DNA from: Clostridia bacterium
Lineage (GTDB): Bacteria; Bacillota; Clostridia; UMGS1883
Reading direction: 5' to 3'
Length of the DNA stretch: 64,000 nt
NCBI GenBank assembly: GCA_045594665.1
Contig: JAZNYX010000053.1
Span: 5,747-69,746, forward strand
Shown here: positions 1 to 64,000 of the stretch, in pieces
How positions within the stretch are numbered: the first letter of the stretch is position 1
How the letters are laid out: the number at the start of each line of letters is the position of its first letter
Made by a program: the position numbers and the translations under genes
Notes under the pieces: generated by a model
Database searches by the model: none
Seen by the model: only the letters and a program-made list of their open reading frames with translations
What the model was told of the DNA's origin: nothing

Positions 1-421
1 GGCAATGGACATGAATAAGACTGTATACGCAGTTCCCGGAAATATTGATGATAAGCTGAGTCAGGGAACGAATGAGCTTATCCGTGACGGGGCAGTGCCG
101 CTCTTAAATGCCATTGAAGTTATAGATGAACTGATTTCCGGTAATCCCGACTTTTTTGTAAGGGAAAAGGAAGCGGGAAGACCAATTTATGAGGATGAAA
201 GGTATATAGAGGAAGAACCTGAAAGAAAGAATGTGTCTCTGCAAGGGCTATCAGAATATGAAGCAGAAATTGTAAACATAATAACAAGCGGAGCGGATAC
301 ACAAAATTTGATTGAAGAAAGAATCTCATTTGAACCGTCAAGACTGACGGCACTTATTCAAATGATGGAGATAAAAGGTATTATAAAAAAAGGACGCGGA
401 AATAAATACGCGGTAAGATAA
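1..421 (+). CDS. dprA: DNA processing protein DprA, C-terminal part (5' end outside window)
   Basis: Frame is open to the window edge. VYAVPGNIDDKLSQGTNELIRDGA plus a C-terminal winged-helix-like tail are typical of DprA. dprA-topA synteny is conserved. Confidence 0.8.
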   Translation, partial: AMDMNKTVYAVPGNIDDKLSQGTNELIRDGAVPLLNAIEVIDELISGNPDFFVREKEAGRPIYEDERYIEEEPERKNVSLQGLSEYEAEIVNIITSGADTQNLIEERISFEPSRLTALIQMMEIKGIIKKGRGNKYAVR

Positions 422-437
422 CAGGAGGGGGATGCTC

Positions 438-2513
438 ATGGCAAACTATCTTGTAATAGTTGAGTCACCGGCAAAAGCAAAGACAATAAATAAATATCTC
501 GGAAAAAATTATACGGTTATTGCTTCTATGGGTCATATGCGTGACCTGCCTAAAAGTCAGCTCGGAATAGAAATTGAAAACAATTATGAGCCTAAGTATA
601 TTACAATCCGTGGTAAGGGGGAGCTGCTTACAAAGCTCAAGAAAGCCGCAAAGACTGCGGATAAAGTATATCTTGCAACTGACCCTGACCGCGAGGGAGA
701 AGCAATAAGCTGGCATCTTGCCAATATTCTGGATATCGATGCTACCAAAAAGTGCAGAATAACCTTTAATGAGGTTACTAAAAGTGCTGTAACGGCATCA
801 CTTAAAGAGGCTCGTCCCATTGACGAAAACTTGGTAGACGCTCAGCAGGCACGCCGTGTTCTTGACAGAATAGTGGGTTATCAGATAAGCCCCATTTTGT
901 GGAAGAAGGTTAAAAAGGGCCTTAGTGCAGGGCGTGTTCAGTCTGTGGCAACAAAGCTTGTTGTAGACCGTGAACGTGAGATTAATGCATTTGAACCCAA
1001 GGAATACTGGACTATCAGTGTACCCCTTAGTAAAAAAGGTGAGAAAAAGTCCATTCTTGCAAAATTCTACGGCATTGGCGGAAAGAAAAAGGAGCTTACA
1101 AGCTCCGGTGATACACAAAAAATACTTGACATGACAGAGGGCAGTGCTTTTGTTGTAAAAAGTGCAAACTACAGCGAAAAAATGAATCAGCCTGCACCTC
1201 CCTTTATCACGAGTACACTTCAGCAGGAGGCAAGCAGAAAGCTTGGCTTTACATCAAGGAGAACAATGTCTGCCGCACAGCAGCTTTATGAAGGCGTAGA
1301 CGTTCCCGGGAAGGGGACACTCGGTCTTATAACATATATGAGAACCGACTCCCTCCGTCTTAATCCCGATGCACAAAATGCGGCACGAGGAATTATTGCG
1401 GAGAAGTTTGGAAAAGAGTATTTACCAAAGGCCCCCAGAAACTATAAGACAGGGAAAAATGCTCAGGATGCTCACGAAGCAATCAGACCGTCTGTGCCCT
1501 CAATTGAGCCTGAAATGATAAAATCTTCGGTAAGTGCCGACCTTTATAAGCTTTACAAGCTGATTTGGGAAAGATTTATTGCATGCCAGATGACAAATGC
1601 AGTTTATAATACCCTCTCTGCGGAGTTTGATGCAAATGGTGCCACATTCCGTTCAAATGCAAAGACACTTAAATTTGCAGGCTACCGTGCAGTGTATGTA
1701 GAGGGAAGCGAAGAAGCCGAGGAAAAGGATGCAAAGAGCCTTCCCGTGCTGGAGGAGGGCATGGAGCTTACGGCGGGTAAAGTGGAGAAAGAACAGCATT
1801 TTACCGAGCCTCCGGCAAGATATACAGAGGCATCTCTCATTAAGGCTATGGAGGAAAACGGCATAGGCCGTCCCAGTACCTACGCTCCCACAATTACCAC
1901 AATTCTCGGCAGAGATTATGTAACAAGGGAAAAGCGTATGCTTAAGCCTACTGAGCTTGGAACAATTGTTACCGATATTATGGCGGAAAATTTTGAGGAT
2001 ATTGTAGATGTTGATTTTACTGCCAATATGGAAAAACAGCTTGATGATATTGAAACGGGCAGTGCAAAATGGGTAAAGGTTATAGACGATTTCTACCGTC
2101 CCTTTGAGGCAGTGCTTAAAAAGGCGGAAAAGTCCATTGAAAAGGTTAAAATAGCCGATGAGGTATCCGACGAAATCTGCGAAAAGTGCGGAAGAAATAT
2201 GGTAATAAAGCTTGGAAGATTCGGAAAATTCCTGGCTTGTCCCGGTTTCCCCGAATGTAAAAACGCGAAGCCTATTTTAAAGGACACAGGCGTTAAATGC
2301 CCCAAGTGCGACGGAAGAATTGTGGAAAGACGCAGTCAGAAAGGTAAGAAATATTTCTCCTGTGAAAACGCTCCCAAGTGCGATTTTATCCTTTGGGATG
2401 AACCTACAAAGACTCCCTGTCCCTCCTGCGGCGGCGTAATGACAAGAAAGTATCTTAAACGGGGAAGTGTAACGGTTTGTTCTAACCCTGACTGTGAAAC
2501 TAATAAGAAGTAA
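438..2513 (+). CDS. topA: DNA topoisomerase I
   Basis: Toprim start LVIVESPAKAKTI, DPDREGE motif, catalytic region, C-terminal Cys4 zinc ribbons. AGGAGG at 423-428 favours ATG 438 over the track start 432. Confidence 0.95.
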   Translation: MANYLVIVESPAKAKTINKYLGKNYTVIASMGHMRDLPKSQLGIEIENNYEPKYITIRGKGELLTKLKKAAKTADKVYLATDPDREGEAISWHLANILDIDATKKCRITFNEVTKSAVTASLKEARPIDENLVDAQQARRVLDRIVGYQISPILWKKVKKGLSAGRVQSVATKLVVDREREINAFEPKEYWTISVPLSKKGEKKSILAKFYGIGGKKKELTSSGDTQKILDMTEGSAFVVKSANYSEKMNQPAPPFITSTLQQEASRKLGFTSRRTMSAAQQLYEGVDVPGKGTLGLITYMRTDSLRLNPDAQNAARGIIAEKFGKEYLPKAPRNYKTGKNAQDAHEAIRPSVPSIEPEMIKSSVSADLYKLYKLIWERFIACQMTNAVYNTLSAEFDANGATFRSNAKTLKFAGYRAVYVEGSEEAEEKDAKSLPVLEEGMELTAGKVEKEQHFTEPPARYTEASLIKAMEENGIGRPSTYAPTITTILGRDYVTREKRMLKPTELGTIVTDIMAENFEDIVDVDFTANMEKQLDDIETGSAKWVKVIDDFYRPFEAVLKKAEKSIEKVKIADEVSDEICEKCGRNMVIKLGRFGKFLACPGFPECKNAKPILKDTGVKCPKCDGRIVERRSQKGKKYFSCENAPKCDFILWDEPTKTPCPSCGGVMTRKYLKRGSVTVCSNPDCETNKK

Positions 2514-2515
2514 TG

Positions 2516-2740
2516 CGGGATGTTAAAAATGCCCAGAACATTCGTTGGCGGTTTTATAATTTGAGATAACACTATTTTATAATAACAAGGTTTTCGGTAG
2601 AAATCCGCAAGACGGATTTCCGCTTTGATGCCAACGAATTACGAACAAACTTCACCTCTCGACGTACCCTCGTACGCCTTCGGGTAACCCACGGCAAGCC
2701 GTGGTTCAGTTTGTTCGTTCTGAACATTTTTTCCTATCCC
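2516..2740 (+). repeat. Structured intergenic repeat, copy 1 (subfamily A)
   Basis: 5' GGGATGTTAAAAATG and 3' TTTTTTCCTATCCC termini. Internal hairpin GAAATCCG/CGGATTTC. 3' domain GAACAAACTTCACCTCTCG...GGTTCAGTTTGTTC is shared with the copies at 29834, 33604 and 36671. Confidence 0.85.
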
Positions 2741-2841
2741 TTAAATTCATAAAACTAAATTGTCATTCTGAGGAGCTTGCTACGAAGAATCTCTTAGAAT
2801 GACAATTTCACATTTAAAACTTTTTAATCGAGGATGTTACT

Positions 2842-4152
2842 ATGGAGCTTAAAATAATCGGGGCTGGCCTTGCCGGCTGTGAAGCGGCTTGGCAAGCGGC
2901 ACAAAGAGGAATTAAGGTAAAGCTTTATGAAATGAAGCCTGCCGTTTTTTCCCCTGCCCATACAAACGAAAACCTGTGCGAGCTTGTCTGCTCCAATTCC
3001 CTTAAGGGAAACGGGCTTGATAATGCCTGTGGCCTGCTTAAAGAAGAAATGCGGCGGATGGGAAGCCTTGTCATAAAATGTGCCGATGAAACAAAGGTGC
3101 CTGCAGGCGGTGCATTGGCAGTAGACCGTGACCGCTTTGCATCTCTTGTGACAAGCTATATTAAGCAGCATCCCAACATAGAACTCATAAACGAAACTGT
3201 AAGCGAAATTGATACGGATGAATTTACCATAATCGCAACAGGACCGCTTACCCATGAAAAGCTCAGTATATCAATCGCAAATCTGACGGGAGGGGACAGC
3301 TTGTTCTTTTTTGATGCGGCGGCTCCCGTAATAACTCGTGAAAGCATTGATGAAACGAAAACCTACCTTGCGGCAAGGTATAACAAGGGAACAGCCGATT
3401 ACATCAACTGCCCCATGGAAAAAGACGAATATGAAGCCTTTTATGATGCCCTCATAAATGCCGAGCGTGCTCCGCTTCACGAGGGTGTGGAGAATATAAA
3501 GGTTTTCGAGGGCTGTATGCCCGTTGAAATTATGGCACAAAGAGGTAGAGAAACGCTTTGCTTCGGACCTCTTAAGCCTAAAGGACTTCCAAATCCCCAA
3601 ACGGGCAAAGAGCCGTATGCGGTGCTTCAGCTTCGCCGTGATAACACCGAGGGAACTTTATATAACCTTGTGGGCTTTCAGACTAATTTAAAGTTTGGTG
3701 AGCAAAAGAGGGTTTTCTCCATGATTCCCGGTCTTGAAAATGCGGAATTTGTCCGCTATGGCGTAATGCACAGAAATACTTATATAAATTCCCCTGCCGT
3801 TTTAAACCCCGATTACAGCCTGATAAAATACCCCAAGGTATTTTTTGCAGGGCAGATAACGGGCGTGGAGGGATATGTGGAATCGGCTTCTTCGGGAATG
3901 ATTGCAGGAATTAATGCCGCAAGAAGGCTTATGGGAAAGGAAAGCGTTGTTTTTCCTGCCTCCACGTGCAGCGGTGCACTTATAAAGTATATTACCGATC
4001 GTGAAAATAAAAAATTCCAACCCATGAATGCTAATTTCGGCATTATCGACTGGGAAAGAGTGAAGATTAAAAACAAAAAAGAACGTTATGAATATATTTC
4101 CTCCCTTGCACTTAAAGCATTAGAGGAAGTAATTGAAAAAGAGAATATATAG
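2842..4152 (+). CDS. trmFO: Methylenetetrahydrofolate--tRNA-(uracil54-C5)-methyltransferase TrmFO
   Basis: N-terminal FAD fold IIGAGLAGCEAAWQ, ~435 aa, topA-trmFO synteny as in other Firmicutes. Confidence 0.93.
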   Translation: MELKIIGAGLAGCEAAWQAAQRGIKVKLYEMKPAVFSPAHTNENLCELVCSNSLKGNGLDNACGLLKEEMRRMGSLVIKCADETKVPAGGALAVDRDRFASLVTSYIKQHPNIELINETVSEIDTDEFTIIATGPLTHEKLSISIANLTGGDSLFFFDAAAPVITRESIDETKTYLAARYNKGTADYINCPMEKDEYEAFYDALINAERAPLHEGVENIKVFEGCMPVEIMAQRGRETLCFGPLKPKGLPNPQTGKEPYAVLQLRRDNTEGTLYNLVGFQTNLKFGEQKRVFSMIPGLENAEFVRYGVMHRNTYINSPAVLNPDYSLIKYPKVFFAGQITGVEGYVESASSGMIAGINAARRLMGKESVVFPASTCSGALIKYITDRENKKFQPMNANFGIIDWERVKIKNKKERYEYISSLALKALEEVIEKENI

Positions 4153-4158
4153 ACTAAA

Positions 4159-4191
4159 AATAATGCTGTGACAATGTGTCACAGCATTATT
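4159..4191. terminator. Hairpin terminator between convergent trmFO and membrane-protein gene
   Basis: Perfect 15-bp stem AATAATGCTGTGACA / TGTCACAGCATTATT with a 3-nt loop, starting 7 nt after the trmFO stop. Confidence 0.6.
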
Positions 4192-4195
4192 TAAA

Positions 4196-4288
4196 GGGGA
4201 TAGGAAATTTCACGATTTAATCGCGAGCAAAATTTGTCAGTTTTGTATTTAGTCAGGTCGCGAAATGGGTGAAGCGGCACGCTTCTTT
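4196..4288 (-). repeat. Degenerate or miniature relative of the intergenic repeat family
   Basis: Minus-strand reading ends in TTTCCTATCCCC and contains CTTCACC plus a stem TTCAC..TCGCGA / TCGCGA..GTGAA. It lies directly after the stop of the minus-strand gene 4289-4705. Confidence 0.4.
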
Positions 4289-4705
4289 TTAGTCTATATC
4301 ACGGTCACAACCTGCAACGCACTTTACAAGGCACGCAGTAGAAGTAATTATCAGTGAGAAAAACGTAAGAAGCAGTCCCGTTATGATTGCTCCGGCAATA
4401 CTGGTTGCCGCAAAGGTAATAGCAAGAAGTATTACCGACGTGAGAACCGTACCTAAAATCCCCGCAAGGAAAAGAGGAAGAATGGGACACAGGCAATCTC
4501 GGAGATACGGTCTGCCGGGCGACAGTGCCAAAAGTGATATTGCAAGATAACCCACAGCTATACCGAAAGTAGTCCACAAAAATGCAGGAGCTACGGTTAT
4601 AACAGCAGTAATTCTGAGAACTGTTGCAACTACGCCGATAATAATACTTGCGATAATAGCAAGAGCACCGCAGCTATTTCTGCAGCTGCAAGAACAATTA
4701 TACAT
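4289..4705 (-). CDS. Cys-rich polytopic membrane protein, function unknown
   Basis: GGGAGGTG RBS 7 nt upstream. About 4 hydrophobic segments. Cys clusters at both ends (MYNCSCSCRNSC..., ...ACLVKCVAGCD). Confidence 0.6.
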   Translation of the reverse strand: MYNCSCSCRNSCGALAIIASIIIGVVATVLRITAVITVAPAFLWTTFGIAVGYLAISLLALSPGRPYLRDCLCPILPLFLAGILGTVLTSVILLAITFAATSIAGAIITGLLLTFFSLIITSTACLVKCVAGCDRDID

Positions 4706-4755
4706 AGTTATTCACCTCCCATTTCAGCATATGTGAAAGGGAGGTGTTTTGTTAC

Positions 4756-5094
4756 TTATCTAATACCACAAGATTTTGCGTATGCCGTAACTATTTCTAA
4801 AAGATTTGAAATCTGTTCATCGGTCATATCTGAAATGAATTTGTGAAGAACAGTTTCGACATTTTTTGAAGATATTCCAAAGAGAAGATAGTCGGCGCTG
4901 ACATCAAGAACTTTGCATATATCTCTCAGTTTGCCTACGGAGATTCCGGACAAACCACGCTCAATATTACTTATTTGCTGAGGATTGCTTATATCAGCCT
5001 TTTCGGCTAAAGCTTCTTGGGTAAGGTTCCTTTTTGCTCTTATTTCTTTTATCCTTGCACCGATTTCGGCGTTGGTTTTGTTAAATCTGTTCAT
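4756..5094 (-). CDS. XRE-family helix-turn-helix transcriptional regulator
   Basis: IKEIRAKRNLTQEALAEKADISNPQQISNIERG is a classic HTH_3 motif. AGGAG RBS present. Confidence 0.85.
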   Translation of the reverse strand: MNRFNKTNAEIGARIKEIRAKRNLTQEALAEKADISNPQQISNIERGLSGISVGKLRDICKVLDVSADYLLFGISSKNVETVLHKFISDMTDEQISNLLEIVTAYAKSCGIR

Positions 5095-5192
5095 AAATTC
5101 ACTCCTGAAAACAATTAATGTTTACAAGTTTATTATAAAAGCTTTATCTTGAATTATGAACATGGCTAAAAGTTTATAAGTAAACCTTTTAC

Positions 5193-5221
5193 TTGACTTA
5201 ATGCGAAAAAAATGTTATTAT
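5193..5221 (+). promoter_or_regulatory. Sigma-A type promoter for the SLOG gene
   Basis: TTGACT, 17 nt, TATTAT. Confidence 0.5.
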
Positions 5222-5253
5222 ACTAAAGAATCAAAATAAAAGGATATAGGATA

Positions 5254-5772
5254 ATGACTTGTGAAAATGAAAAAAATCAAACCTGTTGTTTCTTTGGTCA
5301 TAGAAAAATAAACGAAACAACAGAACTAAAAAACAAGCTAAATAAAGTCATAGAAGATTTAATAATAAATAAAAAGATTGACACCTTTCTTTTTGGCAGT
5401 AAAAGCGAATTTAATGACTTATGTCTTAGTACTGTCGCTAAATTAAAGGTAAAATACCCATATATCAAAAGAGTGTATGTTCGTGCTGAATATCCGTATA
5501 TAGATGAAAACTACAAAAATTATCTGTTAGGAAGCTATGAAGAAACCTACTATCCACAAAAAATAATAAACGCAGGGAAAGCCGCATATGTAGAAAGAAA
5601 TTGCGAAATGATTGATAAGAGCAGTATCTGTGTGGTGTACTATGATGAAAGCTATCTGCCAAATCGTAAAAACAATAAAAGCGGAACAAAAATTGCCTGT
5701 GACTATGCTGTGCAAAAGGGCAATGAAATAATAAATGTAAACGAAGCGGTAGAAGATAAAAATGTCAGATAA
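5254..5772 (+). CDS. SLOG-superfamily (DUF1273 / YpsA-like) protein
   Basis: The N-terminal CCFFGHRK motif followed by a Rossmann-like alternation resembles the DUF1273 CFTGHR signature. Assigned by eye only. Confidence 0.6.
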   Translation: MTCENEKNQTCCFFGHRKINETTELKNKLNKVIEDLIINKKIDTFLFGSKSEFNDLCLSTVAKLKVKYPYIKRVYVRAEYPYIDENYKNYLLGSYEETYYPQKIINAGKAAYVERNCEMIDKSSICVVYYDESYLPNRKNNKSGTKIACDYAVQKGNEIINVNEAVEDKNVR

Positions 5773-5796
5773 TAAAAATTTACATAGAGCAAATAC

Positions 5797-5843
5797 AAAA
5801 AAAGCTACACAATGGGGACTGTCCCCATTGTGTAGCTTTTTTT
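5797..5843. terminator. Bidirectional intrinsic terminator
   Basis: AAAAAAAGCTACACAATGGGGA / TCCCCATTGTGTAGCTTTTTTT, with A-run and T-run flanks, between convergent genes. Confidence 0.75.
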
Positions 5844-5844
5844 G

Positions 5845-6168
5845 TTAGCGGTTTTGGTAGTACGTTTTCAATAGTTGATATATAGTTTTAATTTCCGGAA
5901 CCGACAAATGCTCCAGAATATTTTTAATTTCAAGAATGTCTGAATGTTCTTCTTCGGAAACAATTTTTTTCCTATTGTCTGTGAGTCCTAAAATATAGTC
6001 AACGGAAACGTTAAGCTCTTTTCCTATATTATAGAGTGTCTGTACTGCAGGGGCTTTTCTTCCGGCTTCAATTTCCCACAAAAAATTCCTAGAGATTCCT
6101 ATATTTTCTGAAAGCTTTTCAAGTGTTAATTTCTTTTGTGTACGTATAGCTTTTATTCTCATTCCCAT
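5845..6168 (-). CDS. XRE-family helix-turn-helix transcriptional regulator
   Basis: IKAIRTQKKLTLEKLSENIGISRNFLWEIEAGRK is an HTH_3 motif. The GGTGGA RBS favours the internal ATG 6168 over the track start 6192. Confidence 0.8.
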   Translation of the reverse strand: MGMRIKAIRTQKKLTLEKLSENIGISRNFLWEIEAGRKAPAVQTLYNIGKELNVSVDYILGLTDNRKKIVSEEEHSDILEIKNILEHLSVPEIKTIYQLLKTYYQNR

Positions 6169-6202
6169 AGTCGATAATTCCACCACAATCACCTCTCTTT
6201 TA

Positions 6203-6248
6203 TTTTACAACAATTAGCTATAATTAAAACTTGCTTATTGTTGTAAAA
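6203..6248. promoter_or_regulatory. Candidate operator: perfect 12-bp inverted repeat
   Basis: TTTTACAACAAT (6203-6214) and ATTGTTGTAAAA (6237-6248), in the divergent XRE/lipoprotein control region. TGTAAAAC recurs at 6275-6282. Confidence 0.5.
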
Positions 6249-6263
6249 CACACCAAAAAAGTA

Positions 6264-6292
6264 TTGCAATTAGGTGTAAAACGTGTTATAAT
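6264..6292 (+). promoter_or_regulatory. Sigma-A type promoter for the lipoprotein gene
   Basis: TTGCAA, 17 nt, TATAAT. Confidence 0.5.
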
Positions 6293-6345
6293 GTGTAGGA
6301 CGCTTGAGAAAGCTGTCGAATAAATTAAAATTAGGAGAGATACAT

Positions 6346-7020
6346 ATGAGAAAAACAATTAAAACACTATCCGCACTGATATTGGCTTTTTTACTGATGT
6401 TTTCCTTTGCTGCCTGTGAAAAGAATGCTGAAGTAAAAGAAAGTGCCGGGGAGAATATTGCAGAAAAAGATAAAGAAACCGTGGAAGAGGTTGTAGAAGA
6501 TTTCTTTGATGCTTACACCGAAATGGACTTTGAAAAGGCAACTGAATTTACGAAAAGAAATTCTGATGCTTATGACGTTATCAAAGACATAATAGCGAAT
6601 ATGCCTTTTGATGAAATTGCCGATGAAAGTCCCGAAATGGCTGACGCATTTGAAGAAATGATAAAGGATGTATTTGGTGCAGTAGAAGTTAATATTGAAG
6701 AAATAAAGGTGGACGGAGATAAAGCCGAGGTAATTTATGAAACAAATGCAGGGGCAATAGAGGACATTTTCGAGACATTTGAAGAAGAGGGAGATGCAAG
6801 ACTTGAGGCAAGCCTTGAAAGCATAAGCGAGGAAGACCTTGCCGAATTAGCGTTGTTGTCCGAAGAGGAACAGTTTCAGTTCGGAATGGAGCTTGCCCTT
6901 GAAGTAATGGAGGAGCTTTTTGACGAAATGATTGAAGAATTTAACGATGCAGATTTGGAAGAAGCAACCATAAAGCTTGAAAAAGACGGAAGCGACTGGG
7001 AAATTACTGAAATGGAATAA
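6346..7020 (+). CDS. Acidic lipoprotein, function unknown
   Basis: Signal peptide with lipobox (LMFSFAAC). The mature part is very Glu/Asp rich. AGGAGA RBS lies before ATG 6346. Confidence 0.7.
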   Translation: MRKTIKTLSALILAFLLMFSFAACEKNAEVKESAGENIAEKDKETVEEVVEDFFDAYTEMDFEKATEFTKRNSDAYDVIKDIIANMPFDEIADESPEMADAFEEMIKDVFGAVEVNIEEIKVDGDKAEVIYETNAGAIEDIFETFEEEGDARLEASLESISEEDLAELALLSEEEQFQFGMELALEVMEELFDEMIEEFNDADLEEATIKLEKDGSDWEITEME

Positions 7021-7056
7021 ATAAAGAAACGGATGCATTTGCATCCGTTTCTTTAT

Positions 7057-7818
7057 TTATTCCATAAGACCGATATTCCTCTCAAGGACACCTTTCCCCC
7101 TCCAGGAAAAGGCTCGGTTTTTATACTTTTTCATAAATCCACGGTTTGAAAGGCTTTCAAGCTCGGAGAGGGAAATAGAGTCAATTAAATCCTCGGTAAA
7201 CTCTTTCAGTGGTTTTGGTGTAATATTATTATGTGGGCAAACCCTCTGGCACGTGTCGCAACCAAATACAAGACCTGATTTTTTTAGTATGGCGATTTCA
7301 CTTTCCGTGAGGTCGCCTTTTTTCTGGCTTATATGAGAGGCACATTTGTTAATATCAAATTCTTCTCCCAAGGCACCGCCGGGGCAATTTTCTATGCACC
7401 GATTACAGCCCATACAGGCTTTTTGAAGCGGTGTGTCGGGGGCTAAATCTAAATCACATAAAATATATCCTATGAAAAAGTAGCTCCCGAAATCATCGTT
7501 AATAAGCATTTTGTTTTTTCCGTAGAACCCAAGCCCTGCCTCATAAGCTAACCTTCTGTCAACTTCGGGACCGATATCGGCAAAAATTTCGCACTCCGTA
7601 TCGGAGGCAAGGGTACGAATGAAGTCGCATACAGGGGAGAGCTTTTCCTTTATAACCAAGTGGTAATCAAGACCTCTTGCATATAAAGAAAGATTACCGT
7701 CACTCTCACCGCAGTAGTAGGGAAAAAGGCAGACTATTGCACTTTTTTCTCCATAGCGTGCAATGCCGCACTTTTCAATGCCAAGAGAATGTATGAAATT
7801 AAAAATTTTGTTTTTCAT
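7057..7818 (-). CDS. queG: Epoxyqueuosine reductase QueG-like 4Fe-4S protein
   Basis: Two ferredoxin-type clusters (CMGCNRCIENCP, CDTCQRVCP) follow a DUF1730-like N-terminus. Confidence 0.65.
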   Translation of the reverse strand: MKNKIFNFIHSLGIEKCGIARYGEKSAIVCLFPYYCGESDGNLSLYARGLDYHLVIKEKLSPVCDFIRTLASDTECEIFADIGPEVDRRLAYEAGLGFYGKNKMLINDDFGSYFFIGYILCDLDLAPDTPLQKACMGCNRCIENCPGGALGEEFDINKCASHISQKKGDLTESEIAILKKSGLVFGCDTCQRVCPHNNITPKPLKEFTEDLIDSISLSELESLSNRGFMKKYKNRAFSWRGKGVLERNIGLME

Positions 7819-7823
7819 AGCCG

Positions 7824-8519
7824 TCAGTCTTCCGTTCTTATCATTGAAATTGCAAGATAAACTTTTTCAAATCCCATTTTCCGAAGAAGCTTTGCACAGT
7901 AGTTGGAGGTTGCACCTGTTGTATAAATATCGTCTACCAAAAGTACCGTTCCACTATAGGAGTTTTCCGTTGCGAAAAAGCACTTTTTTACATTTTCACG
8001 ACGTTCGGAAAGATTCAGCGTGTGCTGAGGCTTTCCGTCTGTGGTTTTGCGGAGAGTGGGGACACATGGAATATTCAGGGTTTTTGAAAGCTCCCTTGCA
8101 ATAAGCTCCGCTTGATTATAACCACGGTTTTTAAACGCCGCTTTGTCCTGCGGTACAAAGGTTATGAAGTCAAAGCTTGTATAGTAGGGTGAATTAATTA
8201 CTTTATCTGCCAGTACATATGCTATTCCTTTTGCATAATATGGGTGACCTGCTTTAAGTGCAAGGACTGCGTTCTTGGCTTTTTCTTTATATATAAGCGG
8301 TATAAATGCATGCTCAAAATACGTTCTGTTAAAACGGCAGCTTGCACATATAATGTGTGAGGTTTCTTCCACAGGTCTGCCGCAAATTTTGCAGGCTTTT
8401 CCCTTGATGTAGGGGAGGGACGTCATACAACTATTGCAAACGGGGGTCTTACTCTGTAGGATTTTTTCGCAAAAGGGGCATTTTGGAGGGAAGACGAGGT
8501 CAAGTAGCTTATTAAGCAT
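7824..8519 (-). CDS. comFC: ComF family protein (phosphoribosyltransferase-like)
   Basis: N-terminal Cys4 zinc finger and PRTase motif VLLVDDIYTTGAT. Overlaps the recD2 stop. Confidence 0.8.
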   Translation of the reverse strand: MLNKLLDLVFPPKCPFCEKILQSKTPVCNSCMTSLPYIKGKACKICGRPVEETSHIICASCRFNRTYFEHAFIPLIYKEKAKNAVLALKAGHPYYAKGIAYVLADKVINSPYYTSFDFITFVPQDKAAFKNRGYNQAELIARELSKTLNIPCVPTLRKTTDGKPQHTLNLSERRENVKKCFFATENSYSGTVLLVDDIYTTGATSNYCAKLLRKMGFEKVYLAISMIRTED

Positions 8520-10716
8520 TTTTCACGCTCTCCCTTAATCTTTTTTCAAGACTGCTGTAGCGAAGTTGTAATTTATTATTCTTTACCATGGCAGAAACGC
8601 TTTGCAGATTCCCCACCAGAATTACAAGCTTTTTTCCTCTTGTCACAGCCGTATAGAGAAGATTCCTTGTCATCAGCATGGGAGGGAAGGGGCATACGGG
8701 GATTATAACCGCACTCCATTCACTGCCCTGACTTTTGTGTACAGTAAGGGCATATGCCATTTCCAAATCCTCCACAGAGGAAAAATCATATTCCACAATT
8801 TTGTTATCATCAAAAAGAATCCTCATAGATTTTTCTTTCTGCGATATATCAAGTATAGTTCCAATATCGCCGTTGTATATGCCGAAGCCGTCACCGCTTC
8901 CGTCGGGGAGGGTCCAAATCATATCATAGTTGTTTCGTGTCTGAATTACTTTATCGCCTACACGGAAAATCCGCTCACCGAATTTCTTTTCCTTTTTGTC
9001 CTTTGATGGGGGATTGAGCCTGCTTTGTAAAACCTTGTTGAGGTTAATCGTCCCCACAATGCCCTTTCGTGACGGTGAAAGCACCTGAATATCACTGATG
9101 CTGTCAAATCCGTAAACCTTGCCAAGCCTTCCCATGCAAAGCTCACAAATTGTTTCAAGAGCGTCCTCAGGAGTTCTGCCCATAAAGAAAAAGTCTGTTT
9201 TACTGTCGTTTTCCAGAGGCATTTCACCCATGTTGATTCTGTGGGCATTGGTTACTATTCGGCTCTGCTCCGCCTGTCTGAATACTTCGTTCAGCCTTAC
9301 CGCAGGGATAACACCGCTTTGAAGCATATCGTGCAAGACATTTCCTGCACCTACCGAGGGGAGTTGGTCGCTGTCACCTGCCATGATAAGGCATGTCCCT
9401 CTTTTAAGGGCTTTTAAAAGCGAGCCGAAAAGAATAATGTCAACCATGCTCATCTCATCAACTATTACAACATCGGCATCAATGGGGTTGTACTCATTTC
9501 TGGCGAAACGCTGATTTTGTGCATCGTTCACCTCTACCTCCAAAAGACGGTGAAGCGTTTTTGCCTCCATGCCGCAGGACTCGGAAAGCCTTTTAGCGGC
9601 TTTTCCCGTGGGGGCACAGAGGGCAATTTTATATTCATGGCTTTGGAAAATTTCCATAATAATTTTCATAATGGTAGTTTTTCCCGTTCCGGGACCGCCC
9701 GTAATTATGAGCACACCACCGTTAAGTGCCTTTTTCACGGCTTCACTTTGCATTGCAGACAGCTCAATTAAGCTGTTTTTGGAATGGATAAATATATCCT
9801 TCGGAATATCCTTTGAATACGGCTTTGCAAGTGCCATAAGCTCACTAAGCTTAACCGATGCGGAAAGCTCCATGTTATAATAAAGGGGGAGATATACAAA
9901 ATCCTCCTCAAATATCAGCTTGGCATCATATTTCATTTGTGCAAGTGCCATCTCAACCTCACCAATGTCACAACCGAGAAAAGATGCCGTGCTTTCGGAG
10001 AGCTCGGAATATTTAAGGCAGGTATGCCCGTTTAATGCCGCATAGGTAAGCATATATACAATTCCGCCCGAAATTCTTCCGGGGTGGTTTTTGGGAAGCT
10101 TCATTTCCTGTGCAATGCGATCAGCGGTTTTAAAACCGATTCGTTCAACGCTTTCGCACAGGATATATGGATTTTCCTTTACAAGCTCTATTGCTTTTTG
10201 TCCGAAAATCTTATGCACCTTCAGTGCAAGGTTGGGTGTAACCCCGTATTCCTGAAGGAAAATAACGGTTTGTGCCGCATCCTGACGGATAAGGAAGGAT
10301 TCGGAAATTTTTTTTGCACGGTTTAGTGAAATGCCGTTTATCTCGGCAAGCCTTTCAGGGGAAAGAGCAATAACCTCCAAGGCTTCCTCCCCGAATTTAC
10401 TGACAATTTTTTTTGCCGTAGCCTCGCGTATACCGCTTATAATTCCGCTTGAAAGGTAAGAGAGAACAGCACTGACCTTTTTGGGCAGTGCTCTTTCCAT
10501 GGAAGTAACGGAAAACTGCTCCCCGTAGGATGGGTGATTTACCCATTTGCCTGTCATAACCACCTGCTCACCCGGAGCAATAAAGGGCATGTGTCCGCAT
10601 GCCGTAACAAGGGAATTGTTACAGTTTATATCGCACACTGTGTATCCGTTATCTTCATTCTGATATATTATTTCATAAATCTCGCCGTTAAGCGTCTGGG
10701 TTTCTTCGGGCATCAT
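8512..10716 (-). CDS. recD2: ATP-dependent RecD2-type DNA helicase
   Basis: Walker A GGPGTGKTT, DEMSMVD, SF1B motifs, C-terminal SH3-like region. Internal start MMPEETQ (10716) preferred over track start 10845. Confidence 0.9.
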   Translation of the reverse strand: MMPEETQTLNGEIYEIIYQNEDNGYTVCDINCNNSLVTACGHMPFIAPGEQVVMTGKWVNHPSYGEQFSVTSMERALPKKVSAVLSYLSSGIISGIREATAKKIVSKFGEEALEVIALSPERLAEINGISLNRAKKISESFLIRQDAAQTVIFLQEYGVTPNLALKVHKIFGQKAIELVKENPYILCESVERIGFKTADRIAQEMKLPKNHPGRISGGIVYMLTYAALNGHTCLKYSELSESTASFLGCDIGEVEMALAQMKYDAKLIFEEDFVYLPLYYNMELSASVKLSELMALAKPYSKDIPKDIFIHSKNSLIELSAMQSEAVKKALNGGVLIITGGPGTGKTTIMKIIMEIFQSHEYKIALCAPTGKAAKRLSESCGMEAKTLHRLLEVEVNDAQNQRFARNEYNPIDADVVIVDEMSMVDIILFGSLLKALKRGTCLIMAGDSDQLPSVGAGNVLHDMLQSGVIPAVRLNEVFRQAEQSRIVTNAHRINMGEMPLENDSKTDFFFMGRTPEDALETICELCMGRLGKVYGFDSISDIQVLSPSRKGIVGTINLNKVLQSRLNPPSKDKKEKKFGERIFRVGDKVIQTRNNYDMIWTLPDGSGDGFGIYNGDIGTILDISQKEKSMRILFDDNKIVEYDFSSVEDLEMAYALTVHKSQGSEWSAVIIPVCPFPPMLMTRNLLYTAVTRGKKLVILVGNLQSVSAMVKNNKLQLRYSSLEKRLRESVKNA

Positions 10717-10965
10717 ATGTGTTCCTTCCAATACGAATCTCGATAATGCAATTGTCGGGCAGCCCTGCTGCAAAAGAGCTAAGCTCCGATTTTTTGCAAT
10801 ACATTGTCGTTTCCGGTTTGATACTGTTACCCTTGTAAATAACAAAGGCTATCATCATTAGTGCAATTATTAAAGCAGTAATCGCACCATACATATACTA
10901 TCACCAATACTATTATATGAATGTTAAAGCCGAGAAGTCAATGAAGATTGGAACAGTATAAAAAA

Positions 10966-11025
10966 TGTAGGGGTCGATGCCTACATCGACCCGTTTTCGG
11001 GCGGATGAGGGCATCCGCCCCTACA
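10966..11025. repeat. GTAGGGG...CCCCTAC compound palindrome, likely metK terminator region
   Basis: Outer stem TGTAGGGG/CCCCTACA encloses two hairpins (GGTCGATG..ATCGACC and GGGCGGATG..CATCCGCCC). A related palindrome is at 40721-40764. Confidence 0.6.
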
Positions 11026-11040
11026 ACATTCCATTTCAAT

Positions 11041-12222
11041 TTACAGATACTTCTTCAATACTTCTACCTTGTCAAGTCTTTCCCAGGGAAGATTAAGTTC
11101 GTTTCTTCCGAAATGACCGTAAGCCGCTGTCTGATAATAGATAGGCTTTCTGAGGTCAAGAGTATTGATGATTGCAGAAGGACGAAGGTCAAAGTTTTCA
11201 TTTACAATCTCGCCCAGTTTTTCATCACTGAGCTTTCCTGTTCCGAAGGTGTCGATACGCACCGAAACGGGCTTTGCAACGCCGATTGCATATGCAAGCT
11301 GTATCTGACATTTATCTGCAAGGGAGGCCGCAACAATGTTTTTGGCAATGTAACGAGCCATATAGCAGGCGCTTCTGTCAACCTTCGTGGGGTCTTTTCC
11401 CGAAAATGCACCGCCACCATGGGGAGCATAGCCACCGTAGGTATCTACTATAATCTTTCTGCCGGTAAGACCGCTGTCACCCTGAGGCCCGCCTATTACA
11501 AATTTGCCTGTGGGATTAATGTGATAAATTGTATTTTCGTCAATGAGGGAAGCGTCCAGAACGGGCTTTATAACGCTTTCAATCATATCCTTTCTGATTT
11601 GCTCCTGACTTACGTCGGCAGTATGCTGTGTGGAAAGAACAACCGTGTCAATTCTTTTCACCTTGTCGCCGTCATATTCAACGGTTACCTGTGTCTTTCC
11701 GTCGGGACGAAGGTAGGGGAACAGCCCCTGCTTTCTTACCTCTGTAAGCTTCTTTGCCATTTTCTGTGCGTAGTAAATGGGGGCGGGGAGGTATTCCTCC
11801 GTTTCATTTGTGGCAAAGCCGAACATCATGCCCTGGTCGCCTGCACCGATGTCGTTACCGTCTGAAGTGCCTTCCTTTGCTTCCTTGGATTTATCAACGC
11901 CCAGTGCAATATCGGCAGACTGCTTGTTAAGCGTGCTGAGAATGGCAATGCCGTCTGCGGAAAATCCCATGTTGGGGTCTGTATAGCCGATATCCTCCAA
12001 TGTGCGTTTTACTATTGAGCGCACATCATAGGTGTGGGTGGTGGTGATTTCACCAAACACCATAACCATACCCGTTGCCGCACAGCTCTCGCAGGCAACA
12101 CGTGCCTCGGGGTCATGTGCTAAAATATCGTCTAAAACGGCATCGGAAATTTTATCGCAAACCTTATCGGGATGCCCCTCGGTAACTGATTCTGATGTAA
12201 AAAGCTTTTTGTTTGTAATCAT
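11041..12222 (-). CDS. metK: S-adenosylmethionine synthase
   Basis: [19 protein letters not shown] and GGGAFSGKD motifs. 393 aa. Confidence 0.97.
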
Positions 12223-12255
12223 TTGTAAGTCCTCCTGTGTTTTGTCAGATGTATA

Positions 12256-12810
12256 TTAGAAAATAAGTCCTAAAAGGCCGTATGAAAATATACTCATTAT
12301 AATTCCGGCACTTATTACTCCGCCCGTAATTGCAATCATTGCATCTTTGAATTTGAAGTCGAGGAAGCTTGCTATAAGTGCTCCCGACCATGCTCCCGTA
12401 CCGGGGAGGGGAATTGCCACGAAAAGAAACAGTCCCCATTTTGCGTATTTCGTAACCTTATCCTTGTTTTTCTCCACCTTTTGTTCAAGGTAGAGGGGAA
12501 TTTTTGAAAGGTGCTTTGTGGTTTTCATCCACGCACACATTTTTTTAATTAAGAGAAGAATAAAGGGAATCGGAATGAGATTTCCTATAATCGACACGAT
12601 AAATGAGGGGACAAGGGGCATATCAAGTGCCATAGCCAGCGGTATTGCACCGCGAAGCTCAATTAAGGGAATCATGGAAACCAAAACTATGTACACATAG
12701 TTTGCAAATTCCGCACCCAGTCCGATAAGCCCTACAAGCCATATGGCAAAAGAGTGTATGGCGGTTGTGATTTTATGCAATTCTACATACCTCCAAGTAA
12801 ATTTAGTCAC
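12256..12810 (-). CDS. Small membrane protein of the putative small multidrug export family (COG2426-like)
   Basis: Polytopic. PLIELRGAIPLA and GNLIPIPFILL resemble Sm_multidrug_ex proteins. Ends 33 nt upstream of metK. Confidence 0.65.
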   Translation of the reverse strand: MTKFTWRYVELHKITTAIHSFAIWLVGLIGLGAEFANYVYIVLVSMIPLIELRGAIPLAMALDMPLVPSFIVSIIGNLIPIPFILLLIKKMCAWMKTTKHLSKIPLYLEQKVEKNKDKVTKYAKWGLFLFVAIPLPGTGAWSGALIASFLDFKFKDAMIAITGGVISAGIIMSIFSYGLLGLIF

Positions 12811-12833
12811 AATTATTTCATTATATAATACAT

Positions 12834-12862
12834 ATTCTAATAAAAAATATGCGATTTGTCAA
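12834..12862 (-). promoter_or_regulatory. Sigma-A type promoter (minus strand) for the 12810-11041 operon
   Basis: Minus strand reads TTGACA, 17 nt, TAGAAT. Confidence 0.5.
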
Positions 12863-12935
12863 CCAAAAGGAGGATTTATGCCTCTGAAAAAAATAGAAAA
12901 ACAAAAAAATGTTCATTTTTTTTAAGAAAACAGAC

Positions 12936-12964
12936 TTGATTTTCGTCATTTGGCATGATAGAAT
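12936..12964 (+). promoter_or_regulatory. Sigma-A type promoter with extended -10 for the DUF4417 island
   Basis: TTGATT, 17 nt, TAGAAT, with TG one nt upstream of the -10. Confidence 0.5.
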
Positions 12965-13168
12965 GACCAAAAATCGAACAAATGTTTTTGAAAAAGGGGT
13001 GGTTTTATGATTGTAAAAGAAAAAGTACATTAGATAACTGTTCGAGCAGTTATCCAACGTACTTAATCACGGATATGCAAGATGCAAACCCTAACCAATT
13101 TGTATTTTAGCATATCTGTGAATTGAAATCAAGAATTAATTTTGATTCACAGGAGGAATTTTGCGAAA

Positions 13169-13786
13169 ATGACAAAGGAAAAATTTAATAATGTTTACGA
13201 TGTTTTCAATTCGTTTCTTGTAACTAATGCGGACTATGACGGCTATATTGAACTGCCTGTAGTAAAAACAAGCGATTTGTTACCTGATAAAGTCATAACA
13301 TTTTCAAAAGCAATGTCCAAAACATGGAACGATTTTGATTGCTGGGTGGCATTTTACGAGCATGACAGAAAATTTGAGCGGCTTTGGAATAATCCGAAGC
13401 AATACTTAAGTAAGCTCAAAAAATTCAAGGGCGTTATATCTCCCGATTTTAGCCTTTATCGAAATATGCCTCTTTGCATGCAAATGTGGAACACATACAG
13501 GGGAAGAGCGATAACTGTATGGTTGCAAAATAATGGCATTGAAGTTATTCCAAACGTAAGATTTGGAGATGAGAGGACTTTTTCTTTCTGCTTTGATGGA
13601 ATAGAAGAAAGCAAAACTGTTGCAGTGGGGACACATGGTTGTATTAAACGGAAAGAAGATAGAATTTTCTTCAAGGTAGGACTTGCACGACTGGTTCAAA
13701 GACTATCCCCAAAAACCATAATTGTTTATGGCAAGCTCCCGATAGTATTTTCAAGCCTTACAAGGATATGGGAATCAACATCATAG
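13169..13786 (+). CDS. DUF4417-like protein, C-terminus apparently frameshifted
   Basis: ISPDFSLYRNMP, WNTYRGR and VAVGTHGC resemble DUF4417. The natural C-terminus (PDSIFKPYKDMGINIIAFESEF...) continues in the +2 frame to a stop at 13831-13833. Confidence 0.55.
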   Translation: MTKEKFNNVYDVFNSFLVTNADYDGYIELPVVKTSDLLPDKVITFSKAMSKTWNDFDCWVAFYEHDRKFERLWNNPKQYLSKLKKFKGVISPDFSLYRNMPLCMQMWNTYRGRAITVWLQNNGIEVIPNVRFGDERTFSFCFDGIEESKTVAVGTHGCIKRKEDRIFFKVGLARLVQRLSPKTIIVYGKLPIVFSSLTRIWESTS

Positions 13787-13832
13787 CATTTGAAAGTGAG
13801 TTTTCAAAGTCCAGAGGGCAGGTGACTGCTTA

Positions 13833-14393
13833 ATGGGTGCAGGCAGAGCAGGGAATTTTGGAAACACCAAAGGGAGCTTTCTTGATGCTTTAAGTGATTT
13901 TTTAACCGCCGCATCATTAATTCCGGGAATTGATACCTTTGTGGACATAGCTGCAATACCCGTTGATATTGCAAGAGGAGATTTTGTTTCGGCAGGACTT
14001 GATTTGGTCGGGGCAATTCCCATCGCAGGAGAACTTGCCGATGCAAAAAAAACTGCTAAAGTGGCAGATAAAGTTATTGATGCAGTGAAAGTCACAGATA
14101 AGGTGTCTGACGCAGGAAAAACTATAAAAAGAATTTCTCCGGCAAAACTAACACAAACTCATAAGACAACATTGAGTAAAAAGCAATATAGCAACCTCGT
14201 AGAAAGCATAAGAAAGAATGGTATTACTGAGCCTATCAAATATGTTGAGTATAAAGGAACAAAATATGTTGTTGACGGTCACCATAGATTAAAGGCTGCT
14301 AAACAACTTAAGTTGGATAAAGTTCCAACACAAAAGGTTTCGCTTCCGTATAAAGGATATAAGACTATTGATGACCTACTTTGGTTTGATTAA
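13833..14393 (+). CDS. Orphan polymorphic-toxin-like module: PT-TG-like linker plus ParB/Srx-like nuclease domain
   Basis: LIPGIDTFVDIAAIPVDIARGDFVSAGLDLVGAIPIAGELADAKK resembles the pre-toxin TG domain. The C-terminus has KYVVDGHHRLKAAKQL (ParB-type DGHHR). Confidence 0.55.
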   Translation: MGAGRAGNFGNTKGSFLDALSDFLTAASLIPGIDTFVDIAAIPVDIARGDFVSAGLDLVGAIPIAGELADAKKTAKVADKVIDAVKVTDKVSDAGKTIKRISPAKLTQTHKTTLSKKQYSNLVESIRKNGITEPIKYVEYKGTKYVVDGHHRLKAAKQLKLDKVPTQKVSLPYKGYKTIDDLLWFD

Positions 14394-14409
14394 GAAAGGG
14401 GGTATAGCA

Positions 14410-15084
14410 ATGATATATATTACAGGTGATACACACATACCGGTGGATGTGCAAAAGCTTTCTACCAAGCGTTTTCCCAAGCAGAAAGAAATGACCAAAG
14501 ATGATTATATAATCATATGTGGTGATTTCGGTGGTGTATGGGATGGCAGCAATGAGGAGAAATATTGGATAAAATGGCTTAAAAACAAAAATTTTACAAC
14601 TCTTTTTATCGACGGCAACCATGAGAATTTTGAAATGCTCTACAATCTTCCAACGGTAGAATTTTGTGGAGGAATCGCACACAAAGTTGAAGATGGCATA
14701 TATCACTTAATCAGAGGAGAGGCATATAGCATTGACGGGAATAAGTTCTTTGTATTTGGAGGAGCAAGTTCCCACGATAAGGAGTATCGGACAGAAGGGA
14801 AAAATTGGTGGGCAGCAGAAATGCCCAGTGAGCAAGATTACAAAAATGCAGAGGAAAATCTGAAAAAAAATAATTTTAATTTTGATTTTGTCATAACTCA
14901 TTCTGCCCCGACATCTGTTCAAAAGAAGCTTGAATCAACATATGAGGTTAACAAGCTTACAGAATTTCTGGAAGAAGTAAAAAAGAATGTTGTGTGTACA
15001 AAATGGTTTTTCGGGCATTATCACAAAGATGTGGTAATTGATGATAAGTTTACAGCATTATTTGACAAAATTTTAGAGGTTTAG
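14410..15084 (+). CDS. Calcineurin-like metallophosphoesterase
   Basis: GDTH, GDFGG and GNHE motifs in order. GGGGG RBS lies before ATG 14410. Confidence 0.8.
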   Translation: MIYITGDTHIPVDVQKLSTKRFPKQKEMTKDDYIIICGDFGGVWDGSNEEKYWIKWLKNKNFTTLFIDGNHENFEMLYNLPTVEFCGGIAHKVEDGIYHLIRGEAYSIDGNKFFVFGGASSHDKEYRTEGKNWWAAEMPSEQDYKNAEENLKKNNFNFDFVITHSAPTSVQKKLESTYEVNKLTEFLEEVKKNVVCTKWFFGHYHKDVVIDDKFTALFDKILEV

Positions 15085-15093
15085 AAAAATGGC

Positions 15094-15126
15094 AAGACCT
15101 GTTCGGCGGAACAGGTCTTATTTGTT
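15094..15126 (+). terminator. Intrinsic terminator
   Basis: AAGACCTGTTC / GAACAGGTCTT stem, GGCG loop, then ATTTGTT. Confidence 0.7.
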
Positions 15127-15406
15127 AGGATTCTGTTTGGCGACAGGTGAGAACGTACAATTAAAAAAGTGCACCAACAAAGTTGATGCACCGAAAAATG
15201 CACGCTCCTTGTTTATTGCGACATAAACCATACTTGTTCAAAACTGTATGCAGAAAAAGCGTACATTTTTACCAAAAGGTAAAAAAGCACATACAATTTC
15301 AAACAATATTGGATTATGTCGCACCACAACTATAGCACACATACTAAAATTTGTCAATGAAATTAATCGGCAGCCCCGAAAAATAGAAAAAATCGGAATA
15401 TTTCCC

Positions 15407-15435
15407 TTGACATATCTTGACATATATGATATTAT
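15407..15435 (+). promoter_or_regulatory. Sigma-A type promoter for rpoBC
   Basis: TTGACA, 17 nt, TATTAT, with TG at the extended -10 position. A second TTGACA at 15417-15422 sits upstream of TATACT. Confidence 0.55.
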
Positions 15436-15666
15436 GTTATACTGCATTAAGATGCACCCATATCCCCTAAAACGTGGAAGATATGGGAAAAAATAAGGTT
15501 TTAACAACTACTTTTTGTGTTTTGCGGTATTGGTGCATTCTACAATCAATTCCGCAATGTGAATGAACTAAGAATTTGTTCACGGTGTGTTCCGAGTGCA
15601 TTCTACACAGGAATACGGAATATTTAAAGGAAGTTGTTCGTTATTAAATTTTGAAGAGGTGATTTT

Positions 15667-18600
15667 ATGAAGCCTATTAAATTAGGAAAGAATGAAAGAA
15701 TGACCTTCGCTAAAATCGATGAAGTTCTGGAAATGCCAAACCTTATCGATATGCAAAAAAGCTCCTATGAGTGGTTTATTAAGGAAGGTCTTCGCGAGGT
15801 TTTCCGTGATGTAAGCCCCATTACGGATTACGCAGGAAATCTCATTTTGGAATTTACCGATTACAGAATTGACGAACAGCCCAAGTACTCTATTGAGGAA
15901 TGTAAGGAAAGGGATACTAACTACGCAGCGCCGCTGAGGGTACAGGTTCGCCTTATCAACCAGGAAACAGGCGAAATCAAAGAACAGGAAATCTTCATGG
16001 GTGATTTCCCCCTTATGACAGAGCAGGGTACCTTCATTATTAATGGTGCAGAGCGTGTTATCGTTACACAGCTTGTTCGTTCACCCGGTATTTACTATGA
16101 GCAGAAGTTTGACAAGGTTGGTAAGAAGCTTGTCAATGCTACAGTAATCCCCAATCGTGGTGCATGGCTTGAATATGAAACAGATCCCAACGATGTTTTC
16201 TCTGTTCGTATAGACAGAACACGTAAGCTCCCCGTTACGGTTCTTATCAAGGCTATGGGTCTTGAAACAGAACCTGCAATATTAGAGCTTTTCGGTGAGG
16301 ATGAAAGAATCCTTGCAACCTTTGCAAAGGATACTACAAAGAATCGTGAGGAAGCACTTTTTGAAATTTATCGTAAGCTCCGTCCCGGTGAGCCTCCCAC
16401 GATTGACAGTGCTACCACCCTTATCAACGGTCTGTTCTTTGATGCAAAGAGATACGACCTTGCTAAGGTAGGCAGATATAAGTATAATAAGAAGCTTGCT
16501 ATGGCAGCTCGTCTTGAAGGACAGATTGCAGGAAGCGATATTGTCGATGAAAAGACAGGCGAAATTATTGTAGCAGAGGGAAATCGTATTGATGCATCTG
16601 CCGCTCAGATGATTGAGGACAAGGGTATTAACCGTGTTCTTGTTTCACTTGAGGATAAAAAGGTTGTTGTATTCTCAAACAACATGGTAGACCCCGAAAG
16701 ATATGCAGGCATCAGCCTTTACGATATTACACACGAGAAGGTAAGAAAGAATATTCTTGACGAAATTCTCGAAGAAGCGGCAGGCGATGTTGATACAATA
16801 AAGAAGCTTGCAGAGGAACGCATTGATGAGCTTGTTCCCAAGCACATTATTGTTGATGATATGTTTGCTTCCATTAACTACTGCAGCAATATCTGTGACG
16901 GTATCGGTCAGGTTGATGATATCGACCATCTCGGAAACCGCCGTCTCCGCAGTGTGGGCGAGCTTTTGCAGAACCAGTTCCGCATTGGTATCTCCCGTAT
17001 GGAGCGTGGCGTTCGTGAGAGAATGAGTATTCAGGAGCTTGATATTGTTACTCCTCAGTCTCTTATCAATATCCGTCCCGTTGTTGCAACAATCAAGGAG
17101 TTCTTCGGTTCATCACAGCTTTCACAGTTCATGGATCAGAATAACCCCCTTGCAGAGCTTACTCATAAGAGAAGACTTTCAGCACTTGGCCCCGGCGGTC
17201 TTTCAAGAGAACGTGCTGGCTTCCAGGTTCGTGACGTTCACTATACCCACTACGGCAGAATGTGTCCCATTGAGACTCCTGAAGGACCCAACATCGGTCT
17301 TATCAGCTCACTTTCCACATATGCACGTATCAATGAATACGGATTCATTGAAGCTCCCTACCGTAAGGTTATTAAGGGCGAGGGTGTTGTAACCAATGAA
17401 ATTGAATATATGACAGCAGATATCGAGGATAAGTATGTCGTAGCACAGGCTAACGAGCCTATTGACGAAAACGGCAGATTCCTTGATAAAAAGGTTTCTG
17501 CACGTTACAGAGAGGAAATTCTCGAAGTTCCCGCAGAAAACATTGACTACATGGACGTTTCACCCAAGCAGGTTGTATCTGTTGCTACAGCAATGATTCC
17601 TTTCCTTGAAAATGACGATGCTAACCGTGCCCTCATGGGTTCTAACATGCAGCGTCAGGCAGTTCCGCTTCTTAAACCCGAGTCTCCCATTATCGGTACC
17701 GGTATGGAATACAAGGCGGCTAAGGATAGCGGTGTTGTTGTACTTGCAAAGGAAGACGGTATTATCGAAAAAGTAGGCGCCGACGAAATCGTAATCAAGG
17801 ACAAGGATGGGGTAAGACATAATTATCACCTCCTTAAGTTCCTTCGTTCAAACCAGGGTACCTGTATCAATCAGCGTCCCATTGTTGAAGAAGGGGAAGA
17901 GGTTACAAAGGGTACCATCATTGCAGACGGTCCCGCTACCGATAACGGTGAAATCGCACTGGGCAGAAATATGCTCATCGGTTTCATGACATGGGAAGGT
18001 TACAACTACGAGGATGCCGTGCTTCTTAACGAAAAGCTGGTACGTGATGATATTTACACTTCCATTCATATTGAAGAATACGAATCCGAATCCCGTGATA
18101 CCAAGCTGGGACCGGAAGAAATCACACGCGACATTCCCAATGTGGGTGATGACGCACTTAAAAACCTTGACGAAAGAGGTATTATCCGTGTAGGTGCAGA
18201 AGTACGCTCCGGTGATATCCTCGTTGGTAAGGTTACTCCCAAGGGTGAAACAGAGCTTACCCCCGAAGAAAGACTTCTCCGTGCAATTTTCGGTGAGAAA
18301 GCACGTGAAGTTCGTGATACATCTCTCAGAGTTCCTCACGGTGAGGCAGGTATTATTGTTGACGTTAAGGTATTTACCCGTGCCAACAATGATGAGCTTC
18401 CTCCGGGAGTAAATGAAATTGTAAGATGTTATATCGCACAGAAGAGAAAAATCAGCGTTGGTGACAAGATGGCAGGCCGTCACGGTAATAAGGGTGTCGT
18501 TTCCAGAATTCTTCCCACAGAAGATATGCCCTTCCTTCCTGATGGTACTCCCCTTGATATCGTTCTTAATCCTCTGGGCGTTCCTTCCCGAATGAACATC

Positions 18601-19422
18601 GGACAGGTACTTGAAGTTCACTTGGGTATGGCAGCAAAGAGCCTCGGCTTTAAGGTTGCTACACCGGTATTTGACGGTGCAAACGAAAAAGATATTATGA
18701 ATCTTCTTGAAGAGGCAGGTCTTCGCCGTGATGGTAAGACAGTTCTCTACGACGGAAGAACGGGTCAGCCCTTTGATAACCCCGTAACAGTTGGTTATAT
18801 GTACTTCTTAAAGCTGCATCACCTTGTTGATGATAAGATTCATGCAAGAAGTACAGGTCCCTACTCACTGGTTACTCAGCAGCCTCTGGGCGGTAAAGCA
18901 CTGTTCGGTGGACAGAGATTCGGTGAAATGGAAGTTTGGGCACTTGAAGCATATGGTGCGGCTTACCTTCTTCAGGAAATTCTTACTGTTAAGTCAGATG
19001 ATATTGTAGGCCGTGTAAAGACCTATGAATCAATCGTTAAGGGTGAGAATGTTCCTGCACCCGGTATTCCCGAATCATTTAAGGTTCTTATTAAAGAGCT
19101 TCAGTCTCTTGCACTTGATGTCAGCGTGCTTAACTCCGAGGGCAGTGTCGTTGAGCTTAAGAGCGACGATGATGACGAACCCAATATGGATGAATACCGT
19201 GACGAGCTTCTCACTACCGTAAATGACGGAATGGCTCCCGGTTACACCGAGGTAAATCCCGAAGATGAGATTTACGGAATTGTCGAGGGAAATTTCTCCG
19301 ACGATGAAGAAGACGAAGAAGATGAAGACATTATGGCAGATTTCGATGACGATGATGATTTCGACATGGAACCCACTGATGAAGAACTCATGGAAATCGA
19401 AAATCAGAATATAAAGGATTAA
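15667..19422 (+). CDS. rpoB: DNA-directed RNA polymerase subunit beta
   Basis: Full-length RpoB motifs throughout, for example [11 protein letters not shown] and NMQRQAVPL. Long acidic C-terminal tail. Confidence 0.98.
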
Positions 19423-19438
19423 GGGAGGGGTAGTAATT

Positions 19439-22400
19439 ATGGAATTTAATACTTTTGAAGCAATGCAAATAGGCCTCGCATCTCCCGAAAAAATCAGAGA
19501 GTGGTCTTATGGTGAGGTTAAAAAGCCTGAAACTATAAATTACCGTACCTTAAAGCCCGAACGTGACGGTCTTTTCTGTGAAAAGATTTTCGGACCGCAG
19601 AAGGACTGGGAATGTCACTGCGGAAAGTATAAGAGAATCAGATATAAGGGCATTGTATGTGACCGATGCGGAGTTGAAGTTACAAAGTCTAAGGTTCGCC
19701 GCGAGAGAATGGGTCATATTGAGCTTGCAGCTCCTGTTTCTCATATCTGGTATTTCAAGGGTATTCCCAGCAGAATGGGACTTCTCCTTGATATTTCTCC
19801 CCATATTCTTGAAAAGGTGCTGTATTTTGCACAGTATATCGTAATTGATCCCGGTAAGACAGAGCTTAATAAGAAAGATCCTCTTACCGAAAAGGAATAT
19901 ATGGCTTACTACGAAAAGTACGGCGACCGTTTCCGTGCAGGTATGGGTGCTGAAGCCATTAAAGAGCTTCTGGCTGAGGTTGATATTGATGCTCTCAGTG
20001 CAGAGCTTAAGGAGGAACTTCAGACTGCACAGGGACAAAAGAAGGTTAAGATTTCAAAGAGACTTGAGGTTGTTGAATCTTTCAGAAAGTCCAATAACCG
20101 TCCCGAATGGATGATTCTTGACTGCGTTCCCGTAATTCCTCCGGAAATCCGTCCCATGGTTCAGCTTGACGGCGGAAGATTTGCTACAAGTGACCTTAAC
20201 GACCTCTATAGAAGAGTTATTAACAGAAATAACCGTCTTAAGAGACTTCTTGAGCTTGGTGCTCCCAACATTATCGTAAGAAATGAAAAGAGAATGCTTC
20301 AGGAAGCTGTTGACGCACTTATCGACAACGGCAGACGCGGCAGACCCGTAACAGGTCCCGGAAACCGTGCTCTTAAATCTCTTTCCGATATGCTTAAGGG
20401 TAAGCAGGGTCGTTTCCGTCAGAATCTTTTGGGTAAGCGTGTTGACTATTCAGGACGAAGCGTTATCGTAGTTGGTCCCGCTCTTAAGATTTATCAGTGC
20501 GGTCTTCCCAAGGAAATGGCACTTGAGCTTTTCAAGCCCTTCGTTATGAAGAGACTTGTTGAAAACGGAAGTGCACACAACATCAAGAGTGCAAAGAGAA
20601 TGGTTGAAAGAGCACGCAATGAGGTTTGGGACGTGCTTGAAAGCGTAATTAAAGAGCATCCCGTTCTTCTTAACCGTGCACCAACGCTTCACAGACTTGG
20701 TATTCAGGCGTTTGAGCCTATTTTGGTAGAAGGCAGAGCAATCAGACTTCATCCCCTTGTATGTACAGCGTTCAACGCTGACTTCGACGGTGACCAGATG
20801 GCTGTTCACGTTCCCCTTTCTCCCGAAGCACAGGCAGAGGCAAGATTCCTTATGCTCAGTGCTAATAACCTCCTTAAACCTCAGGACGGCCGTCCTGTTA
20901 CCGTTCCCACACAGGATATGGTACTCGGTAGCTATTACCTTACCCTTGTTAAACCCAAGGAAGTAAAGATTACCGATGCAGGCGACAGTGACCTTGAGGC
21001 AGGAAAGGTATACAAATATTACGACGCAGTTCATGCTCAGAATATTGAGCTTGAAGCACAGGGCAAGAAGAAAATCGAATTTACCGAAGAAGGAGTGGGA
21101 ACATTCCCCGGAGAAATCGGTGAAGGAAAATATTTTGCAAGCATAAATGAAGCTATGATGGCTTATGATTGCGGCGATGTAGGACTTCACGCTCCCGTTA
21201 AGGTAAGAATTGAAAAGGAAATTGACGGTGTAATCGAAAGCAGAATCGTTGAGGTTACAGTTGGTAGACTTATATTTAATGAAGTTATTCCCCAGGACCT
21301 CGGATTCGTTGACAGGACAAATCCTGAAAACGCATTCCTGCCCGAAATTCAGTTCCTTGCAGACAAGAAATCTCTCGGTAAGATTGTTGACGCTTGTATC
21401 AAGGTGCACGGCACAACAAAGACTGCCGAAGTTCTTGACTCCATTAAAGAGCTTGGCTACAAATTCTCAACCCGCGGTGCTATCACCATCAGCGTAAGCG
21501 ACATGGAGATTCCCGGAAGTAAGGCAGAGCGTCTTATGGAAGCAGAGGAAGAAGTAGAAAAGATTACAAAGCTCTACAGAAAGGGTCTTATTACTGATGA
21601 CGAGCGTTACAGAAAGGTTATCGAAACCTGGCAGGGTGCTAACGACAGAATTACAAAGGCTCTTATGGATAATCTTGATAAATACAACCCCATCTACATG
21701 ATGGCAACATCAGGTGCCCGTGGTAGTATCAACCAGATAAGACAGCTTGCAGGTATGCGTGGTCTTATGGCTAATACCCAGGGACGTACAGTGGAAATTC
21801 CCATTCGTGCTTCTTTCCGTGAAGGTCTGAATATTCTTGAGTATTTCATTTCTACTCACGGTGCTCGTAAGGGTCTTGCCGATACGGCTCTTCGTACTGC
21901 CGACTCAGGTTACCTTACACGTCGTCTTGTTGACGTATCACAGGATGTTATTATCCGTGAGGTTGACTGTAAGACACACGACGGTATCAATGTTTCCGAA
22001 ATCGTAGAGGGTAAGGATGTTATCGAGCCTTTGGAAGAGCGTCTTATCGGCAGAGTAAACTGCGACGATATCGTTCATCCTGAAACAGGCGAGGTTATTG
22101 TTCCCGAAAACACCCTTATGAATAAGGAATTGGCAGACAAGGTTGTGGCAGCCGGTGTGAAAGAGGTTAAGATCAGAAGCGTTCTTAACTGTCATGCAAA
22201 GGTTGGCGTTTGTGCTCACTGCTATGGTGCGAACCTTGCAAGCCGCGGCGAGCTTGTTAATATCGGTGAAGCAGTTGGTATCATTGCGGCTCAGTCAATC
22301 GGTGAGCCCGGTACACAGCTTACCATGAGAACGTTCCATACCGGTGGTGTTGCCGGTGACGATATCACACAGGGTCTTCCCCGTGTCGAAGAGCTTTTCG

Positions 22401-23146
22401 AAGCAAGAAAGCCCAAGGGTCTTGCAATTGTAACAGACATCGCAGGTACTGTTACGGTTAATAAGACCAAGAGTAAGACCGAGGTAATGATTGCTGATTC
22501 CGAAGGTATGGCTCAGACTTACCTCATTCCTTACGGTTCAACTCTTAAGGTTAACGACGGTGATGTGGTAGAAGCAGGTGATGAACTTACAACAGGTTCA
22601 ATCAACCCCCACGACATTTTGAGAATAAAAAACCTTCGTGCTGTTCAGGAATACCTTGTTAAGGAAGTTCAGAAGGTTTACCGTCAGCAGGCCGTTGACA
22701 TTGCCGACAAGCACATCGAGGTTATTGTTCGTCAGATGATGCGTAAGGTTAAAATCGAGGAGAGTGGCGACAGTAATTATCTTGTTGGCGAAACAGAGGA
22801 CAGAATCAAGTTCGGTGAGCTTGTAGAGCAGTATAAGGCTGAAGGCAAGAATCCTCCCGTAGGCGAGGAACTTCTCCTTGGTATTACAAAGGCAGCTCTT
22901 GCAACAGATTCATTCCTTTCCGCAGCCTCATTCCAGGAAACAACAAGAGTGCTTACAGATGCGGCTATAAAGGGTAAGATTGATCCCCTTGTAGGTCTTA
23001 AGGAAAATGTTATCATCGGTAAGCTTATTCCTGCAGGTACAGGTGTTCCCATGTATCATGATGTAGAGGTGGAAACAGCCGGAAGCGACTATTCCGACAT
23101 TCTCGCCGATATGGTACAGAACATGAATGCATCGGGTATTAAATAA
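19439..23146 (+). CDS. rpoC: DNA-directed RNA polymerase subunit beta'
   Basis: Zn finger [20 protein letters not shown] and catalytic NADFDGDQM. Confidence 0.98.
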
Positions 23147-23163
23147 TTAAGAGTAAAACGAAT

Positions 23164-23207
23164 AAAAAGGAAGAATCTTTGTTTTTTCAAAAGATTCTTC
23201 CTTTTTT
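23164..23207 (+). terminator. Intrinsic terminator after rpoC
   Basis: AAAAAGGAAGAATCTTT / AAAGATTCTTCCTTTTTT. Confidence 0.7.
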
Positions 23208-23229
23208 GCAGACTTGTTTAAAAAAATGC

Positions 23230-23258
23230 TTGACATTTCCTGTTTGCTTTGTTATAGT
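23230..23258 (+). promoter_or_regulatory. Sigma-A type promoter of the str operon
   Basis: TTGACA, 17 nt, TATAGT. Confidence 0.6.
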
Positions 23259-23338
23259 ATTATAGTGCTATAGGTGTGAAAGTGGGCTTTTGCCGTGTTT
23301 TCACAAATATTGCAAAAGATATTATTGGAGGTGAAATC

Positions 23339-23752
23339 ATGCCAACCTTTAATCAGCTTGTCAGAAAGGGCAGGGAAACATCTGTAACAAAGTCTACAGC
23401 TCCCGCACTTCAGAAGGGTCTTAACTCCCTCAAGAAGGCTCAGACTGATCAGAGCTCACCGCAGAAGAGAGGTGTTTGTACTAACGTAAAGACACAGACT
23501 CCTAAAAAGCCTAACTCAGCTCTTCGTAAGATTGCCAGAGTAAGACTTTCTAACGGTATCGAAGTAACAAGCTATATCCCCGGCGTAGGTCACAACCTGC
23601 AGGAGCATAGCGTTGTTCTTATCCGTGGCGGTAGAGTAAAGGATCTTCCCGGTGTTCGTTACCACATTATCCGCGGTACTCTTGATACTGCAGGTGTTAA
23701 CGGTAGACTCCAGAGTAGATCTAAGTACGGTGCAAAGAGACCGAAGAAGTAA
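23339..23752 (+). CDS. rpsL: 30S ribosomal protein S12
   Basis: [12 protein letters not shown] start, [18 protein letters not shown] motif. Track start 23276 rejected. Confidence 0.97.
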
Positions 23753-23883
23753 TTTTTCCGTGCGAGAAACGCACAAACAGTGTGACGTACGGATTTATAT
23801 ATATTTGTCGTTGCACTTACGGCGGCAGAGTGCCGCAGAGTACCTATGAATTCATTTAAAATTTTATGAAGGAGGGAAGAATA

Positions 23884-24354
23884 GTGCCAAGAAGAGGTTT
23901 TATTCCCAAAAGAGACGTATTACCGGATCCGGTATACAATGACAAGGTGGTAACTCGCCTTATCAATAATATCATGCTTGATGGTAAGAAGGGTACTGCA
24001 CAGAAGATTGTGTACGGTGCTTTCGAAATCATCCAGGAAAAGACAGGTAAAGAGCCTGTTGAAGTTTTCCGCGCAGCTATGGACAACATTATGCCCGTTC
24101 TTGAAGTTAAGGCAAGACGTGTCGGTGGTGCAACCTATCAGGTTCCCATGGAAGTTCGTCCCGAAAGAAGACAGACACTTGGTCTTCGTTGGCTTACAAC
24201 TTACTCAAGAGCAAGAAGCGAAAGAACTATGGCTGAAAGACTTGCAGGTGAAATCATGGATGCTACAAACAACCTTGGTTCAGCTGTAAAGAAGAGAGAA
24301 GATACTCACAAGATGGCAGAAGCTAACAAGGCATTTGCTCATTATCGTTGGTAA
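23884..24354 (+). CDS. rpsG: 30S ribosomal protein S7
   Basis: GTG start giving (M)PRRG, GGAGGG RBS, 156 aa. Confidence 0.95.
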
Positions 24355-24396
24355 TCTTTCTGTTATTTGTTTTTTTAGTTTTATAAGGAGGATATT

Positions 24397-26478
24397 ATGG
24401 CTAGAGAATATTCACTGCAGAAAACCAGAAATATCGGTATCATGGCTCACATCGATGCCGGTAAAACTACAACAACAGAAAGAATACTTTTCTACACCGG
24501 TGTAAACTATAAGATCGGTGAAACTCATGACGGTAGCGCTACCATGGACTGGATGGAGCAGGAGCAGGAGAGAGGTATTACCATCACTTCCGCTGCTACA
24601 ACAGCTCATTGGAACGACCACAGAATCAACATCATCGATACACCCGGACACGTTGACTTCACCGTTGAAGTTGAGCGTTCTCTCCGTGTACTCGACGGCT
24701 CTGTTACAGTATTCTGTGCAAAGGGCGGCGTTGAGCCTCAGAGTGAAACTGTTTGGAGACAGGCAGATAAGTATAACGTACCCAGAATGGCTTATGTAAA
24801 TAAGATGGACATCCTTGGTGCGGATTTCTATAATGTTGTAAAAATGATGAAGGAACGTCTTCAGTGTAATGCCGTTCCGATTCAGCTTCCTATTGGTAAG
24901 GAAGACGATTTCAAAGGTCTTATTGACCTTGTTGAAATGAAAGCATATGTTTACTATGACAATCTTGGTAAGGATATCCGTGAGGAAGAAATTCCTGCAG
25001 ATATGCTTGCTGATGCCGAAAGCTACAGAGCTGAACTCGTAGAGCATGTTGCTGAAACAGATGAAGAGCTCATGATGAAATATCTTGAGGGTGAAGAGCT
25101 CACAATCGAAGAAATTAAGAAGGGTATCCGTACAGCTACAATCAATGTTACAATGATTCCCGTATGCTGCGGTACTTCTTACAGAAACAAGGGCGTTCAG
25201 AAGCTTCTTGACGCAGTTGTTGACTATATGCCCTCTCCTCTTGACATTCCTGCAATCAAGGGTATCAACCCCAAGACAGAGGAAGAAGAGGAAAGACCCG
25301 CAGACGATAACGGTCCGTTCAGTGCCCTTGCATTCAAGGTTATGACAGACCCCTTCGTTGGTAAGCTCTGCTTCTTCAGAGTTTACTCAGGTAAGATTGA
25401 AACAGGTTCTTACGTTCTTAACAGCTCCAGAGATTCTAAGGAAAGACTTGGTCGTATCCTTCAGATGCATGCAAACTCTCGTAAGGATATCGACATTGTT
25501 TACAGCGGTGATATCGCTGCTGCAGTAGGTCTTAAGAATACAGGTACAGGTGACACTCTTTGTGCCGACAACGCACCTATTATTCTTGAATCTATGGAAT
25601 TCCCGGAACCCGTTATCCGTGTTGCAATCGAGCCTAAGACAAAAGCAGGTCAGGAAAAGATGGGTATTGCTCTTGCAAAGCTTGCAGAAGAAGATCCCAC
25701 TTTCAACACATATACAGATGAAGAAACAGGTCAGACAATTATCGCAGGTATGGGTGAACTCCATCTTGAAATTATCGTTGACCGTCTTCTCCGCGAGTTC
25801 AAGGTTGAGGCTAACGTAGGTAAGCCTCAGGTATCTTATCGTGAAACAATCACAAAGACTGTTGACCAGGATCACAAGTACGCTCGTCAGAGTGGTGGTA
25901 AGGGTCAGTACGGTCATGTTAAGATTACTGTTGAACCCCTTGAACCCGGTGCAGGTTACGAATTCGTTAACAAGATTGTCGGCGGTGCTATTCCCAAGGA
26001 ATACATCCCCGCAGTTGATGCAGGTATTCAGGGTGCTATGCAGTCCGGTGTACTTGCAGGCTACAATGTAGTTGACGTTAGAGTAACACTTTATGATGGT
26101 TCTTACCACGAAGTTGACTCTTCTGAAATGGCGTTCAAGATTGCCGGTTCTATGGCATTCAAGGAAGCCTGCAGAAAGGCTAACCCCGTTCTTAAGGAAC
26201 CCATCATGCAGGTTGACGTTAGCGTTCCCGAAGAATACATGGGTGACGTAATCGGTGACCTTTCTTCACGCCGTGGTCAGATCCAGGGTATGGAAGCAAG
26301 AAACGGTGCACAGGCAATCGGTGCTTACGTTCCCCTTTCCGAAATGTTCGGTTATGCTACTGACCTTCGAAGTAATACCCAGGGTCGTGCAAGCTACTCC
26401 ATGAGCCCCTCTCACTATGAAGAGGTTCCCAAGAGCATTATGGACGAGATTATCTCTCTCAGAAATAAGGGAGAATAA
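24397..26478 (+). CDS. fusA: Elongation factor G
   Basis: [17 protein letters not shown], 693 aa. Confidence 0.98.
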
Positions 26479-26565
26479 GAAACTAGAAAAAACTAGTTGA
26501 TTTTCAATTAATTTTGTATTATAATTAATTACAAATAAATCCAATTAATAAAGGAGGAAATTACA

Positions 26566-27768
26566 ATGGCAAAGGCTACGTTTGAAAGAAATAAGCCCCA
26601 TGTAAACATTGGTACAATCGGTCACGTTGACCATGGTAAGACTTCTCTTACCGCAGCAATCACAAAGGTACTTGGTATGAAGGGTCAGGCTGACTTCACA
26701 GCTTACGATCAGATCGACAAGGCACCCGAAGAAAAAGCAAGAGGAATCACGATTTCTACTGCACACGTTGAGTATGAAACAGATACTCGTCACTACGCAC
26801 ACGTTGACTGCCCCGGACATGCTGACTACGTTAAGAACATGATCACAGGTGCAGCTCAGATGGACGGTGCTATCCTTGTTGTATCTGCAGCAGATGGTCC
26901 CATGCCTCAGACTCGTGAGCATATCCTTCTCAGCCGTCAGGTTGGCGTTCCCTATATCGTAGTATTCATGAATAAGAGAGACCAGGTTGACGATGACGAG
27001 CTTCTTGAACTCGTTGAAATGGAAATCCGTGATCTTCTTACAGAGTACGAATTCCCGGGAGATGACATCCCGATCGTTTGCGGTAGCGCACTTCAGGTTC
27101 TTGAGTCTACTTCTACAGACATCAATGCTCCCGAATATGCTCCTATCGTTGAGCTTATGAACAAAGTTGACGAGTACATTCCTACTCCTCAGCGTCCCAC
27201 AGATCTTCCCTTCCTTATGCCCGTCGAGGACGTATTCTCAATCACAGGTCGTGGTACAGTTGCTACAGGCCGTGTTGAAAGAGGTACACTTCTTGTTAAC
27301 GAAGAAGTTGAAATCGTTGGTCTTGCAGACGAGGCTCGTAAGGTTGTTGTAACAGGTATCGAAATGTTCAGAAAGCTTCTTCCTCAGGCTGAAGCTGGTG
27401 ACAACATCGGTGCACTTCTCCGTGGTGTTCAGAGAACTGAAATCGAAAGAGGACAGGTTCTTGCTAAGCCCGGCAGCATTCATCCTCATACAAAGTTCAA
27501 GGGCGAAGTTTACGTTCTTACTAAGGATGAAGGTGGCCGTCATACACCTTTCTTCAACAACTACCGTCCCCAGTTCTACTTCAGAACAACAGACGTTACA
27601 GGTGAAATCGCTCTTCCCGCAGGCACAGAAATGTGTATGCCTGGCGATAACGTAACAATCTCTGTTGCACTTCAGAAGGCTATCGCTATCGAAGAAGGTC
27701 TTCGTTTCGCTATCCGTGAAGGTGGTAGAACAGTAGGCAGCGGCGTTGTATCTGCAATCGAAGAATAA
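26566..27768 (+). CDS. tuf: Elongation factor Tu
   Basis: [20 protein letters not shown], 400 aa. Confidence 0.98.
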
Positions 27769-27788
27769 TCTATTGCATACGCATTAAT

Positions 27789-27819
27789 AAAAGAGTGAGC
27801 AGCTTTGCTCACTCTTTTT
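27789..27819 (+). terminator. Intrinsic terminator after tuf
   Basis: AAGAGTGAGC / GCTCACTCTT followed by TTTT. Confidence 0.75.
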
Positions 27820-27967
27820 GTATGCAGAAAAGTGCTTTTGGTTTACCTTGCTTAAGTTTGGACGTCTGTAATAAACAAGGATTTTGTCGTTTTTGGTTGC
27901 AAAATGTAATATTTTATGTTATAATTCTGTTAAATTAAGCCGTTATAAAAACACAAATGAGGTGGTT

Positions 27968-28948
27968 ATGGTGAACGATGTGAAAGGCACGTTGACTGTG
28001 GAGAAAGAGCAAAATACCCAATATGATGCGATACTGAGGGAGCAAAGAGCCTTAATAGCGGAAAAACGAAAAAGACGCCGTAGGAAGAAGCAACTTATAA
28101 ATATGATTACCATTTGTCTGATTCTTCTTTTTGCGTGCATATGGGCAATAGCGTTCATAAGCACCAAGGATAAAGGTGTTAGCAGCGAGGGTGGCGGCGA
28201 GAATTTCGGAAACACCATTATCCCCGATGATGCACTTGAAATCAATGAGCTAAGCCTCTATAGGGATATTTCCTATTACAAAGAGGATAACGAGGAACGC
28301 TATAATGCGTATGCAGAGCTTAACCCACAAATGGCAAAGGAAGATATTGTGTGGAGAGTCAACGCCTATCAGGACAAAGATAAATATGAATATGATGTAG
28401 AAGCTTCCGGATACGATGACCCCACTATAATAGTAAATAAATACTATAAGGTTCCCGAAGGGTACAAGCCTCCCGACCTTCAGCAGTTTGACGGGCAATA
28501 TCTGAGGAAAGATACAGGCGAGGCTTATAAAAAAATGCGTGATGATGCAAGACGTGCAGGGTACAGAATTCGCGTGGTGTCAGGCTACAGAAGCGTTGAA
28601 TACCAAAAAAATCTGTATAACAGATACCTTGCTACCGATACAAAGGAAAATGTAGACCGTTACAGTGCAAGACCGGGCTACAGTGAGCATCATACAGGCA
28701 TGGCAATGGATATTTTCGGCTCACGTGACGGACTTCGCGAATTTGAGAACACCCCCGAGTACGAATGGGTAAGAGATAATTGCTATAAGTACGGATTTAT
28801 AATAAGGTATCTTAAGGAAACGGAAGACATAACAGGCTACGAAGCTGAGCCCTGGCATCTTCGCTATGTGGGCGTAGAAGTCAGCACCGATATGAAAGAG
28901 AAGGGAATAAACAGCTTCGAGGAATACCATGCAAAATATTTAGGATAA
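27968..28948 (+). CDS. M15B (VanY-type) D-alanyl-D-alanine carboxypeptidase with N-terminal membrane anchor
   Basis: SGYRSVEYQ, SEHHTG and PWHLRYVG motifs. GAGGTGG RBS lies before ATG 27968. Confidence 0.8.
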   Translation: MVNDVKGTLTVEKEQNTQYDAILREQRALIAEKRKRRRRKKQLINMITICLILLFACIWAIAFISTKDKGVSSEGGGENFGNTIIPDDALEINELSLYRDISYYKEDNEERYNAYAELNPQMAKEDIVWRVNAYQDKDKYEYDVEASGYDDPTIIVNKYYKVPEGYKPPDLQQFDGQYLRKDTGEAYKKMRDDARRAGYRIRVVSGYRSVEYQKNLYNRYLATDTKENVDRYSARPGYSEHHTGMAMDIFGSRDGLREFENTPEYEWVRDNCYKYGFIIRYLKETEDITGYEAEPWHLRYVGVEVSTDMKEKGINSFEEYHAKYLG

Positions 28949-28970
28949 AATATTTTAGGAGATGAATAGT

Positions 28971-29828
28971 ATGTTTTGTAAATCTTGCGGAACTCAGCTA
29001 AATGACGGTGCGAAGTTTTGTAAAAACTGCGGCACAGCCGTTACATATGTAAGCGAAAAGAAAACAGCCGTGGAAAACACTGAAAAGTTTACCCCCGTGC
29101 AGCCCCAGCCTCCCGTGCAGGAGGTGAAGCAGACTGTCTATACACCCCCTGTTCAGCCTGCGATACCGCAAAAGAAAAAGGGTACATCACCCGTTCTTTA
29201 TGTGGTGCTTGGTATTGTTACGGTGCTACTAATTGCCGCAATAGTTGTTTTGGTGATGACTGTTAATAAAAAGAACAATAATGGCGGCGATGATAAAGGC
29301 GGTGTTGTAGAAAAAGAATATGAAATTTTCCTCACGGTAGACGAATATCAGGAAGAAACAGATGAAAAGTCCTGTACATTAAGCGGTACTATATCAACCG
29401 AGAAGGAAAAGGCAACGCTCAGCATTAACGGACAGAAGATTACCACTGTATCGGAAGATGACGGGGAAAAGGTATGGTCAAAGAAGGTAAATCTTGAAGA
29501 AGGAACAAACTCTTTTGATATTGTGCTTTATACTAAAGACAACACAAAGACAAAAACCGAGAATGTGGAAATAGAATATAAAAAGCCTTTGCTTTACCCC
29601 GAGGGAACAGTTCTTATAAAAGCAGACCCCGACGGTGTTAATATAAGACCTACTCCCGAAATCAGCGAAGAGAGGGTAATGCTTATTCCGTACGACGATT
29701 TTCAGTCGCAGTTTATATGCCAGGGTGAAGAACATCTTGATGAGGAGGAATTTATCTGGTGTAAGGTAATGACTCCCGACGGCAAAATCGGCTGGGTTAG
29801 ATCGGACTTAATGAAACCGCTTCAATAA
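28971..29828 (+). CDS. Zinc-ribbon / TM / SH3b-like domain protein
   Basis: CKSCGTQLNDGAKFCKNCG zinc ribbon, Pro-rich linker, one TM segment, C-terminal GKIGWVRSDL SH3-like motif. Confidence 0.6.
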   Translation: MFCKSCGTQLNDGAKFCKNCGTAVTYVSEKKTAVENTEKFTPVQPQPPVQEVKQTVYTPPVQPAIPQKKKGTSPVLYVVLGIVTVLLIAAIVVLVMTVNKKNNNGGDDKGGVVEKEYEIFLTVDEYQEETDEKSCTLSGTISTEKEKATLSINGQKITTVSEDDGEKVWSKKVNLEEGTNSFDIVLYTKDNTKTKTENVEIEYKKPLLYPEGTVLIKADPDGVNIRPTPEISEERVMLIPYDDFQSQFICQGEEHLDEEEFIWCKVMTPDGKIGWVRSDLMKPLQ

Positions 29829-29833
29829 AAAGT

Positions 29834-30063
29834 GGGGATGTTAAAAATGTCCAGACCGCAAAAAGGCAACTTAAAAGAAAATTTAGATAGCATAAATAAT
29901 AAATAATACATTACTGTTGAAAAATCGTATTTATACGATTTTTCTTCTTTTTTAAGCCTTTTTGCTATGAACAAACTTCACCTCTCGCTGTATACACATA
30001 CAGCTTCGGGAAAGCCCCTTCGGGGTTCAGTTTGTCCATTCTGAAGCATTTTTTCCTATCCCC
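29834..30063 (+). repeat. Structured intergenic repeat, copy 2 (subfamily B)
   Basis: GGGGATGTTAAAAATG ... TTTTTTCCTATCCCC. Stems GCAAAAAGGC/GCCTTTTTGC, GAAAAATCGTAT/ATACGATTTTTC, CTGTAT/ATACAG and CCCC-TTCG-GGGG. Confidence 0.85.
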
Positions 30064-30146
30064 ACGTAAAGGCGATATAAAAAACAGACTTTTTTATATC
30101 AAATTCCTTCATTTCGAATTTTGAACTTCGCATTTTGAACTATCCA

Positions 30147-30554
30147 TTAGCCTGAAAAGTCTTCTATCATTTGCAGTGCCTCGCTTATACTGTCAAATCT
30201 GATTCCCTCTGCAAGCTGCGCTCTGTCTGATTCGGGGAGCAGATTAACGCTGATGTCGTAGGTCTGCCACAGCTTTTCCTCACTGCCACTCCCTAAGTAA
30301 AGTGCCAGAATGCCGTCCTGCTCTTTTAAAATGTATTTCGGAACGGTTTCCTCGCTTTTTTTTACAGTGAGGTCATTTTCTTTGCTTGAAACACTGCTTA
30401 TCTTTTCTCTTTCCGGCGTAACGGAAACACGTTCGTAAAGAGAGCGTGATCTGGATTTTTCGCCGCGTACCCCCTGAATATACCCTATCATTGATGAGAA
30501 AAATGTAGTGGTTATAAGAATGGCTGCAAAAACAGCTTTTCTGTTAAAATTCAT
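30147..30554 (-). CDS. BofC-like domain protein (membrane anchored)
   Basis: N-terminal TM segment. C-terminal YILKEQDGILALY...LLPESDRAQLAEGIRFDS..ALQMIEDF resembles the BofC C-terminal domain. Confidence 0.45.
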   Translation of the reverse strand: MNFNRKAVFAAILITTTFFSSMIGYIQGVRGEKSRSRSLYERVSVTPEREKISSVSSKENDLTVKKSEETVPKYILKEQDGILALYLGSGSEEKLWQTYDISVNLLPESDRAQLAEGIRFDSISEALQMIEDFSG

Positions 30555-30715
30555 ATAAAAAGCTCCTTTTGTGCGTGATTTAACCCTATTTTTTCCGTAT
30601 AAAACCGATATTATTCAAATAATGTGTGCTTTGTAACACTTTTTTAATGCTTTGGTGTTATACTAAATGCTGTATAGGTATTTTACATAGTATGACTCAT
30701 GGGAGGTGCACGCTG

Positions 30716-33034
30716 ATGCAACGAACTAAAGCTTCCGGACAAAAATCAAAAGCTTCAAAAAGCAAGTTTAAAAGAGTGGCAATCAGAATCCTTATCGGCA
30801 TAGGCATTTTAACTTTTATGCTGATAATGGGTGTAATCGGACTGCTTTTCGGAGCACTTTACGGCTACGTAGAAGATGCCGAGCTTGTAAATGTTGATAA
30901 TATGCGTCTTAATCTTACTTCGTTTGTCTATGTTCAGGATTCACAAACGGGGGAAATGATAGAATATGAGCAGCTTTACGATACGGAAAATCGTGTCTGG
31001 GTTTCAGGCTCCAAGATTCCTGAGCATTTGAAAAATGCTTTTGTGGCTATTGAGGATGAGCGTTTTTACAGTCACAGCGGTATCGACTATAAGCGTTTTA
31101 TAGGTGCGGCAGTTCAGTATATTACCAAGGACGGAAATTCCAGCTACGGCGGAAGTACCATTACACAGCAGCTTATTAAGAATATCACTCGTGATGATGA
31201 TTATTCCATTAAGAGAAAAATTCAGGAGGCATACCGTGCGTATAATCTGGAAAAGGAGCTTTCCAAGGATGAAATTTTAGAGTATTATCTTAATACTATT
31301 TATCTCAGCCAGAAGTGTAACGGTGTGGCAAGTGCTGCAATGACATACTTTGGAAAGGATGTATCAAAGCTGTCTTTGGCAGAATGTGCTTCTATTGCAG
31401 GTATTACTCAGTTTCCAACAAAGTACGACCCTCTTGTAAACCCTGAAAACAATAAGCAAAGACAATTGGTTATTCTCAAAAAAATGAGAGAGCTTGGCTT
31501 TATTACTCAAAAAGAGTATGAACAGGCAAAAAGTGAGGAACTAAAATTTGTCAAAAAGGACGGAGAACAGTCCGAGCGTTATCAAAGCTATTTTGTAGAT
31601 GCGGCAATTGACCAGGTCATTGAAGATTTGATGAAAGAGTATAACTATACAAAGGATTACGCAAGTAAGATTTTGTATAACGGCGGACTTAAGATATATC
31701 TTTCAATGGACCCCAAGATTCAGGAGGCAATGGACAATGTATATAATGACCCTTCTGCATTTCAGAAGGCTTCGGGAACTTTGCAACCTCAGTCATCTAT
31801 GGTGATTATGGATCCCTACAGCGGACAGATTAAAGCTCTTACAGGGGGCAGGGGAGAAAAGGACGGCAACCGTACACTTAACCGTGCTACACATACGCTT
31901 CGTCAGCCCGGATCAACCATAAAGCCCCTTTCCGTATATACCCCTGCCGTTGAATACGGCTTGGTGACACCTACGTCAATAGTTAATGACGCCCCCGTTT
32001 CTTTCGGGAATTGGTCTCCGAGAAATGATGACAGAAATTTTGCCGGAAGGATAACGGTTGCGGCGGCACTCCGCGGCTCCAGAAACGTACCTGCGGTAAA
32101 AATATGTAACTATACCACGGCAGAGGCGGCATTTAACTTTGTAAAGAATAATTTCCGCATAGATTCTGTGGTAGAAAATAGAAAGTCAAACGGAAAGACC
32201 TTTTCCGACATAGGGCTTGCCCCGATAGCACTGGGCGGCCTTACCGACGGTGTAACGGTTCTTGATATGTGTGCCGCATACAGTGCTTTCCCCAACGGCG
32301 GTAAATATATCGAGCCTACGACATATACCAAGGTGCTTGATTCCGAGGGTAATGTGCTTTTGGAGCATAAGGCTACGGAATATACTGCCATGAGCGAAAC
32401 GACTGCAGAACAAATGATAAGCATGATGACAGGCGTTGTAACAGGCGGAACAGGTACTTCTGCAAGAATACCCAATGTTCGTGCAGCAGGTAAAACAGGT
32501 ACTACTTCAAGTAATAATGACAGATGGTTTGTAGGATTTACACCCTATTACGTGGGTGCGGTATGGTTTGGTTATGACCAGCCTGCCCCCCTTCGCGGAT
32601 TCTCTCCCAATCCTGCAGCAGTTGCATGGAGAAAGGTTATGACCGAGGTTCATAAGGGCCTTCCCGATAAGCCTTTCCTGGAGGATGAGGTTAAGGGAAA
32701 GTATAACATACTGATTTGTAAGGACAGCGGTATGAGAGCGACACCCTCATGTAAGAATCTGGGCGGAAAGCTTTACGAAAAGAGCAAGATTCCCACAAAA
32801 CGTTGCAGTGAGCATCCCTATTCATTTAATAAAAATGATATTGCCGAGGGCGGTGTGCTGACAGAGAAAGATGAAGAAATAGAGGGTATTGTAGACGAGA
32901 ACGAAGAAACAGAAAATCCCTCCGAAAACGTGCCCGACGTGCCCGACGTACCTCAGGAGCCTCAGACGCCTCAACAACCGCCTGCACCCTCAGACGGTGC
33001 ACCTGTGACGGGTGATGTTGTAGAGGGAGTCTAA
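30716..33034 (+). CDS. Class A penicillin-binding protein (PBP1A family)
   Basis: Glycosyltransferase motifs (AIEDERFYSH, GGSTITQQL). Transpeptidase motifs STIKP, SRN, KTGT. GGGAGGTG RBS lies before ATG 30716. Confidence 0.9.
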   Translation: MQRTKASGQKSKASKSKFKRVAIRILIGIGILTFMLIMGVIGLLFGALYGYVEDAELVNVDNMRLNLTSFVYVQDSQTGEMIEYEQLYDTENRVWVSGSKIPEHLKNAFVAIEDERFYSHSGIDYKRFIGAAVQYITKDGNSSYGGSTITQQLIKNITRDDDYSIKRKIQEAYRAYNLEKELSKDEILEYYLNTIYLSQKCNGVASAAMTYFGKDVSKLSLAECASIAGITQFPTKYDPLVNPENNKQRQLVILKKMRELGFITQKEYEQAKSEELKFVKKDGEQSERYQSYFVDAAIDQVIEDLMKEYNYTKDYASKILYNGGLKIYLSMDPKIQEAMDNVYNDPSAFQKASGTLQPQSSMVIMDPYSGQIKALTGGRGEKDGNRTLNRATHTLRQPGSTIKPLSVYTPAVEYGLVTPTSIVNDAPVSFGNWSPRNDDRNFAGRITVAAALRGSRNVPAVKICNYTTAEAAFNFVKNNFRIDSVVENRKSNGKTFSDIGLAPIALGGLTDGVTVLDMCAAYSAFPNGGKYIEPTTYTKVLDSEGNVLLEHKATEYTAMSETTAEQMISMMTGVVTGGTGTSARIPNVRAAGKTGTTSSNNDRWFVGFTPYYVGAVWFGYDQPAPLRGFSPNPAAVAWRKVMTEVHKGLPDKPFLEDEVKGKYNILICKDSGMRATPSCKNLGGKLYEKSKIPTKRCSEHPYSFNKNDIAEGGVLTEKDEEIEGIVDENEETENPSENVPDVPDVPQEPQTPQQPPAPSDGAPVTGDVVEGV

Positions 33035-33058
33035 TAATATAAACCAAAGGAGAAAGCT

Positions 33059-33595
33059 ATGAATTATAAAGAATATTTAGTAAAAAGAAAGTTAGGCGCC
33101 GCAGAAATATTGGTTACGGTTATGCTTTATTTCGCAGCGTTTATGTTGGCTCTTTGCTGCCTTTATTATCTGCGTATGCTTGGCGGCATTGAAAGTTTAT
33201 TGGCAGCGGGTGCATTTTACCTGGCGTATATTCTCGCATCCAGACTCAAGAAAGAATTTGAGTATATAATTGTTGAAGACTCGGTAGATATTGATGTCAT
33301 TTTCAATGCATCAAAAAGAAAAAATCTGATATCTTTTTCCGTAAAGCAAATTGAGGTAATGGCGGCAATAAATGATGCGAAATATAATAGCCGTCTTAAG
33401 GAACAATTTGATAAGGTTATAGATGCTTCCACATGGAAAAAAGGTGCCGTAGTATATTTCACCATTCTTGAAAATAAGGGACAAAAGACAATTGTAAAGT
33501 TCGAACCGTCTTTAGCATGTCTGGAATATATGAAGAAATATGCTCCCGACAAAATTCACATAAGCACTGCGGCAGACGATAACGAATTTGAATAA
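33059..33595 (+). CDS. Hypothetical two-TM membrane protein
   Basis: GGAGA RBS and two N-terminal hydrophobic helices. No motif recognised. Confidence 0.5.
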   Translation: MNYKEYLVKRKLGAAEILVTVMLYFAAFMLALCCLYYLRMLGGIESLLAAGAFYLAYILASRLKKEFEYIIVEDSVDIDVIFNASKRKNLISFSVKQIEVMAAINDAKYNSRLKEQFDKVIDASTWKKGAVVYFTILENKGQKTIVKFEPSLACLEYMKKYAPDKIHISTAADDNEFE

Positions 33596-33603
33596 AACAT
33601 ATT

Positions 33604-33836
33604 GGGGATGTTAAAAAACTCCGGATCGCAAAAAGGCAGAAATAAAGTAATTTATGAAAAGCATAAAAGCTAAAGAAAGCTGTATTTTGGTTGAAAAATC
33701 TCAGTATACTCGATTTTTCCCCATTTTAAGCCTTTTTGCTACGAACAAACTTCACCTCTCGCTGTATACACATACAGCTTCGGGCACACCCCTTCGGGGT
33801 TCAGTTTGTCCGTTCTGAAGCTTTTTTCCTATCCCC
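33604..33836 (+). repeat. Structured intergenic repeat, copy 3 (subfamily B)
   Basis: Termini and 3' domain are near-identical to copy 2. Stem GCAAAAAGGC (33628-33637) / GCCTTTTTGC (33730-33739). Confidence 0.85.
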
Positions 33837-33877
33837 AAGAAAGAGGGGTGTAAAGCTTTTTTACACCCCTCTTTCTT
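33837..33877. other. Perfect 18-bp hairpin abutting repeat copy 3
   Basis: AAGAAAGAGGGGTGTAAA / TTTACACCCCTCTTTCTT with a 5-nt loop. No T-run on either side of the 3' arm. Confidence 0.6.
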
Positions 33878-33910
33878 AAAAAATGCCTGTATGGCGGAAC
33901 GGAGTAAGAT

Positions 33911-35398
33911 ATGCTGTTTTTAAATACCGATATGATAAGAGAAGCGGAAGCACGTGCCATGGAAAATGTCAGTGCAAGAGAGCTTATTGAAAATGCGGCA
34001 TTTGCCTGTTATAAGGAAATAAAGGAGTTTAATTCCTTTAGAGTATATTGCGGTAAGGGTAATAACGGAAGCGACGGTTATCAGGTTGCAATTTTACTTA
34101 AGAGAGCCGGAAAGAGGGTAGAAATTGTTCAGGTAGAGCCGCCTCAAAACGATGATTGCCGAGCACTCTGTAAAAAAGCAATGGAGGAGGATATTCCCAT
34201 TATTCAAGGCGCTTTATTTCCTACAGAGGAATTTGAGTGCAGTGTGGATGCAATTTTCGGTATAGGTATCAAGGGAGAAATAGAAAATACGGATATAATC
34301 CGTGCCATTGAAATGATTAATTCATCAGGGACTTACGTGGTTTCCTGCGATGTTCCCAGCGGATTTGACAGTGATATGGGAAAAAAGTGTACAGTTTCGG
34401 TGAAAGCGGACAAAACCATTACTTTTACAGCACCCAAAAGGGGGATGCTTTCAAACGAAAGCGTTGATTTGTGCGGAGAAATAGTTATAGCGGAAGTGGG
34501 AATCCCCGTAGATTATAACAGTATCACTCAAAGCACCTGCGTGCCTCTTACACAGAAGCTGGCGGCAACTATTATACCTAAAAGAAGCCGATATTCCCAT
34601 AAGGGTACTTTCGGTACGGCGGTAATTGTTGCAGGAAGTAAAACAATGCCCGGTGCAGCGGTAATGGCGGCACAGGCGGCATTAAGAAGCGGGTGCGGAC
34701 TGGTAAAAATGATTGCTCCTTCACCCATATGCCCTATTTTGAATATATTGGTAAAGGAGGCAATTGTTATTCCTGTACCTGAACAGGAGGGGATAATGAT
34801 TCCCGAACTTTCACGGGAGGCTTATGAAGCCATCCAAACTGCCGACAGTGTTCTTGTAGGGTGCGGAATCGGAAGAGGAAGTCACCATCTGATGATTAAA
34901 AATATACTAAGTGCGGCGAATTGCGGCATTATAATTGATGCGGACGCAGTAAATGCACTTGCAGGCAGAACCGATATTATAAAGAACAAAAATATTCTCT
35001 TAACACCTCACGTAAAGGAATTTTCCCGAATAAGTCAATTGGAGGTAGGGGACATAGAAAGCCGCCGTATACAAATTGCTGATAAATTTGCCTGCGATAT
35101 GGGAATAAACCTCCTTTTGAAAGGAGCAAGAACGGTTATAACCTACGGCGGAAGCAATAAATATGTCAGTCTTAATTCCACAAGTGCACTGGCTAAGGCA
35201 GGCAGCGGCGATGTGCTTTCGGGAATAATAGCTTCTTTTGCGGCACAGGGACTTTCCCTTACCGACAGTGCGGCACTCGGGTGTTATATTCATTCCCGTG
35301 CAGGGCTTATTGCAGAAAAGGAAATCGGGGCATACGCTACCATCAGCGGAGATTTAATTGAGCTTATTCCTGCGGCTATAAGAGAAATTACGAGGTAA
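33911..35398 (+). CDS. nnr: Bifunctional NAD(P)H-hydrate epimerase / ADP-dependent dehydratase
   Basis: YjeF_N (GKGNNGSDG) plus a carbohydrate-kinase-like C-terminus (GSGDVLSG). Confidence 0.88.
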   Translation: MLFLNTDMIREAEARAMENVSARELIENAAFACYKEIKEFNSFRVYCGKGNNGSDGYQVAILLKRAGKRVEIVQVEPPQNDDCRALCKKAMEEDIPIIQGALFPTEEFECSVDAIFGIGIKGEIENTDIIRAIEMINSSGTYVVSCDVPSGFDSDMGKKCTVSVKADKTITFTAPKRGMLSNESVDLCGEIVIAEVGIPVDYNSITQSTCVPLTQKLAATIIPKRSRYSHKGTFGTAVIVAGSKTMPGAAVMAAQAALRSGCGLVKMIAPSPICPILNILVKEAIVIPVPEQEGIMIPELSREAYEAIQTADSVLVGCGIGRGSHHLMIKNILSAANCGIIIDADAVNALAGRTDIIKNKNILLTPHVKEFSRISQLEVGDIESRRIQIADKFACDMGINLLLKGARTVITYGGSNKYVSLNSTSALAKAGSGDVLSGIIASFAAQGLSLTDSAALGCYIHSRAGLIAEKEIGAYATISGDLIELIPAAIREITR

Positions 35399-35502
35399 AA
35401 TTTGTTTTTATTGTATCAGCTTAAAGGTTTATGTGCATAATGAAGGTGTAGATGCACAGCCATAATCTTTCAATGGCTACATAGTTTTGGAATAAGTTAC
35501 AT

Positions 35503-35531
35503 TTGACCTTTTGCCGAGAATATAGTATAAT
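35503..35531 (+). promoter_or_regulatory. Sigma-A type promoter for mazEF
   Basis: TTGACC, 17 nt, TATAAT. Confidence 0.5.
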
Positions 35532-35565
35532 AGACATATATTTGCTATAAGGGAGGGCGTGTCAG

Positions 35566-35865
35566 ATGAAACTTTGGACAAATCGCAAAATATCTGTCAC
35601 ATTGCCCGATTTCTTGGTTGAGGAGATGGATAAAATTGCCTTGACACTTAATCGGTCACGGAGTGAAATCATGGCGTTGGCAGTAAAGCAGTATGTCGGT
35701 GAAAGAAAGAAAATTGAATTAAAGCAGCAAATGAAAAAGGGATATCTGGAAATGGGCGAGATAAATCTTAATCTTGCTCGGGAATCTCTGTTATCCGATG
35801 AAAACGCATGTGAAATCTACGAGAAATATTTGGGGGAAGAAAAAATCCCTTCATCGGAGGAATGA
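35566..35865 (+). CDS. mazE: Ribbon-helix-helix antitoxin (EndoAI / MazE-like)
   Basis: ISVTLPDFLVEEMDKIA...SRSEIMALAV is a CopG/RHH motif. Lies immediately upstream of mazF. Confidence 0.75.
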   Translation: MKLWTNRKISVTLPDFLVEEMDKIALTLNRSRSEIMALAVKQYVGERKKIELKQQMKKGYLEMGEINLNLARESLLSDENACEIYEKYLGEEKIPSSEE

Positions 35866-35868
35866 AAC

Positions 35869-36219
35869 TTGATTGTAAAACGCGGTGATATTTTTTATGC
35901 TGATTTAAGTCCCGTTGTAGGCTCAGAGCAGGGCGGTATAAGACCTGTATTGGTGGTTCAGAATGACGTGGGTAATAAATATAGCCCTACTGTTATTGCG
36001 GCGGCAATAACCAGTAAGATTAATAAGGCAAAGCTTCCCACCCATATTGAGCTTGACGCACAGAAGTACGGTCTTTCGCGTGACAGCGTGATACTTCTTG
36101 AACAGGTCAGGACCATTGACAAACAGCGGCTTCGGGAGAAAATCGGCAAATTAGATGAACTGCAAATGATAAAAGTTAATGATGCCATTTCCGTCAGCTT
36201 CGGATTGGTAGAAAACTGA
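35869..36219 (+). CDS. mazF: Type II toxin endoribonuclease MazF / EndoA
   Basis: [30 protein letters not shown] is a PemK family signature. TTG start with GGAGG RBS. Confidence 0.9.
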
Positions 36220-36235
36220 AAGGATTGTGTTACGA

Positions 36236-36616
36236 ATGAAAAAGACTTTGGCGATTATCTTAAGTGCTATAGGCGTATTTGCGGCAGCATATGCAGCACA
36301 GCCGGGGACAAATGAGGATCCCCTTGTGACTAAAAGCTATCTTGATCAAATGACACGCTTTAACGTTGTGGAGGTTCCCCAGGGAAAAAGTGTGTACGGA
36401 GATTCCGGTACGGAAATGATTCTCCGTCAGGGAGAATGCACCATTATAGGGACTCAGAAAGGCGGAGTAAGTGACGTTACCATGGGTTATGACCTTGCCG
36501 ACGGTATAGAGGTGCAGGGAAATCACCTTCTTATCGTTCCCGTAAATGACGGCAGAGGCGTAAAGGCTTTATCAAACTGCCTTATTATGATAAAGGGCGG
36601 ATATGAGATAAGATAA
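36236..36616 (+). CDS. Secreted hypothetical protein
   Basis: Signal peptide KKTLAIILSAIGVFAAAYA. No motif recognised. Confidence 0.5.
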   Translation: MKKTLAIILSAIGVFAAAYAAQPGTNEDPLVTKSYLDQMTRFNVVEVPQGKSVYGDSGTEMILRQGECTIIGTQKGGVSDVTMGYDLADGIEVQGNHLLIVPVNDGRGVKALSNCLIMIKGGYEIR

Positions 36617-36670
36617 ATGCAAAATTAATGAAGAGGGTGCAAAAAATCATTTTTTGCACCCTCTTCATTT

Positions 36671-36907
36671 GGGGATGGAAAAAATAGTGCAGAACGGACA
36701 AACTGAGCCACGGCTTGCCGTGGGTTACCCGAAGGCGTACGCGGGTACGTCGAGAGGTGAAGTTTGTTCGTAGTTCATTGGCATAAAAAAGAGGAAATCC
36801 GTAAAATTTACGGATTTCCACCAAAAACCATATTTTCAAGAATTTTTTTAGTTTTAGAAATACATATTGAGAGCCAATGAACGGTCGGTGCTGCTTTTTG
36901 CATCCCC
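36671..36907 (-). repeat. Structured intergenic repeat, copy 4 (subfamily A, inverted)
   Basis: The reverse complement reads GGGGATGCAAAAAGC ... TTTTTTCCATCCCC. Stems GTTCATTGGC/GCCAATGAAC, GGAAATCCGTAAA/TTTACGGATTTCC, CGTAC/GTACG and CCACGG/CCGTGG. Confidence 0.85.
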
Positions 36908-38080
36908 TTACATATGTTCGGATACAAATTCGCCAATTCTTTCCAGTGCTTTTTCTATGTTTTTAATGCTATAGGCATAACTGCAGCGGATAAAGCCTTC
37001 GCCGCTTTCGCCAAAGGCTGTGCCGGGTACTACGGCTACCTTTTTTTCATAAAGGAGCTTTGTGGCAAATTCCTCGCTTGTAAGTCCCGTGGCACTTATA
37101 TTGGGAAATACGTAGAACGCACCAAGGGGTTCAAAGCAGCTAAGTCCCATTTCGCGAAAGCCGTTTACCATAACACGGCGGCGATGGTCGTATTCACTAC
37201 GCATGTATTCGACCTCGTCATCACAGCTTCGCATTGCCTCAATAGCCGCATACTGGCTAGTGGTGGGGGCACACATAATTGCGTACTGATGAATTTTCGT
37301 CATCTGCTTTATAACAGGTTCGGGACCACAGGCATAGCCGAGCCTCCAACCCGTCATTGCAAATGCCTTACTAAAGCCGTTTACGGTTACTGTCCTTTCC
37401 CACATATCATCTATTGCCGCAAAGGGAACATGGGGATTTCCCGTATAATTAAGCTCGCCGTAAATTTCGTCCGAAAGAACAAAAAGATTATGCTCTTTTA
37501 CAATCTTTGCGATTTTTTCAAGATCCTCCTTTTCCATTACAGCCCCTGTGGGGTTATTGGGGAATGGAAGAATAAGAAGCTTTGACTTAGGTGTGATTTT
37601 TTCAAGGAGCTTTTCGGCAGTCAGCTTGAAATTATCCTTTTCCTCTGTCTGAATAGTAACGGGAGTTCCCCCTGCCATAATAGTGCAGGGCTTGTAGCAA
37701 ACGAAGCAGGGTTCGGGAATCAGCACCTCATCCCCGGGAGAAATTATTGCACGTATAAGAAGGTCAATAGCTTCGCTTCCGCCTACGGTAACAAGAGTCT
37801 CCGTTTTGGGATTGTAGCGTAGATTATACTTTCGCATCAAATAGCTGCAAATCTCGCTTCTAAGCTCTAACAGACCGCTGTTTGCACTGTAGTGGGTGCG
37901 TCCCTTTTCCAAGGAATAAATACCTGCCTCCCTGACTGCCCATGGGGTTACAAAGTCAGGCTCGCCTACGCCTAAGGATATTACGTCCTTCATCTCGGCA
38001 GCCACATCAAAAAATTTTCGGATGCCGCTGGGTGCAAGGGAAGAAATGTTTTCCGATATTAGTTTTGAATAATCTATCAT
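36908..38080 (-). CDS. Class I/II pyridoxal-phosphate aminotransferase
   Basis: 390 aa. SKAFAMTGWRLGY carries the PLP lysine. NPTG motif present. Confidence 0.85.
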   Translation of the reverse strand: MIDYSKLISENISSLAPSGIRKFFDVAAEMKDVISLGVGEPDFVTPWAVREAGIYSLEKGRTHYSANSGLLELRSEICSYLMRKYNLRYNPKTETLVTVGGSEAIDLLIRAIISPGDEVLIPEPCFVCYKPCTIMAGGTPVTIQTEEKDNFKLTAEKLLEKITPKSKLLILPFPNNPTGAVMEKEDLEKIAKIVKEHNLFVLSDEIYGELNYTGNPHVPFAAIDDMWERTVTVNGFSKAFAMTGWRLGYACGPEPVIKQMTKIHQYAIMCAPTTSQYAAIEAMRSCDDEVEYMRSEYDHRRRVMVNGFREMGLSCFEPLGAFYVFPNISATGLTSEEFATKLLYEKKVAVVPGTAFGESGEGFIRCSYAYSIKNIEKALERIGEFVSEHM

Positions 38081-38559
38081 ATGCTGATAACCTCCCGGTT
38101 ATCTTCTTCCTTTTCGGTGAAGAAAATTCCGTCCTTTTTGTAGGTCTTAAGCTCGAAATGAGTTGCCGTGGAAACAACGCTCTCCATGGGAGCAAGCCTC
38201 TCGGACACAAACATTGCAACCTCTTTTAAGCTTTTACCCTCAACTGTTACAAGAAGGTCATACGCACCTGACATGAGTGTGACGGATTTTACCTGAGGGA
38301 ACTTGTAAATACGCTCGGCAACGGTATCAAAGCCACCGCCGCGCTGGGGAGTAAGCTTTATTTCGATATTGGCAGTAGTGGTTTCCCTGCCTGCCAGCTC
38401 CCAGTTTATAATGGTTTTATAGCCAAGGATGATGTTTTCATCTTCCAGCTCCTTTATGGCGGCCTTTACTTCACCCTCCTCTATACCAAGCATAATCGCA
38501 ATCTTGGATGAAGTCAGACGGCTGTCCGATTCAAGCAGCGATAAGATTTTGTTTTTCAT
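38077..38559 (-). CDS. Lrp/AsnC family transcriptional regulator
   Basis: N-terminal HTH (ILSLLESDSRLTSSKIAIMLGI) plus a RAM-like C-terminus. Overlaps the aminotransferase start. Confidence 0.85.
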   Translation of the reverse strand: MKNKILSLLESDSRLTSSKIAIMLGIEEGEVKAAIKELEDENIILGYKTIINWELAGRETTTANIEIKLTPQRGGGFDTVAERIYKFPQVKSVTLMSGAYDLLVTVEGKSLKEVAMFVSERLAPMESVVSTATHFELKTYKKDGIFFTEKEEDNREVISI

Positions 38560-38687
38560 AGTAATCACCCTTTCTTTTTTTGAATAATACTATTATAATG
38601 GATTCATACAGAAAAATCTACTGTTTTTTAGCGAAATACAGAAAAAACTTTTAAAAATTTATAAAAACAAAAAGTATCAAAAAGAAA

Positions 38688-38716
38688 TTGAAATTACGCA
38701 GTAGTTATGTTATAAT
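38688..38716 (+). promoter_or_regulatory. Sigma-A type promoter for glmS
   Basis: TTGAAA, 17 nt, TATAAT. Leaves a ~200-nt leader. Confidence 0.5.
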
Positions 38717-38923
38717 GAGTTTGCAAAGCAAACTTTAGTTTGCACAACGTTAAGTAAAGTTTACATATCGAATGCGGACTTTCCTAAAATATATTGTATT
38801 ATGACCCTTGTGAAAAGAAAATGCAACCCAAGGTTGCAAAATGTTTGGAAACAGGTTGCTGGACATTATATTAAAGGTTTGATAATATAAATGTATTAAT
38901 GGTGGAAAAGGAGAGCTAATATA

Positions 38924-40711
38924 ATGTGCGGAATAGTTGGATACATCGGAACAAAAAGTGCAGCACCCATTCTTCTGGAGGGGCTTTCAAAGCTTGAATA
39001 CAGAGGATATGATTCTGCCGGAATTGCAGTTGCAGAGAATAACAGTGTGCAGCTTTATAAAGCGGTAGGTAAGCTTGAAAATCTTGTGAAAAAGACAAAT
39101 GGTGGCAATGAAATGCCTGAAACCATCGGTATAGGCCATACCAGATGGGCAACTCACGGCAAGCCTACAGAAAACAATGCGCATCCTCATGCCTCTGCCC
39201 GTTTTACCCTGGTACATAACGGTATTATCGAAAACGAAGCAGCACTCAGAAAGCAGTATCTTTCGGATGTTGAATTTTACAGCGACACCGATACAGAGGT
39301 TATTGTACACCTTTTGGAAAAATTTATTAAAGAGGATAAAGATGTCAAGGTTGCAATTGCACATATTATAGGCGAACTTGAGGGTTCTTTTGCTCTTGCA
39401 ATTATTGATAAAGAGGATATGAACACAATCTACGCCGTAAAGAATAAGTCCCCGCTTCTTGTAGGTAAGGGTGACGGGTTCAATATGATTGGCTCGGATG
39501 CCATGGCGATGATTGCAAATACAGATACATTCTATGAAATTCACGATAAGGAATTTGCGGTAATCACCCGTGACAGTATTGACATATATACATCATATGC
39601 AAAAAAGGTGGAGCGTGACTGCTTCCATGCTGAAATTGATGTTTCCGATACGGAAAAGGGAACATACCCTCACTTTATGCTTAAGGAAATTGAGGAGCAG
39701 CCCCTCGTTATCCGCAGAATTATGCAGCAGTATTCCGATGAAGAAGGAAATCTTGTTGTAGACAAGGATATTATAAAAGACATCAAGGCAAGTGACAGAA
39801 TTTATATTATTGCCTGCGGAACGAGCTATCATGCAGGTCTTGTAGGGCAGACGTATATAGAACAGCTTGCAAAAATCCCAACTATGAGCTATATTGCCAG
39901 CGAATTTGTTCATAATATGCCGCTTCTTTCAAAGAAGCCCTTCTTTATCTTTATTTCCCAAAGCGGTGAAACTGCAGACAGCCGTGCCGTTTTGGTAAAG
40001 GTAAAGGAAATGGGACATAAGTGCCTTACAATTACCAACGTAAAAGGCTCTACTCTTTCCAGAGAAGCAGACCACACAATGATTCTTCATGCAGGTCCTG
40101 AAATTGCAGTTGCATCTACCAAGGCATACACTGCCCAGATGGCAGTTCTGGCAGTGCTTGCAAACGCTCTTTCGGATAGCCCCATGAACCTTAAATATGA
40201 GCTTGCAAAGGCGGCAACAGTTATGGAAGGCCTTTGTAACAACCGTGAGCATTTCCATGAGCTTTCAAAGGAATTCTTTGCGACAACACGCAACTGCTTC
40301 TATATCGGAAGAAGTACCGACTACTATGTATGTCTTGAAGCGGCACTGAAAATAAAAGAAATTTCATATATTCAGGCAGAGGGGTTTGCTGCAGGAGAGC
40401 TTAAGCACGGCACAATCGCCCTTATTGAAAAGGATACTCCCGTAATTGCATTTGTTACAAAGGAATCGGTAAACCTTAATACTCGCAGTAACATTAAAGA
40501 GGTTCGCGCCAGAGGTGCTAAGGTGCTTACCATTTCTCTTAAGAGAATCAGTGCTCATAGCGACCAGATTGTTATCAGTGATGTGGATGAAATGTTTGCT
40601 CCCCTTGTAAGTGCACTTCCCATGCAGTATCTTGCATACTATGCGGCACTTATCCGCGGATGCGATATTGATAAGCCGAGAAACCTTGCAAAATCAGTAA
40701 CGGTAGAGTAA
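38924..40711 (+). CDS. glmS: Glutamine--fructose-6-phosphate aminotransferase
   Basis: MCGIVGY N-terminal nucleophile, two SIS domains, C-terminal KSVTVE. Confidence 0.97.
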   Translation: MCGIVGYIGTKSAAPILLEGLSKLEYRGYDSAGIAVAENNSVQLYKAVGKLENLVKKTNGGNEMPETIGIGHTRWATHGKPTENNAHPHASARFTLVHNGIIENEAALRKQYLSDVEFYSDTDTEVIVHLLEKFIKEDKDVKVAIAHIIGELEGSFALAIIDKEDMNTIYAVKNKSPLLVGKGDGFNMIGSDAMAMIANTDTFYEIHDKEFAVITRDSIDIYTSYAKKVERDCFHAEIDVSDTEKGTYPHFMLKEIEEQPLVIRRIMQQYSDEEGNLVVDKDIIKDIKASDRIYIIACGTSYHAGLVGQTYIEQLAKIPTMSYIASEFVHNMPLLSKKPFFIFISQSGETADSRAVLVKVKEMGHKCLTITNVKGSTLSREADHTMILHAGPEIAVASTKAYTAQMAVLAVLANALSDSPMNLKYELAKAATVMEGLCNNREHFHELSKEFFATTRNCFYIGRSTDYYVCLEAALKIKEISYIQAEGFAAGELKHGTIALIEKDTPVIAFVTKESVNLNTRSNIKEVRARGAKVLTISLKRISAHSDQIVISDVDEMFAPLVSALPMQYLAYYAALIRGCDIDKPRNLAKSVTVE

Positions 40712-40720
40712 ATAATTGAA

Positions 40721-40764
40721 AATTAATGTAGGGGCGGATGTATGCACCGGCCCCTACATTAATT
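40721..40764. repeat. GTAGGGGC...GCCCCTAC palindrome, likely glmS terminator
   Basis: Perfect 15-bp stem AATTAATGTAGGGGC / GCCCCTACATTAATT with a 14-nt loop, starting 10 nt after the glmS stop. Confidence 0.6.
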
Positions 40765-40778
40765 ATAAGGTGGTAGTT

Positions 40779-41915
40779 ATGAAATCTAATTCAATAAATA
40801 AGCTTTCCTTTTATCTTCAGATGCTTCGTGCACGCTACGGCGACGGAGAATATTTCATTGAAATGAACATAAGCTTTAAATCGGGGACGAAGCAGTTTCC
40901 CGCATCCGTAAAAAAAGACGGCGAGAAGCTTGTGCTTTCCTTTTCGGGAACAAAGAAAGACTTTGAGTGGAAAGAAATTGAGAATATTGCCAAGGATTAC
41001 GATGCAATGGTGCTTGTGTACAAAGAGCGAGGCACCGATGCAATCATCAATGCCGACGACAGAAACGTAACCCTTAAATATGACGATATTGCTCCTATAG
41101 AAAATAACACCACCGCAACCGTAGGGGAAAGGCAGTATCTTATAGCACCGCCAAAGGCAAACGATTTGCTTAAAGAAATAGGCATAATGGGGCAAAACGG
41201 AAAAATAAAAAACGATATGGTGCGAAAATATAATCAGATAGACCATTTCGTGGAGCTTATTGCCGACTACTTAAAAAAGCTTGACGGAAAAATTGAAGTG
41301 CTTGACTGTGCCTGCGGAAAAAGCTATCTTTCTTTTGCACTTAATTATTATTTGAAGGATGTGCTCAAAAAGGACTGCCATGTAACGGGCGTTGACTATT
41401 CCGAAATTGTTATAGAGGCATCACGGAAAAGTGCAAAAAACTTAGGATATAACAACATGACCTTTGTGAAAGCGGATTTAACCACCTACACTCCTGAAAG
41501 AAAGCCCGATGTGGTTATCAGTCTGCACGCCTGCGATACGGCTACCGACATGGCAATCGGTGCGGCAATTAATGCAGGGGCAAAGGCGATTTTTGCCGTT
41601 CCCTGCTGCCATAAGGAGCTTCTCAGTCAATATTCTTACGAGCCTTTTGCTCCCCTTTTAAAGCACGGCATATTTAAGGCAAGACAGGCTGATTTGCTTA
41701 CGGATTCTCTAAGATGCCTGCTTCTTGAAGCTTCGGGCTACAGCGTTACACCGCAGGAATATATTTCTCCCGTGGAAACACCCAAAAACCTGCTGATAAA
41801 AGCATTTAAAGACGGCAAAAACGCAAAAAAGGCAACACGCGAATATTATGAACTGAAAAAAATGCTGGGTATTACGCCCAAACTTGAGACACTTATAAAG
41901 ATGGAGGCAGAATAA
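40779..41915 (+). CDS. Class I SAM-dependent methyltransferase (Methyltransf_32-like)
   Basis: VLDCACGKSYLSF (motif I) and ISLHACDTATD. AAGGTGG RBS lies before ATG 40779. Confidence 0.7.
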   Translation: MKSNSINKLSFYLQMLRARYGDGEYFIEMNISFKSGTKQFPASVKKDGEKLVLSFSGTKKDFEWKEIENIAKDYDAMVLVYKERGTDAIINADDRNVTLKYDDIAPIENNTTATVGERQYLIAPPKANDLLKEIGIMGQNGKIKNDMVRKYNQIDHFVELIADYLKKLDGKIEVLDCACGKSYLSFALNYYLKDVLKKDCHVTGVDYSEIVIEASRKSAKNLGYNNMTFVKADLTTYTPERKPDVVISLHACDTATDMAIGAAINAGAKAIFAVPCCHKELLSQYSYEPFAPLLKHGIFKARQADLLTDSLRCLLLEASGYSVTPQEYISPVETPKNLLIKAFKDGKNAKKATREYYELKKMLGITPKLETLIKMEAE

Positions 41916-42460
41916 TGGATTTTAGCGAAAAGACAGTAAAAAAAGAGTACATCTTTAAAGGAGAGGTAATAAATCTCCGTGTGGATACGGTGACAACACC
42001 GTCGGGCAATCTTGCCACGAGAGAGCTTGTAGAGCATCCCGGCGGCGTGTGCGTGGTTCCGCTGTTTGACGACGGAACAATCATCATGGAATGGCAGTAC
42101 CGCCGTCCCTTTGATACAAATACATATGAGATTCCCGCAGGAAAGCTCCATTACGGAGAGGACCCCTTAGAATGCGGAAAGCGTGAGCTTGAGGAGGAAA
42201 CAGGATATTGTGCAAAAAACTACACATATCTTGGCAAGATGTACCCCACTCCCGGCTTTTGCGGAGAGGTTGTTCATATGTATTTGGCAACCGATTTGTA
42301 CGAGGGCAGTGTAAACCGTGACGAGGATGAATTTATGGAGCTTGAAAGAGTGCCTCTTAGTGAAGTTACGGACAAGGTGCTGAGCGGAGAAATCGTAGAT
42401 GCAAAGACTTGTATTGCGATTTTGAAGGTAAACGAAATGAAAAACAGAGGAATGATTTAA
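41915..42460 (+). CDS. NUDIX hydrolase (ADP-ribose pyrophosphatase-like)
   Basis: Nudix box GKLHYGEDPLECGKRELEEETG. Confidence 0.8.
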   Translation: MDFSEKTVKKEYIFKGEVINLRVDTVTTPSGNLATRELVEHPGGVCVVPLFDDGTIIMEWQYRRPFDTNTYEIPAGKLHYGEDPLECGKRELEEETGYCAKNYTYLGKMYPTPGFCGEVVHMYLATDLYEGSVNRDEDEFMELERVPLSEVTDKVLSGEIVDAKTCIAILKVNEMKNRGMI

Positions 42461-43746
42461 TGAAGGTTTCATTCTATGCATTGGGCTGTAAAGTAAATCA
42501 ATACGAAATAGATTGCTATTCAAAAATATTTGCCGACAGCGGTTGGGAAATCGGAAGCTTTTGTGAAAAATGCGATGCATATGTAATAAACACCTGTGCA
42601 ATAACGAATATCGGGGAGAGAAAGAGCAGGCAGATAATCCGCCGTGCAAAGAAGCAAAACCCCGATGCAGTAATAGCCGTAACGGGGTGCTATGCCCAGA
42701 CAAAGGCTGAGGAAGTAAAAAGCATGAGTGAGGCGGATGTAGTGCTGGGAACGGCTAACCGTGCTCATATATGCCGAATTGTAGAAGCCAAAATTAAGGG
42801 CGAGGATATAGACCTTCTTTGCGATATTATGAAGGAGAGGGACTATGAAGAATTAGAATGTGAGGGCACTGCCGAGCGCACACGTGCCTATATCAAAATT
42901 CAGGACGGGTGCGATAATTTCTGCTCCTACTGCATAGTACCCTATGCCCGTGGACCTGTGAGAAGCCGAAGTCTTGAAAACATTGTCCCCGAAGCAAAGA
43001 GACTGGCAGAAGCAGGCTTTCGCGAAATAGTACTGACGGGAATCAGCGTTGCCTCCTACGGCAAGGATTTGAAAAACGGCAGTACCTTGAAAAATGTCAT
43101 CGAGGAAGTGTGCAAGGTTGAGGGGATCGAAAGAGTTCGCCTAAGCAGTATTTCACCAAACATTTTTGATGACGAATTTATAGATTTCATTGCTAATGAG
43201 AAAAAAATGTGCCGTCATTTTCATATATCCCTCCAAAGCGGAAGCAGCAGTGTGCTTAAACGTATGAACAGAAAGTATAGTGCAGAGGAGTACCTTGATA
43301 CATTGGGAAGAATCCGTAAGGCTATGCCCGACAGTGGAATAACAACTGACATTATCTGCGGATTTCCCGAAGAAAGCGATGAAGAATTTCTTGAAACCAT
43401 GGAATTTGTGAAGAAGGCACGCTTTTTGAAGGTACATGTGTTCCCTTATTCCGAAAGAAGCGGAACTGTTGCGGCACGAATGGAGCAAGTACCCCATAAC
43501 ATCCGCGAAGAACGTGCGGCAAAGCTTACCGCCTTGACCGAAGAGATTGCAAAGGAAGTGGAAAAGGGCTTCGTCGGACAAAACATGGAAGTTCTATTTG
43601 AGCAGACACAGGGAGAATATGCCGAAGGACTTTCGGGAAATTATCTTCGCATTTATGTAAAAGGCGGAGACGACCTTACAGGCGAAATCCGAAGCGTAAA
43701 AATAAAAGAAATCAAAGACGGCAAAATCTACGGCGAAATAATATAG
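42460..43746 (+). CDS. mtaB: tRNA methylthiotransferase, MtaB-like radical SAM
   Basis: LGCKVNQYE N-terminus, CDNFCSYC radical-SAM cluster, C-terminal TRAM-like domain. Start overlaps the nudix stop (TAATG). Confidence 0.8.
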   Translation: MKVSFYALGCKVNQYEIDCYSKIFADSGWEIGSFCEKCDAYVINTCAITNIGERKSRQIIRRAKKQNPDAVIAVTGCYAQTKAEEVKSMSEADVVLGTANRAHICRIVEAKIKGEDIDLLCDIMKERDYEELECEGTAERTRAYIKIQDGCDNFCSYCIVPYARGPVRSRSLENIVPEAKRLAEAGFREIVLTGISVASYGKDLKNGSTLKNVIEEVCKVEGIERVRLSSISPNIFDDEFIDFIANEKKMCRHFHISLQSGSSSVLKRMNRKYSAEEYLDTLGRIRKAMPDSGITTDIICGFPEESDEEFLETMEFVKKARFLKVHVFPYSERSGTVAARMEQVPHNIREERAAKLTALTEEIAKEVEKGFVGQNMEVLFEQTQGEYAEGLSGNYLRIYVKGGDDLTGEIRSVKIKEIKDGKIYGEII

Positions 43747-43754
43747 TGATAAGT

Positions 43755-43798
43755 AAAAACCCAATCCGATGCAGATTAAAGCAGGGATTGGGTTTTTG
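43755..43798 (+). terminator. Intrinsic terminator
   Basis: AACCCAATCC / GGATTGGGTT followed by TTTGTGTTTTTT. Confidence 0.7.
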
Positions 43799-43884
43799 TG
43801 TTTTTTCCCTCAAAGGTCTTTACAAAGACATAAAAAAGCGGTACAATATTATATTATGGGATAGTGCCGTAGGGAGGGAAAAGC

Positions 43885-44232
43885 TTGAAAAAAGGTGACA
43901 TATTTTTAATTATAATCGCTGTAGCTTTTCTTTTTCTGTGGTTCATTCCCAAGGAGCAGGGCGGCGAGGCGGCAATCTATGTTGACGGAAAGATTTATAA
44001 GCGGATTCCCCTTGATAAAGATGCAGAAATTTTAGTAAGCAGTGAATTTGGGGAAAACACGGTTTCCGTAAAAAATGGCGTTGTTACCATAAACCATACC
44101 GATTGCCCGGACAAGCTTTGTGAAAAAGAAAAAATCGATTCTTCGGGAGGAAGCATTGTGTGCCTCCCCAATAGACTTAGTATAATTATAGAAAATACCA
44201 AATCGGAAAATAAAACGGATGTATTATTATGA
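43885..44232 (+). CDS. NusG domain II-containing membrane-anchored protein
   Basis: TM segment, then VKNGVVTINHTDCPDKLC...GGSIVCLPNRL, which is typical of NusG_II proteins paired with a Gx transporter. Confidence 0.7.
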   Translation: MKKGDIFLIIIAVAFLFLWFIPKEQGGEAAIYVDGKIYKRIPLDKDAEILVSSEFGENTVSVKNGVVTINHTDCPDKLCEKEKIDSSGGSIVCLPNRLSIIIENTKSENKTDVLL

Positions 44233-44720
44233 TAAAGACAAAGGATATTACAAGGACAGCGGCACTTGTCGCCGTAGCAGTGCTTTTAGGATATGTGGAA
44301 AGCCTGTTTCCCCCCATTGCCGCAGGGGTAAAGCTTGGGCTTGCAAATACTGTGGTTCTGGCTTCTCTTTATACGCAGAGCGTAGGGAAGGCATGGGTTA
44401 TTGCCATTTTAAAGGTGCTTTTGTGTATGATGCTGTTTGGTAACGGTGCGGCACTTTTATACAGCCTCAGCGGTGCAATTATGAGCGTATTCGTAATGAG
44501 CATTGCAAAGAAAACGGGGCAGTTTTCCCTTGTGGGAGTAAGCAGCTTAGGCGGAGTTTTTCATAATATGGCACAGCTTTTGTGTGCATATTTCATTATA
44601 GGAAAAGGCGTGCTCTTTTACATGCCCGTGCTTTTACTGTCGGGCGTTGTATGCGGAATCCTTACGGGAATTGCCGCACATATTATTGTGAAAAGGAGGG
44701 ATTTATTTGGCAAGGAATGA
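44229..44720 (+). CDS. Gx transporter family protein (heptaprenyl diphosphate synthase component I-like)
   Basis: Polytopic. LGYVESLFPP motif. Overlaps the upstream stop. Confidence 0.7.
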   Translation: MIKTKDITRTAALVAVAVLLGYVESLFPPIAAGVKLGLANTVVLASLYTQSVGKAWVIAILKVLLCMMLFGNGAALLYSLSGAIMSVFVMSIAKKTGQFSLVGVSSLGGVFHNMAQLLCAYFIIGKGVLFYMPVLLLSGVVCGILTGIAAHIIVKRRDLFGKE

Positions 44721-45870
44721 TTATTTGCATTTGTCGGAAGAAAAAGCTCGCGAAATTGAAGAAAAGCTAAAGCTTCCGCTAAAGCAGGTCATAAGGCGGA
44801 ACAATGACCGTGACCGTGCCAAAATATGGCGTCCATGCTACGTTCGCGATATAGAAAAAATCCTCCACCACCCTTATTACAACCGCTATACCGATAAAAC
44901 ACAGGTTTTTTCCTTTTTTAAGGATGACGATATTACACGCCGTGCCCTCCATGTGCAGTTGGTATCAAGAATTGCCCGTAACATCGGGCGGCTCTTGGGG
45001 CTTCAGCTTGACCTTATTGAAGCAATAGCCCTGGGGCACGATATCGGGCATACGCCATTCGGGCATGCAGGGGAAAGGCTCTTGGGAGAAATATACCACT
45101 GCCGGACGGGAAGATATTTTAATCATAACGTACACAGCGTAAGAGTGCTGGATAAGATATTCAATCTGAATATCAGTCTTGACACCCTGGACGGAATACT
45201 TTGCCATAACGGCGAGCTTGAGCTTAAGGAATATTACCCGTCACCCATTTCGGGCTTTGATGAGTTCGATAAAAAAGTGGAAGGCTGTTATATTGACCGC
45301 GATAATGTAAAGAAGCTTATTCCCTCAACCTTGGAGGGCTGTGTTGTCCGTGTCAGCGATATAATTGCATATATCGGAAAGGACAGGCAGGACGCAGAGC
45401 GTGCAGGGGTAAAGATTCCCTACGCAGGAACGGATAATTCCCATATGATAAATAACTTCGTGGTTAACATTGTGGAAAACAGCTTTGGCAAAGACTCAAT
45501 CAGAATGGACGGAGAATATTTTGAAGCACTGAAGAAGGCAAAAAGTGATAACTACGAACGTATTTATCTGGCGGACAGCGTCAATGAGCAGTATAACACC
45601 TGCCTTAAGACAATGTTTGAGTTGCTTTATGAAAAGCTTATAAAGGATTTGGCGGATAAGGACAGCCTCATTTACCGCCACCATATCGATTATGTGAATA
45701 CACGCAGGGGATATTATAAGTCCGAAACGCCTTACGAGGAGGAAAATACTCCCGATGATATTGTAACGGACTATATTGCATCGATGACGGATGACTATTT
45801 TATAGATATATGTGCTCATCTATTGCCCGATGCACCCACGGTAAAATACATTGGTTATTTCGATAAATAA
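44707..45870 (+). CDS. HD-domain dGTP triphosphohydrolase-like protein
   Basis: RALHVQLVSRIAR...LGHDIGHTPFGHAGE. TTG start with AGGAGG RBS. Confidence 0.75.
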   Translation: MARNDYLHLSEEKAREIEEKLKLPLKQVIRRNNDRDRAKIWRPCYVRDIEKILHHPYYNRYTDKTQVFSFFKDDDITRRALHVQLVSRIARNIGRLLGLQLDLIEAIALGHDIGHTPFGHAGERLLGEIYHCRTGRYFNHNVHSVRVLDKIFNLNISLDTLDGILCHNGELELKEYYPSPISGFDEFDKKVEGCYIDRDNVKKLIPSTLEGCVVRVSDIIAYIGKDRQDAERAGVKIPYAGTDNSHMINNFVVNIVENSFGKDSIRMDGEYFEALKKAKSDNYERIYLADSVNEQYNTCLKTMFELLYEKLIKDLADKDSLIYRHHIDYVNTRRGYYKSETPYEEENTPDDIVTDYIASMTDDYFIDICAHLLPDAPTVKYIGYFDK

Positions 45871-45885
45871 GAAAGGAAAATGATT

Positions 45886-47532
45886 ATGGATAACAAAAAA
45901 ATGGCGGAGCTTTTACTGCCGAATATTACAAAGACTCCCGAATATTATGAAAACCTTTACCCCGAAAGAAATCTTCCCGAGGGTGCAAAGGTTACAAGAC
46001 TCGGTCCCAGCCCCACAGGATTTATTCATCTGGGAAACCTTTTCGGTGCAATCACCGATGAAAGATTAGCTCATCTTTCGGGCGGTGTATTTTATCTTCG
46101 CATAGAGGACACCGATAACAAGCGTGAGGTTGAGGGTGCTGTAGATGTGGTTATCAACACTCTGCGTTATTTCGGTGTGGAATTTGACGAGGGTGCAACA
46201 AGCGACGGTGAAAAAGGTGATTACGGCCCCTACCGCCAGAGACAGCGTGCAGAGATTTATCAGACCTTTGCAAAGTGGCTTATTGAGCAGGGTATGGCAT
46301 ACCCCTGCTTCTGCAGTGAGGAAGAGCTTAGCGCAATGCGTGAAAAGCAGACAGAGCTTAAGGAAAACTTCGGCTACTATGGCAAATGGGCAGTTCACAG
46401 AAATATTACCGTTGAAGAAGCACAGAAAAACATAGAGGAAGGCAAGCCTTTCGTTCTTCGCTTCCGTGCTCCCGAAAACATGGGTAAGACCTTTACCGTC
46501 AAGGATGCAATCCGCGGTGAGCTTACTATGCCCGAAAATGAACAGGACGTGGTTATCCTTAAATCAGACGGAATTCCCACGTACCATTTTGCACACGTGG
46601 TAGACGATCACCTTATGCGTACCACCCACGTAGTACGCGGTGAGGAATGGCTTGCAACGCTTCCCATTCATGTACAGCTTTTCAGAGCAATGGGCTGGAA
46701 AGCACCTACTTATTGCCATACTGCACAGCTTATGAAGATTGATAACGGCGTGAAGCGTAAGCTCAGTAAGCGTAAAGACCCCGAGCTTTCCCTTGATTAT
46801 TATAAGAGTGAGGGCTATCTTCCCGGAGCGGTATGGGAATATCTCATGACCGTGCTTAACTCAAACTACGAGCAGTGGAGAATGGACAACCCCGATAAAG
46901 ATGTGAAAGAATTTGAATTTACCGCTAAGAAAATGGGAATCAGCGGTTCGCTCTTTGATATAGACAAGCTTAACGATGTCAGCAAAAATTATCTTGCCAC
47001 TCTTGACAGCCAGACCGTTTACGATTACATTACCGCATGGGCAAAGGAATGTGACGAGGAATATTACGATCTCCTTACCCGTGACAAGGATTTTGCAATC
47101 GGCATGATTGGTATAGGCAGAGGCGGAGAAAAGCCCCGTAAGGATATCAGCCACTGGAAGCAGTCCAAGGATTTCTACAGCTTCTTTTTTGACGAACTGT
47201 TTAAAATTGAGGACAGCTTCCCCGAAAACGTTTCCGAGGAGGACAGAAAGATTATTCTTTCAAAGTATATGGAAACATACGACCATAGTGATGACCAGTC
47301 CACATGGTTTTCAAAGGTTCGTGCAATTGGTGAGGAACTCGGCTATGCACCTCAGCCCAAGCTTTACAAGAAGAATCCCGAAAGCTATAAGGGGCATGTA
47401 GGTGATGTCAGCGGAGTAATCCGTGTTGCTGTAACAGGCAGAGGTAATTCTCCCGACGTATGGTGCATTCAGCAGGTGTTGGGCGAGGTACGCACCATGG
47501 AGAGGATAAAGAGGGCATATGAGCAGAAATAA
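45886..47532 (+). CDS. gltX: Glutamate--tRNA ligase
   Basis: PSPTGFIHLGN (HIGH-type) and KLSKRK (KMSKS-type) motifs. Confidence 0.75.
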   Translation: MDNKKMAELLLPNITKTPEYYENLYPERNLPEGAKVTRLGPSPTGFIHLGNLFGAITDERLAHLSGGVFYLRIEDTDNKREVEGAVDVVINTLRYFGVEFDEGATSDGEKGDYGPYRQRQRAEIYQTFAKWLIEQGMAYPCFCSEEELSAMREKQTELKENFGYYGKWAVHRNITVEEAQKNIEEGKPFVLRFRAPENMGKTFTVKDAIRGELTMPENEQDVVILKSDGIPTYHFAHVVDDHLMRTTHVVRGEEWLATLPIHVQLFRAMGWKAPTYCHTAQLMKIDNGVKRKLSKRKDPELSLDYYKSEGYLPGAVWEYLMTVLNSNYEQWRMDNPDKDVKEFEFTAKKMGISGSLFDIDKLNDVSKNYLATLDSQTVYDYITAWAKECDEEYYDLLTRDKDFAIGMIGIGRGGEKPRKDISHWKQSKDFYSFFFDELFKIEDSFPENVSEEDRKIILSKYMETYDHSDDQSTWFSKVRAIGEELGYAPQPKLYKKNPESYKGHVGDVSGVIRVAVTGRGNSPDVWCIQQVLGEVRTMERIKRAYEQK

Positions 47533-48649
47533 AAAGCTTGCCATAGTTTTTTCGGTGATGACCTGTGCGATTATTCTTCTTGTTATAATGCTTATAAAAG
47601 AGTTTGGCACGGCAAACGAAAAGAAGCCTGCAATAAATGAGCCTTCCAAAGTTACCGTTACGCTTAAAGCGGTGGGGGATAATCTTATTCATTCCCCCAT
47701 ATACAATTCCTGCAAAACGGAGGACGGATTTGATTTTGACGGACTTTATACCAATATCACGCCCCACATAAAGGATGCGGACATTGCCGCAATAAATCAG
47801 GAGACCATTTTTGTAGATTCCGTGTCTGCACTTAGCGGATATCCTGCCTTCGGCACACCACCTCAGGTCGGGGAGAGTGTGGTAAAAGCAGGCTTCAATC
47901 TTGTAACACACGCCACAAATCATACTTATGATAAGGGCGCGGACGCCGTTTTTCATACTATAGACTTCTGGAAAAAGCATAAGGACGTTACGGTTATCGG
48001 AATAAATGAAAATCAAGATAGGCAGGACAGCATCACCGTTTGGGAAAAGGACGATTTAAAAATTGCACTTTTGAATTTTACTTATGGACTTAACGGCGGG
48101 AGACCGCCTGCCGATAAATCCTATCTTATAAATATATTCGGCAGAGGCGAGAGGGAGGCACAAATTCTTGCTAAAGCGGAGGAAGCTGCCGATATTACGG
48201 TGGTATTCCTGCATTTTGGCACGGAGTATACACATAAGCCGACAAAAGCACAAATTAAAGATGTGGAGTTTTTGACGCAGAACGGTGCAGATATTATCAT
48301 CGGTACACACCCCCATGTGATTCAGCCTGTGTGCGAACATATTTCAGAGAATGGAAACAAGGCGGTAGTTTTCTATAGCTTGGGTAATTTTGTTTCCAAT
48401 CAGAAAGAAAACCCAAAAATCCTCGGAGGCATGGCAGATATCAAAATTAGTAAAGAGGGAGATTCGGTAAGCATTGATAGCTACGAAATGCTCCCGACAG
48501 TAACTCATCGGGAGAATGGTATGTACAGCGTGTATATGCTAAGTGATTATACAGATGAGCTTGTAAAGAAAAATACCCGAGGAAGCTCGCTTTCGGTAGA
48601 TAAGCTTCAGACTATGTTTGATGATGTGATGAATATAGAAGTAAAATAA
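47519..48649 (+). CDS. CapA family (PGA_cap metallophosphatase) protein, membrane anchored
   Basis: N-terminal TM segment. KAVGDNLIHSPIY and HFGTEY motifs. Confidence 0.75.
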   Translation: MSRNKKLAIVFSVMTCAIILLVIMLIKEFGTANEKKPAINEPSKVTVTLKAVGDNLIHSPIYNSCKTEDGFDFDGLYTNITPHIKDADIAAINQETIFVDSVSALSGYPAFGTPPQVGESVVKAGFNLVTHATNHTYDKGADAVFHTIDFWKKHKDVTVIGINENQDRQDSITVWEKDDLKIALLNFTYGLNGGRPPADKSYLINIFGRGEREAQILAKAEEAADITVVFLHFGTEYTHKPTKAQIKDVEFLTQNGADIIIGTHPHVIQPVCEHISENGNKAVVFYSLGNFVSNQKENPKILGGMADIKISKEGDSVSIDSYEMLPTVTHRENGMYSVYMLSDYTDELVKKNTRGSSLSVDKLQTMFDDVMNIEVK

Positions 48650-48650
48650 T

Positions 48651-48700
48651 AAAAGGCAGTATTTTTATTGCATTTAATGCATTAAAAATACTGCCTTTTA
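48651..48700. terminator. Bidirectional terminator at the host / prophage junction
   Basis: AAAAGGCAGTATTTTTA / TAAAAATACTGCCTTTT long stem between convergent capA and the repressor gene. Confidence 0.7.
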
Positions 48701-48713
48701 TATTTTACCAGTA

Positions 48714-49322
48714 TTACAACTTCGTTGTAAATGACACAGCCTTACCCAATATACGGATATTCTTCGCCTGCTTTTTTGTATATACAATAGGTTTATACTT
48801 AGGATTTTCCGAAACTAAGGTTATGGAATCGGGTGCTTGGTAAACTCTTTTGAGTGTTGCTTCATCGTCTACCAAAACTGCGGCTATCTCGCCGTCATCA
48901 ATTGATTCCTGCTTGCGGATGAAAACCACATCGCCGTCCTTTATGCCTGCACCTGTCATGGAATCTCCGTGAACACGCAAGCAGAAGTCAGCTCCGCAGT
49001 CATCGACGGGGGAATAATATTCGTATTCCTCCGAGGCAAAAATCGGCTGACCTGCTGCAATTTCTCCAAGCAACGGCAGCTTCTTTTTGCTTATTTTCAT
49101 TGCGGCTTCAGGAAGAACATCCTCCTCCCAGCCCATCAGATACGAGGGGGTACAACCAAAAATTTTAGCCATCTCAAGCACTGTTGCGTGCTTGGGATTT
49201 TTTATTTCCCCGCTTTCATAGCGTTGCACCGTAGCTTCCTTAACGCCAAGTGCATTGGCAACGTCCAAAAGAGTCATCCCGAGTGCTGTACGCCTTTCCT
49301 TAATTCTTTCATGTAATTTCAT
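48714..49322 (-). CDS. CI/LexA-type phage repressor (XRE HTH plus S24 peptidase)
   Basis: HTH LGMTLLDVANALGVKEATVQRYESG. S24 domain with VHGDSM and a later catalytic Lys region (ATLKRV). Confidence 0.9.
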   Translation of the reverse strand: MKLHERIKERRTALGMTLLDVANALGVKEATVQRYESGEIKNPKHATVLEMAKIFGCTPSYLMGWEEDVLPEAAMKISKKKLPLLGEIAAGQPIFASEEYEYYSPVDDCGADFCLRVHGDSMTGAGIKDGDVVFIRKQESIDDGEIAAVLVDDEATLKRVYQAPDSITLVSENPKYKPIVYTKKQAKNIRILGKAVSFTTKL

Positions 49323-49379
49323 AATAATTTTCCTTTCATTAATACTTGGAAAAACTGCTTCTACAACGATTATAACACA

Positions 49380-49498
49380 ACTTACTTAAAATGCAAGAAA
49401 AATTTTTAAAAACTTACGTAAAAAGTATTGACTTTCGTCATTTCGTGTTTTATACTGACTTACGTAAAAAGTAAGAAAGTAAAAATACTTACATGAAA
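49380..49498. promoter_or_regulatory. Phage immunity region: early rightward promoter flanked by repeated operators
   Basis: TTGACT (49428-33), 17 nt, TATACT (49451-56). ACTTACGTAAAAAGTA occurs at 49412-49427 and 49458-49473. Diverged copies at 49380-49393 and 49487-49498. Confidence 0.6.
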
Positions 49499-49512
49499 GG
49501 AAAGAATTAACC

Positions 49513-49779
49513 ATGAAATATGAAGGTAAATTTTGTGTTGTGTGCGGAAGAAGAATCCCCGAACTTTCACGCCGAAAGAAAACCTGCAGTGATTTTTGCC
49601 ACCGCAGAAAAAAATGTGGCTATGCACCCTACCTTGGATATGCCAAGCTTCCCTATGATGATTTGACCGCACTCCAACAGGAGGCACACAGCAAAGGAAT
49701 GAGCTACGGCAAATATATGGCAAGTCTGTCCTCTCATGCAGAGAGCAGCAGGAAAGGAGGAGAAAGCATATGCCGATGA
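49513..49779 (+). CDS. Small phage protein with Cys4 zinc-ribbon-like N-terminus
   Basis: CVVCGRR...CSDFC. First rightward gene. Confidence 0.5.
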   Translation: MKYEGKFCVVCGRRIPELSRRKKTCSDFCHRRKKCGYAPYLGYAKLPYDDLTALQQEAHSKGMSYGKYMASLSSHAESSRKGGESICR

Positions 49780-49970
49780 TAATTCAATGTCCCTTTTACA
49801 AAATGGACAGCCATCTTAAGCTCTACTGTGAGGGATGCAGTATGAAGTTTCCCGATATTGCGGCACGGAGAGATTATATTGAAAATTATTGTGCAAACCA
49901 TATTAACTGGCAAAAATGCAGCGTGGCACACTCAATGCAGCGTTATTATGACAGAAAGGACGAAAGGTAA
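49770..49970 (+). CDS. Small Cys-rich phage protein
   Basis: Overlaps neighbours on both sides. CPFY..CEGC..C..C pattern. Confidence 0.45.
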   Translation: MPMIIQCPFYKMDSHLKLYCEGCSMKFPDIAARRDYIENYCANHINWQKCSVAHSMQRYYDRKDER

Positions 49971-50230
49971 TGAATTATAAAAATGAGATTATGCGGAGAG
50001 ATAAACGTATCGAAACCTACAAAAATACAGAAGAGGAACTTAGGGAAGAAATTACAGCTTTAAGACAGCTTCTTGATTGTGCGGCGGCAAACATTGTGCT
50101 TTTGACAAAGGAAAAAGGCGGAAAGGTTACCTTATCTAAAACCGAGGTTAGTGATGCCCTTGGTAAATATCATCTTAGTGCAAAGCGTGACAAGGACGGA
50201 AATTACGCACTGGAGATAAAAGAGGAATGA
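49970..50230 (+). CDS. Small coiled-coil phage protein
   Basis: TAATG and ATGA overlaps with neighbours. Confidence 0.45.
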   Translation: MNYKNEIMRRDKRIETYKNTEEELREEITALRQLLDCAAANIVLLTKEKGGKVTLSKTEVSDALGKYHLSAKRDKDGNYALEIKEE

Positions 50231-51654
50231 ATATAATCTGGACGCCTCAACCCAGACAAAGGGCTTTTATGGAGAGGAAGGAAACGGAAGCTCTCTACGG
50301 CGGTGCGGCAGGCGGAGGAAAAAGCGACTGTGCAATAGCCGAGGCACTAAGGCAGGTGCATATACCCCATTATCGCGGTTTGATTTTAAGAAAAACCTAC
50401 CCACAGCTTTCGGAAATGGTAGACAGAAGCCGTGAGATATACTCCCCTGCGTTTCCCGATGCCAAGTTTAATGACCAAAAGCACTGTTGGACATTTCCTT
50501 CGGGAGCGAAAATCTACTTTGGAGCCATGCAGCATACAAAGGACAGAACCAACTATCAGGGAAAACGCTACGACTTTATAGATTTTGATGAGCTGACGCA
50601 TTTTACATGGGATGAATACAGCTATCTTTTCAGCCGTAACCGTCCCAACGGCCCCGGTACACGCTGTTATATCAGGGCGCAGGCAAACCCCGGAGGAATA
50701 GGGCACGGCTGGGTGAAGGAACGTTTCATTACGCCTGCTCCGCCAATGACACCTATTTATGATGAGGTAAAGATAATGTTCCCCGACGGGAAAAGCGAGC
50801 TTCGCCGTCAAAGCAGAATTTTTGTTCCGTCAAGTGTTTTTGATAATAAAATTCTGATGCAAAATGACCCCGACTATATTACAAGGCTTGCCTCGCTTCC
50901 CGAAAATGAGAAAAAAGCACTTTTATACGGCGATTGGGACAGCTTTTCGGGACAGGTTTTTACGGAATGGAGAAACAACCCCGACGGATATGAAAACCGC
51001 AGAAATACTCACGTAATAAACCCTTTTAAAATTCCCTCCTCATGGAAAATATACCGTGGATTTGACTTTGGTTATTCACGTCCCTTTTCGGTGGGATGGT
51101 ATTGCGTGGACCATGACGGCAGGCTGTACAGGATTAAGGAGCTTTACGGATGTACAGGCACTCCCAACGAAGGTGTAAGATGGGAGCCGGGGCGGATTGC
51201 ACGTGAAATCAGGCGTATTGAAAATGATGATATTAATCTTCGCGGTAAGTATATAAACGGCATTGCTGACCCTTCCATTTTTGATGAAAGCCGCGGCGAA
51301 AGCGTAGGCAGACTGATGGAAAGGGAGGGTGTATATTTTGAAAAAGCAGACAATACCCGTATAGCAGGGAAGATGCAGCTTCATAACAGGTTAGCATTTG
51401 ATGACGAGGGTATTCCCATGCTGTACATATTTTCCACCTGCAAGCATTTTATAAGAACAGTTCCTTCGCTTGTTTACAGTCAGATTGATGTTGAGGACAT
51501 CGACACAACAGCAGAGGATCATATATATGATGAAGTCCGCTATATTGCTATGACAAATCCCATAAATCCGCCTCCCAAAAAACAGCCTCAGATAATGTAT
51601 GATCCGCTTAGTACAGATGATTACAAGCACTATAACTATTACAGATTAGGATGA
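50227..51654 (+). CDS. terL: Terminase large subunit
   Basis: Walker A GGAAGGGKSD, Walker B-like FIDFDE, C-terminal nuclease-like region. Confidence 0.88.
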   Translation: MNIIWTPQPRQRAFMERKETEALYGGAAGGGKSDCAIAEALRQVHIPHYRGLILRKTYPQLSEMVDRSREIYSPAFPDAKFNDQKHCWTFPSGAKIYFGAMQHTKDRTNYQGKRYDFIDFDELTHFTWDEYSYLFSRNRPNGPGTRCYIRAQANPGGIGHGWVKERFITPAPPMTPIYDEVKIMFPDGKSELRRQSRIFVPSSVFDNKILMQNDPDYITRLASLPENEKKALLYGDWDSFSGQVFTEWRNNPDGYENRRNTHVINPFKIPSSWKIYRGFDFGYSRPFSVGWYCVDHDGRLYRIKELYGCTGTPNEGVRWEPGRIAREIRRIENDDINLRGKYINGIADPSIFDESRGESVGRLMEREGVYFEKADNTRIAGKMQLHNRLAFDDEGIPMLYIFSTCKHFIRTVPSLVYSQIDVEDIDTTAEDHIYDEVRYIAMTNPINPPPKKQPQIMYDPLSTDDYKHYNYYRLG

Positions 51655-51658
51655 TGGA

Positions 51659-52201
51659 ATGAAAAGAGAAAAATACGACTGGAAAGCAATTAAAACCGAG
51701 TTTGTTACGGGAGAGGACTCTGCGGTAGCTCTTGCAAAAAAACACGGAATTAATAAGGCCACACTCTACCGTCATTATCAGATAGAGCGTTGGAGTGAGG
51801 CAAGGCAGGAATACAGAGAAAATGTTATGGAAAAATGTGCTGACAATGCAGCCTGCATAGCGGCAATAAAACTGGCAAAGGAAATTGATATAGCCGATAA
51901 GCTTTCCGATGTGCTAAATGAAGCAATAGAGGATAAAAAGCAGTTTTACCGATACATCGTAAAGGAAAAGAACGGAAGTGACAGCGGCGAGGAGGAACGC
52001 ATATTCGGGAAAATGGATATGCAGTCACTCAATAATGCAATAAAAGCACTTTCCGCCCTTCAGGAGATAAAATGCGTGATGTACGGAATCCTGACACCCA
52101 TTGAGGAAAGGAAGCTTCAGATAGGCAGGGAAAAGGAATCGGAGGGTGAAGTAGTAGCGGAAACGGGAGTGGTGATACTCCCGCCGGTGAATGATGATTA
52201 A
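51659..52201 (+). CDS. HTH protein resembling a terminase small subunit
   Basis: DWKAIKTEFVTGEDSAVALAKKHGINKATLYRH..ERW resembles the N-terminus of Firmicute phage small terminases. Position after TerL is atypical. Confidence 0.45.
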   Translation: MKREKYDWKAIKTEFVTGEDSAVALAKKHGINKATLYRHYQIERWSEARQEYRENVMEKCADNAACIAAIKLAKEIDIADKLSDVLNEAIEDKKQFYRYIVKEKNGSDSGEEERIFGKMDMQSLNNAIKALSALQEIKCVMYGILTPIEERKLQIGREKESEGEVVAETGVVILPPVNDD

Positions 52202-52221
52202 TTACAAAGGAGAGGAAAAAA

Positions 52222-53862
52222 TTGAAGATAAGTAGTTTTTTTGCCCCCAAAAGCAATTTTGCCTCAAAGCGAAAAATCGGGGAAAGCGAAATTGCAATGG
52301 CAGGGCAGATATTAAAGGATTATAAAAATGCCAAAGCGGTTTTAGAGGAACGAATCGTAGAAAACGAGCAGTGGTGGAAACTTCGGCATAAGGACTACAG
52401 CAAGGATAGGACAGAAAAAAAGGATGCAGGAAGCAGTAGTGCATGGCTTTTTAATGCCCTGGCAAACAAGCACGCCGATGCCATGGACAGCTTTCCCGAG
52501 GCGACGGTTCTTCCGAGGGAAAAGGATGATGAGGAGGAGGCAAAGAAGCTTTCCGCCATTATCCCTGCAATTATGGAACACAACAATTTTGAGGAGATAT
52601 ATTCAAATAACTGGTGGTATAAACTCAAGCACGGCTGTTGTGCTTACGGAGTTTTCTGGAACAGCGAGCTTGAAGGAGGACTTGGTGATATTCAGATAAA
52701 GAAAATTGACCTTTTGAATGTTTTTTGGGAGCCGGGTATTACCGATATTCAGAAAAGCAGAAATCTTTTTATTGTAAGTCTTCGCGACCAAGATGTTTTA
52801 GAATGTGAATACCCTTCCCTTCGAGGCAAGAATTTGGGAAACAGCGTGGATATCAAGGAGTACATTTATGACAGCACTGTTGACACATCAGGAAAAGTAG
52901 CGGTTGTGGACTGGTACTATAAAGTAAGGAACGAGAATGGAAAAACGCTTCTTCACTACTCTAAATTCGTGGGAGAAAATTTGCTTTTTGCCTCTGAAAA
53001 CTTAGAGGAATACGCCTACAGAGGTTGGTACGACCACGGCGAATACCCTATAGTTTTAGACAGCTTGTTTCCCGAGGAGGGAACGCCTGCAGGCTTTGGC
53101 TTTGTGGCAGTTACCAAAAATCCGCAGATGTATATTGACAAGCTTAATGATGCCATTTTAGAAAATACGCTGATGGCGTCAAAACCCAGATATTTTGCAA
53201 AAATCAGTGCAGGGGTAAATGAAAACGAATTTCTTGACTGGTCACGCCCCATAGTACATGTAGAGGGTGATATTAACGAGGAAAGACTGCGTCCCATCAG
53301 CGTGATGCAGCTTCCGCCCTCCTGTATGGAAATGCTTAGAATGAAAATAGACGAGCTTAAGGAAACAAGCTCCAACAGTGACTTTAACCGAGGTGCCGCC
53401 GTAAACGGCGTAACTGCGGCATCGGCAATAGCGGCATTGCAGGAGGCAGGAAACAAGGTCAGCCGTGATATGCTTAAGGCAACATACCGTGCCTATACCA
53501 AGATAAATTATCTGTGCATAGAGCTTATACGTCAGTTTTACACGGAGCTTAGAAGCTTCCGCATAAATAACCCTGACGGAGGTTATGAATTTACCGAGTA
53601 CAGTAATACAAATATCAGAATCCCTCAAAAGGGAGATGGGTACCGCAAAAGCGTATTTGATATTGCGGTAAAGACACAGAAGAAAAGTCCCTACAGCCGT
53701 CTTTCGCAAAATGAGCTTGCAAAGGAGCTTTTCAACATAGGTTTTTTCAATCCTCAAAATGCAATGCAGTCGCTAAGTGCTCTTGAAATCATGGATTTTG
53801 ACGGTAAAGCGGCAATTGAAGCGAAAATAAGGGAAATAGCTAACTATGAAAGGATGAATTGA
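52222..53862 (+). CDS. Portal protein
   Basis: 546 aa, directly after the terminase genes and before scaffold and capsid. TTG start with AAGGAGAGG RBS. Confidence 0.7.
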   Translation: MKISSFFAPKSNFASKRKIGESEIAMAGQILKDYKNAKAVLEERIVENEQWWKLRHKDYSKDRTEKKDAGSSSAWLFNALANKHADAMDSFPEATVLPREKDDEEEAKKLSAIIPAIMEHNNFEEIYSNNWWYKLKHGCCAYGVFWNSELEGGLGDIQIKKIDLLNVFWEPGITDIQKSRNLFIVSLRDQDVLECEYPSLRGKNLGNSVDIKEYIYDSTVDTSGKVAVVDWYYKVRNENGKTLLHYSKFVGENLLFASENLEEYAYRGWYDHGEYPIVLDSLFPEEGTPAGFGFVAVTKNPQMYIDKLNDAILENTLMASKPRYFAKISAGVNENEFLDWSRPIVHVEGDINEERLRPISVMQLPPSCMEMLRMKIDELKETSSNSDFNRGAAVNGVTAASAIAALQEAGNKVSRDMLKATYRAYTKINYLCIELIRQFYTELRSFRINNPDGGYEFTEYSNTNIRIPQKGDGYRKSVFDIAVKTQKKSPYSRLSQNELAKELFNIGFFNPQNAMQSLSALEIMDFDGKAAIEAKIREIANYERMN

Positions 53863-53863
53863 T

Positions 53864-54562
53864 ATGAAAAAACAAGAAGAAATGCTTGCAATCTCTGCCG
53901 AAAGCGCGCAGAGCGGAGATAGTAAAGAGGCTGAAAAAATGGCAGCAATCAGCCGGCTGCCCGCGGGCGAAGAAGGTCTTGCCGCCGAAGACACAAAAAA
54001 CAAAGATGATGAATTCCGCAGCCTTATTAAAGGCGAATATAAGGAGCAGTTTAATAAGGCAGTGCAGAAAATCATCACAAAGAGACTAAAGGAGGTGAAA
54101 GAAGTGAAGGGAGCATCAGAAAAAACTGCAAGAGTTATAGAAAGACTCCTTGCAGAAAACAGTTATCTCAAAAAGGAACAAACAAGAAGGGCGCACGATA
54201 CAGAGGTTAATTCTCTTGTGACTGAGTGGAAAAAGCAGGCAGAGGAAACTAAGAAGTTGTACAGTGATTTTGACCTTAAGAAGGAACTTGAAAATCCCGA
54301 ATTTAGCAGGCTTTTGAAGCTTGGCGTGAGCATGAAGACCGCTTACGAGGTTCTCAATATTGACTCCATTTTGGATAAAAACTCAAAGAATGCAGAAAAA
54401 ATGGTGGTTGATTCAATCAGACTTAAGGGAAACCGCCCTGTTGAAAACGGAAGCGAGGACGCAGGCGGAATTATTCTTTCAAGCAATGTTTCAAAGCTTA
54501 ATAAAAAGCAGAGAGCAGAGCTTGCAAAGAGAGCGGCAAAGGGAGAAAGAATCAGTTTCTGA
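53864..54562 (+). CDS. Scaffolding protein
   Basis: Highly charged, predicted helical, between portal and capsid. Confidence 0.6.
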   Translation: MKKQEEMLAISAESAQSGDSKEAEKMAAISRLPAGEEGLAAEDTKNKDDEFRSLIKGEYKEQFNKAVQKIITKRLKEVKEVKGASEKTARVIERLLAENSYLKKEQTRRAHDTEVNSLVTEWKKQAEETKKLYSDFDLKKELENPEFSRLLKLGVSMKTAYEVLNIDSILDKNSKNAEKMVVDSIRLKGNRPVENGSEDAGGIILSSNVSKLNKKQRAELAKRAAKGERISF

Positions 54563-54591
54563 AAAAGAAAGAGAAAGAAAGGATGAAGTAA

Positions 54592-55911
54592 ATGTTTAAG
54601 TTTAATTTGCAGCATTTTGCTGCAGGCAATGTTGTACATACCTCAAGCGGTATTGCAAATTCTAACACAGGTGAGGTAGCTTCCTATGGTGAAGCAGGCG
54701 GTCTTTCAAATGAAATGAAGACCTATTATTCAGACTATCTTATTGATATGGCAGAGCCCAAGCTGGTGCATGACCAGTTCGGACAGAAGTGTACTATCCC
54801 CAAGAATGGCGGTAAGACTATTGAATTTCGTAAGTACGATCCCCTTCCCAAGATGACTACACCCCTTGTAGAGGGAGTAACTCCCGACGGGCAGAAGATG
54901 GAACTGGGCGTTGTCAGGGCAGAGGTCAAGCAGTACGGTGGCTTTATTGAGCTTTCCGATATTCTTATGCTTGCGGCTATTGATAACAATCTTGTTCAGG
55001 CAACCAAGCTTTTGGGCGGTCAGGCAGGAAGAACCCTTGACGCAATCACAAGAGAGGTTCTCTGCGGCGGTACAAACGTACAGTTTGCCGAAGGGCAGGT
55101 TGCATCAAGAAGCCTTCTTACAGGCGGAAAGGAATCAGGCAATCATTATCTTACGGTTGACAGTATAAGACGTGCAGTGCGTTATATTAAGAAAATGAAT
55201 GCGGAAACGATTAACGGAAGCTATGTGGGTATTATTCACCCCGATACAGCTTACGACCTTATGAGCGATCCCAAATGGATTAACGTTAAGACATATTCCG
55301 ACCCCGAGGGTATCTATCAGGGTGAAATCGGTAAGATTGAAAACGTAAGATTCGTTGAAAGCTCCGAAGCAAAGGTAATTCACGCAGAGGACCTTTGCAA
55401 GGAAAGCAGAAATCTTACAGTTTCCTCCTACAGCACACTTTCATCTGTAGGCAAGGTGACACATGGAGAAGGAAGCTTGTACAAGCTTGTCGTAGAGGAG
55501 TCTCTTACGGAGGAAGATGCAGCAAGACTTGTGGATGCAACCATTCAGCTTGGTGTGGAAGACAGTATTGAAGTATTAAGTGTAGGCGGTGTTGATATAG
55601 AGAATAAAGCCCTCTATCTTTATGCAGAGCCTGCCAATACTCCTTCAGGTGGCGATGTTTTATACCCCGGTGAAGCGGGCTTTAAGGGTTGTGACGTTTA
55701 TGTAACCCTTATTATCGGCGATAACGCTTACGGTACTACGGAAATCTCAGGCGGCGGTTTGCAGCACATTGTAAAGCAGCTCGGCTCTGCAGGAAGTGCC
55801 GACCCCCTTAATCAGCGTGCTACAGCAGGCTGGAAGGCTACAAAGGCGGCTGTAAGACTTGTAGAACCCTACATGATTCGTATAGAAACAGCAAGCACAT
55901 TCGGTAACTAA
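54592..55911 (+). CDS. Major capsid protein
   Basis: 439 aa after the scaffold gene. N-terminal FNLQHFA motif is common in Firmicute phage head proteins. Confidence 0.75.
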   Translation: MFKFNLQHFAAGNVVHTSSGIANSNTGEVASYGEAGGLSNEMKTYYSDYLIDMAEPKLVHDQFGQKCTIPKNGGKTIEFRKYDPLPKMTTPLVEGVTPDGQKMELGVVRAEVKQYGGFIELSDILMLAAIDNNLVQATKLLGGQAGRTLDAITREVLCGGTNVQFAEGQVASRSLLTGGKESGNHYLTVDSIRRAVRYIKKMNAETINGSYVGIIHPDTAYDLMSDPKWINVKTYSDPEGIYQGEIGKIENVRFVESSEAKVIHAEDLCKESRNLTVSSYSTLSSVGKVTHGEGSLYKLVVEESLTEEDAARLVDATIQLGVEDSIEVLSVGGVDIENKALYLYAEPANTPSGGDVLYPGEAGFKGCDVYVTLIIGDNAYGTTEISGGGLQHIVKQLGSAGSADPLNQRATAGWKATKAAVRLVEPYMIRIETASTFGN

Positions 55912-55976
55912 ATTTAAAATATTCGTTCTGCGGCGGTAAAGCCGCAGAACGTAATAAAACACAGGAGGAATATTTT

Positions 55977-56258
55977 ATGGCAACTAAAAATACTTTGGAA
56001 AAAACAAAGGCAAAGGTCGTTGATGAAAATTCATTGGTGGAAATTGAGCTTTTCCGTGACAATAAGGACTACAAGGACAATGTTTTTGTGGCAGTAAACG
56101 GGGAAAGCTGTGTAATTGCCCGTGGTAAAAAGGTAAAAATCAAAAAGAAGTTTGCAGACATAATCGCTCTTTCCATGAAGCAGGATGTCAAGACTGCCCG
56201 TCTTATGGAGAGTACGTCAGATGAGTTTTTTGCCCAGGCAGCCGCAAGAAATATTTAA
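55977..56258 (+). CDS. Phage hypothetical protein (head-associated by position)
   Basis: AGGAGG RBS. 93 aa. Confidence 0.4.
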   Translation: MATKNTLEKTKAKVVDENSLVEIELFRDNKDYKDNVFVAVNGESCVIARGKKVKIKKKFADIIALSMKQDVKTARLMESTSDEFFAQAAARNI

Positions 56259-56273
56259 AGGGAGGTAGTGCCT

Positions 56274-57383
56274 ATGGCAAGCTTTAATCTCGGAAGAATA
56301 AAAGGCGATAAAGGTGATAAGGGCGATACAGGTGCAAAGGGTGACAAGGGCGATAGAGGAGAAAGAGGGGAAAAAGGAAGCGATGCTCAAACTCCCGTTT
56401 TCACAATAGGTGATACAAAGACGCTTCCTTCATCTGAGGAAGCGTATGTGGAATTAAATACAAAGGATATATTAAATCCCGTTCTCAGCTTTTCCATTCC
56501 CCGCGGTCATGACGGAAAAGACGCCGACGGCGACATGAAGTCAGCAGTGTATGATCCTGAGGGACTAAATCAGGATATATTTGCTTACGCAAGGAATCTT
56601 GCAGATGCTTGTATAAAAAAAGACGGCGGAAGGCTTTCGGGTGCTCTTGATGCAGGTGAAAATTCTCTGGAACTTCCTTGTGTGCGTAATGTGTCGGTTG
56701 TCACGTCACTTCCCGAAAGCGGAGCAAACGGCGATATCTGCATTATAGTAGAGGAGGAAAACGGCAAAAAGCTTGGCGAGTGTGCAGTTGGTACTTCATT
56801 TTTGGTAACTGAGGGAGAAACCGAGTGCGAATATATCATTATCGGAAAAAACTTTCATGGGGAAAACAGTGTGACACTTGTAAGAAAACACCTTACGGAT
56901 ATAGTCCTTCAGTTAGATACCAGTGCCCGTGTGTCATATGCTATGAGTGATACAGATGTATTCCTTGAAACAATGTATATAAACCTTTTCCCCGAAAGAA
57001 TAAGAAAGCTTCTGATGCTTACAAACATTGAAAACGGTTTTATGCGCAGGTGCTTTCCGCTCGCTTATACGGAGCTTTATTCCATGGAATATTTTTCCTC
57101 GACGGACCTGAGATGTGCCACAAAAAAGGGAACTTCCACAAAGAGCGTATACTTCACAAGAAGCGTATCCGATAGCAACAATGCCTACGGGGTGTCGGAT
57201 GTAGGAAATTTTACCACTCTGAGAAAATCTGCACAATACCCTTTAAGACCGGCAATAGTGCTTCCTTACGATACCGTGGTGGCAAACACGGAATATAATT
57301 CTTCTCCGGCAGTGAAGCTTTATGACGCGCCCTGCGGAATATATGTTTTCTCCGGCGGAAAATGGAAGGAGTGTAGGGATTGA
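56274..57383 (+). CDS. Collagen-like repeat protein (fibre or decoration)
   Basis: Nine G-X-Y triplets (GDKGDKGDTGAKGDKGDRGERGEKGSD) at 56304-56384. GGAGG RBS favours ATG 56274. Confidence 0.7.
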   Translation: MASFNLGRIKGDKGDKGDTGAKGDKGDRGERGEKGSDAQTPVFTIGDTKTLPSSEEAYVELNTKDILNPVLSFSIPRGHDGKDADGDMKSAVYDPEGLNQDIFAYARNLADACIKKDGGRLSGALDAGENSLELPCVRNVSVVTSLPESGANGDICIIVEEENGKKLGECAVGTSFLVTEGETECEYIIIGKNFHGENSVTLVRKHLTDIVLQLDTSARVSYAMSDTDVFLETMYINLFPERIRKLLMLTNIENGFMRRCFPLAYTELYSMEYFSSTDLRCATKKGTSTKSVYFTRSVSDSNNAYGVSDVGNFTTLRKSAQYPLRPAIVLPYDTVVANTEYNSSPAVKLYDAPCGIYVFSGGKWKECRD

Positions 57384-57736
57384 TGCGTACAATTAACTCT
57401 GTAATAGAGCAGACTTCTAAACTGCACCCCGACACTATTTCCGATGCTATTAAGTGCCGCTGGCTCAGCGAGCTTGACGGAAAGATAATGCGTGAAACCA
57501 TGCATAAGAATGACTTTAAGCCATATTCCTTTCCAGAAGACGGAGAAAGAGAGCTTGTGGTGGGAGAACCATACGACAACATATATGAACTGTACCTTAT
57601 TGCTATGAGCGACTTTTTCAGCGGAGAAATGGCAAACTACAGTGCATCTGCAATCTTGTTCGAGCAGGCATATTCGGAATTTCGTAAGAATTACCTGAGA
57701 AATAATATTCCTCACGGGCAAAAATTTATATATTAA
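57380..57736 (+). CDS. Phage hypothetical protein
   Basis: Overlapping start (ATGA-type) within the structural module. Confidence 0.4.
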   Translation: MMRTINSVIEQTSKLHPDTISDAIKCRWLSELDGKIMRETMHKNDFKPYSFPEDGERELVVGEPYDNIYELYLIAMSDFFSGEMANYSASAILFEQAYSEFRKNYLRNNIPHGQKFIY

Positions 57737-57748
57737 GGAGGAGTATGT

Positions 57749-59530
57749 ATGCATCTTCCCATAATTAAAGGTGGCAGCAGGTATAAAAAAAGCACCACAT
57801 ACTTCGGGGGCATTAATATGCTTCAGGATTTTTCGGAGGGTGAGCTTTGTGAGTGTAACGGAATTTCTCATTTGAGCTTTCCTGCCATTACTCAAAGACA
57901 AAAAAGCGAGTCAGTGTTTGAGTGCAATGCCCCCTCTGCCATGATTTTCGGAAAAAAAGAATGTATTGCCGCAGACGGAGGACTGTACTACGACCGCAAA
58001 AAGGTGGCTACGCTCACCCCGGGAAGAAAGAACCTTGCGATTTTAGGTGATAAAATCGCGGTTTTCCCAGATAAGATTTTTTACGATACCAAAACGGGAA
58101 GTACGGGTGACCTTCAGGGTGAGTGTAAAAGCCACGATGGCGTAACGGTAACCTTTTCCAAAAGCTCTATTAGTGTTCCCTCCGTTTACAATGAAGAAAC
58201 CATTTTGGTGGAAAGACTTTCATTTCTCAAAGACACTGACATTTTCACTTATAATTCCGTGACCTGCAAAAATGCGGAATATACCTTTTCGGGCTTTAAA
58301 CTAAAGAAAATACAAGAGCTTGCCCCTGATGTCATATTCAGGGAAAAGTGTGAAAAAAATCAGTACAGGCGTGTCGTGAGCATCCGTGAAGATGAGGAAA
58401 CAGGTAGCTTTGTGGTGGATAATGAACTCATATCCGTAAATAACAGTGTAAAAAATCTGTTTTCACAGCTGAAGAGCGGAGACGTGGTAGAAATATCGGG
58501 ATGTAAGAAATATGCAAGTAATAACAAGACGGCACAAATTGTTTCTGCATCGGCATCCGTTCTTCGGTTCGCCGATGAAACCTTTACAGAGTCAGAGGAA
58601 ACCGCCGTAATTACAATTAAGCGAAAGATTCCCGATTTTTCATGTGTGTGCAGTTATGAAAACAGACTGTGGGGCTGTGAGGGAAATACTATATACGCCT
58701 CGGCGTTGGGTGATATGACAAACTTCTTCATATACAAGAATCTATCCACCGACAGCTTCAGTGTAATGTCAAATTCTGCAGGGGATTTTACAGCCTGCGT
58801 GCCATTTGGTAACTGTTGCTTATTCTTTAAGGAGAACGGCTGTTTTAAGCTTTACGGAAACCGTCCGTCAAATTTTCAGCTTACCGAAAGCTACGGAGGC
58901 GGAGTCCTTGGTACGGATTCAAAAAGCATCGTAAGTATCGGAGGCAGAATTATATATAAGGGAAGCGGCGGAATCTACACGTTTTACGGCGGAGTACCCC
59001 AATGCATTTCTCAGAAGCTGATGGGAATTACAATGGATAACGCCGTTTCGGGAAGCGACGGAAAACGGTTCTATATAACTGCCGATACAGAGGAAGGCAG
59101 AGAAGAATTTGTCTGGGACATGGAAAGAAACTTGTGGAGCAAATCAGGAGTAAGGGATGTTATAGGTTATTCTTTCTATGGCGGAAATTTATATCGCTTG
59201 CACCCTCACGGAGTGGAAAAGCTTTTAGAGGAAACGGATGATAAAGCCGATTGGAGCATTACTCTTTGCCCATTTGACGAGGATTACCACAAAACCAAAA
59301 ATTACACAAGACTCTATATAAGCGTTCACCTTTTCGAAAACGCATACATAAACACTCAGATTAGCTGTGATAACGGGCCCTGGAGTGATGTTCACACCTG
59401 CTATGCAAATGAGAAGAAGTATTTGAATATACCCTGCGTTATAAAAAGCTGTCACAGCGTAAAGCTGAGGCTTTCGGGAAAAGGGAAGTGCCTTCTTGAA
59501 TCGATAACCAGAGAATTTTCAGTTAATTAA
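57749..59530 (+). CDS. Phage structural protein, function unknown
   Basis: 593 aa, GGAGG RBS. No motif recognised. Confidence 0.45.
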   Translation: MHLPIIKGGSRYKKSTTYFGGINMLQDFSEGELCECNGISHLSFPAITQRQKSESVFECNAPSAMIFGKKECIAADGGLYYDRKKVATLTPGRKNLAILGDKIAVFPDKIFYDTKTGSTGDLQGECKSHDGVTVTFSKSSISVPSVYNEETILVERLSFLKDTDIFTYNSVTCKNAEYTFSGFKLKKIQELAPDVIFREKCEKNQYRRVVSIREDEETGSFVVDNELISVNNSVKNLFSQLKSGDVVEISGCKKYASNNKTAQIVSASASVLRFADETFTESEETAVITIKRKIPDFSCVCSYENRLWGCEGNTIYASALGDMTNFFIYKNLSTDSFSVMSNSAGDFTACVPFGNCCLFFKENGCFKLYGNRPSNFQLTESYGGGVLGTDSKSIVSIGGRIIYKGSGGIYTFYGGVPQCISQKLMGITMDNAVSGSDGKRFYITADTEEGREEFVWDMERNLWSKSGVRDVIGYSFYGGNLYRLHPHGVEKLLEETDDKADWSITLCPFDEDYHKTKNYTRLYISVHLFENAYINTQISCDNGPWSDVHTCYANEKKYLNIPCVIKSCHSVKLRLSGKGKCLLESITREFSVN

Positions 59531-59543
59531 AGAGGTGAGAGCT

Positions 59544-59729
59544 ATGTTCATGCAATTAGCGGATTTAAACGGAAAGTCAGCAGAGGAAGCTGTGCGTATC
59601 ATAGAGGACTATCTGCGATCAAACCAAGAGCTTTTAGAGTATATATTAACACATCTTGACAGCTCCAACATTATTGAAATTGATTTAAGCAAAACAAATA
59701 TTTATAAGGGGGATGAAAATGAGCTATAA
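59544..59729 (+). CDS. Phage hypothetical protein
   Basis: AGAGGTG RBS. 61 aa. Confidence 0.35.
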   Translation: MFMQLADLNGKSAEEAVRIIEDYLRSNQELLEYILTHLDSSNIIEIDLSKTNIYKGDENEL

Positions 59730-60777
59730 CAAAGATACCGACTATCAGGCAAAAATTAATGAAGCGGTAAAAAAGGGCGACTACGAAAGTGCCGCCAAAT
59801 ATGAGCAAAGCCGAAATGAAAAGATTGACGGCGAAGGTCTCAGCACTGCAAAAACAAATAATTACAGCGGTTGGCTTGACAAGACCGATTATTCCAATGT
59901 AATACGCAGTCAGATTTCAAGCGGTGCATCAAGGAGCGATGTTGCCGATACTCTCAAAAAGAGAATCCAGAAGGCAAGCGGTACACAGGGGCTTAGTCAG
60001 TATGCCTACGACGATGTTTATGATGCTGCCGTAAGATATATAAGAGGAAGCGACTTTTCTTATGCAGAGCGTGCACCGCAGTATAGAGACAGCTACAGCG
60101 ATGACATAAGTGAGCTTATAAGAGAAATCAGAAGCATCAGGGATTTTAAATATAATCCTCAGGAGGACGAGCTTTATAAGTACTATCAGGAGCAGTATAA
60201 GCGTGAGGGAAAACGTGCAATGGCGGACCTTTTGGGAGAGCTTTCCGCAAATACCGGCGGTGTTGCTTCAAGCTATGCGGCTACGGCGGCATCACAGAGC
60301 CTTGATTATTACAATAAAAAGATGACCGATATAATCCCGGAGCTTTACAGCAAAGCCTTTGACAAATATCTTGAGGAGCTTGGAATTAAGGAAAAGCAGC
60401 TGAGCATACTGGGAGAACTTTCGGATAAGGAGTATTCAAAATATCTTGACGCCTTAAAGCAGTATAATACAGAGCGTGAATTTTCTTATGATGCCTATAT
60501 CGACAGCCTTGAAAACGAATATCGTCAGCGCGAGGAAGAGAGGGATATTCTTCGTGATGAAAGAGATTACGATCTTCAGATGCAAAAGCTTGAAGATAGC
60601 CGTCAGGGAGATAGGCAAAAAGAGGAACAGGACAAAATTGACAATGCGCTCTTAAAGTGGAAGCAAAGCGGAATTCTTGATAAGGAAAGTGCGGAAATTT
60701 TGGGACTTCCCGAGGGACTTCATACCAGCGACTACGACTATAAGAAAGCACAGCAGTATAAATTGTACTCAAGATAA
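59719..60777 (+). CDS. Phage hypothetical protein, charged and helical
   Basis: AAGGGGG RBS favours ATG 59719. Confidence 0.45.
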   Translation: MSYNKDTDYQAKINEAVKKGDYESAAKYEQSRNEKIDGEGLSTAKTNNYSGWLDKTDYSNVIRSQISSGASRSDVADTLKKRIQKASGTQGLSQYAYDDVYDAAVRYIRGSDFSYAERAPQYRDSYSDDISELIREIRSIRDFKYNPQEDELYKYYQEQYKREGKRAMADLLGELSANTGGVASSYAATAASQSLDYYNKKMTDIIPELYSKAFDKYLEELGIKEKQLSILGELSDKEYSKYLDALKQYNTEREFSYDAYIDSLENEYRQREEERDILRDERDYDLQMQKLEDSRQGDRQKEEQDKIDNALLKWKQSGILDKESAEILGLPEGLHTSDYDYKKAQQYKLYSR

Positions 60778-60812
60778 GTTTATATTATCGCCTTAATAAA
60801 GCAAAAAAAGAC

Positions 60813-60841
60813 TTGCCATAAGCGTCAAAAAAGCTTATAAT
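60813..60841 (+). promoter_or_regulatory. Sigma-A type promoter for nfnAB
   Basis: TTGCCA, 17 nt, TATAAT. Confidence 0.55.
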
Positions 60842-60873
60842 AAGTCTTATATACAGGCGAAAGGATGAACATT

Positions 60874-61716
60874 ATGTACAGGATTGCAGAAAAAGAGGTG
60901 CTTAATCCTACAGTTGTAAAAATGGTTGTTGAGGCTCCGCTTATTGCTAAAAAAGCACAGCCGGGACAATTCATTATTTTCAGAGCAAAGGAAGACAGTG
61001 AGCGTGTGCCGCTTACTATTGCCGATTACGACAGGGAACAGGGCAGTGTTACCATAATTTTTCAGATTGTGGGCGAGGCTACAATGGAGCTTAACTCCCT
61101 TAATGAGGGCGAATATATTCTGGACTTCGTAGGACCGCTCGGAACTCCCAGCAAAATTGACGGTCTTAAGAAGGTATGTGTTATCGGCGGAGGTGTAGGA
61201 TGTGCAATAGCATATCCCATTGCGAAGAAGCTTCACGAAATCGGAGCCGAGGTTCACTCGGTAACAGGTTTCAGAAATAAGGACTTAATAATCCTGGAGG
61301 ATGAATTTTCGAAAGTATCCGACGTTCTCAGGATAATGACCGATGACGGCAGCTACGGAGAAAAGGGCCTTGTTACAGAGGCACTTGAGAATCTTATCGC
61401 AGAGGGTAATGAATACGACGAGGTTATTGCCATCGGACCTCTTGTGATGATGAAATTCGTCGCTCTTACTACAAAGAAATACGGCATTAAAACCACGGTT
61501 TCCATGAACCCGATCATGGTGGACGGAACGGGCATGTGCGGTGGATGCCGTCTTACTGTAGGCGGAGAAACCAAATTTGCCTGCGTGGACGGCCCTGATT
61601 TTGACGGTCATTTAGTGGATTTTGACGAGGCTATAAGCCGCAGCGGTGTTTACAGAGAATTTGAAAACACACGCCGCGAAGAGCATTGTAACCTCTTTAA
61701 AAAGGAGGTAGAGTAA
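60874..61716 (+). CDS. nfnA: NfnA-type FAD/NAD(P)-binding, 2Fe-2S subunit (sulfide/dihydroorotate dehydrogenase-like)
   Basis: PGQFIIFR..ERVPLTIAD, GGGVGCA and the C-terminal MVDGTGMCGGCRLTVGGETKFACVDGP cluster closely resemble NfnA. Confidence 0.85.
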   Translation: MYRIAEKEVLNPTVVKMVVEAPLIAKKAQPGQFIIFRAKEDSERVPLTIADYDREQGSVTIIFQIVGEATMELNSLNEGEYILDFVGPLGTPSKIDGLKKVCVIGGGVGCAIAYPIAKKLHEIGAEVHSVTGFRNKDLIILEDEFSKVSDVLRIMTDDGSYGEKGLVTEALENLIAEGNEYDEVIAIGPLVMMKFVALTTKKYGIKTTVSMNPIMVDGTGMCGGCRLTVGGETKFACVDGPDFDGHLVDFDEAISRSGVYREFENTRREEHCNLFKKEVE

Positions 61717-61717
61717 T

Positions 61718-63109
61718 ATGCCGAATATGGATCCTAAAAAATGCCCCATGCCCTCACAAGAACCGAGCGTAAGAAAGCGTAACTTTGACGAAGTGGCAAC
61801 GGGCTACACCTACGAAATGGCAATAGAGGAAGCGAAAAGATGTCTTAATTGCAAAACCAAGCCCTGCCAGAGTAAGTGCCCCGTAGCAATTGATATTCCG
61901 AAGTTTATCGAAAAGCTTGCAAACGAGGATATCAAGGGTGCTTATGAGGTTATTTCGGAAAGCAGTGCTCTTCCGGCAGTATGCGGCAGAGTATGCCCTC
62001 AGGAAAGTCAGTGTGAAAGTGCTTGTGTTCGTGCAATAAAGGGTGAAAGCGTGGCAATCGGAAGACTTGAAAGGTTTGTAGCCGATTATTGCAGAGAGCA
62101 TTTTGAAGAAGAAATCCAAAAACCTAAGTTAAACGGACGCAGGGTTGCAATTGTGGGAGCAGGCCCCTCCGGGCTTACTGCCGCAGGAGACCTTGCAAAG
62201 CTTGGCTATGAGGTAACGGTTTTTGAGGCTCTGCATACACCGGGCGGCGTTTTGGTCTATGGTATTCCTGAATTCCGTCTTCCCAAGGCTATTGTTAAGG
62301 AAGAAATAACGAAGCTTGAGAAAATGGGCGTAAAAATTGAAACCAACATGGTTATCGGTAAGATAATAACCGTTGACGAACTGTTTGAAGAAGGCTTTGA
62401 GGCGGTATACATAGCAAGCGGTGCAGGGCTTCCCAGGTTTATGAATATTCCGGGAGAGGCACTTTGCGGAGTATATAGTGCAAACGAGTACCTTACCCGA
62501 GTAAATCTGATGAAGGCATACTTGCCCGATTCAAAAACGCCTATTAAAAAGAGCAGCCGTGTTGCAGTGGTCGGCGGAGGAAATGTTGCCATGGATGCGG
62601 CAAGAAGTGCCATGCGTCTGGGTGCCGATGAGGTTTATATAGTTTACCGCAGAGGCATGGAGGAGCTTCCGGCACGAAAGGAAGAAATTGAGCATGCCAT
62701 GGAGGAAGGAATTGTCTTTAAGACTCTTACAAACCCTGTCGAAATTTTAGGCGATGAAAAAGGCTGTGTATGCGGAATTAAATGCGTGCAAATGGAACTT
62801 GGCGAGCCTGACGAAAGCGGAAGAAGACGCCCTGTAGTTAAAGAAGGAAGCGAGTTCCTGTTAGAGCTTGATACGGTGATAATGTCCATAGGAACATCAC
62901 CCAACCCTCTTATAACTAAGACCACTCCCGGTCTTGAAACCAACCGTCATGGTTGTATTGTAACAAACGGTGATGACGGACTTACCTCCCGTGAGGGGGT
63001 ATATGCCGGTGGCGATGCCGTAACAGGTGCGGCAACCGTAATTCTTGCCATGGGTGCAGGAAAGAGTGCGGCAAAAGCCATTGATGAATACATCAAAAAC
63101 AAAAAGTGA
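61718..63109 (+). CDS. nfnB: NfnB-type NADPH-dependent glutamate synthase-like subunit
   Basis: Two 4Fe-4S motifs (CLNCKTKPCQSKCP, CGRVCPQESQCESAC), VAIVGAGPSG and VVGGGNVAMD dinucleotide folds. Confidence 0.88.
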   Translation: MPNMDPKKCPMPSQEPSVRKRNFDEVATGYTYEMAIEEAKRCLNCKTKPCQSKCPVAIDIPKFIEKLANEDIKGAYEVISESSALPAVCGRVCPQESQCESACVRAIKGESVAIGRLERFVADYCREHFEEEIQKPKLNGRRVAIVGAGPSGLTAAGDLAKLGYEVTVFEALHTPGGVLVYGIPEFRLPKAIVKEEITKLEKMGVKIETNMVIGKIITVDELFEEGFEAVYIASGAGLPRFMNIPGEALCGVYSANEYLTRVNLMKAYLPDSKTPIKKSSRVAVVGGGNVAMDAARSAMRLGADEVYIVYRRGMEELPARKEEIEHAMEEGIVFKTLTNPVEILGDEKGCVCGIKCVQMELGEPDESGRRRPVVKEGSEFLLELDTVIMSIGTSPNPLITKTTPGLETNRHGCIVTNGDDGLTSREGVYAGGDAVTGAATVILAMGAGKSAAKAIDEYIKNKK

Positions 63110-63127
63110 ATTTAAATTAAAAATAAG

Positions 63128-63169
63128 AATCCCTCATGAAACCACTCAGTGGTTTTATGGGGGATTTTT
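63128..63169 (+). terminator. Intrinsic terminator after nfnB
   Basis: AATCCCTCATGAAACCAC / GTGGTTTTATGGGGGATT followed by TTTT. Confidence 0.7.
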
Positions 63170-63185
63170 AGTTAGGAGAAGTGAA

Positions 63186-64000
63186 ATGAACAGTATTACA
63201 ATAAATATAAACGGGCAATTTATTAAGAAATCCACGAAAAACGCAGGGGCGGCAGGAAGTGCAAATTCTCGTGAGTTGAAATTTATATTTGACAAAAGCT
63301 GGGAAGGATTCGCAAAGAGAGTTATCTGGCGTGACAGCTTCGGAGAAAATGAAACCTCCGTCATTCTGACTCCGCAAATTGCATCCGAAACTTTGGAATA
63401 TTCCTCATATATTCCCCAGGAAGCCACTACAAAAACAGGCTGGTGCAGCTTCACAGTAGAGGGATATTACACAGCCTCGCCCGACAAGGTTATGATGAGT
63501 GTGCGCGATTGCCTTTTCGTTTCCCATGCAGAGGGAGAGGCAAATATTCCTCCCGTAACAAAGAGCGAGGCAATGCAGCTTCAAAGTGAAATTGAGGAAA
63601 TTATGCCAAAGGTAAACGACCTGATGGAAAAGACCAAAGGTGAAGTATCAGCACTTTCGCAAAGGCTGCTTTTGTGGGAGGAATATAACTCAAAAACTCA
63701 TTATGAGGCAGGTAACAAAGTTACTTTTAACGGCTCTTCCTTTGTATGCAGACAAAATTGCATCGGGGTATCGCCTGAAAATGAAGAATTCTGGCTTATG
63801 ATAGCCGCCCGCGGATATCGGGGAAGTAAAGGAAATCAAGGCCCTCAAGGAATCCGCGGAGAAGTGGGCGAAAAAGGTGAAAAGGGTGATAAAGGCGATA
63901 AAGGAGACCAAGGCGAAAGGGGAGAACGGGGTCTAAACGGCAGCGTTGTTCCCGCAAACGGATTTTACAGCTTCAGTGTTGATGAAAACGGTGACTTATG
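63186..64000 (+). CDS. Tail fibre / receptor-binding-like protein with collagen-like repeats (3' end outside window; not in the ORF track)
   Basis: My own translation from ATG 63186 (AGGAGA RBS) has no stop to the window end. Features: BppU-like N-terminus, a CBM5/12-like YEAGNKVTFNGSSFVCRQ...EFW motif, and 14 G-X-Y triplets at 63813-63938. Confidence 0.7.
   Translation, partial: MNSITININGQFIKKSTKNAGAAGSANSRELKFIFDKSWEGFAKRVIWRDSFGENETSVILTPQIASETLEYSSYIPQEATTKTGWCSFTVEGYYTASPDKVMMSVRDCLFVSHAEGEANIPPVTKSEAMQLQSEIEEIMPKVNDLMEKTKGEVSALSQRLLLWEEYNSKTHYEAGNKVTFNGSSFVCRQNCIGVSPENEEFWLMIAARGYRGSKGNQGPQGIRGEVGEKGEKGDKGDKGDQGERGERGLNGSVVPANGFYSFSVDENGDL

Follow-up and report, generated by a model that had tools for sequence, protein, structure and literature searches.

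Four copies of an apparently undescribed, highly structured non-coding repeat are present in the 64-kb window, which is the whole stretch of DNA analysed here. We hold, with about even confidence, that this element is a non-coding, non-autonomous mobile module that takes up the terminator niche immediately 3' of stop codons within a clade of uncultured gut Clostridia; it probably acts as a portable transcript-end module. The sequences show the covarying fold, the placement and orientation, the gains and losses, the mosaicism and the lack of an ORF, a target-site duplication and a database match, and from here we infer transcription, termination activity, a service of the fold to mobility and the mobility mechanism.

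Copies of the element and their branched fold

The initial annotation had placed four full copies in the window, and nhmmer recovered all of them (E of about 1e-26 each), with the start of the first refined to position 2517. An HMM of the 3' half found these four copies (E 8e-27 to 3e-26) and nothing else, the runner-up having an E of 0.2, and a 19-mer of the element (GAACAAACTTCACCTCTCG) has four exact matches in the window versus 0.01 expected by chance. Single-copy RNA folds of the window copies gave z-scores of -5.7 to -8.1. The exact 19-mer recovers the element from at least 63 species-level MAGs, all belonging to uncultured gut Clostridia, on more than 115 stretches, and 138 copies were counted across the retrieved DNA. 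Family members were gathered by this exact match, so that the identity of the 19-mer segment is inflated by the collection. The further copies, which match no named element, bear out the annotation's proposal of an unassigned, dispersed non-coding family. Its estimate of a high genomic copy number from one copy per 16 kb does not extrapolate, as three of the four window copies are clustered within 7 kb. Family-wide figures for structure and conservation come from an unfitted MAFFT alignment of 59 copies and from nhmmer.

The element spans about 225-240 nt, and a trailing hairpin brings it to about 275-290 nt. Read 5' to 3' along the upstream gene's strand, it consists of a head, a 10-nt strand of helix P2, an AT-rich and fast-evolving spacer, hairpin P3, the P2 partner strand, a core and the 3' strand of helix P1; many copies add at the 3' end a perfect hairpin, T2, with a 5' arm that repeats the head. 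The fold is branched, with P1 closing a three-way junction, P2 bearing the spacer and P3, and P4 bearing P5 and an optional P6. P2 served as the anchor for element ends, a search by duplex energy having run on into the flanks. The ends read GGGNYG...CRNCCC.

Copy c1 (2517-2740, plus strand) lies directly 3' of the topA stop codon (2511-2513). Its head (2517-2539), the 5' strand of P1, comprises P1a (GGGATG), an A-run (P1b) and CAGAAC (P1c). The P2 5' strand ATTCGTTGGC (2540-2549) is complementary at 10 of 10 positions to the 3' strand GCCAACGAAT (2630-2639); between them is P3 with a weak T-run behind it (2596-2623), and after them come the conserved core, with P4 around P5 and P6 and conserved joining strands (2641-2718), and the P1 3' strand (2719-2740). 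A hairpin that is not head-like follows at 2757-2808, within about 100 nt of extra DNA before trmFO that is missing in relatives. Copy c2 (29834-30063, plus strand) begins 5 nt past the stop of a zinc-ribbon protein gene (28962-29828) and has its head at 29834-29857, P2 strands GCAAAAAGGC (29858-29867) and GCCTTTTTGC (29956-29965), P3 followed by TTCTTTTTT (29919-29944), the conserved P4/P5/P6 core at 29967-30039 and the P1 3' strand at 30040-30063. The 5' arm of the hairpin behind it (GATATAAAAAA/TTTTTTATATC, 30074-30100) resembles the head.

Copy c3 (33604-33836, plus strand) begins 8 nt past the stop of a DUF6106 gene (33059-33595). It has its head at 33604-33627, P2 strands at 33628-33637 and 33730-33739, P3 at 33693-33719, the conserved P4/P5/P6 core at 33741-33813 and the P1 3' strand at 33814-33836, and is trailed by a perfect T2 with an 18-bp stem (33837-33877), the 5' arm of which (GGGGTGTAAAG) repeats the head. 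On the minus strand, c4 (36671-36907) begins at the base that follows the TAA of an aminotransferase gene (36908-38080, minus strand). Its parts are the head (36883-36907), the P2 5' strand GTTCATTGGC (36873-36882), P3 followed by TCTTTTTTAT (36793-36819), the P2 3' strand GCCAATGAAC (36773-36782), the conserved P4/P5/P6 core (36694-36771) and the P1 3' strand (36671-36693). Its perfect, terminator-like T2 has a 20-bp stem (36627-36669) and a 5' arm, GGGTGCAAAAAA, that repeats the c4-specific head GGGGATGCAAAAA.

Across the 59 copies, 96.1% of cells pair versus 82.0% in shuffles, and both partners have changed in 29 of the 41 pairs. The alignment scores 0.381 for covariation versus 0.132 in shuffles, none of 500 scoring as high, and controls with slid partners scored 0.04-0.07. 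All 10 pairs of P2 and all 7 of P3 covary, and P4 does so in divergent copies, for example from AACAAACT/AGTTTGT to CACGAACT/AGTTCGTG. The P1 sequence covaries between subfamilies (GGGGATG/CATCCCC, GGGCTG/CAGCCC, GAGAGTGCAG/CTGCACTCTC and CCGCGCG/CGCGCGG), and P1 strands of the same copy pair at -9.97 kcal/mol versus -7.3 kcal/mol with the strands of other copies. An asymmetric internal loop is conserved within P1 and contains a GT(A/T/G)N tetranucleotide. The imperfect terminal inverted repeat of the initial annotation is correct in that the ends pair, but they do so as the outer helix P1 of a branched fold and not as inverted repeats of the transposase type or of a simple MITE, and the common ends GGGGATG.../...ATCCCC do not extend to c1, which begins with GGGATG (three G) and ends in TATCCC. 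The region between the 5' end and the central hairpin, described there as unrelated between copies, in fact opens with the 10-nt P2 strand, conserved in its pairing with a partner just before the 3' domain.

Among the 2382 paired-position cells, read on the element strand, 18 are G.U, 34 are A.C and 59 are other mismatches, and a single P5 position accounts for 18 of the 34 A.C cells. As a test of strand, and of RNA against DNA, the comparison of 18 with 34 is ambiguous, and it is unable to separate RNA from DNA if most mismatches are neutral decay after insertion. The element strand has no excess of G.U over A.C, a result that gives no support to selection acting on its RNA.

The fold might instead have been selected as DNA, which we regard as unlikely. 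The element would then be a REP/REPIN-, IS200/IS605-PATE- or attC-like module, the single strand of which folds into a branched hairpin for a structure-specific enzyme encoded elsewhere (a HUH Y1 transposase or RAYT, or a tyrosine recombinase), and transcripts would be affected only incidentally. Pairing that is nearly all Watson-Crick, with G.U no commoner than A.C or other mismatches, agrees with such selection, whereas a proposed short CCU/GGG helix beside P5, which keeps a U.G on the element strand that becomes C-G in variants, argues against it.

The core joining strands outside the search 19-mer are 83-92% identical among the 59 copies, which come from many species. This conservation would suit a core that is a stable RNA, either a 3'-UTR-derived or independent sRNA acting in trans by base pairing or as a protein sponge, or a nuclease-resistant cap protecting the upstream mRNA, although we think this very unlikely. 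The core, a following head and its P2 strand can form the same three-way junction in circularly permuted form, and the A-B-A' architecture, which occurs among the copies along with half units, permits a self-contained fold beginning after P3. One subfamily has an extended -10-like box (TGTTATAAT) just before the core, but no consistent -35/-10 is present there in other subfamilies, and a promoter at this place was rejected. A stable RNA would also leave stop-codon abutment and dozens of copies per genome without a reason, and it accords poorly with rapid copy turnover. In addition, it is conceivable, if quite unlikely, that the core is an active RNA, such as a small ribozyme or a protein- or ribosome-binding fold, that either copies itself via the transcript or couples the stop codon to the transcript end; the copy would be of the transcript from its GGG start to its terminator end.

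Gene ends as the site of the element

The left neighbour gene is co-oriented at 85 copies and opposite at 13, and the co-oriented gene ends -10 to +23 nt from the element 5' end in about 69 of the 85. Typically the element begins 0-9 nt past the stop codon or overlaps it, and in about a dozen copies, such as that behind secA in L089, the stop codon is inside the head. Stop codons, of all three kinds, are the only feature common to the 5' flanks. The contexts are convergent at 41 copies, co-directional sense at 27, co-directional antisense at 10 and divergent at 1, promoter regions between divergent genes being avoided, and by a cruder ORF call the downstream gene is convergent in 73 versus 35; c2 and c4 both face convergent genes. 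Relative to the majority gene strand of the locus, which is only a proxy for replication direction, 28 elements are co-oriented, 17 are opposed and 18 lie in mixed loci. In the window the copies are dispersed over both strands.

A scan for intrinsic terminators on the element strand called P3 of c2, P3 of c4 and T2 of c4. The initial annotation had seen a T-rich run after the central hairpin in all copies; P3 is followed by a T-tract in 32 of the 59 aligned copies, so that parts of some copies, and not the whole element, score as terminators. In 24% of copies a downstream stretch matches the head at 12 or more of 14 positions, versus 4.5% of non-cognate pairs, with c4 and L004 as examples, and T2 is head-like in only about one quarter of copies. 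Because of these fractions for P3 and T2, the term 'terminator cassette' does not fit every copy.

In the mechanism we propose, the cassette would land in sense orientation at a gene 3' end, displacing the resident terminator or splitting abutting genes. It would then be co-transcribed with the upstream gene and fold as a closed three-way junction, with the transcript ending at P3 and/or T2. Such an effect on the transcript of the upstream gene would explain why the element is tolerated at no other place and in no other orientation.

The same placement raises the rather unlikely alternative that the element is a cis-regulatory RNA of the host, terminating conditionally in response to translation or a ligand. 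Pairing of the P1 3' strand with the head would close the junction and let T2 form, giving termination, while its pairing with the T2 arm would make an antiterminator and allow read-through. The trigger could be a ribosome at the stop codon, 0-9 nt upstream, that masks the head, or a junction-bound ligand that stabilises P1. A stop codon that adjoins or overlaps the head, the excess of cognate head repeats downstream, the aptamer-like unpaired junction strands conserved between covarying helices and the compensatory changes between orthologous copies are all consistent with this. However, the element usually has nothing to regulate downstream, since 41 of about 80 classified contexts are convergent, and three quarters of the copies have no head-like T2. 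P3, which is terminator-like in about half of the copies, is upstream of the sensing strand. Furthermore, such a switch accords poorly with turnover between close relatives and with upstream genes as unrelated as topA, secA, the aminotransferase gene and the DUF6106 gene.

Gain, loss and mosaicism of copies

Comparison with relatives bears on whether the element moves. At the c1 site, topA and trmFO are 0-6 nt apart in all relatives (TrmFO 86-96% identical) versus 328 nt in the window, and this insertion was not clean, as c1 is accompanied by about 100 nt of additional DNA and by a topA that is shorter. A plain terminator of 42-46 nt takes the place of c2 in relatives, versus 318 nt in the window, and c2 replaces the entire spacer and is not a clean insertion. 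Relatives have a solo hairpin or an unrelated hairpin at the c3 site; the stretch absent from the solo-hairpin allele of L197-L200 is exactly 33604-33844, with a GGGG direct repeat at its borders. The final 8 nt of this stretch, AAGAAAGA, have their pairing partner in a TCTTTCTT that stands orphaned in the solo-hairpin allele. At the 80 aminotransferase loci compared, c4 was not found. The near relative JAFTOF01 is without c1, c2 and c3, yet it has copies elsewhere (L069, L074, L079 and L089). Copies c1-c3 are missing from close relatives with flanking proteins 86-96% identical, and we therefore conclude that copies are gained and lost quickly.

Four orthologous pairs keep the element across species; the core has diverged less than the flanking CDS, and compensatory changes are present. 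Such retention would also fit a host function. Orthologous copies retain the head, P2 and the core, while the spacer cannot be aligned and P6 has been swapped. The whole unit, spacer and T2 included, is common to copies at unrelated loci, two of which (L027 and L031) belong to the same MAG. Under the mobile-module reading, copies would swap segments among themselves, and loss would proceed by recombination between the head and its downstream repeat, leaving a solo hairpin. The conserved fold and the near-invariant core joining strands would be the cis structure needed by a putative trans-encoded copying machinery.

No target-site duplication was found at the four window copies, as the initial annotation had stated, and the only direct repeat in the comparisons of filled and empty sites is the GGGG/head one of c3. 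The flanks have no target sequence that is conserved. Without a duplication or a conserved target, no known transposition chemistry is indicated. Selection of the fold as DNA would agree with this lack of a duplication and of a sequence-conserved terminal inverted repeat (TIR). The landing places are hairpins, and other elements in the same genomes have inserted into hairpin loops; the c3 indel has direct head repeats on either side, a pattern expected where integration and excision proceed by recombination, and half units and A-B-A' arrangements exist. Against it, orientation tracks the abutting gene (85 versus 13) and not the majority gene strand of the locus, whereas IS200/IS605-type elements follow replication direction. 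The terminator-like hairpins are predicted to work on the element strand only, and no candidate enzyme gene lies near any copy at the 115 loci.

Relation to known elements and meaning

Against Rfam 15, neither the window nor six loci produced a match at gathering thresholds, and c2 produced none even at E<=10, so that the element was not assigned to a named family. Curated plasmid and phage collections contained no match, and a single IMG/VR contig with two copies appears by its ORFs to be ordinary chromosomal DNA; a plasmid or phage origin was dropped on these grounds. A full-text literature search with the core sequence returned unrelated eukaryotic papers only, and keywords returned nothing relevant. 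The annotation's statement that no conserved ORF is present was upheld, since frames are interrupted across copies. On the element strand, the four window copies have by reading only short unrelated ORFs from the ATG of GGGATG. Reverse-strand coding was considered, since that strand carries a Shine-Dalgarno-like GAGAGGTGA with a TTG behind it and c2 has an open frame of 53 codons; it was rejected, as every frame is broken across 77 copies and all three reverse frames are interrupted in most of them. No transposase, recombinase or autonomous partner with the same ends was found near copies when 717 ORFs from 115 loci of 8 kb were clustered; recurrent neighbour families looked by eye like housekeeping genes (ABC-transporter-like, AraC-like and similar). 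Among the retrieved loci, no head occurred with an ORF and without a nearby core. The segment GGGGCTGTAGCAAA resembles the IS6/IS26-like TIR GGCACTGTTGCAAA, but this is confined to a single subfamily and the arm covaries. The head segment ATGTTAAA resembles the XerD arm of a dif/Xer site, but hairpin loops are 2 to 7 nt and other subfamilies are without the segment. Both candidates were dropped.

Correia elements (CREE/NEMIS) of Neisseria and ERIC/IRU elements of enterobacteria are non-coding, multi-copy intergenic repeats of about 100-160 bp without a transposase, whose ends pair as a long hairpin when co-transcribed and affect termination, processing and mRNA stability. Their TIRs are conserved in sequence, and Correia elements have a TA duplication. 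The element is likewise a small non-coding, multi-copy intergenic repeat with pairing ends and no transposase seen, but its arms covary, it has no target-site duplication, its three-way junction is branched with a near-invariant core, and it abuts stop codons strictly and in sense orientation. A MITE would be expected to have sequence-conserved TIRs and a target-site duplication; here no duplication was found, and the end sequences differ by subfamily with matching changes on both arms. Among Firmicutes, the bcr1-bcr18 repeats of the Bacillus cereus group are intergenic and 100-400 bp long; some are MITE-like, bcr1 having a TTTAT duplication, and others have an RNA structure kept by compensatory changes, which suggests that they act as non-coding RNA. 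The element is similar in being a Firmicute intergenic repeat with compensatory structure, but it has no sequence relation to them (by Rfam search only), and no bcr repeat is known to adjoin stop codons or to take the place of terminators.

REP, BIME and REPIN sequences, associated with RAYT, are extragenic palindromes concentrated at gene 3' ends and between convergent genes, often tandem or paired and without target-site duplication, and they probably move as folded single strands. A REP is a simple hairpin of 20-40 nt and a REPIN consists of two REPs in inverted orientation; the short palindromic units have a conserved tetranucleotide at the 5' end and flank a RAYT gene. The element shares the 3'-end niche and the lack of a duplication, and its head-type solo hairpins (consensus roughly GGNNTGTANNAAAA plus complement) look REP-like, but it is 225-290 nt long with six helices and a conserved core, and no RAYT was seen near copies at the 115 loci. 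PATEs derived from IS200/IS605 would insert 3' of a fixed tetra- or pentanucleotide and follow the replication strand, and neither was found, replication direction being judged by proxy. Integron attC sites are 3' of stop codons in the same orientation, with structure conserved over sequence, imperfect pairing and unpaired bases that are conserved, and are recombined as folded ssDNA. The element has this placement, orientation and primacy of structure in common with them; however, attC sites are single hairpins of 57-141 nt with RYYYAAC/GTTRRRY core sites, in cassette arrays beside an integrase, whereas the element has no core sites, arrays or intI and its copies are dispersed over the two strands.

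Class C group II introns land at intrinsic terminator hairpins at gene ends, in sense orientation and after the hairpin, and group II introns have at least 600 nt, six domains and a GUGYG start. Both they and the element target terminators in sense orientation, but the element is about 230 nt, has no Rfam intron match, and precedes or replaces the hairpin. In riboswitch-type attenuators a junction is closed by P1, and the P1 3' strand may instead pair with the 5' arm of a following terminator. This alternative pairing is possible in only a minority of copies of the element, which is located at gene 3' ends behind unrelated genes, in many copies and mostly before convergent genes (41 convergent versus 27 co-directional) rather than upstream of a co-oriented gene.

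If our reading holds, many transcription units in a whole clade of gut Clostridia, abundant though uncultured, finish in a mobile and elaborately folded cassette and not in a plain hairpin. For annotation, the blocks of 230-290 nt account for oversized 3' intergenic regions and shortened C-termini, and for genome evolution gene ends would turn over between species with 90-96% protein identity. With six covarying helices, a near-invariant junction and no Rfam match, the element is a candidate for structure probing and for a hunt for partners, and if its core were an active RNA it would be a self-propagating 'portable gene end' and not a passive repeat. As mobile DNA, a repeat without a TIR, a target-site duplication or a nearby enzyme that targets stop-codon terminators would represent a route of mobility undescribed in Firmicutes.

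Copies and distribution

All four window copies of the ~230-nt intergenic repeat were present where the initial annotation had placed them, at 2517-2740 (+, c1), 29834-30063 (+, c2), 33604-33836 (+, c3) and 36671-36907 (-, c4); the ends of c2, c3 and c4 were kept, and the start of c1 was shifted from 2516 to 2517. Against 0.01 expected by chance, the window contains the core 19-mer GAACAAACTTCACCTCTCG four times, and a profile of the 3' half recovered the same four copies (E ~1e-26) with no other match above noise. They pair off as c1 with c4 and c2 with c3, separated by matched changes in several helices.

Exact 19-mer matches in a species-representative genome collection gave at least 115 stretches from at least 63 different assemblies, bearing out the dispersed family proposed initially. 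All carriers among the matches listed were MAGs of uncultured Clostridia, sampled from ruminants, humans, birds and digesters. Some are named Congzhengia or Ructibacterium (Oscillospiraceae per NCBI), and several had at least 4 or 5 loci each among these matches. A profile search of the collected loci raised the count to at least 138 copies, 18 of which diverge within the 19-mer. Conservation of the 19-mer itself is an artefact of exact-word collection, which leaves conservation outside it unaffected. Curated plasmid and phage collections contained zero matches, IMG/VR one contig with two copies, and Rfam, which the initial annotation had proposed searching, zero matches. Judged by the databases searched, the element is undescribed.

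A covarying fold and the sequences that follow it

The fold was derived from a 10-nt complementarity flanking the variable part and a MAFFT alignment of 59 trimmed copies. The outer helix P1 is G-rich on the outside and continues through a conserved asymmetric internal loop and an A-run/T-run segment to CAGA/TCTG at the junction. P2 (10 bp) closes a loop containing hairpin P3 and an AT-rich spacer of 40-90 nt, and P4 (~10 bp) surrounds hairpin P5 and an optional P6 of variable length. A tight three-way junction joins P1, P2 and P4. As first described, the element contains no conserved reading frame that we could find.

The structure was imposed on the unfitted alignment of the 59 copies and compared with shuffles and with slid 3' partners. 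Paired cells amounted to 96.1% (shuffles, 82.0%), both sides had changed in 29 of 41 pairs, and the covariation score was 0.381 versus 0.132, with 0 of 500 shuffles as high; sliding the 3' partners lowered it to 0.04-0.07. P2 and P3 covary at every pair, and P4, invariant in the 19-mer-biased set, covaries in divergent copies. The two P1 strands of a copy form a stronger duplex with each other (-9.97 kcal/mol) than with P1 strands from elsewhere in the family (-7.3 kcal/mol). Mean pairwise identity rises from 0.29 in the spacer and 0.37 in P6 to ~0.6 in the head (the 5' strand of P1), P2 and the P1 3' strand, 0.83 in joining strand J5/6 and 0.92 in J6/4 with the P4 3' strand, the last two regions lying outside the search word. 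Large insertions are tolerated in P5 (~200 nt at its tip, L093:308-505) and P6 (~270 nt at its tip, L003:4270-4545; L handles denote stretches from other assemblies) in otherwise intact copies, the L003 insertion having inverted ends of its own (GGCATAATAC...GCATTATGCC).

Of ~100 copies examined, 31 are followed within ~12 nt by a perfect hairpin with 10 bp or more, and in one subfamily this hairpin accompanies the element to unrelated loci. The head is repeated in the downstream 60 nt at 12/14 identity or better in 24% of copies, compared with 4.5% of non-cognate pairs, as in c4 (GGGGATGCAAAAA, later GGGTGCAAAAAA) and L004 (14-nt identity). Elsewhere a half unit follows, consisting of a second head, P2 strand, spacer and terminator, with the spacer duplicating the first one in L015 and L096; other copies have a complete second unit downstream. 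These second heads, half units and full units make the architecture A-B-A', in which core B (P4 to P6 with joining strands) can form the same junction, in permuted order, with the neighbour on either side.

An arm of the type GGNNTGT(A/G)NNAAAA seems, from their sequences, to be common to the heads and many plain terminators of the clade. Window positions 4158-4192, 5 nt past the trmFO stop, form a perfect 16-bp hairpin (AAATAATGCTGTGACA-ATG-TGTCACAGCATTATTT), kept at the same position in a relative (L208), whose arm GCTGTGACA matches a head of another subfamily (GGGACTGTGACAAAATG in L072). Head-type arms frame other contents too, since a long near-perfect hairpin at L107:6449-6570 (GGGGCTGTAGCAAAATGTAT...ATACATTTTGCTACAGCC) encloses a different inner hairpin in place of the usual core. 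Deletion forms also exist, as a head and P2 piece is fused to the 3' end in L087, ~10 nt past copy 2284-2521 (TTTTTTCCTATTTTCC), and at L020:299-332 (CCTATCCCC). At orthologous loci behind a hydrogenase-like gene, L005:3700-4330 has a divergent unit (core GAACAAACATACGCCTGCG...CTTTGGCTATGTTTGTCC) followed directly by a headless second standard core, whose P2 partner lies inside the first unit in a crossing arrangement, and L040:2700-3010 has one standard unit and a divergent-core fragment.

Two further kinds of sequence were met in or beside copies. A G+C-rich two-hairpin motif of ~50 nt (e.g., GCCTCCCTTGCCTAAAGGGAGGGGGACCACCGAAGGTGGTGGAGGGAT in L018), with zero Rfam matches at gathering score, recurs within the AT-rich spacer or beside copies in several MAGs (L017, L018, L066, L075, L086, L107, L113 and L114) and has the look of another family of small repeats. 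Behind copies at window 30101-30146 and in L008, L012/L020 and L070 lie stretches in which TTCGAA and GAACTTCG abound (e.g., AAATTCCTTCATTTCGAATTTTGAACTTCGCATTTTGAAC).

Gain, loss and possible exchange of copies

In every relative with an 86-96% identical TrmFO, the topA-trmFO gap at the c1 site is 0-6 nt, versus 328 nt in the window. The window TopA is 3-7 codons shorter, with its stop codon at the c1 junction; it ends in CETNKK* (2500-2513), and relatives have Lys/Glu-rich tails such as EKK* (L208) and KEKGKE* (L212). This comparison marks c1 as a gain, whose insertion truncated TopA and supplied or created its stop codon. trmFO gained new upstream sequence, including an AGGA ribosome-binding site. 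At the c2 site, relatives at 86% and 92% identity have a 42-46-nt bidirectional terminator (AAAAAGGAATTCG...CGAATTCCTTTTT), a type shared by many P3 hairpins, versus 318 nt in the window.

Relatives at 93% identity keep the c3 flanks with a hairpin alone. The indel spans 33604-33844, with a GGGG repeat at its bounds, and its last 8 nt pair with TCTTTCTT. This segment is left unpaired once they are gone, so the short allele looks like a 'solo hairpin' generated when the head recombined with its repeat. An unrelated hairpin occupies the site in relatives at 94% and 88% identity. At the c4 site, 80 related aminotransferase loci all lack the element, but the flanks are not conserved there. The nearest relative found, MAG JAFTOF01, is without c1, c2 and c3 and has copies at other genes.

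Four pairs of orthologous copies were found between species with flanking CDS 78-89% identical. Head, P2 and core are nearly identical, with in-place compensatory changes in P2 and P1a (L029/L085) and in P3 (L045/L089). In three of the four pairs the spacers cannot be aligned, and P6 alternates between two family-typical forms, which indicates that copies either exchanged segments or replaced one another.

A different element (~279 nt), whose ends are perfect inverted repeats of 18 bp (AGCGGCGCTCACATAGGG...CCCTATGTGAGCGCCGCT), lies inside the loop of the terminator hairpin behind trmFO in two assemblies (L209:2209-2518 and L211:2209-2518) and is absent from a third encoding an identical TrmFO (L210:2209-2240), a clean filled/empty pair of a loop-targeting MITE.

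Gene context and nature of the element

Greedy gene calls around each collected copy showed the neighbouring gene on the 5' side to be co-oriented in 85 copies and opposite in 13. Contexts were convergent in 41, co-directional sense in 27, co-directional antisense in 10 and divergent in one. The co-oriented gene ends within -10 to +23 nt of the element in ~69 of 85 cases, and the stop codon is mostly 22-33 nt upstream of P2, which puts it 0-9 nt ahead of the GGG. About a dozen copies have it inside the head (TGTAA, TGTGA or GTTAA), as at the secA end in L089. Terminators overlapping stop codons are common in the window genome anyway, so this abutment is expected of an occupant of terminator sites. 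Very long perfect intergenic palindromes with 24-25-bp stems occur at window 5795-5845 and 7012-7065, the latter including both stop codons of the convergent ORFs 6304..7020 (+) and 7057..7818 (-).

The main rival to a phenotype at the RNA level is selection acting on single-stranded DNA. Counts of G.U over A.C fail to decide between RNA and DNA or the strand, with 18 and 34 cells, respectively, among 2382 on the element strand (18 of the A.C cells at one P5 position), and the test is uninformative if most mismatches are neutral post-insertion decay. The terminator-like hairpins are functional by prediction only on the element strand, and orientation follows the abutting gene, not the strand carrying most genes at the locus (co in 28, anti in 17 and mixed in 18). 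All orientation-dependent evidence thus favours reading of the element strand as RNA, and an RNA-level phenotype is preferred.

Target-site duplications, a conserved target, conserved terminal inverted repeats and a nearby transposase were not found at the copies and loci examined. The initial annotation had likewise reported neither duplication nor transposase; of its terminal inverted repeat, the pairing of the ends stands, as helix P1, but not the conserved repeat. The element lacks the sequence-conserved terminal inverted repeats and target-site duplications that define a MITE. It resembles the small structured intergenic repeats known in general (Correia, ERIC, REP/REPIN and bcr), although its fold is unusually elaborate and covarying and its niche is linked to stop codons. 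Taken from sequence comparison, it is most readily described as a mobile, non-autonomous, structure-constrained element, apparently tolerated almost only at gene 3' ends in sense orientation, where it would bring hairpins able to end the transcript. Conservation of the junction suggests that it has a specific partner, serving either the element or the host.

Follow-up and report, generated by a model that had tools for sequence, protein, structure and literature searches.

Introduction

Interspersed repeats that fold as single strands have been described in several bacteria. SPRITE (2011, PMC3049150) is a small AT-rich interspersed repeat in which a long stem is followed by a T-rich tract. It is strongly enriched near coding-sequence 3' ends and in the intervals separating convergent genes, a target-site duplication could not be established, and a role as a co-opted terminator has been proposed (PMC3049150). 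The repeat described here is similar in layout, in placement and in the lack of an established duplication. SPRITE is, however, a lone 18-bp duplex with a U-rich tract whose ends comprise AAAA/TTTT only (PMC3049150), whereas our element measures ~230 nt and combines a three-part closing stem, an internal hairpin, a three-way junction and adjacency to stop codons; they have neither sequence nor host taxa in common.

Further parallels exist with BOX of S. pneumoniae, ERIC and Correia, modular repeats which are co-transcribed with their neighbours, whose terminal repeats pair in the transcript, and which exert their effects via RNA structure and cleavage by RNase III or RNase E. An optional internal module, boxB in BOX, has its counterpart here in hairpin 2 and the spacer. 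In contrast to our element, for which we found no duplication, these repeats carry target-site duplications and count as MITEs, and for none of them has a junction domain this invariant or a placement at stop codons been reported. The REP/BIME sequences associated with RAYT transposases are also transcribed extragenic palindromes at gene 3' ends without target-site duplication, occurring as short hairpins alone or in composite arrays, and their GTAG motif is found in the 5' end of one subfamily of our repeat (GGGCTGTAGC). REPs measure only 20-40 nt, though, whereas here the motif varies among subfamilies (GTGA, GTTA, GTAA, GTAT) and no RAYT gene linked to the element lies within the window, by which we mean the whole 64-kb stretch of DNA analysed. 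Integron attC sites, finally, are likewise conserved in structure rather than sequence, adjoin the stop of a co-oriented ORF and fold from the antisense strand. Their consensus is missing from our element: the core sites R''/R' (RYYYAAC, GTTRRRY) are absent, the ends reading CAGAAC/GTTCTG, and the copies form no cassette arrays; they are scattered by housekeeping genes, much larger and branched.

Results

A large repeat family of uncultured gut Clostridia

The DNA under study, c2, is one copy of the ~230-nt interspersed repeat, and the matches of covariance model R1 in the window are exactly the four copies c1 to c4 (Table 1). The core 14-mer occurs 5 times in the window against 0.46 expected. 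Scanning for the exact 19-mer GAACAAACTTCACCTCTCG revealed at least 115 further loci among the matches listed, every one in metagenome-assembled genomes of Clostridia, and R1 added ~18 copies without the exact 19-mer. The carrier records are labelled Oscillospiraceae, Congzhengia or Ructibacterium (uncultured gut Clostridia). When the window and 11 loci were searched against Rfam at the gathering threshold, no family scored at or above threshold, and a permissive search around c2 gave chance-level matches only (E of 2 or more). BLAST against phage and plasmid collections did not find the repeat, while BLAST against IMG/VR placed it on one contig. Indels of lengths not divisible by three, together with the compensatory patterns, ruled out coding potential. 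The repeat is a large undescribed family of modular, structure-constrained elements, of a kind already known and comparable to SPRITE, BOX and REP.

Table 1. Copies of the repeat in the 64-kb window, parts of copy c2 and neighbouring features.
Feature	Position	Strand	Remark
Copy c1	2517-2741	+	begins 3 nt past the TAA stop of topA (432-2513); model R1
Copy c2	29834-30063	+	model R1
Copy c3	33604-33836	+	begins 8 nt past the stop of the DUF6106 gene (33059-33595); model R1
Copy c4	36671-36907	-	abuts the TAA stop of an aminotransferase gene (36908-38080, minus strand); model R1
TAA stop upstream of c2	29826-29828	+	co-oriented ORF 28962-29828 with zinc-ribbon and SH3 domains; element begins 5 nt later
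P0/P1 outer closing stem, 5' strand GGGGATGTTAAAAATGTCCAGACC	29834-29857	+	left "terminal inverted repeat"; complements 30038-30063
P2 long-range stem, 5' arm GCAAAAAGGC	29858-29867	+	pairs with 29956-29965
AT-rich spacer	29868-29918	+	sequence and length vary freely; aligns poorly
Central hairpin GAAAAATCGTA-TTTA-TACGATTTTTC (29919-29944), then TTCTTTTTTA	29919-29954	+	flagged by terminator scan
P2 long-range stem, 3' arm GCCTTTTTGC	29956-29965	+	pairs with 29858-29867
Conserved 3' domain, three-way junction	29969-30037	+	model R1, alignment A4
Outer stem P4, GAACAAACT/AGTTTGTCC		+	carries fixed A.C
2x2 TC/TC loop, CC/GG, 4x4 TCTC/TTCG loop	in 29969-30037	+	c2 3' domain
Pair A29980-T30026	29980, 30026	+	c2 3' domain; G-C instead in 5 copies
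Hairpin 1	29987-30004	+	c2 3' domain
Hairpin 2, CCCC-TTC-GGGG	30015-30025	+	c2 3' domain
P1/P0 3' strand ATTCTGAAGCATTTTTTCCTATCCCC	30038-30063	+	right "terminal inverted repeat"
AT-rich hairpin GATATAAAAAA-CAGAC-TTTTTTATATC	30074-30100	.	10 nt past c2 3' end
Perfect 41-nt hairpin AAGAAAGAGGGGTGTAAA-GCTTT-TTTACACCCCTCTTTCTT	33837-33877	.	immediately 3' of c3
20-bp perfect hairpin (AATGAAGAGGGTGCAAAAAAT...)	36627-36669	.	3' of c4

Helices are preserved by compensatory change

A three-part closing stem of ~40 bp (P0-P1-P2) surrounds the spacer, the central hairpin and the domain with the three-way junction. Subfamilies switch both termini jointly (GGGATG/ATCCC, GGGCTG/CAGCCC, GGACGT/ACATCC). For P5, the chosen partner is the T just before TCAG (AT 87, GC 5, AC 2); the alternative, A26 with the GGT right after CTTCG, gave AT 76 plus 18 non-standard pairs and was rejected.

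Pairing was quantified in a full-length alignment of 83 copies (A2) and in an alignment of the 3' domain of 119 copies (A4). In A2, 91.7% of cells hold standard pairs, and both sides are altered at 24 of the 40 modelled pairs (400 cells). The covariation score was 0.320 compared with 0.114 in shuffles, none of 500 shuffles being as high, and for A4, with both sides altered at 13 of 22 pairs, the observed value was likewise reached by 0 of 500; these statistics overstate independence, as copies of one family are related. Controls with slid partners were paired at 20-40% (83-119 copies; 26-40% in A2). The P2 long-range stem showed double changes at 10/10 pairs and 96.6% pairing in A2, and the central hairpin double changes at 7/7 pairs and 96.4% pairing (A2). 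In a separate count, 965 of 1010 P2 cells were Watson-Crick. Hairpin 2 is represented by 25 distinct stems in 67 distinct inserts. One arm of the P4 outer stem was held constant by the scan pattern, and its covariation is visible only in the extra copies found by the model, which carry variants such as CACGAAC/GTTCGTG, with T-A replaced by G-C, C-G or A-T.

The sequences quoted in the earlier note on this DNA were all found in the window, GCCAACGAAT of c1 lying at 2630-2639 instead of 2629-2638. Both double compensations that it had reported between the long-range stems of c1 and c4 are genuine, and c2 and c3 indeed achieve the same pairing with another sequence, which holds for hairpins 1 and 2 and the central hairpin as well. 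Its proposal that the repeat functions as a folded RNA stands insofar as helices are preserved by compensatory change far beyond chance or passive decay, but the covariation fits single-stranded DNA (ssDNA) equally.

Stems persist at orthologous sites

In four pairs of orthologous copies, identity amounted to 93% in the arms, 91% in the 3' half, 75% in the central hairpin and 51% in the spacer, with four-fold sites of the adjacent gene 52-59% identical. Compensatory changes were seen within the orthologous pairs, and hairpin 2 was swapped outright between two orthologous copies (L007 and L033). The high orthologous identity could stem from gene conversion among copies rather than from host-level selection. 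Compensatory change together with the conservation of orthologous copies across species indicates that the intramolecular pairing of a folded single strand is under selection, with RNA and ssDNA both fitting these sequence comparisons.

A metagenome scan with the PBP protein yielded a single close relative, contig L116, which lacks c3 at the corresponding site. The intergenic region is replaced there, leaving no clean empty site, boundaries or duplication, and an ordinary terminator begins at the same position. Of the two upstream proteins used in an exact-protein look-up for strain-level empty sites, neither was on record.

The better-folding strand is opposite to the neighbouring gene

The earlier note had placed the function in the sense transcript, that is the 3' UTR of the upstream gene, as an RNA with UUCG-type tetraloops. 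The tetraloop argument fails because the hairpin-2 loops are mostly T-N-C triloops (TAC, TGC, TTC, TCC) or CAAG; a UNCG tetraloop reading costs one pair in stems such as GTCC-TTC-GGAC. The nearly invariant CTTCGG speaks for a sense RNA, and in the modelled fold it provides one strand of the 4x4 internal loop (UCUC/UUCG), with the bases to either side joining the pairs G35-C55, C27-G61 and C28-G60. Since these pairs are nearly invariant, covariation has no bearing on whether a small hairpin forms at this place. Non-Watson-Crick features fixed on the sense strand comprise A.C mismatches (156 cells compared with 13 G.U) and pyrimidine-pyrimidine 2x2 and 4x4 loops, whereas the opposite strand offers G.U pairs, tandem G.A, GNA triloops and a G(CUUG)C loop at the same sites. 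By minimum free energy, the opposite strand had the more stable fold in 109 of 110 domains and 98 of 101 full elements, and RNAalifold gave -22.0 for the sense and -40.8 for the opposite strand. Recent single mismatches show no strand bias (16 A.C versus 13 G.U outside the two fixed 3'-domain sites), nor do those of the P2 stem (12 A.C versus 10 G.U).

The fixed features and folding energies thus point to the antisense strand as the one with the better fold. They weigh against a functional sense RNA, as do 12 copies lying antisense within tandem gene pairs. In its favour, default transcription yields the sense strand, the gap of 0-10 nt between stop and element holds no terminator, sense copies internal to operons are known, and a ribosome at the stop would cover the 5' closing strand, possibly allowing translation-dependent folding. 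Overall we consider a functional sense RNA of this type, stabilised by UUCG-type tetraloops, unlikely.

Copies adjoin stop codons and follow the orientation of the upstream gene

The upstream stop codon ends between -16 and +2 nt from the element 5' end in ~70 of 89 copies and falls inside the 5' repeat in ~13; the A-rich stretch preceding the element consists in part of TAA stops and AT-rich last codons. Genes preceding the window copies include topA, a PBP-region gene and an aminotransferase gene. The upstream ORF is co-oriented with the element in 91 of 104 copies. Convergent gene pairs harbour 44 copies and divergent regions none, and within tandem gene pairs 31 copies are sense and 12 antisense. 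Orientation tracks the adjacent gene (83 versus 13) and not the local majority strand (36 versus 30), leaving a replication-linked orientation unsupported. At least 10 sense copies lie 15-50 nt ahead of the ribosome-binding site of the next gene. A hairpin of at least 9 bp begins no more than 20 nt past the 3' end in 39 of 107 copies, and 50 of 107 are followed by a strong hairpin or a tandem copy. In the window, the arms of the hairpin behind c3 resemble the element's own 5' end, and those of the hairpin behind c4 the c4 5' end (GGGGATGCAAAAAG).

The central hairpin has a mean folding energy of -11.1 kcal/mol and is followed by at least 5 T within 9 nt in 51 of 100 copies on the sense strand and 29 of 100 on the antisense strand. 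Past the closing stem the counts lie the other way, with at least 5 U of 9 in 44 of 92 copies on the antisense and 13 of 92 on the sense strand. The terminator scan flagged the central hairpins of c2 and c4 (36819-36793); read in sense, that of c2 resembles an intrinsic terminator.

An independent small-RNA gene, comprising the 3' domain in sense from a promoter just past the central hairpin to the following hairpin, or else a separate antisense RNA, appears highly improbable. A perfect TATAAT does lie between the central hairpin and the P2 3' arm in six copies (L001, L022, L027, L031, L041, L088), a strong hairpin with a T-run follows the TATAAT-bearing copies, and the 3' domain is the most conserved part. 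Yet TATAAT is limited to one subfamily and lacks a -35 element at proper spacing, and a family-wide promoter-like motif is conserved on neither strand. Promoter-like sites in the window show no excess (27 compared with a shuffle expectation of 22.1), and no promoter was found on the antisense strand.

Traits in common with mobile elements

The repeat has traits of a MITE: imperfect inverted termini of ~24 nt (GGGATGTTAAAAATGcCCAGAAC / GTTCTGAAcATTTTTTCCTATCCC), a length below 300 bp, and dispersal, with four copies in 64 kb, the at least 115 loci elsewhere and presence differing between relatives. No flanking direct repeat was detected in 27 copies with sharp ends, although old copies could have lost a target-site duplication; where flanks match, they prolong the inverted repeat (TAA...TTA). 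Tail-to-head tandem copies and solo 5' halves occur, one locus (L087) is an internally deleted derivative of which only the ends are left, and short perfect hairpins of terminal sequence are found beside copies and alone. The ends resemble the GGGgCTG of IS1595/IS6-like elements, an origin that was dropped, as neither an 8-bp duplication nor a transposase was found. CACCTC in the domain shows a putative resemblance to the 3' tail of 16S rRNA.

The earlier note had also argued that helix-preserving changes are not to be expected from passive decay of a MITE. Passive decay is excluded, but an active, structure-dependent repeat family remains compatible with the data. The repeat may be read as a selfish non-autonomous element of the MITE, REP or PATE type, with the hairpins serving as ssDNA recognition structures for a trans-acting enzyme, e.g. 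an HUH/Y1-type transposase working without target duplication. Copying and gene conversion would provide the uniformity, and the location at gene ends would result from a preference for terminator-like hairpins as targets and from purifying selection against copies at other sites. Joint variation of the inverted termini between subfamilies, the lack of a visible target-site duplication, the tandem, solo, deleted and hairpin derivatives, the variable presence among relatives and the exchange of hairpin 2 between orthologous copies all agree with such an element. Another point for it is the particular stability of GNA triloops, tandem G.A and G.T within hairpins of DNA. Against it, neither an autonomous partner nor a transposase was found among 30 ORFs of the first ~52 kb of the window compared with Pfam, and there was no ORF within ~120 copies. 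Orientation ignores the local majority strand, our proxy for replication, unlike in IS200/IS605-type elements, and the strand with the better fold, being the template of the adjoining gene, is normally not exposed as ssDNA. In addition, orthologous sites retain their copies, in which the stems are conserved and the spacer is neutral. We regard a purely selfish element as possible but rather doubtful.

Discussion

With a probability of roughly 0.45, we interpret the repeat as a mobile or formerly mobile gene-end module that would act through its folded transcript at gene 3' boundaries. From its position we infer that the element is transcribed in the sense direction, presumably passively along with its neighbours. 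In this direction, the central hairpin with its T-run, or a hairpin after the element, would terminate transcription coming from upstream. Read in antisense, the complete element would close up into a giant hairpin, GC-closed and with a U-rich tract behind it, precisely at the stop codon and could thereby keep convergent or antisense transcription out of the gene. The closing duplex, given its length, would moreover be a plausible RNase III substrate or 3'-end protector. Against such a module, a T-run follows the central hairpin in about half of the copies only, and efficient termination cannot be universal, given the sense copies situated 15-50 nt before the next ribosome-binding site. A terminator model also leaves the most conserved part, the three-way junction, without a role.

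An extended model takes the repeat as a cis-acting RNA device, which would be a new class of translation-coupled mobile gene-boundary element shared across a clade of uncultured gut Clostridia. The closing stem would begin within the footprint of the ribosome terminating at the upstream stop, so that translation would decide on the formation of the 40-bp clamp and the three-way junction, and the fold might then set termination or insulation, RNase III cleavage, or conserved protein binding to the GA-rich junction. We judge this extended model to be very unlikely.

The repeat represents a new structured family for a clade known almost only from metagenomes, and a covariance model and secondary structure are now in hand. 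Elements of this kind confuse the annotation of genes and terminators in these genomes. Among described bacterial repeats the family is atypical in its distance of a few nt from stop codons, in stems kept at orthologous sites while synonymous divergence is saturated, and in a fold that makes better sense when read opposite to the adjoining gene. Should it act on transcripts, the repeat would be a mobile means of setting up boundaries at gene ends; should it be purely selfish, its structure would point to a new single-strand-dependent mobilisation system.

Results

The repeat at 29834-30063 is one of four copies of a structured element of ~230 nt in the window. Its core 14-mer occurs five times in the window, against an expectation of 0.46, and a covariance model built later recovers precisely the four copies, c1 to c4. 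All sequences quoted in the earlier note were present, with a shift of one position for GCCAACGAAT in copy 1, which lies at 2630-2639 and not at 2629-2638. The focal copy c2 folds much better than its shuffles on both strands (z = -8.1 and -7.9); as c2 is a nested palindrome, these scores are uninformative on which strand matters. The gene content of the window is that of an ordinary chromosome, including topA, trmFO, rpoB/C-size ORFs, metK and glmS, and no transposase was found among 30 ORFs of its first ~52 kb scanned against Pfam. The right end appears to be a prophage, two ORFs of which hold 9-nt-period arrays (GGT/GGC GAT AAA and similar) that would encode collagen-like Gly-X-Y repeats.

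Coordinates of element copies and neighbouring features in the window
Feature	Position	Strand	Remarks
Element copy c1	2517-2741	+	after topA
Element copy c2	29834-30063	+	230 nt, non-coding; starts 5 nt past TAA of ORF 28962-29828
Stop triplets in 5' terminal repeat of c2	29840-29845		
CCTTCATTTCGAA motif	30105-30141		
Element copy c3	33604-33836	+	after DUF6106 gene
Hairpin with element-5'-end arms	33837-33877		
Hairpin with element-5'-end arms	36627-36669		
Element copy c4	36671-36907	-	after aminotransferase gene
Apparent prophage	~48700-64000		right end of window
S24/HTH repressor-like gene	48714-49322	-	prophage-like region
Large terminase subunit	50227-51654		prophage-like region
9-nt-period array	56292-56387		prophage-like region
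9-nt-period array	63846-63941		prophage-like region

Exact matching of the invariant 19-mer GAACAAACTTCACCTCTCG in one genome per species revealed at least 115 loci, and the covariance model added ~18 copies lacking the exact 19-mer. Among the matches listed, all 19-mer loci belonged to metagenome-assembled Clostridia of human or ruminant gut origin, the carrier records being labelled Oscillospiraceae, Congzhengia, Ructibacterium, or plain Clostridia / Eubacteriales. The element had no match in Rfam 15 at gathering or permissive thresholds, nor in phage and plasmid collections; one IMG/VR contig carries it.

Read on the strand of the upstream gene (sense), the element consists, from 5' to 3', of P0/P1, P2, a spacer, a central hairpin, the 3' arm of P2, a 3-nt linker, the 3' domain and the 3' strands of P1/P0, where P0, P1 and P2 are the parts of the closing stem. 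The P0/P1 terminal strand of ~24 nt (e.g. GGGATGTTAAAAATGCCCAGAAC) finds its partner in the strand at the 3' terminus, GTTCTGAACATTTTTTCCTATCCC, and the ends co-change between subfamilies (GGGCTG...CAGCCC, GGGCGT...GCCC, GGACGT...ACATCC). P2 is a 10-bp long-range stem with versions including GCAAAAAGGC, GCATAAAGCA, ACACAAGGCA, GTTCATTGGC, ACTCAAAACA and GTTAAGTGGC; the AT-rich spacer is conserved neither in sequence nor in length, and the central hairpin has a semi-conserved stem (AAATTCG/CGAATTT and relatives). In the column numbering of the 119-copy alignment, the 3' domain comprises a 9-bp outer stem, P4 (GAACAAACT/AGTTTGTCC), a 2x2 loop (TC/TC in 115/118 copies), a closing A-T pair followed by two C-G pairs, a 4x4 loop (TCTC/TTCG), hairpin 1, and hairpin 2, which is optional and varies greatly in length. 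The partner of the closing A is the T immediately before TCAG (AT 87, GC 5, AC 2); pairing with the GGT after CTTCG was rejected (AT 76, with 18 non-standard pairs). Positions ~6-12 of the 5' terminal repeat always hold stop triplets (TGA-TAA, TAG or TAA), for instance in c2 and at loci L045, L089, L006 and L109 of other Clostridia.

The proposal that compensatory changes preserve the helices was borne out, pairing being beyond chance in both the 83-copy full-length and the 119-copy 3' domain alignments. In the former, standard pairs made up 91.7% of cells, compared with 80.2% for shuffles and 26-40% for slid partners, and 24 of 40 pairs changed on both sides (400 cells). Its covariation score (0.320 versus 0.114 for shuffles) was reached by 0/500 shuffles, a control that overstates independence because the family members are related; such kinship affects neither the comparison with slid partners nor the large variety of distinct pair types. 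Double changes affected all ten pairs of P2 (96.6% paired) and all seven of the central hairpin (96.4% paired). For the 119 domains, aligned with the model, 13 of 22 pairs changed on both sides, a value again reached by 0/500 shuffles. One P4 arm is fixed by the 19-mer pattern, and P4 covariation was therefore read from the ~18 model-found copies without it, in which P4 does covary. Examples of P4 change are CACGAAC/GTTCGTG in L045, G-C to A-T in L013, and T-A to G-C, C-G or A-T in L061, L024, L018 and L005. In the same set, the closing A-T pair became G-C in L009, L020, L066, L105 and L078. The 67 distinct hairpin-2 inserts of the family comprised 25 different stems.

The earlier note had assumed a folded sense-strand RNA and cited UUCG loops in its favour. 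This loop argument fails, given that hairpin-2 loops are mostly T-N-C, or CAAG. Non-Watson-Crick cells of the sense 3' domain were A.C/C.A in 156 cases versus G.U in 13, and the sense A.C/C.A cells were concentrated at P4 position 2 (107/118 copies; reversed to C.A in L045), hairpin 1 position 2 (33/118 copies, G.U being absent there) and the inner end of P1. Read as antisense, these recurrent cells all become G.U pairs, the invariant 2x2 loop becomes tandem GA/GA (Watson-Crick pairs in two copies), the 4x4 loop CGAA/GAGA, the dominant T-N-C loops G-N-A triloops closed by C-G, and CAAG G(CUUG)C. Standard pairs accounted for 91.9% of sense and 97.5% of antisense cells, RNAalifold gave -22.0 and -40.8, respectively, and minimum free energy was lower on the antisense strand for 109/110 domains and 98/101 full elements, with DNA parameters in agreement. 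Several points caution against making too much of this strand difference: outside the two fixed 3' domain sites, A.C versus G.U counts were 16 versus 13, in P2 they were 12 versus 10, and G/U-rich strands generally fold better.

On structural grounds the sense strand is thus the less likely one, and we regard a sense-strand 3'-UTR RNA as improbable. Genomic context says that the sense strand would be transcribed by default, as the gap ahead of the element is too short to hold a terminator and at least 10 sense copies lie 15-50 nt before the ribosome-binding site of the gene that follows. Neither strand showed a promoter conserved throughout the family; TATAAT follows the central hairpin in one subfamily, and a small-RNA gene embedded in the element seems very unlikely. 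The motifs favouring the antisense fold are stable in DNA too, and a selfish element needing single-stranded DNA, together with a putative enzyme, is a conceivable if rather unlikely explanation. A conceptual parallel to the repeat is offered by attC sites, which are structure-specific, lie next to stop codons and form their fold on the bottom strand; the repeat does not match the attC core-site consensus, and its copies show no visible target-site duplication of the kind expected for a MITE.

Gene context was counted from a crude ORF call, by which the 5'-side gene is co-oriented with the element in 91/104 copies. Among the matches listed, 44 copies lie between convergent genes and 0 between divergent genes; between tandem genes, 31 are sense and 12 antisense. 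Orientation goes with the adjacent gene (83 to 13) and is not tied to the majority gene strand of the locality (36 to 30), which disfavours a replication-strand rule. In ~70/89 copies the upstream stop codon ends -16 to +2 nt from the first G of the element, and in ~13 copies it is a TGA, TAA or TAG within the 5' repeat (TGTGATAA, TGTAA, GTTAA), so that the coding sequences of some host proteins finish within the element.

In four orthologous locus pairs from different species, sharing the same upstream gene (74-98% amino-acid identity), four-fold degenerate sites of that gene were 52-59% identical, compared with 93% for the element arms P0-P1-P2, 91% for the 3' half, 75% for the central hairpin region and 51% for the spacer. 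Compensatory changes occurred within pairs (ACAAATTCG...CGAATTTGT versus AAAAATTCG...CGAATTTTT; GGAGTAT...ATACACC versus GCAGTAT...ATACAGC). Paired parts and the junction domain thus remain constant where neutral sites are saturated. Hairpin 2 was swapped outright between L007 and L033, and gene conversion between copies could contribute to the identity in place. In a related metagenome contig (L116; PBP gene at 90% amino-acid identity) c3 is missing, and an ordinary terminator hairpin begins at the position that marks the element's start in the window. This site, at which c3 and its downstream hairpin take the terminator's place, is a replaced intergenic region rather than a cleanly empty one.

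In 39/107 copies, a perfect hairpin with a stem of 9 bp or more (median 15 bp) lies within 20 nt 3' of the element, and in 11/107 another copy's 5' end comes next. In several subfamilies the arms of the downstream hairpin reproduce the element's own 5' terminal sequence, as in GGAGCTGTAGCAAAATG...CATTTTGCTACAGCTCC behind GGGCTGTAGCAAAATG-type copies and in the hairpins behind c3 and c4. Perfect 35-45-nt hairpins with such arms (e.g. GCTGTAGCAAAATG...CATTTTGCTACAGC; also L020:223, L088:5364 and L100:2224) occur directly behind copies or alone, the solitary ones being terminator-like; they may represent miniature forms of the element or the target into which it inserts. The 5' half is also found on its own, with an unrelated terminator behind it. 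At L087, ~10 nt past a full copy, an internally deleted derivative joins the 5' terminal repeat, TTTGCTACGAAC and the 3' terminal repeat, indicating that element ends can persist without the interior.

Other modules accompany the element. Together with the 2-3 tandem units of ~7 nt (TTCGAAC, TTCGCAT) behind it, the short motif CCTTCATTTCGAA lies 40-100 nt downstream at five loci of different genomes (the window, L012:3784, L020:1810, L054:724 and L070:912). A two-hairpin module of ~55 nt (GCCTCCCTTGnnTAAAGGGAGG, a GC-rich hairpin, GGAGGGATT), without Rfam match, is found at L018:4385 and 4645, inserted in the spacers of L017, L052, L066, L075, L086 and L114, and alone outside the element at L002:7921 and L050:2833. 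A different small element of ~290 nt, bounded by the inverted ends GGCATAAT.../...ATTATGCC, sits within the 3' domain or 3' arm of two copies (L003:~4290-4555; L035, minus strand, ~80-370 nt past the core motif, with an apparent TA duplication), and hairpin 1 of L093 carries another insertion of ~190 nt.

Discussion

We propose, with a probability of roughly 45%, that the element is a gene-boundary module working through its transcript. The data establish the structure of the element, its covariation, its position and its conservation; transcription, termination and any processing by RNase III are inferences. In the sense direction, the central hairpin with a T-run, or the hairpin behind the element, would terminate the upstream transcript; at least 5 T of 9 nt follow the central hairpin in 51/100 copies, and c2 and c4 were flagged as terminators. 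In the antisense direction, the entire element would zip into a GC-ended stem of ~40 bp precisely at the stop codon, which could halt convergent or spurious antisense transcription before gene entry; a U-rich tract lies behind the closing stem in 44/92 copies on the antisense versus 13/92 on the sense strand. A gene-boundary module agrees with the following observations: copies are enriched between convergent genes and absent from promoter regions, they adjoin stop codons, their antisense strand folds better, and at the c3 site the element stands in for an ordinary terminator. The model does not account for the three-way junction being conserved more than any other part.

By function and position, the S. 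pneumoniae repeats SPRITE and BOX come nearest among described elements (Croucher et al. 2011, PMC3049150; review PMC10969869); REP/BIME, ERIC and Correia elements stand further off. The element is a new family within a known kind, that of small, structured interspersed repeats located where genes end, for which its architecture and placement are unusual.

Follow-up and report, generated by a model that had tools for sequence, protein, structure and literature searches.

The window, i.e. the whole 64-kb stretch of Clostridia DNA analysed here, contains four full copies of a repeat of about 235 nt, termed F1, each of which stands directly behind a protein-coding gene and in the same orientation as that gene. 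Copy 1 (2516-2741, plus strand) follows the topA stop codon (2511-2513) after a spacer TG(C) of 2-3 nt; copy 2 (29834-30063, plus strand) follows the stop (29826-29828) of a zinc-ribbon gene after 5 nt (AAAGT); copy 3 (33604-33836, plus strand) lies 8 nt (AACATATT) behind the stop (33593-33595) of a DUF6106 gene; and copy 4, on the minus strand, runs from its 5′ end GGGGATGC at 36907 to its 3′ end CCATCCCC at 36671, and begins immediately (0 nt) after the stop (36908-36910) of an aminotransferase gene. The names of the host genes are backed by Pfam (topoisomerase I, zinc ribbon, DUF6106 and class I/II aminotransferase), and a 19-mer of the F1 core occurs four times in the window, versus 0.01 occurrences expected. 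The statement of the initial annotation that every copy in the window starts 0-8 nt after a co-oriented stop codon thus holds for the four full copies. Furthermore, three minus-strand genes are found inside a plus-strand region of the window, each with a minus-oriented element.

Related loci were gathered only by an exact internal 19-mer of F1, so that it is the conserved branch of the family that is sampled; they amount to at least 115 loci of 8 kb, the first 80 of those listed coming from at least 48 assemblies (Clostridia MAGs). The placement rule was formulated as a same-strand ORF of at least 80 codons ending between -14 and +18 nt from the F1 5′ end. Among the matches listed (at least 48 MAGs), it is obeyed by 78 of 95 evaluable full copies (82%), versus 8 of 92 (9%) in the mirror control, in which the 3′ end and the opposite strand are considered, and 5% at random positions; the orientation-specific placement at gene 3′ ends that had been suspected from the window alone is, therefore, far beyond chance. 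The listed copies stand behind 72 different genes, with only six orthologous pairs. With respect to the locally dominant gene strand, F1 has the same orientation in 28 cases and the opposite one in 22, the surroundings being mixed in 21. Thus, orientation is set by the adjacent gene, as had been claimed for the window, independently of the local majority strand. Of 92 copies, 55 precede a convergent gene, yet hug a co-oriented stop.

The distance of F1 from the co-oriented stop peaks at -1 to +3 nt, with a tail to +15 nt, and none of the copies in the listed loci has such a stop 16-69 nt away. A second cluster, at -8 to -11 nt, is formed by ORFs that enter F1 and end at the element's own TAA or TGA; the ORF terminates within F1 in 11 copies. 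That the stop codon is itself a part of F1 is possible for these 11 copies; the idea was rejected for the DUF6106 and zinc-ribbon loci, where stop and spacer are unchanged in the relatives. In gene ends of the same loci that lack an element, the median start of the best hairpin is at 15 nt, and 49% start farther out than that, so that the stop codon, and not the hairpin, is the reference point for placement. A general rule by which the F1 3′ end would lie against a terminator hairpin was discarded, because a hairpin of at least 9 bp is missing from the 70 nt downstream of 38 of 91 copies and because, at empty gene ends, hairpins start farther out than the elements do. At two sites, as an exception, F1 begins exactly at the foot of the relatives' hairpin.

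The F1 copies in the listed loci measure 193-260 nt and comprise five or six helices together with a single-stranded core that is conserved. Their termini are inverted repeats, the 5′ end GGGGATGT(T)AAAAA pairing with the 3′ end TTTTTCCTATCCCC, and the two ends co-vary by subfamily (GGGGCTG/CAGCCCC, GGGAATG/CAATTCCC and GAGAATG/CATTCTC). Helix cells are paired in 97.7% of the cases, versus 21-40% when the partners are slid, and compensatory change is seen in 17 of 24 helix pairs (283 cells). Large expansions are confined to hairpin tips, and the only long stretch of F1 that has no conserved structure is a variable AT-rich region. No conserved ORF was found within F1, and no conserved -35/-10 promoter pair, a single 10/12 match being antisense and present in one copy; Rfam 15 gave no gathering-level match in the whole window and, for F1, nothing relevant at E≤10 or E≤1. 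Head-to-tail tandem arrays and truncated second copies also occur.

The initial annotation had described a hairpin plus T-run in each element, and had taken F1 to supply or replace the terminator of its host gene. All of 99 copies have the internal hairpin, but it is followed by at least 5 T within 8 nt in only 39 of them, and a terminator-like scan was passed in only two of the four window copies, namely copy 4 (36793-36819, minus strand, followed by TCTTTTTT) and copy 2 (29919-29944, plus strand, with a T-run). Since, in addition, the compact variant L039 has no internal hairpin altogether, and some copies lie inside operons that need read-through (e.g. topA-trmFO), the internal hairpin is a structural arm and not a conserved terminator. 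Terminator replacement as such looks real from a comparison of sequences. At two gene ends the relatives' empty site has a normal terminator hairpin at 4-7 nt from the stop, and this hairpin is absent in the window, where F1 is followed instead by a palindrome with an arm like the F1 5′ end; the loss of one hairpin and the appearance of the other point to the trailing palindrome as the replacement, and it probably serves as the terminator.

A 20-bp palindrome with a T-rich tail (36626-36670, minus strand) lies directly against the 3′ end of copy 4 and has a 5′ arm, GAGGGTGCAAAAAATG, that resembles the F1 5′ end GGGGATGCAAAAAG, and the palindrome AAGAAAGAGGGGTGTAAAGC...ACACCCCTCTTTCTT (33836-33878, plus strand) abuts copy 3, a shorter version of it being found in relatives in which the element is absent (L198-L201). 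Behind copy 2 there is an AT-rich palindrome, GATATAAAAAACAGACTTTTTTATATC (30074-30100), in the place of which relatives have a bidirectional terminator, GGAATTCG...CGAATTCC. Copy 1 is accompanied by a co-insert of about 100 nt (2742-2841, plus strand), which contains a relic with TTGCTACGAA, a hairpin (about 2757-2808) and GAGGATGTTACT (2830-2841), the last being a partial repeat of the F1 5′ end that, on our reading, would occupy the expected Shine-Dalgarno position of trmFO. Across the family, a match of at least 12/16 to the copy's own 5′ end is found within 100 nt downstream in 19 of 94 copies (about 5 expected by permutation) and upstream in none of the 94, and one and the same palindrome trails F1 at four different sites (L031, L027, L088 and L022).

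Two further families of elements were recognized in the window. The element at 4196-4288 (minus strand) had been taken for a degenerate F1 copy that follows the same rule; the rule does apply, as the element starts 0 nt after the stop (4289-4291) of a 138-aa ORF, but its sequence is not that of a decayed F1 copy and belongs to a distinct family of about 93 nt, F2, in which four of five arrays start 0-15 nt after a co-oriented stop. F2 and F1 have only two motifs in common, CTTCACC(T/C) and TTCCTATCCCC, both C-rich and anti-Shine-Dalgarno-like. The palindrome AATAATGCTGTGACA...TGTCACAGCATTATT (4157-4193, minus strand) follows F2, with an arm that resembles the 5′ ends, of GCTGTGACA type, in other F1 subfamilies. 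The 46-nt F3 module (30101-30146, minus strand) stands directly after the stop (30147-30149) of a convergent BofC-like gene; its start resembles the F1 5′ end, and its motif TGCGAAGTTCAAAA is found again in L213 and, in related versions that are not identical, in L070 and L012/L020. We propose that F1, F2 and F3 may form a small superfamily with end modules in common.

Relatives of the window loci were found by homologue searches with the window proteins, for which no exact-protein match was found. The empty sites that the initial annotation had proposed to recover from relatives were found behind the DUF6106 gene (L197-L206, 88-94% aa), the zinc-ribbon gene (L207-L210) and topA (L211, 98% aa, and L215). 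In close relatives, what comes 1-7 nt after the stop at such sites is either a terminator hairpin of the ordinary kind or the start codon of the next gene; the topA junction reads TAA-T-ATG in the closest ones, i.e. with a spacer of 1 nt. The same gene ends are also re-used: the end of the aminotransferase gene is occupied by F1 of subfamily A in the window, by F1 of subfamily B in L107 and by F2 in L117, an empty site being found farther out, while a different mosaic of family pieces is found at the topA/trmFO junction of L213/214. The insert is identical (328/328 nt) in the window and in L212, whereas the flanks are 90-92% identical (about 9% diverged) and third positions 78%. Copies at orthologous sites of sister species have a mosaic make-up, their hairpins (P5) being exchanged and their variable regions unalignable, which indicates gene conversion among copies and blurs the distinction between inheritance and re-insertion; the conserved core is about 95% identical at orthologous sites, versus 61-63% for the third codon positions there. 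Target-site duplication was not detected, the longest flank repeats matching the permuted control and none appearing in the comparison of empty and filled sites. No transposase-like ORF recurring near F1, and no longer element, was found in the at least 115 loci of 8 kb, and clustering of 1290 ORFs from all the loci listed gave housekeeping families only.

The explanation that we favour, with moderate confidence, is that F1 is a mobile non-autonomous repeat of the REP/MITE kind, inserted in a fixed direction just behind the ends of ORFs. According to it, a non-coding element of uncultured gut Clostridia would enter the chromosome in the direction of transcription and with no target duplication, its landing zone being the few nucleotides that separate the stop codon from what comes next, be it a start codon or the base of the terminator hairpin. 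Most likely, transcripts of the upstream gene would then run into F1, which would form their 3′ UTR; the host's terminator hairpin would often be lost, and a palindrome that commonly trails F1, and that derives from the 5′ end of F1 itself, would be the probable terminator. Placement would reflect insertion preference more than selection, with an insertion machinery that may respond to a feature associated with the transcription or translation of the upstream gene, e.g. the single-stranded non-template DNA exposed after ribosomes leave the transcript, and the enzyme moving F1 would be encoded elsewhere and act in trans. The reoccupied gene ends and the identical 328-nt insert make us lean towards targeting rather than selection. 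Against this explanation, no mobilising gene was found in the listed loci; the precision at the topA site must be due to selection alone, since with a 1-nt spacer any other position breaks a gene; gene conversion blurs inheritance and re-insertion, as said above; the 328-nt identity could result from short-tract interspecies recombination instead of transposition; and the filled and empty DUF6106 alleles may equally be read as a deletion between the direct repeats GGGGATGT and GGGGTGT.

A possible, though unlikely, alternative is that F1 is a domesticated 3′-UTR RNA device, for which the distance from the stop would be functional and which would act on translation, decay or coupling. As a terminating ribosome covers about 12-15 nt past the stop codon, the 5′ strand of the terminal helix P1 (GGGGAUGU) would be melted by it, releasing the C-rich 3′ strand (CCUAUCCCC), the single-stranded UCACCUC or both; UCACCUC is an invariant motif of F1 identical to a 7-mer of the 16S rRNA 3′ tail. 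The released parts could then base-pair with Shine-Dalgarno sequences or bind factors related to the ribosome. The anti-Shine-Dalgarno-like character of the only two motifs common to F1 and F2 and the partial 5′-end repeat at the expected Shine-Dalgarno position of trmFO are in favour of such a device, together with the depletion of TGA stops next to F1 (3/67, versus 25% in the background) and a core better conserved at orthologous sites than third positions, although the latter can stem from gene conversion, given the swapped P5 hairpins. The range of -11 to +15 nt also matches a rule of less than 16 nt that is given for Escherichia coli REPs in PMC12306157 (citing Liang et al. 2015). F2 with its terminator weakly matches RsaE, LhrC and rli61 in Rfam, but far under threshold (24-27 bits versus gathering values of 50-110). 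The scarcity of G-U pairs, which make up about 0.5% of 1915 helix cells and are no more frequent than A-C (about 10 versus about 14), is unusual for a selected RNA fold, and copy number, tandem arrays, relics and presence/absence look like selfish spread. As a criterion to tell RNA from DNA, the asymmetry of wobble pairs was set aside as uninformative, beyond showing that G-U is rare.

That the end of translation itself is read, either by the insertion machinery or by the F1 RNA, is a decidedly unlikely idea, proposed in two versions. In the first, integration would occur past stop codons since transcription uncoupled from ribosomes exposes one strand, and would be expression-targeted rather than sequence-targeted; in the second, F1 would be a ribosome-sensing 3′-UTR switch, the terminal helix of which is opened by the terminating ribosome to free anti-Shine-Dalgarno mimics. 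A link to translation termination would be consistent with the TGA depletion, with distances of -11 to +15 nt and with the pair of C-rich motifs common to F1 and F2.

It is quite improbable that insertion is untargeted, into A/T-rich DNA, and that purifying selection lets only sense copies behind stops survive, with the hairpins and palindromes of F1 blocking promoters or downstream genes elsewhere. The flank matrix does show A-richness only, with no fixed motif at either junction of F1, the precision of the topA insertion is explicable by selection only, and the enrichment of BOX, RUP and SPRITE between convergent genes or near 3′ ends has been ascribed to tolerance (PMC3049150). Yet sites beyond the terminator between convergent genes and antisense sites should be equally harmless, and the mirror control gives 9% as opposed to 82%; the copies that precede a convergent gene nevertheless hug the co-oriented stop; the interval of 16-69 nt is devoid of copies in the listed loci though hairpins at empty ends often lie that far; and different members of the family repeatedly occupy the same gene ends. 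Finally, a replication-tied single-strand transposition of the IS200/IS605 or PATE style, with orientation resulting from the co-orientation of genes and replication, would account for the clean empty sites with no target duplication, for a folded structure with almost purely Watson-Crick covariation and for head-to-tail arrays, but is very improbable and largely refuted by the strand counts, genes on the minority strand being followed about as often as those on the majority strand (22 versus 28), as also by the three minus-strand genes of the window with their minus-oriented elements, the lack of a conserved 4-5-nt target motif 5′ of F1, the presence of terminal inverted repeats, unlike IS200/IS605, and the lack of an IS605-orfB or HEARO match in Rfam.

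The placement of F1 is a sharper version of a habit known from other small bacterial repeats, while the element itself is undescribed. The REP/BIME/REPIN elements of Proteobacteria are likewise extragenic, structured, multi-copy and co-transcribed in 3′ UTRs, and the trailing palindromes described above (27-45 nt) are REP-sized. In E. coli, a large share of REPs stand 1-20 nt after the stop, and those at less than 16 nt affect translation (PMC12306157). However, the REP/REPIN unit is an imperfect palindrome of 20-40 nt, single or as an inverted doublet, with a conserved GTAG-type head, whereas F1 has several helices in about 235 nt, a stronger stop adjacency (82%), strict co-orientation and a Clostridia host. 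Among the small repeats of Firmicutes, the pneumococcal BOX, RUP and SPRITE also follow the coding strand and are over-represented between convergent genes (PMC3049150, Croucher et al. 2011); BOX provides the stop codon of 36 genes, SPRITE is terminator-like and close to the 3′ ends of coding sequences, and the terminal inverted repeats of BOX and RUP pair into duplexes (all in PMC3049150). F1 has no sequence relation to them, no target duplication and no IS-like partner that could be found, and differs in its much tighter distance rule and in a covarying multi-helix core expandable only at hairpin tips; a SPRITE-like supply of terminators would need a hairpin and a U-tract in every copy, at variance with the T-run in 39/99.

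MITEs (ERIC, Correia/NEMIS, bcr1 and the Tn3-derived TIMEs) are, like F1, short, non-coding and dispersed, with terminal inverted repeats, and the classical ones are often co-transcribed with orientation-dependent effects; the termini of F1 begin with GGGG, as in the Tn3 family and TIMEs. Size, non-coding nature and inverted repeats agree with a MITE, while a fixed-length target-site duplication is missing, host hairpins are lost at the insertion site, a partial 5′-end repeat lies downstream, and no autonomous relative was found in the at least 115 loci of 8 kb. PATEs of IS200/IS605 and omega-RNA ends resemble F1 in the lack of target duplication, clean empty sites, folded ends and a single orientation, but PATEs lack terminal inverted repeats, require a fixed target of 4-5 nt on the 5′ side of their left end and have a replication-tied orientation, none of which fits F1. 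The C-rich sRNAs of Firmicutes (RsaE/RoxS and LhrC), for which effects on translation, decay or coupling have been reported, have a C-rich stretch (UCCCC) immediately upstream of an intrinsic terminator, and F2 is weakly similar to these sRNAs by covariance model; they are, however, single- or few-copy genes with promoters of their own, whereas repeats of the F1 type are found at more than 100 loci behind ORFs. Integron attC sites, too, stand behind ORFs, but those of cassettes in an array next to an integrase, and have R″/R′ core sites, whereas F1 is dispersed behind housekeeping genes such as topA and the aminotransferase, at 72 sites, with no conserved junction motif.

Small repeats behind bacterial genes being already known, F1 provides an unusually clean case of their placement. 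If this placement is mechanistic, it points to a way of recognizing the ends of ORFs; if it is functional, it adds a widespread 3′-UTR device to abundant uncultured gut Clostridia. With respect to phage carriage, one viral contig with two matches was found. The family, which is missing from Rfam, can interrupt the assembly of these MAGs and mislead the prediction of terminators and sRNAs in them.

Repeat finding and alignment identified four full copies of F1, a folded non-coding repeat of about 235 nt, in the window: at 2516-2741 (+), 2-3 nt past the stop codon of topA (topoisomerase I); at 29834-30063 (+), 5 nt past that of a zinc-ribbon gene; at 33604-33836 (+), 8 nt past that of a DUF6106 gene; and at 36671-36907 (-), 0 nt past that of a class I/II aminotransferase gene. 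The distances, and the co-orientation of element and gene in all four cases, are those given in the initial annotation, and Pfam agrees with the gene names. Every copy has the ends 5' GGGGATG(T/C)...AAAAA and 3' TTTTT(T)CC(T)ATCCCC, and the core 19-mer is found four times in the window (0.01 expected). The best-supported reading is that F1 is a non-autonomous mobile repeat, which would be installed in the spacer just behind an open reading frame, in the direction of transcription and without target duplication.

A scan with the 19-mer, one genome per species, retrieved at least 115 stretches, all of those listed being from Clostridia MAGs of human and ruminant guts (at least 48 assemblies for the first 80 loci listed); because these loci were chosen solely by a motif inside F1, position relative to genes is unbiased. 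The F1 profile gave 142 matches in the listed loci, 105 of them full length. The suggested census of position and orientation relative to stop codons was run over these loci, counting a copy when an open frame on its strand, 80 codons or longer, ended between -14 and +18 nt relative to the F1 5' end. It upholds the stop-adjacent rule: among the loci listed, 78 of 95 evaluable copies (82%) obey it, against 8 of 92 for a mirror-image control at the F1 3' end and 5% for random positions in the same loci. Stop-to-F1 distances peak at -1 to +3 and extend to +15, and no copy among the loci listed has its co-oriented stop 16-69 nt away. A second cluster, at -8 to -11, comprises 11 copies in which the frame enters F1 and ends at a TAA or TGA in its first dozen bases; pneumococcal BOX elements likewise furnish stop codons, to 36 genes (PMC3049150). 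In 55 of 92 cases the next gene downstream is convergent, and F1 still hugs the co-oriented stop; on its 3' side the distances are 20-250 nt. In the loci listed, 72 different genes precede the insertion sites, with only six orthologous pairs. The 19-mer also occurs twice (2779-2797 and 7469-7487) on L196, a 23-kb IMG/VR contig classed as viral, and on no other viral contig.

An alignment of 80 copies and its consensus fold give the anatomy of F1. After a terminal helix made by the inverted repeats (P1) and a 10-bp helix closing about 145 nt (P2) come a variable region rich in A and T and the internal hairpin. The core ACGAACAAACTTCACCTCTCG is next, with hairpin P4 between it and CTTCGGG; then follow hairpin P5, which is optional, and GTTCAGTTTGTCCGTTCTG, which pairs back with the core as P3. 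Across P2, P3 and P4, 97.7% of 1915 cells are paired (83% when shuffled, 21-40% with partners slid), and two-sided changes are seen in 17 of 24 pairs (283 cells). The invariance of the 19-mer is a product of ascertainment, a bias from which the adjoining conserved blocks are free. Large insertions are confined to the tips of P4 and P5, with about 200 nt exactly at the P4 tip in L093 (309-509) and about 280 nt exactly at the P5 tip in L003 (4272-4549), and the copy in L039 (1735-1902) has neither AT-rich region nor internal hairpin; the outer arms can therefore be lost or extended without loss of the core. G-U pairs are rare (about 0.5% of cells, no commoner than A-C), so either DNA may be the molecule in which the fold is read, or the helices may just be strict in their pairing. 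F1 contains no conserved open reading frame or promoter, and its copies have no target-site duplication and no junction motif past A-richness.

Each element had also been said to carry a hairpin and T-run: all of 99 copies have the internal hairpin, but just 39 have the T-run (at least five T in the following 8 nt), and two of the four window copies pass a terminator-like scan. Of 91 copies, 34 are followed by a hairpin of at least 9 bp that starts no more than 8 nt from the F1 3' end, and 38 have no such hairpin in the next 70 nt. Many trailing hairpins have an A6:T6 loop-proximal stem and a 5' arm like the 5' end of F1 itself, unlike the other terminators of the window. In 19 of 94 copies (about five expected by permutation) the 100 nt downstream contain a sequence matching the 5' end of that copy at 12 or more of 16 positions; none of the 94 has such a match upstream. 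The same palindrome, GGAGCTGTAGCAAAATGA...TCATTTTGCTACAGCTCC, lies behind F1 at four different sites. A palindrome of its own thus tends to arrive with F1 or with the event that installs it. Along with tandem arrays and truncated second copies, this suggests that more than one unit length may be copied in.

The element at 4196-4288 (-) had been taken for a degenerate F1 copy; it is missed by the F1 profile and belongs to a separate family of about 93 nt (F2), whose placement nonetheless follows the rule as proposed, four of five F2 arrays beginning 0-15 nt past a co-oriented stop. Starting with AAAGAAGCGTGCCGCTTCACCC and ending with AATTTCCTATCCCC or its variant CCTATACGG, F2 lacks a terminal inverted repeat and has just two motifs in common with F1, CTTCACC(T/C) and the 3' end TTCCTATCCCC, both C-rich and anti-Shine-Dalgarno-like. 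Arrays of two to four F2 units in tandem occur in L014 (7255-7441) and L087 (2639-3001), with a further site in L007 (3551-3640). With its trailing hairpin (window 4154-4256, -), F2 gives weak Rfam matches to rli61, RsaE/RoxS and LhrC, C-rich sRNAs of Firmicutes, scoring 24-27 bits where the gathering thresholds are 50-110; the C-rich stretch and the terminator are the probable cause of these matches. A 46-nt module, F3 (30101-30146, -), lies directly past the stop of the convergent BofC-like gene; its start resembles the F1 5' end. Its motif is TGCGAAGTTCAAAA...GAAATGAAGGA, of which TGCGAAGTTCAAAA recurs in L213 (2779-2915), and related versions are found in L070 (about 940-960) and downstream of the F1 copies of L012 and L020.

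Comparison of three window gene ends with close relatives provided the empty sites sought, at DUF6106, zinc-ribbon and topA. At the DUF6106 end, L197 (94% amino acid identity) and L202-L206 (88%) read TAA-AACGTAT and then an ordinary hairpin, ATCGCCGAAATTCCCG...CGGGAATTTCGGCGAT; L198-L201 (93%) read TAA-AATGTAT-TGGGGGTGTAAAGCTTTTACACCCCTCTTTCTT; and the window reads TAA-AACATAT-T, F1, AAGAAAGA-GGGGTGTAAAGCTTTTTTACACCCCTCTTTCTT. Thus, F1 starts exactly at the foot of the relatives' hairpin, and the L197-type hairpin is missing from the window. In the L198-type allele one may see either the target as it was before insertion or the result of deletion between the direct repeats GGGGATGT and GGGGTGT, which would account for AAGAAAGA, complementary to the retained TCTTTCTT, being in the filled allele only. 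Between the convergent zinc-ribbon and BofC-like genes, L207-L210 (86-92%) have one bidirectional terminator, ACAAAAAGGAATTCG...CGAATTCCTTTTTGT, 4-6 nt past the stop; in the window its 5' arm and loop are absent, and F1, a 10-nt spacer, an AT-rich palindrome and F3 are found instead.

The topA/trmFO junction is TAA-T-ATG in L211 (98%) and TAA-TAGT-ATG in L215 (86%), whereas the window (2514-2841) and L212 (97%; 2777-3104) hold a 328-nt insert between the stop and the trmFO start. It consists of F1 and about 100 nt (relic, hairpin and GAGGATGTTACT, a partial repeat of the F1 5' end where the trmFO Shine-Dalgarno would lie). The two inserts are identical (328/328), against 90-92% for the flanking genes and 78% at third positions, and the nearest differences lie 13 nt before and 21 nt after the insert, a pattern indicative of recent transfer or of re-insertion at precisely that site. 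L213 and L214 (90%) have another mosaic there: the F3 motif, a GGGGGTGTAAAAAAA palindrome and an inverted fragment of the F1 3' end. The aminotransferase end has likewise been re-used: F1 of subfamily A at distance 0 in the window; F1 of subfamily B in L107 (94% over the last 51 residues), with a different, fully compensated P2 and the frame ending inside F1; F2 (93 nt, 2675-2767) directly past the stop in L117 (87%); and nothing in more distant orthologues. The closest metagenomic relative of this gene (97%), on JAEIGA010577167.1 (1772 nt), is cut off by the end of its contig 15 codons short of the stop codon, as would happen if assembly broke at a repeat just behind the gene.

A serious rival is that F1 is a functional 3'-UTR RNA. 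Its range of distances is the reach of a terminating ribosome and fits the rule of less than 16 nt reported for E. coli REPs (PMC12306157); the nature of the two motifs common to F1 and F2 also favours it, as does the core, which keeps about 95% identity between orthologous sites whose third codon positions agree at 61-63%. Furthermore, TGA is clearly depleted beside F1: the 67 stop-adjacent copies of L001-L115 and the window have 54 TAA, 10 TAG and 3 TGA, against 62%, 13% and 25% for long frames of the same loci. This rival is weakened by the mosaic make-up of orthologous copies, whose swapped hairpins are a sign of gene conversion or re-insertion, and by the rarity of G-U pairs. Selection alone, although it must act at sites such as topA, does not explain the placement, leaving unaccounted for the near absence of copies beyond terminators, antisense or 16-69 nt from a stop. 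Targeting of a replication strand is refuted as far as one proxy can show: around stop-adjacent copies (loci of 6 kb or longer), the strand that holds most of the remaining coding sequence is the same as that of F1 in 28, opposite in 22 and mixed in 21. Within the limits of this proxy, orientation tracks the adjacent gene. The window is mostly plus-strand by frame layout and annotated genes, and three minus-strand genes in it (the aminotransferase, a 138-aa frame at 4289-4705 and the BofC-like gene) each have a minus-oriented element directly past the stop.

F1 is of a kind already known from REP/BIME, pneumococcal BOX/RUP/SPRITE, ERIC, Correia and bcr1 elements. It differs from MITEs, for which target duplication is a criterion, from REPs in size and form, and from IS200/IS605 derivatives in lacking both a fixed target and a replication bias, and no Rfam family was found to match it. 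What is distinctive is the sharp placement rule, the orientation set by the gene and a family of modules repeatedly colonising the same gene ends.

Two other repeats were seen in the window. The 9-nt periodic, GGN-rich repeats (AAAGGTGATAAGGGCGAT...) at 56292-56387 and 63846-63941, about 7.5 kb apart, look like collagen-like Gly-X-Y coding repeats. The 46-nt stretches at 12922-12967 and 49414-49459, 72% alike and of the form TTGA(T/C)TTTCGTCATTT...GAC with promoter-like hexamers, may be a shared regulatory site.
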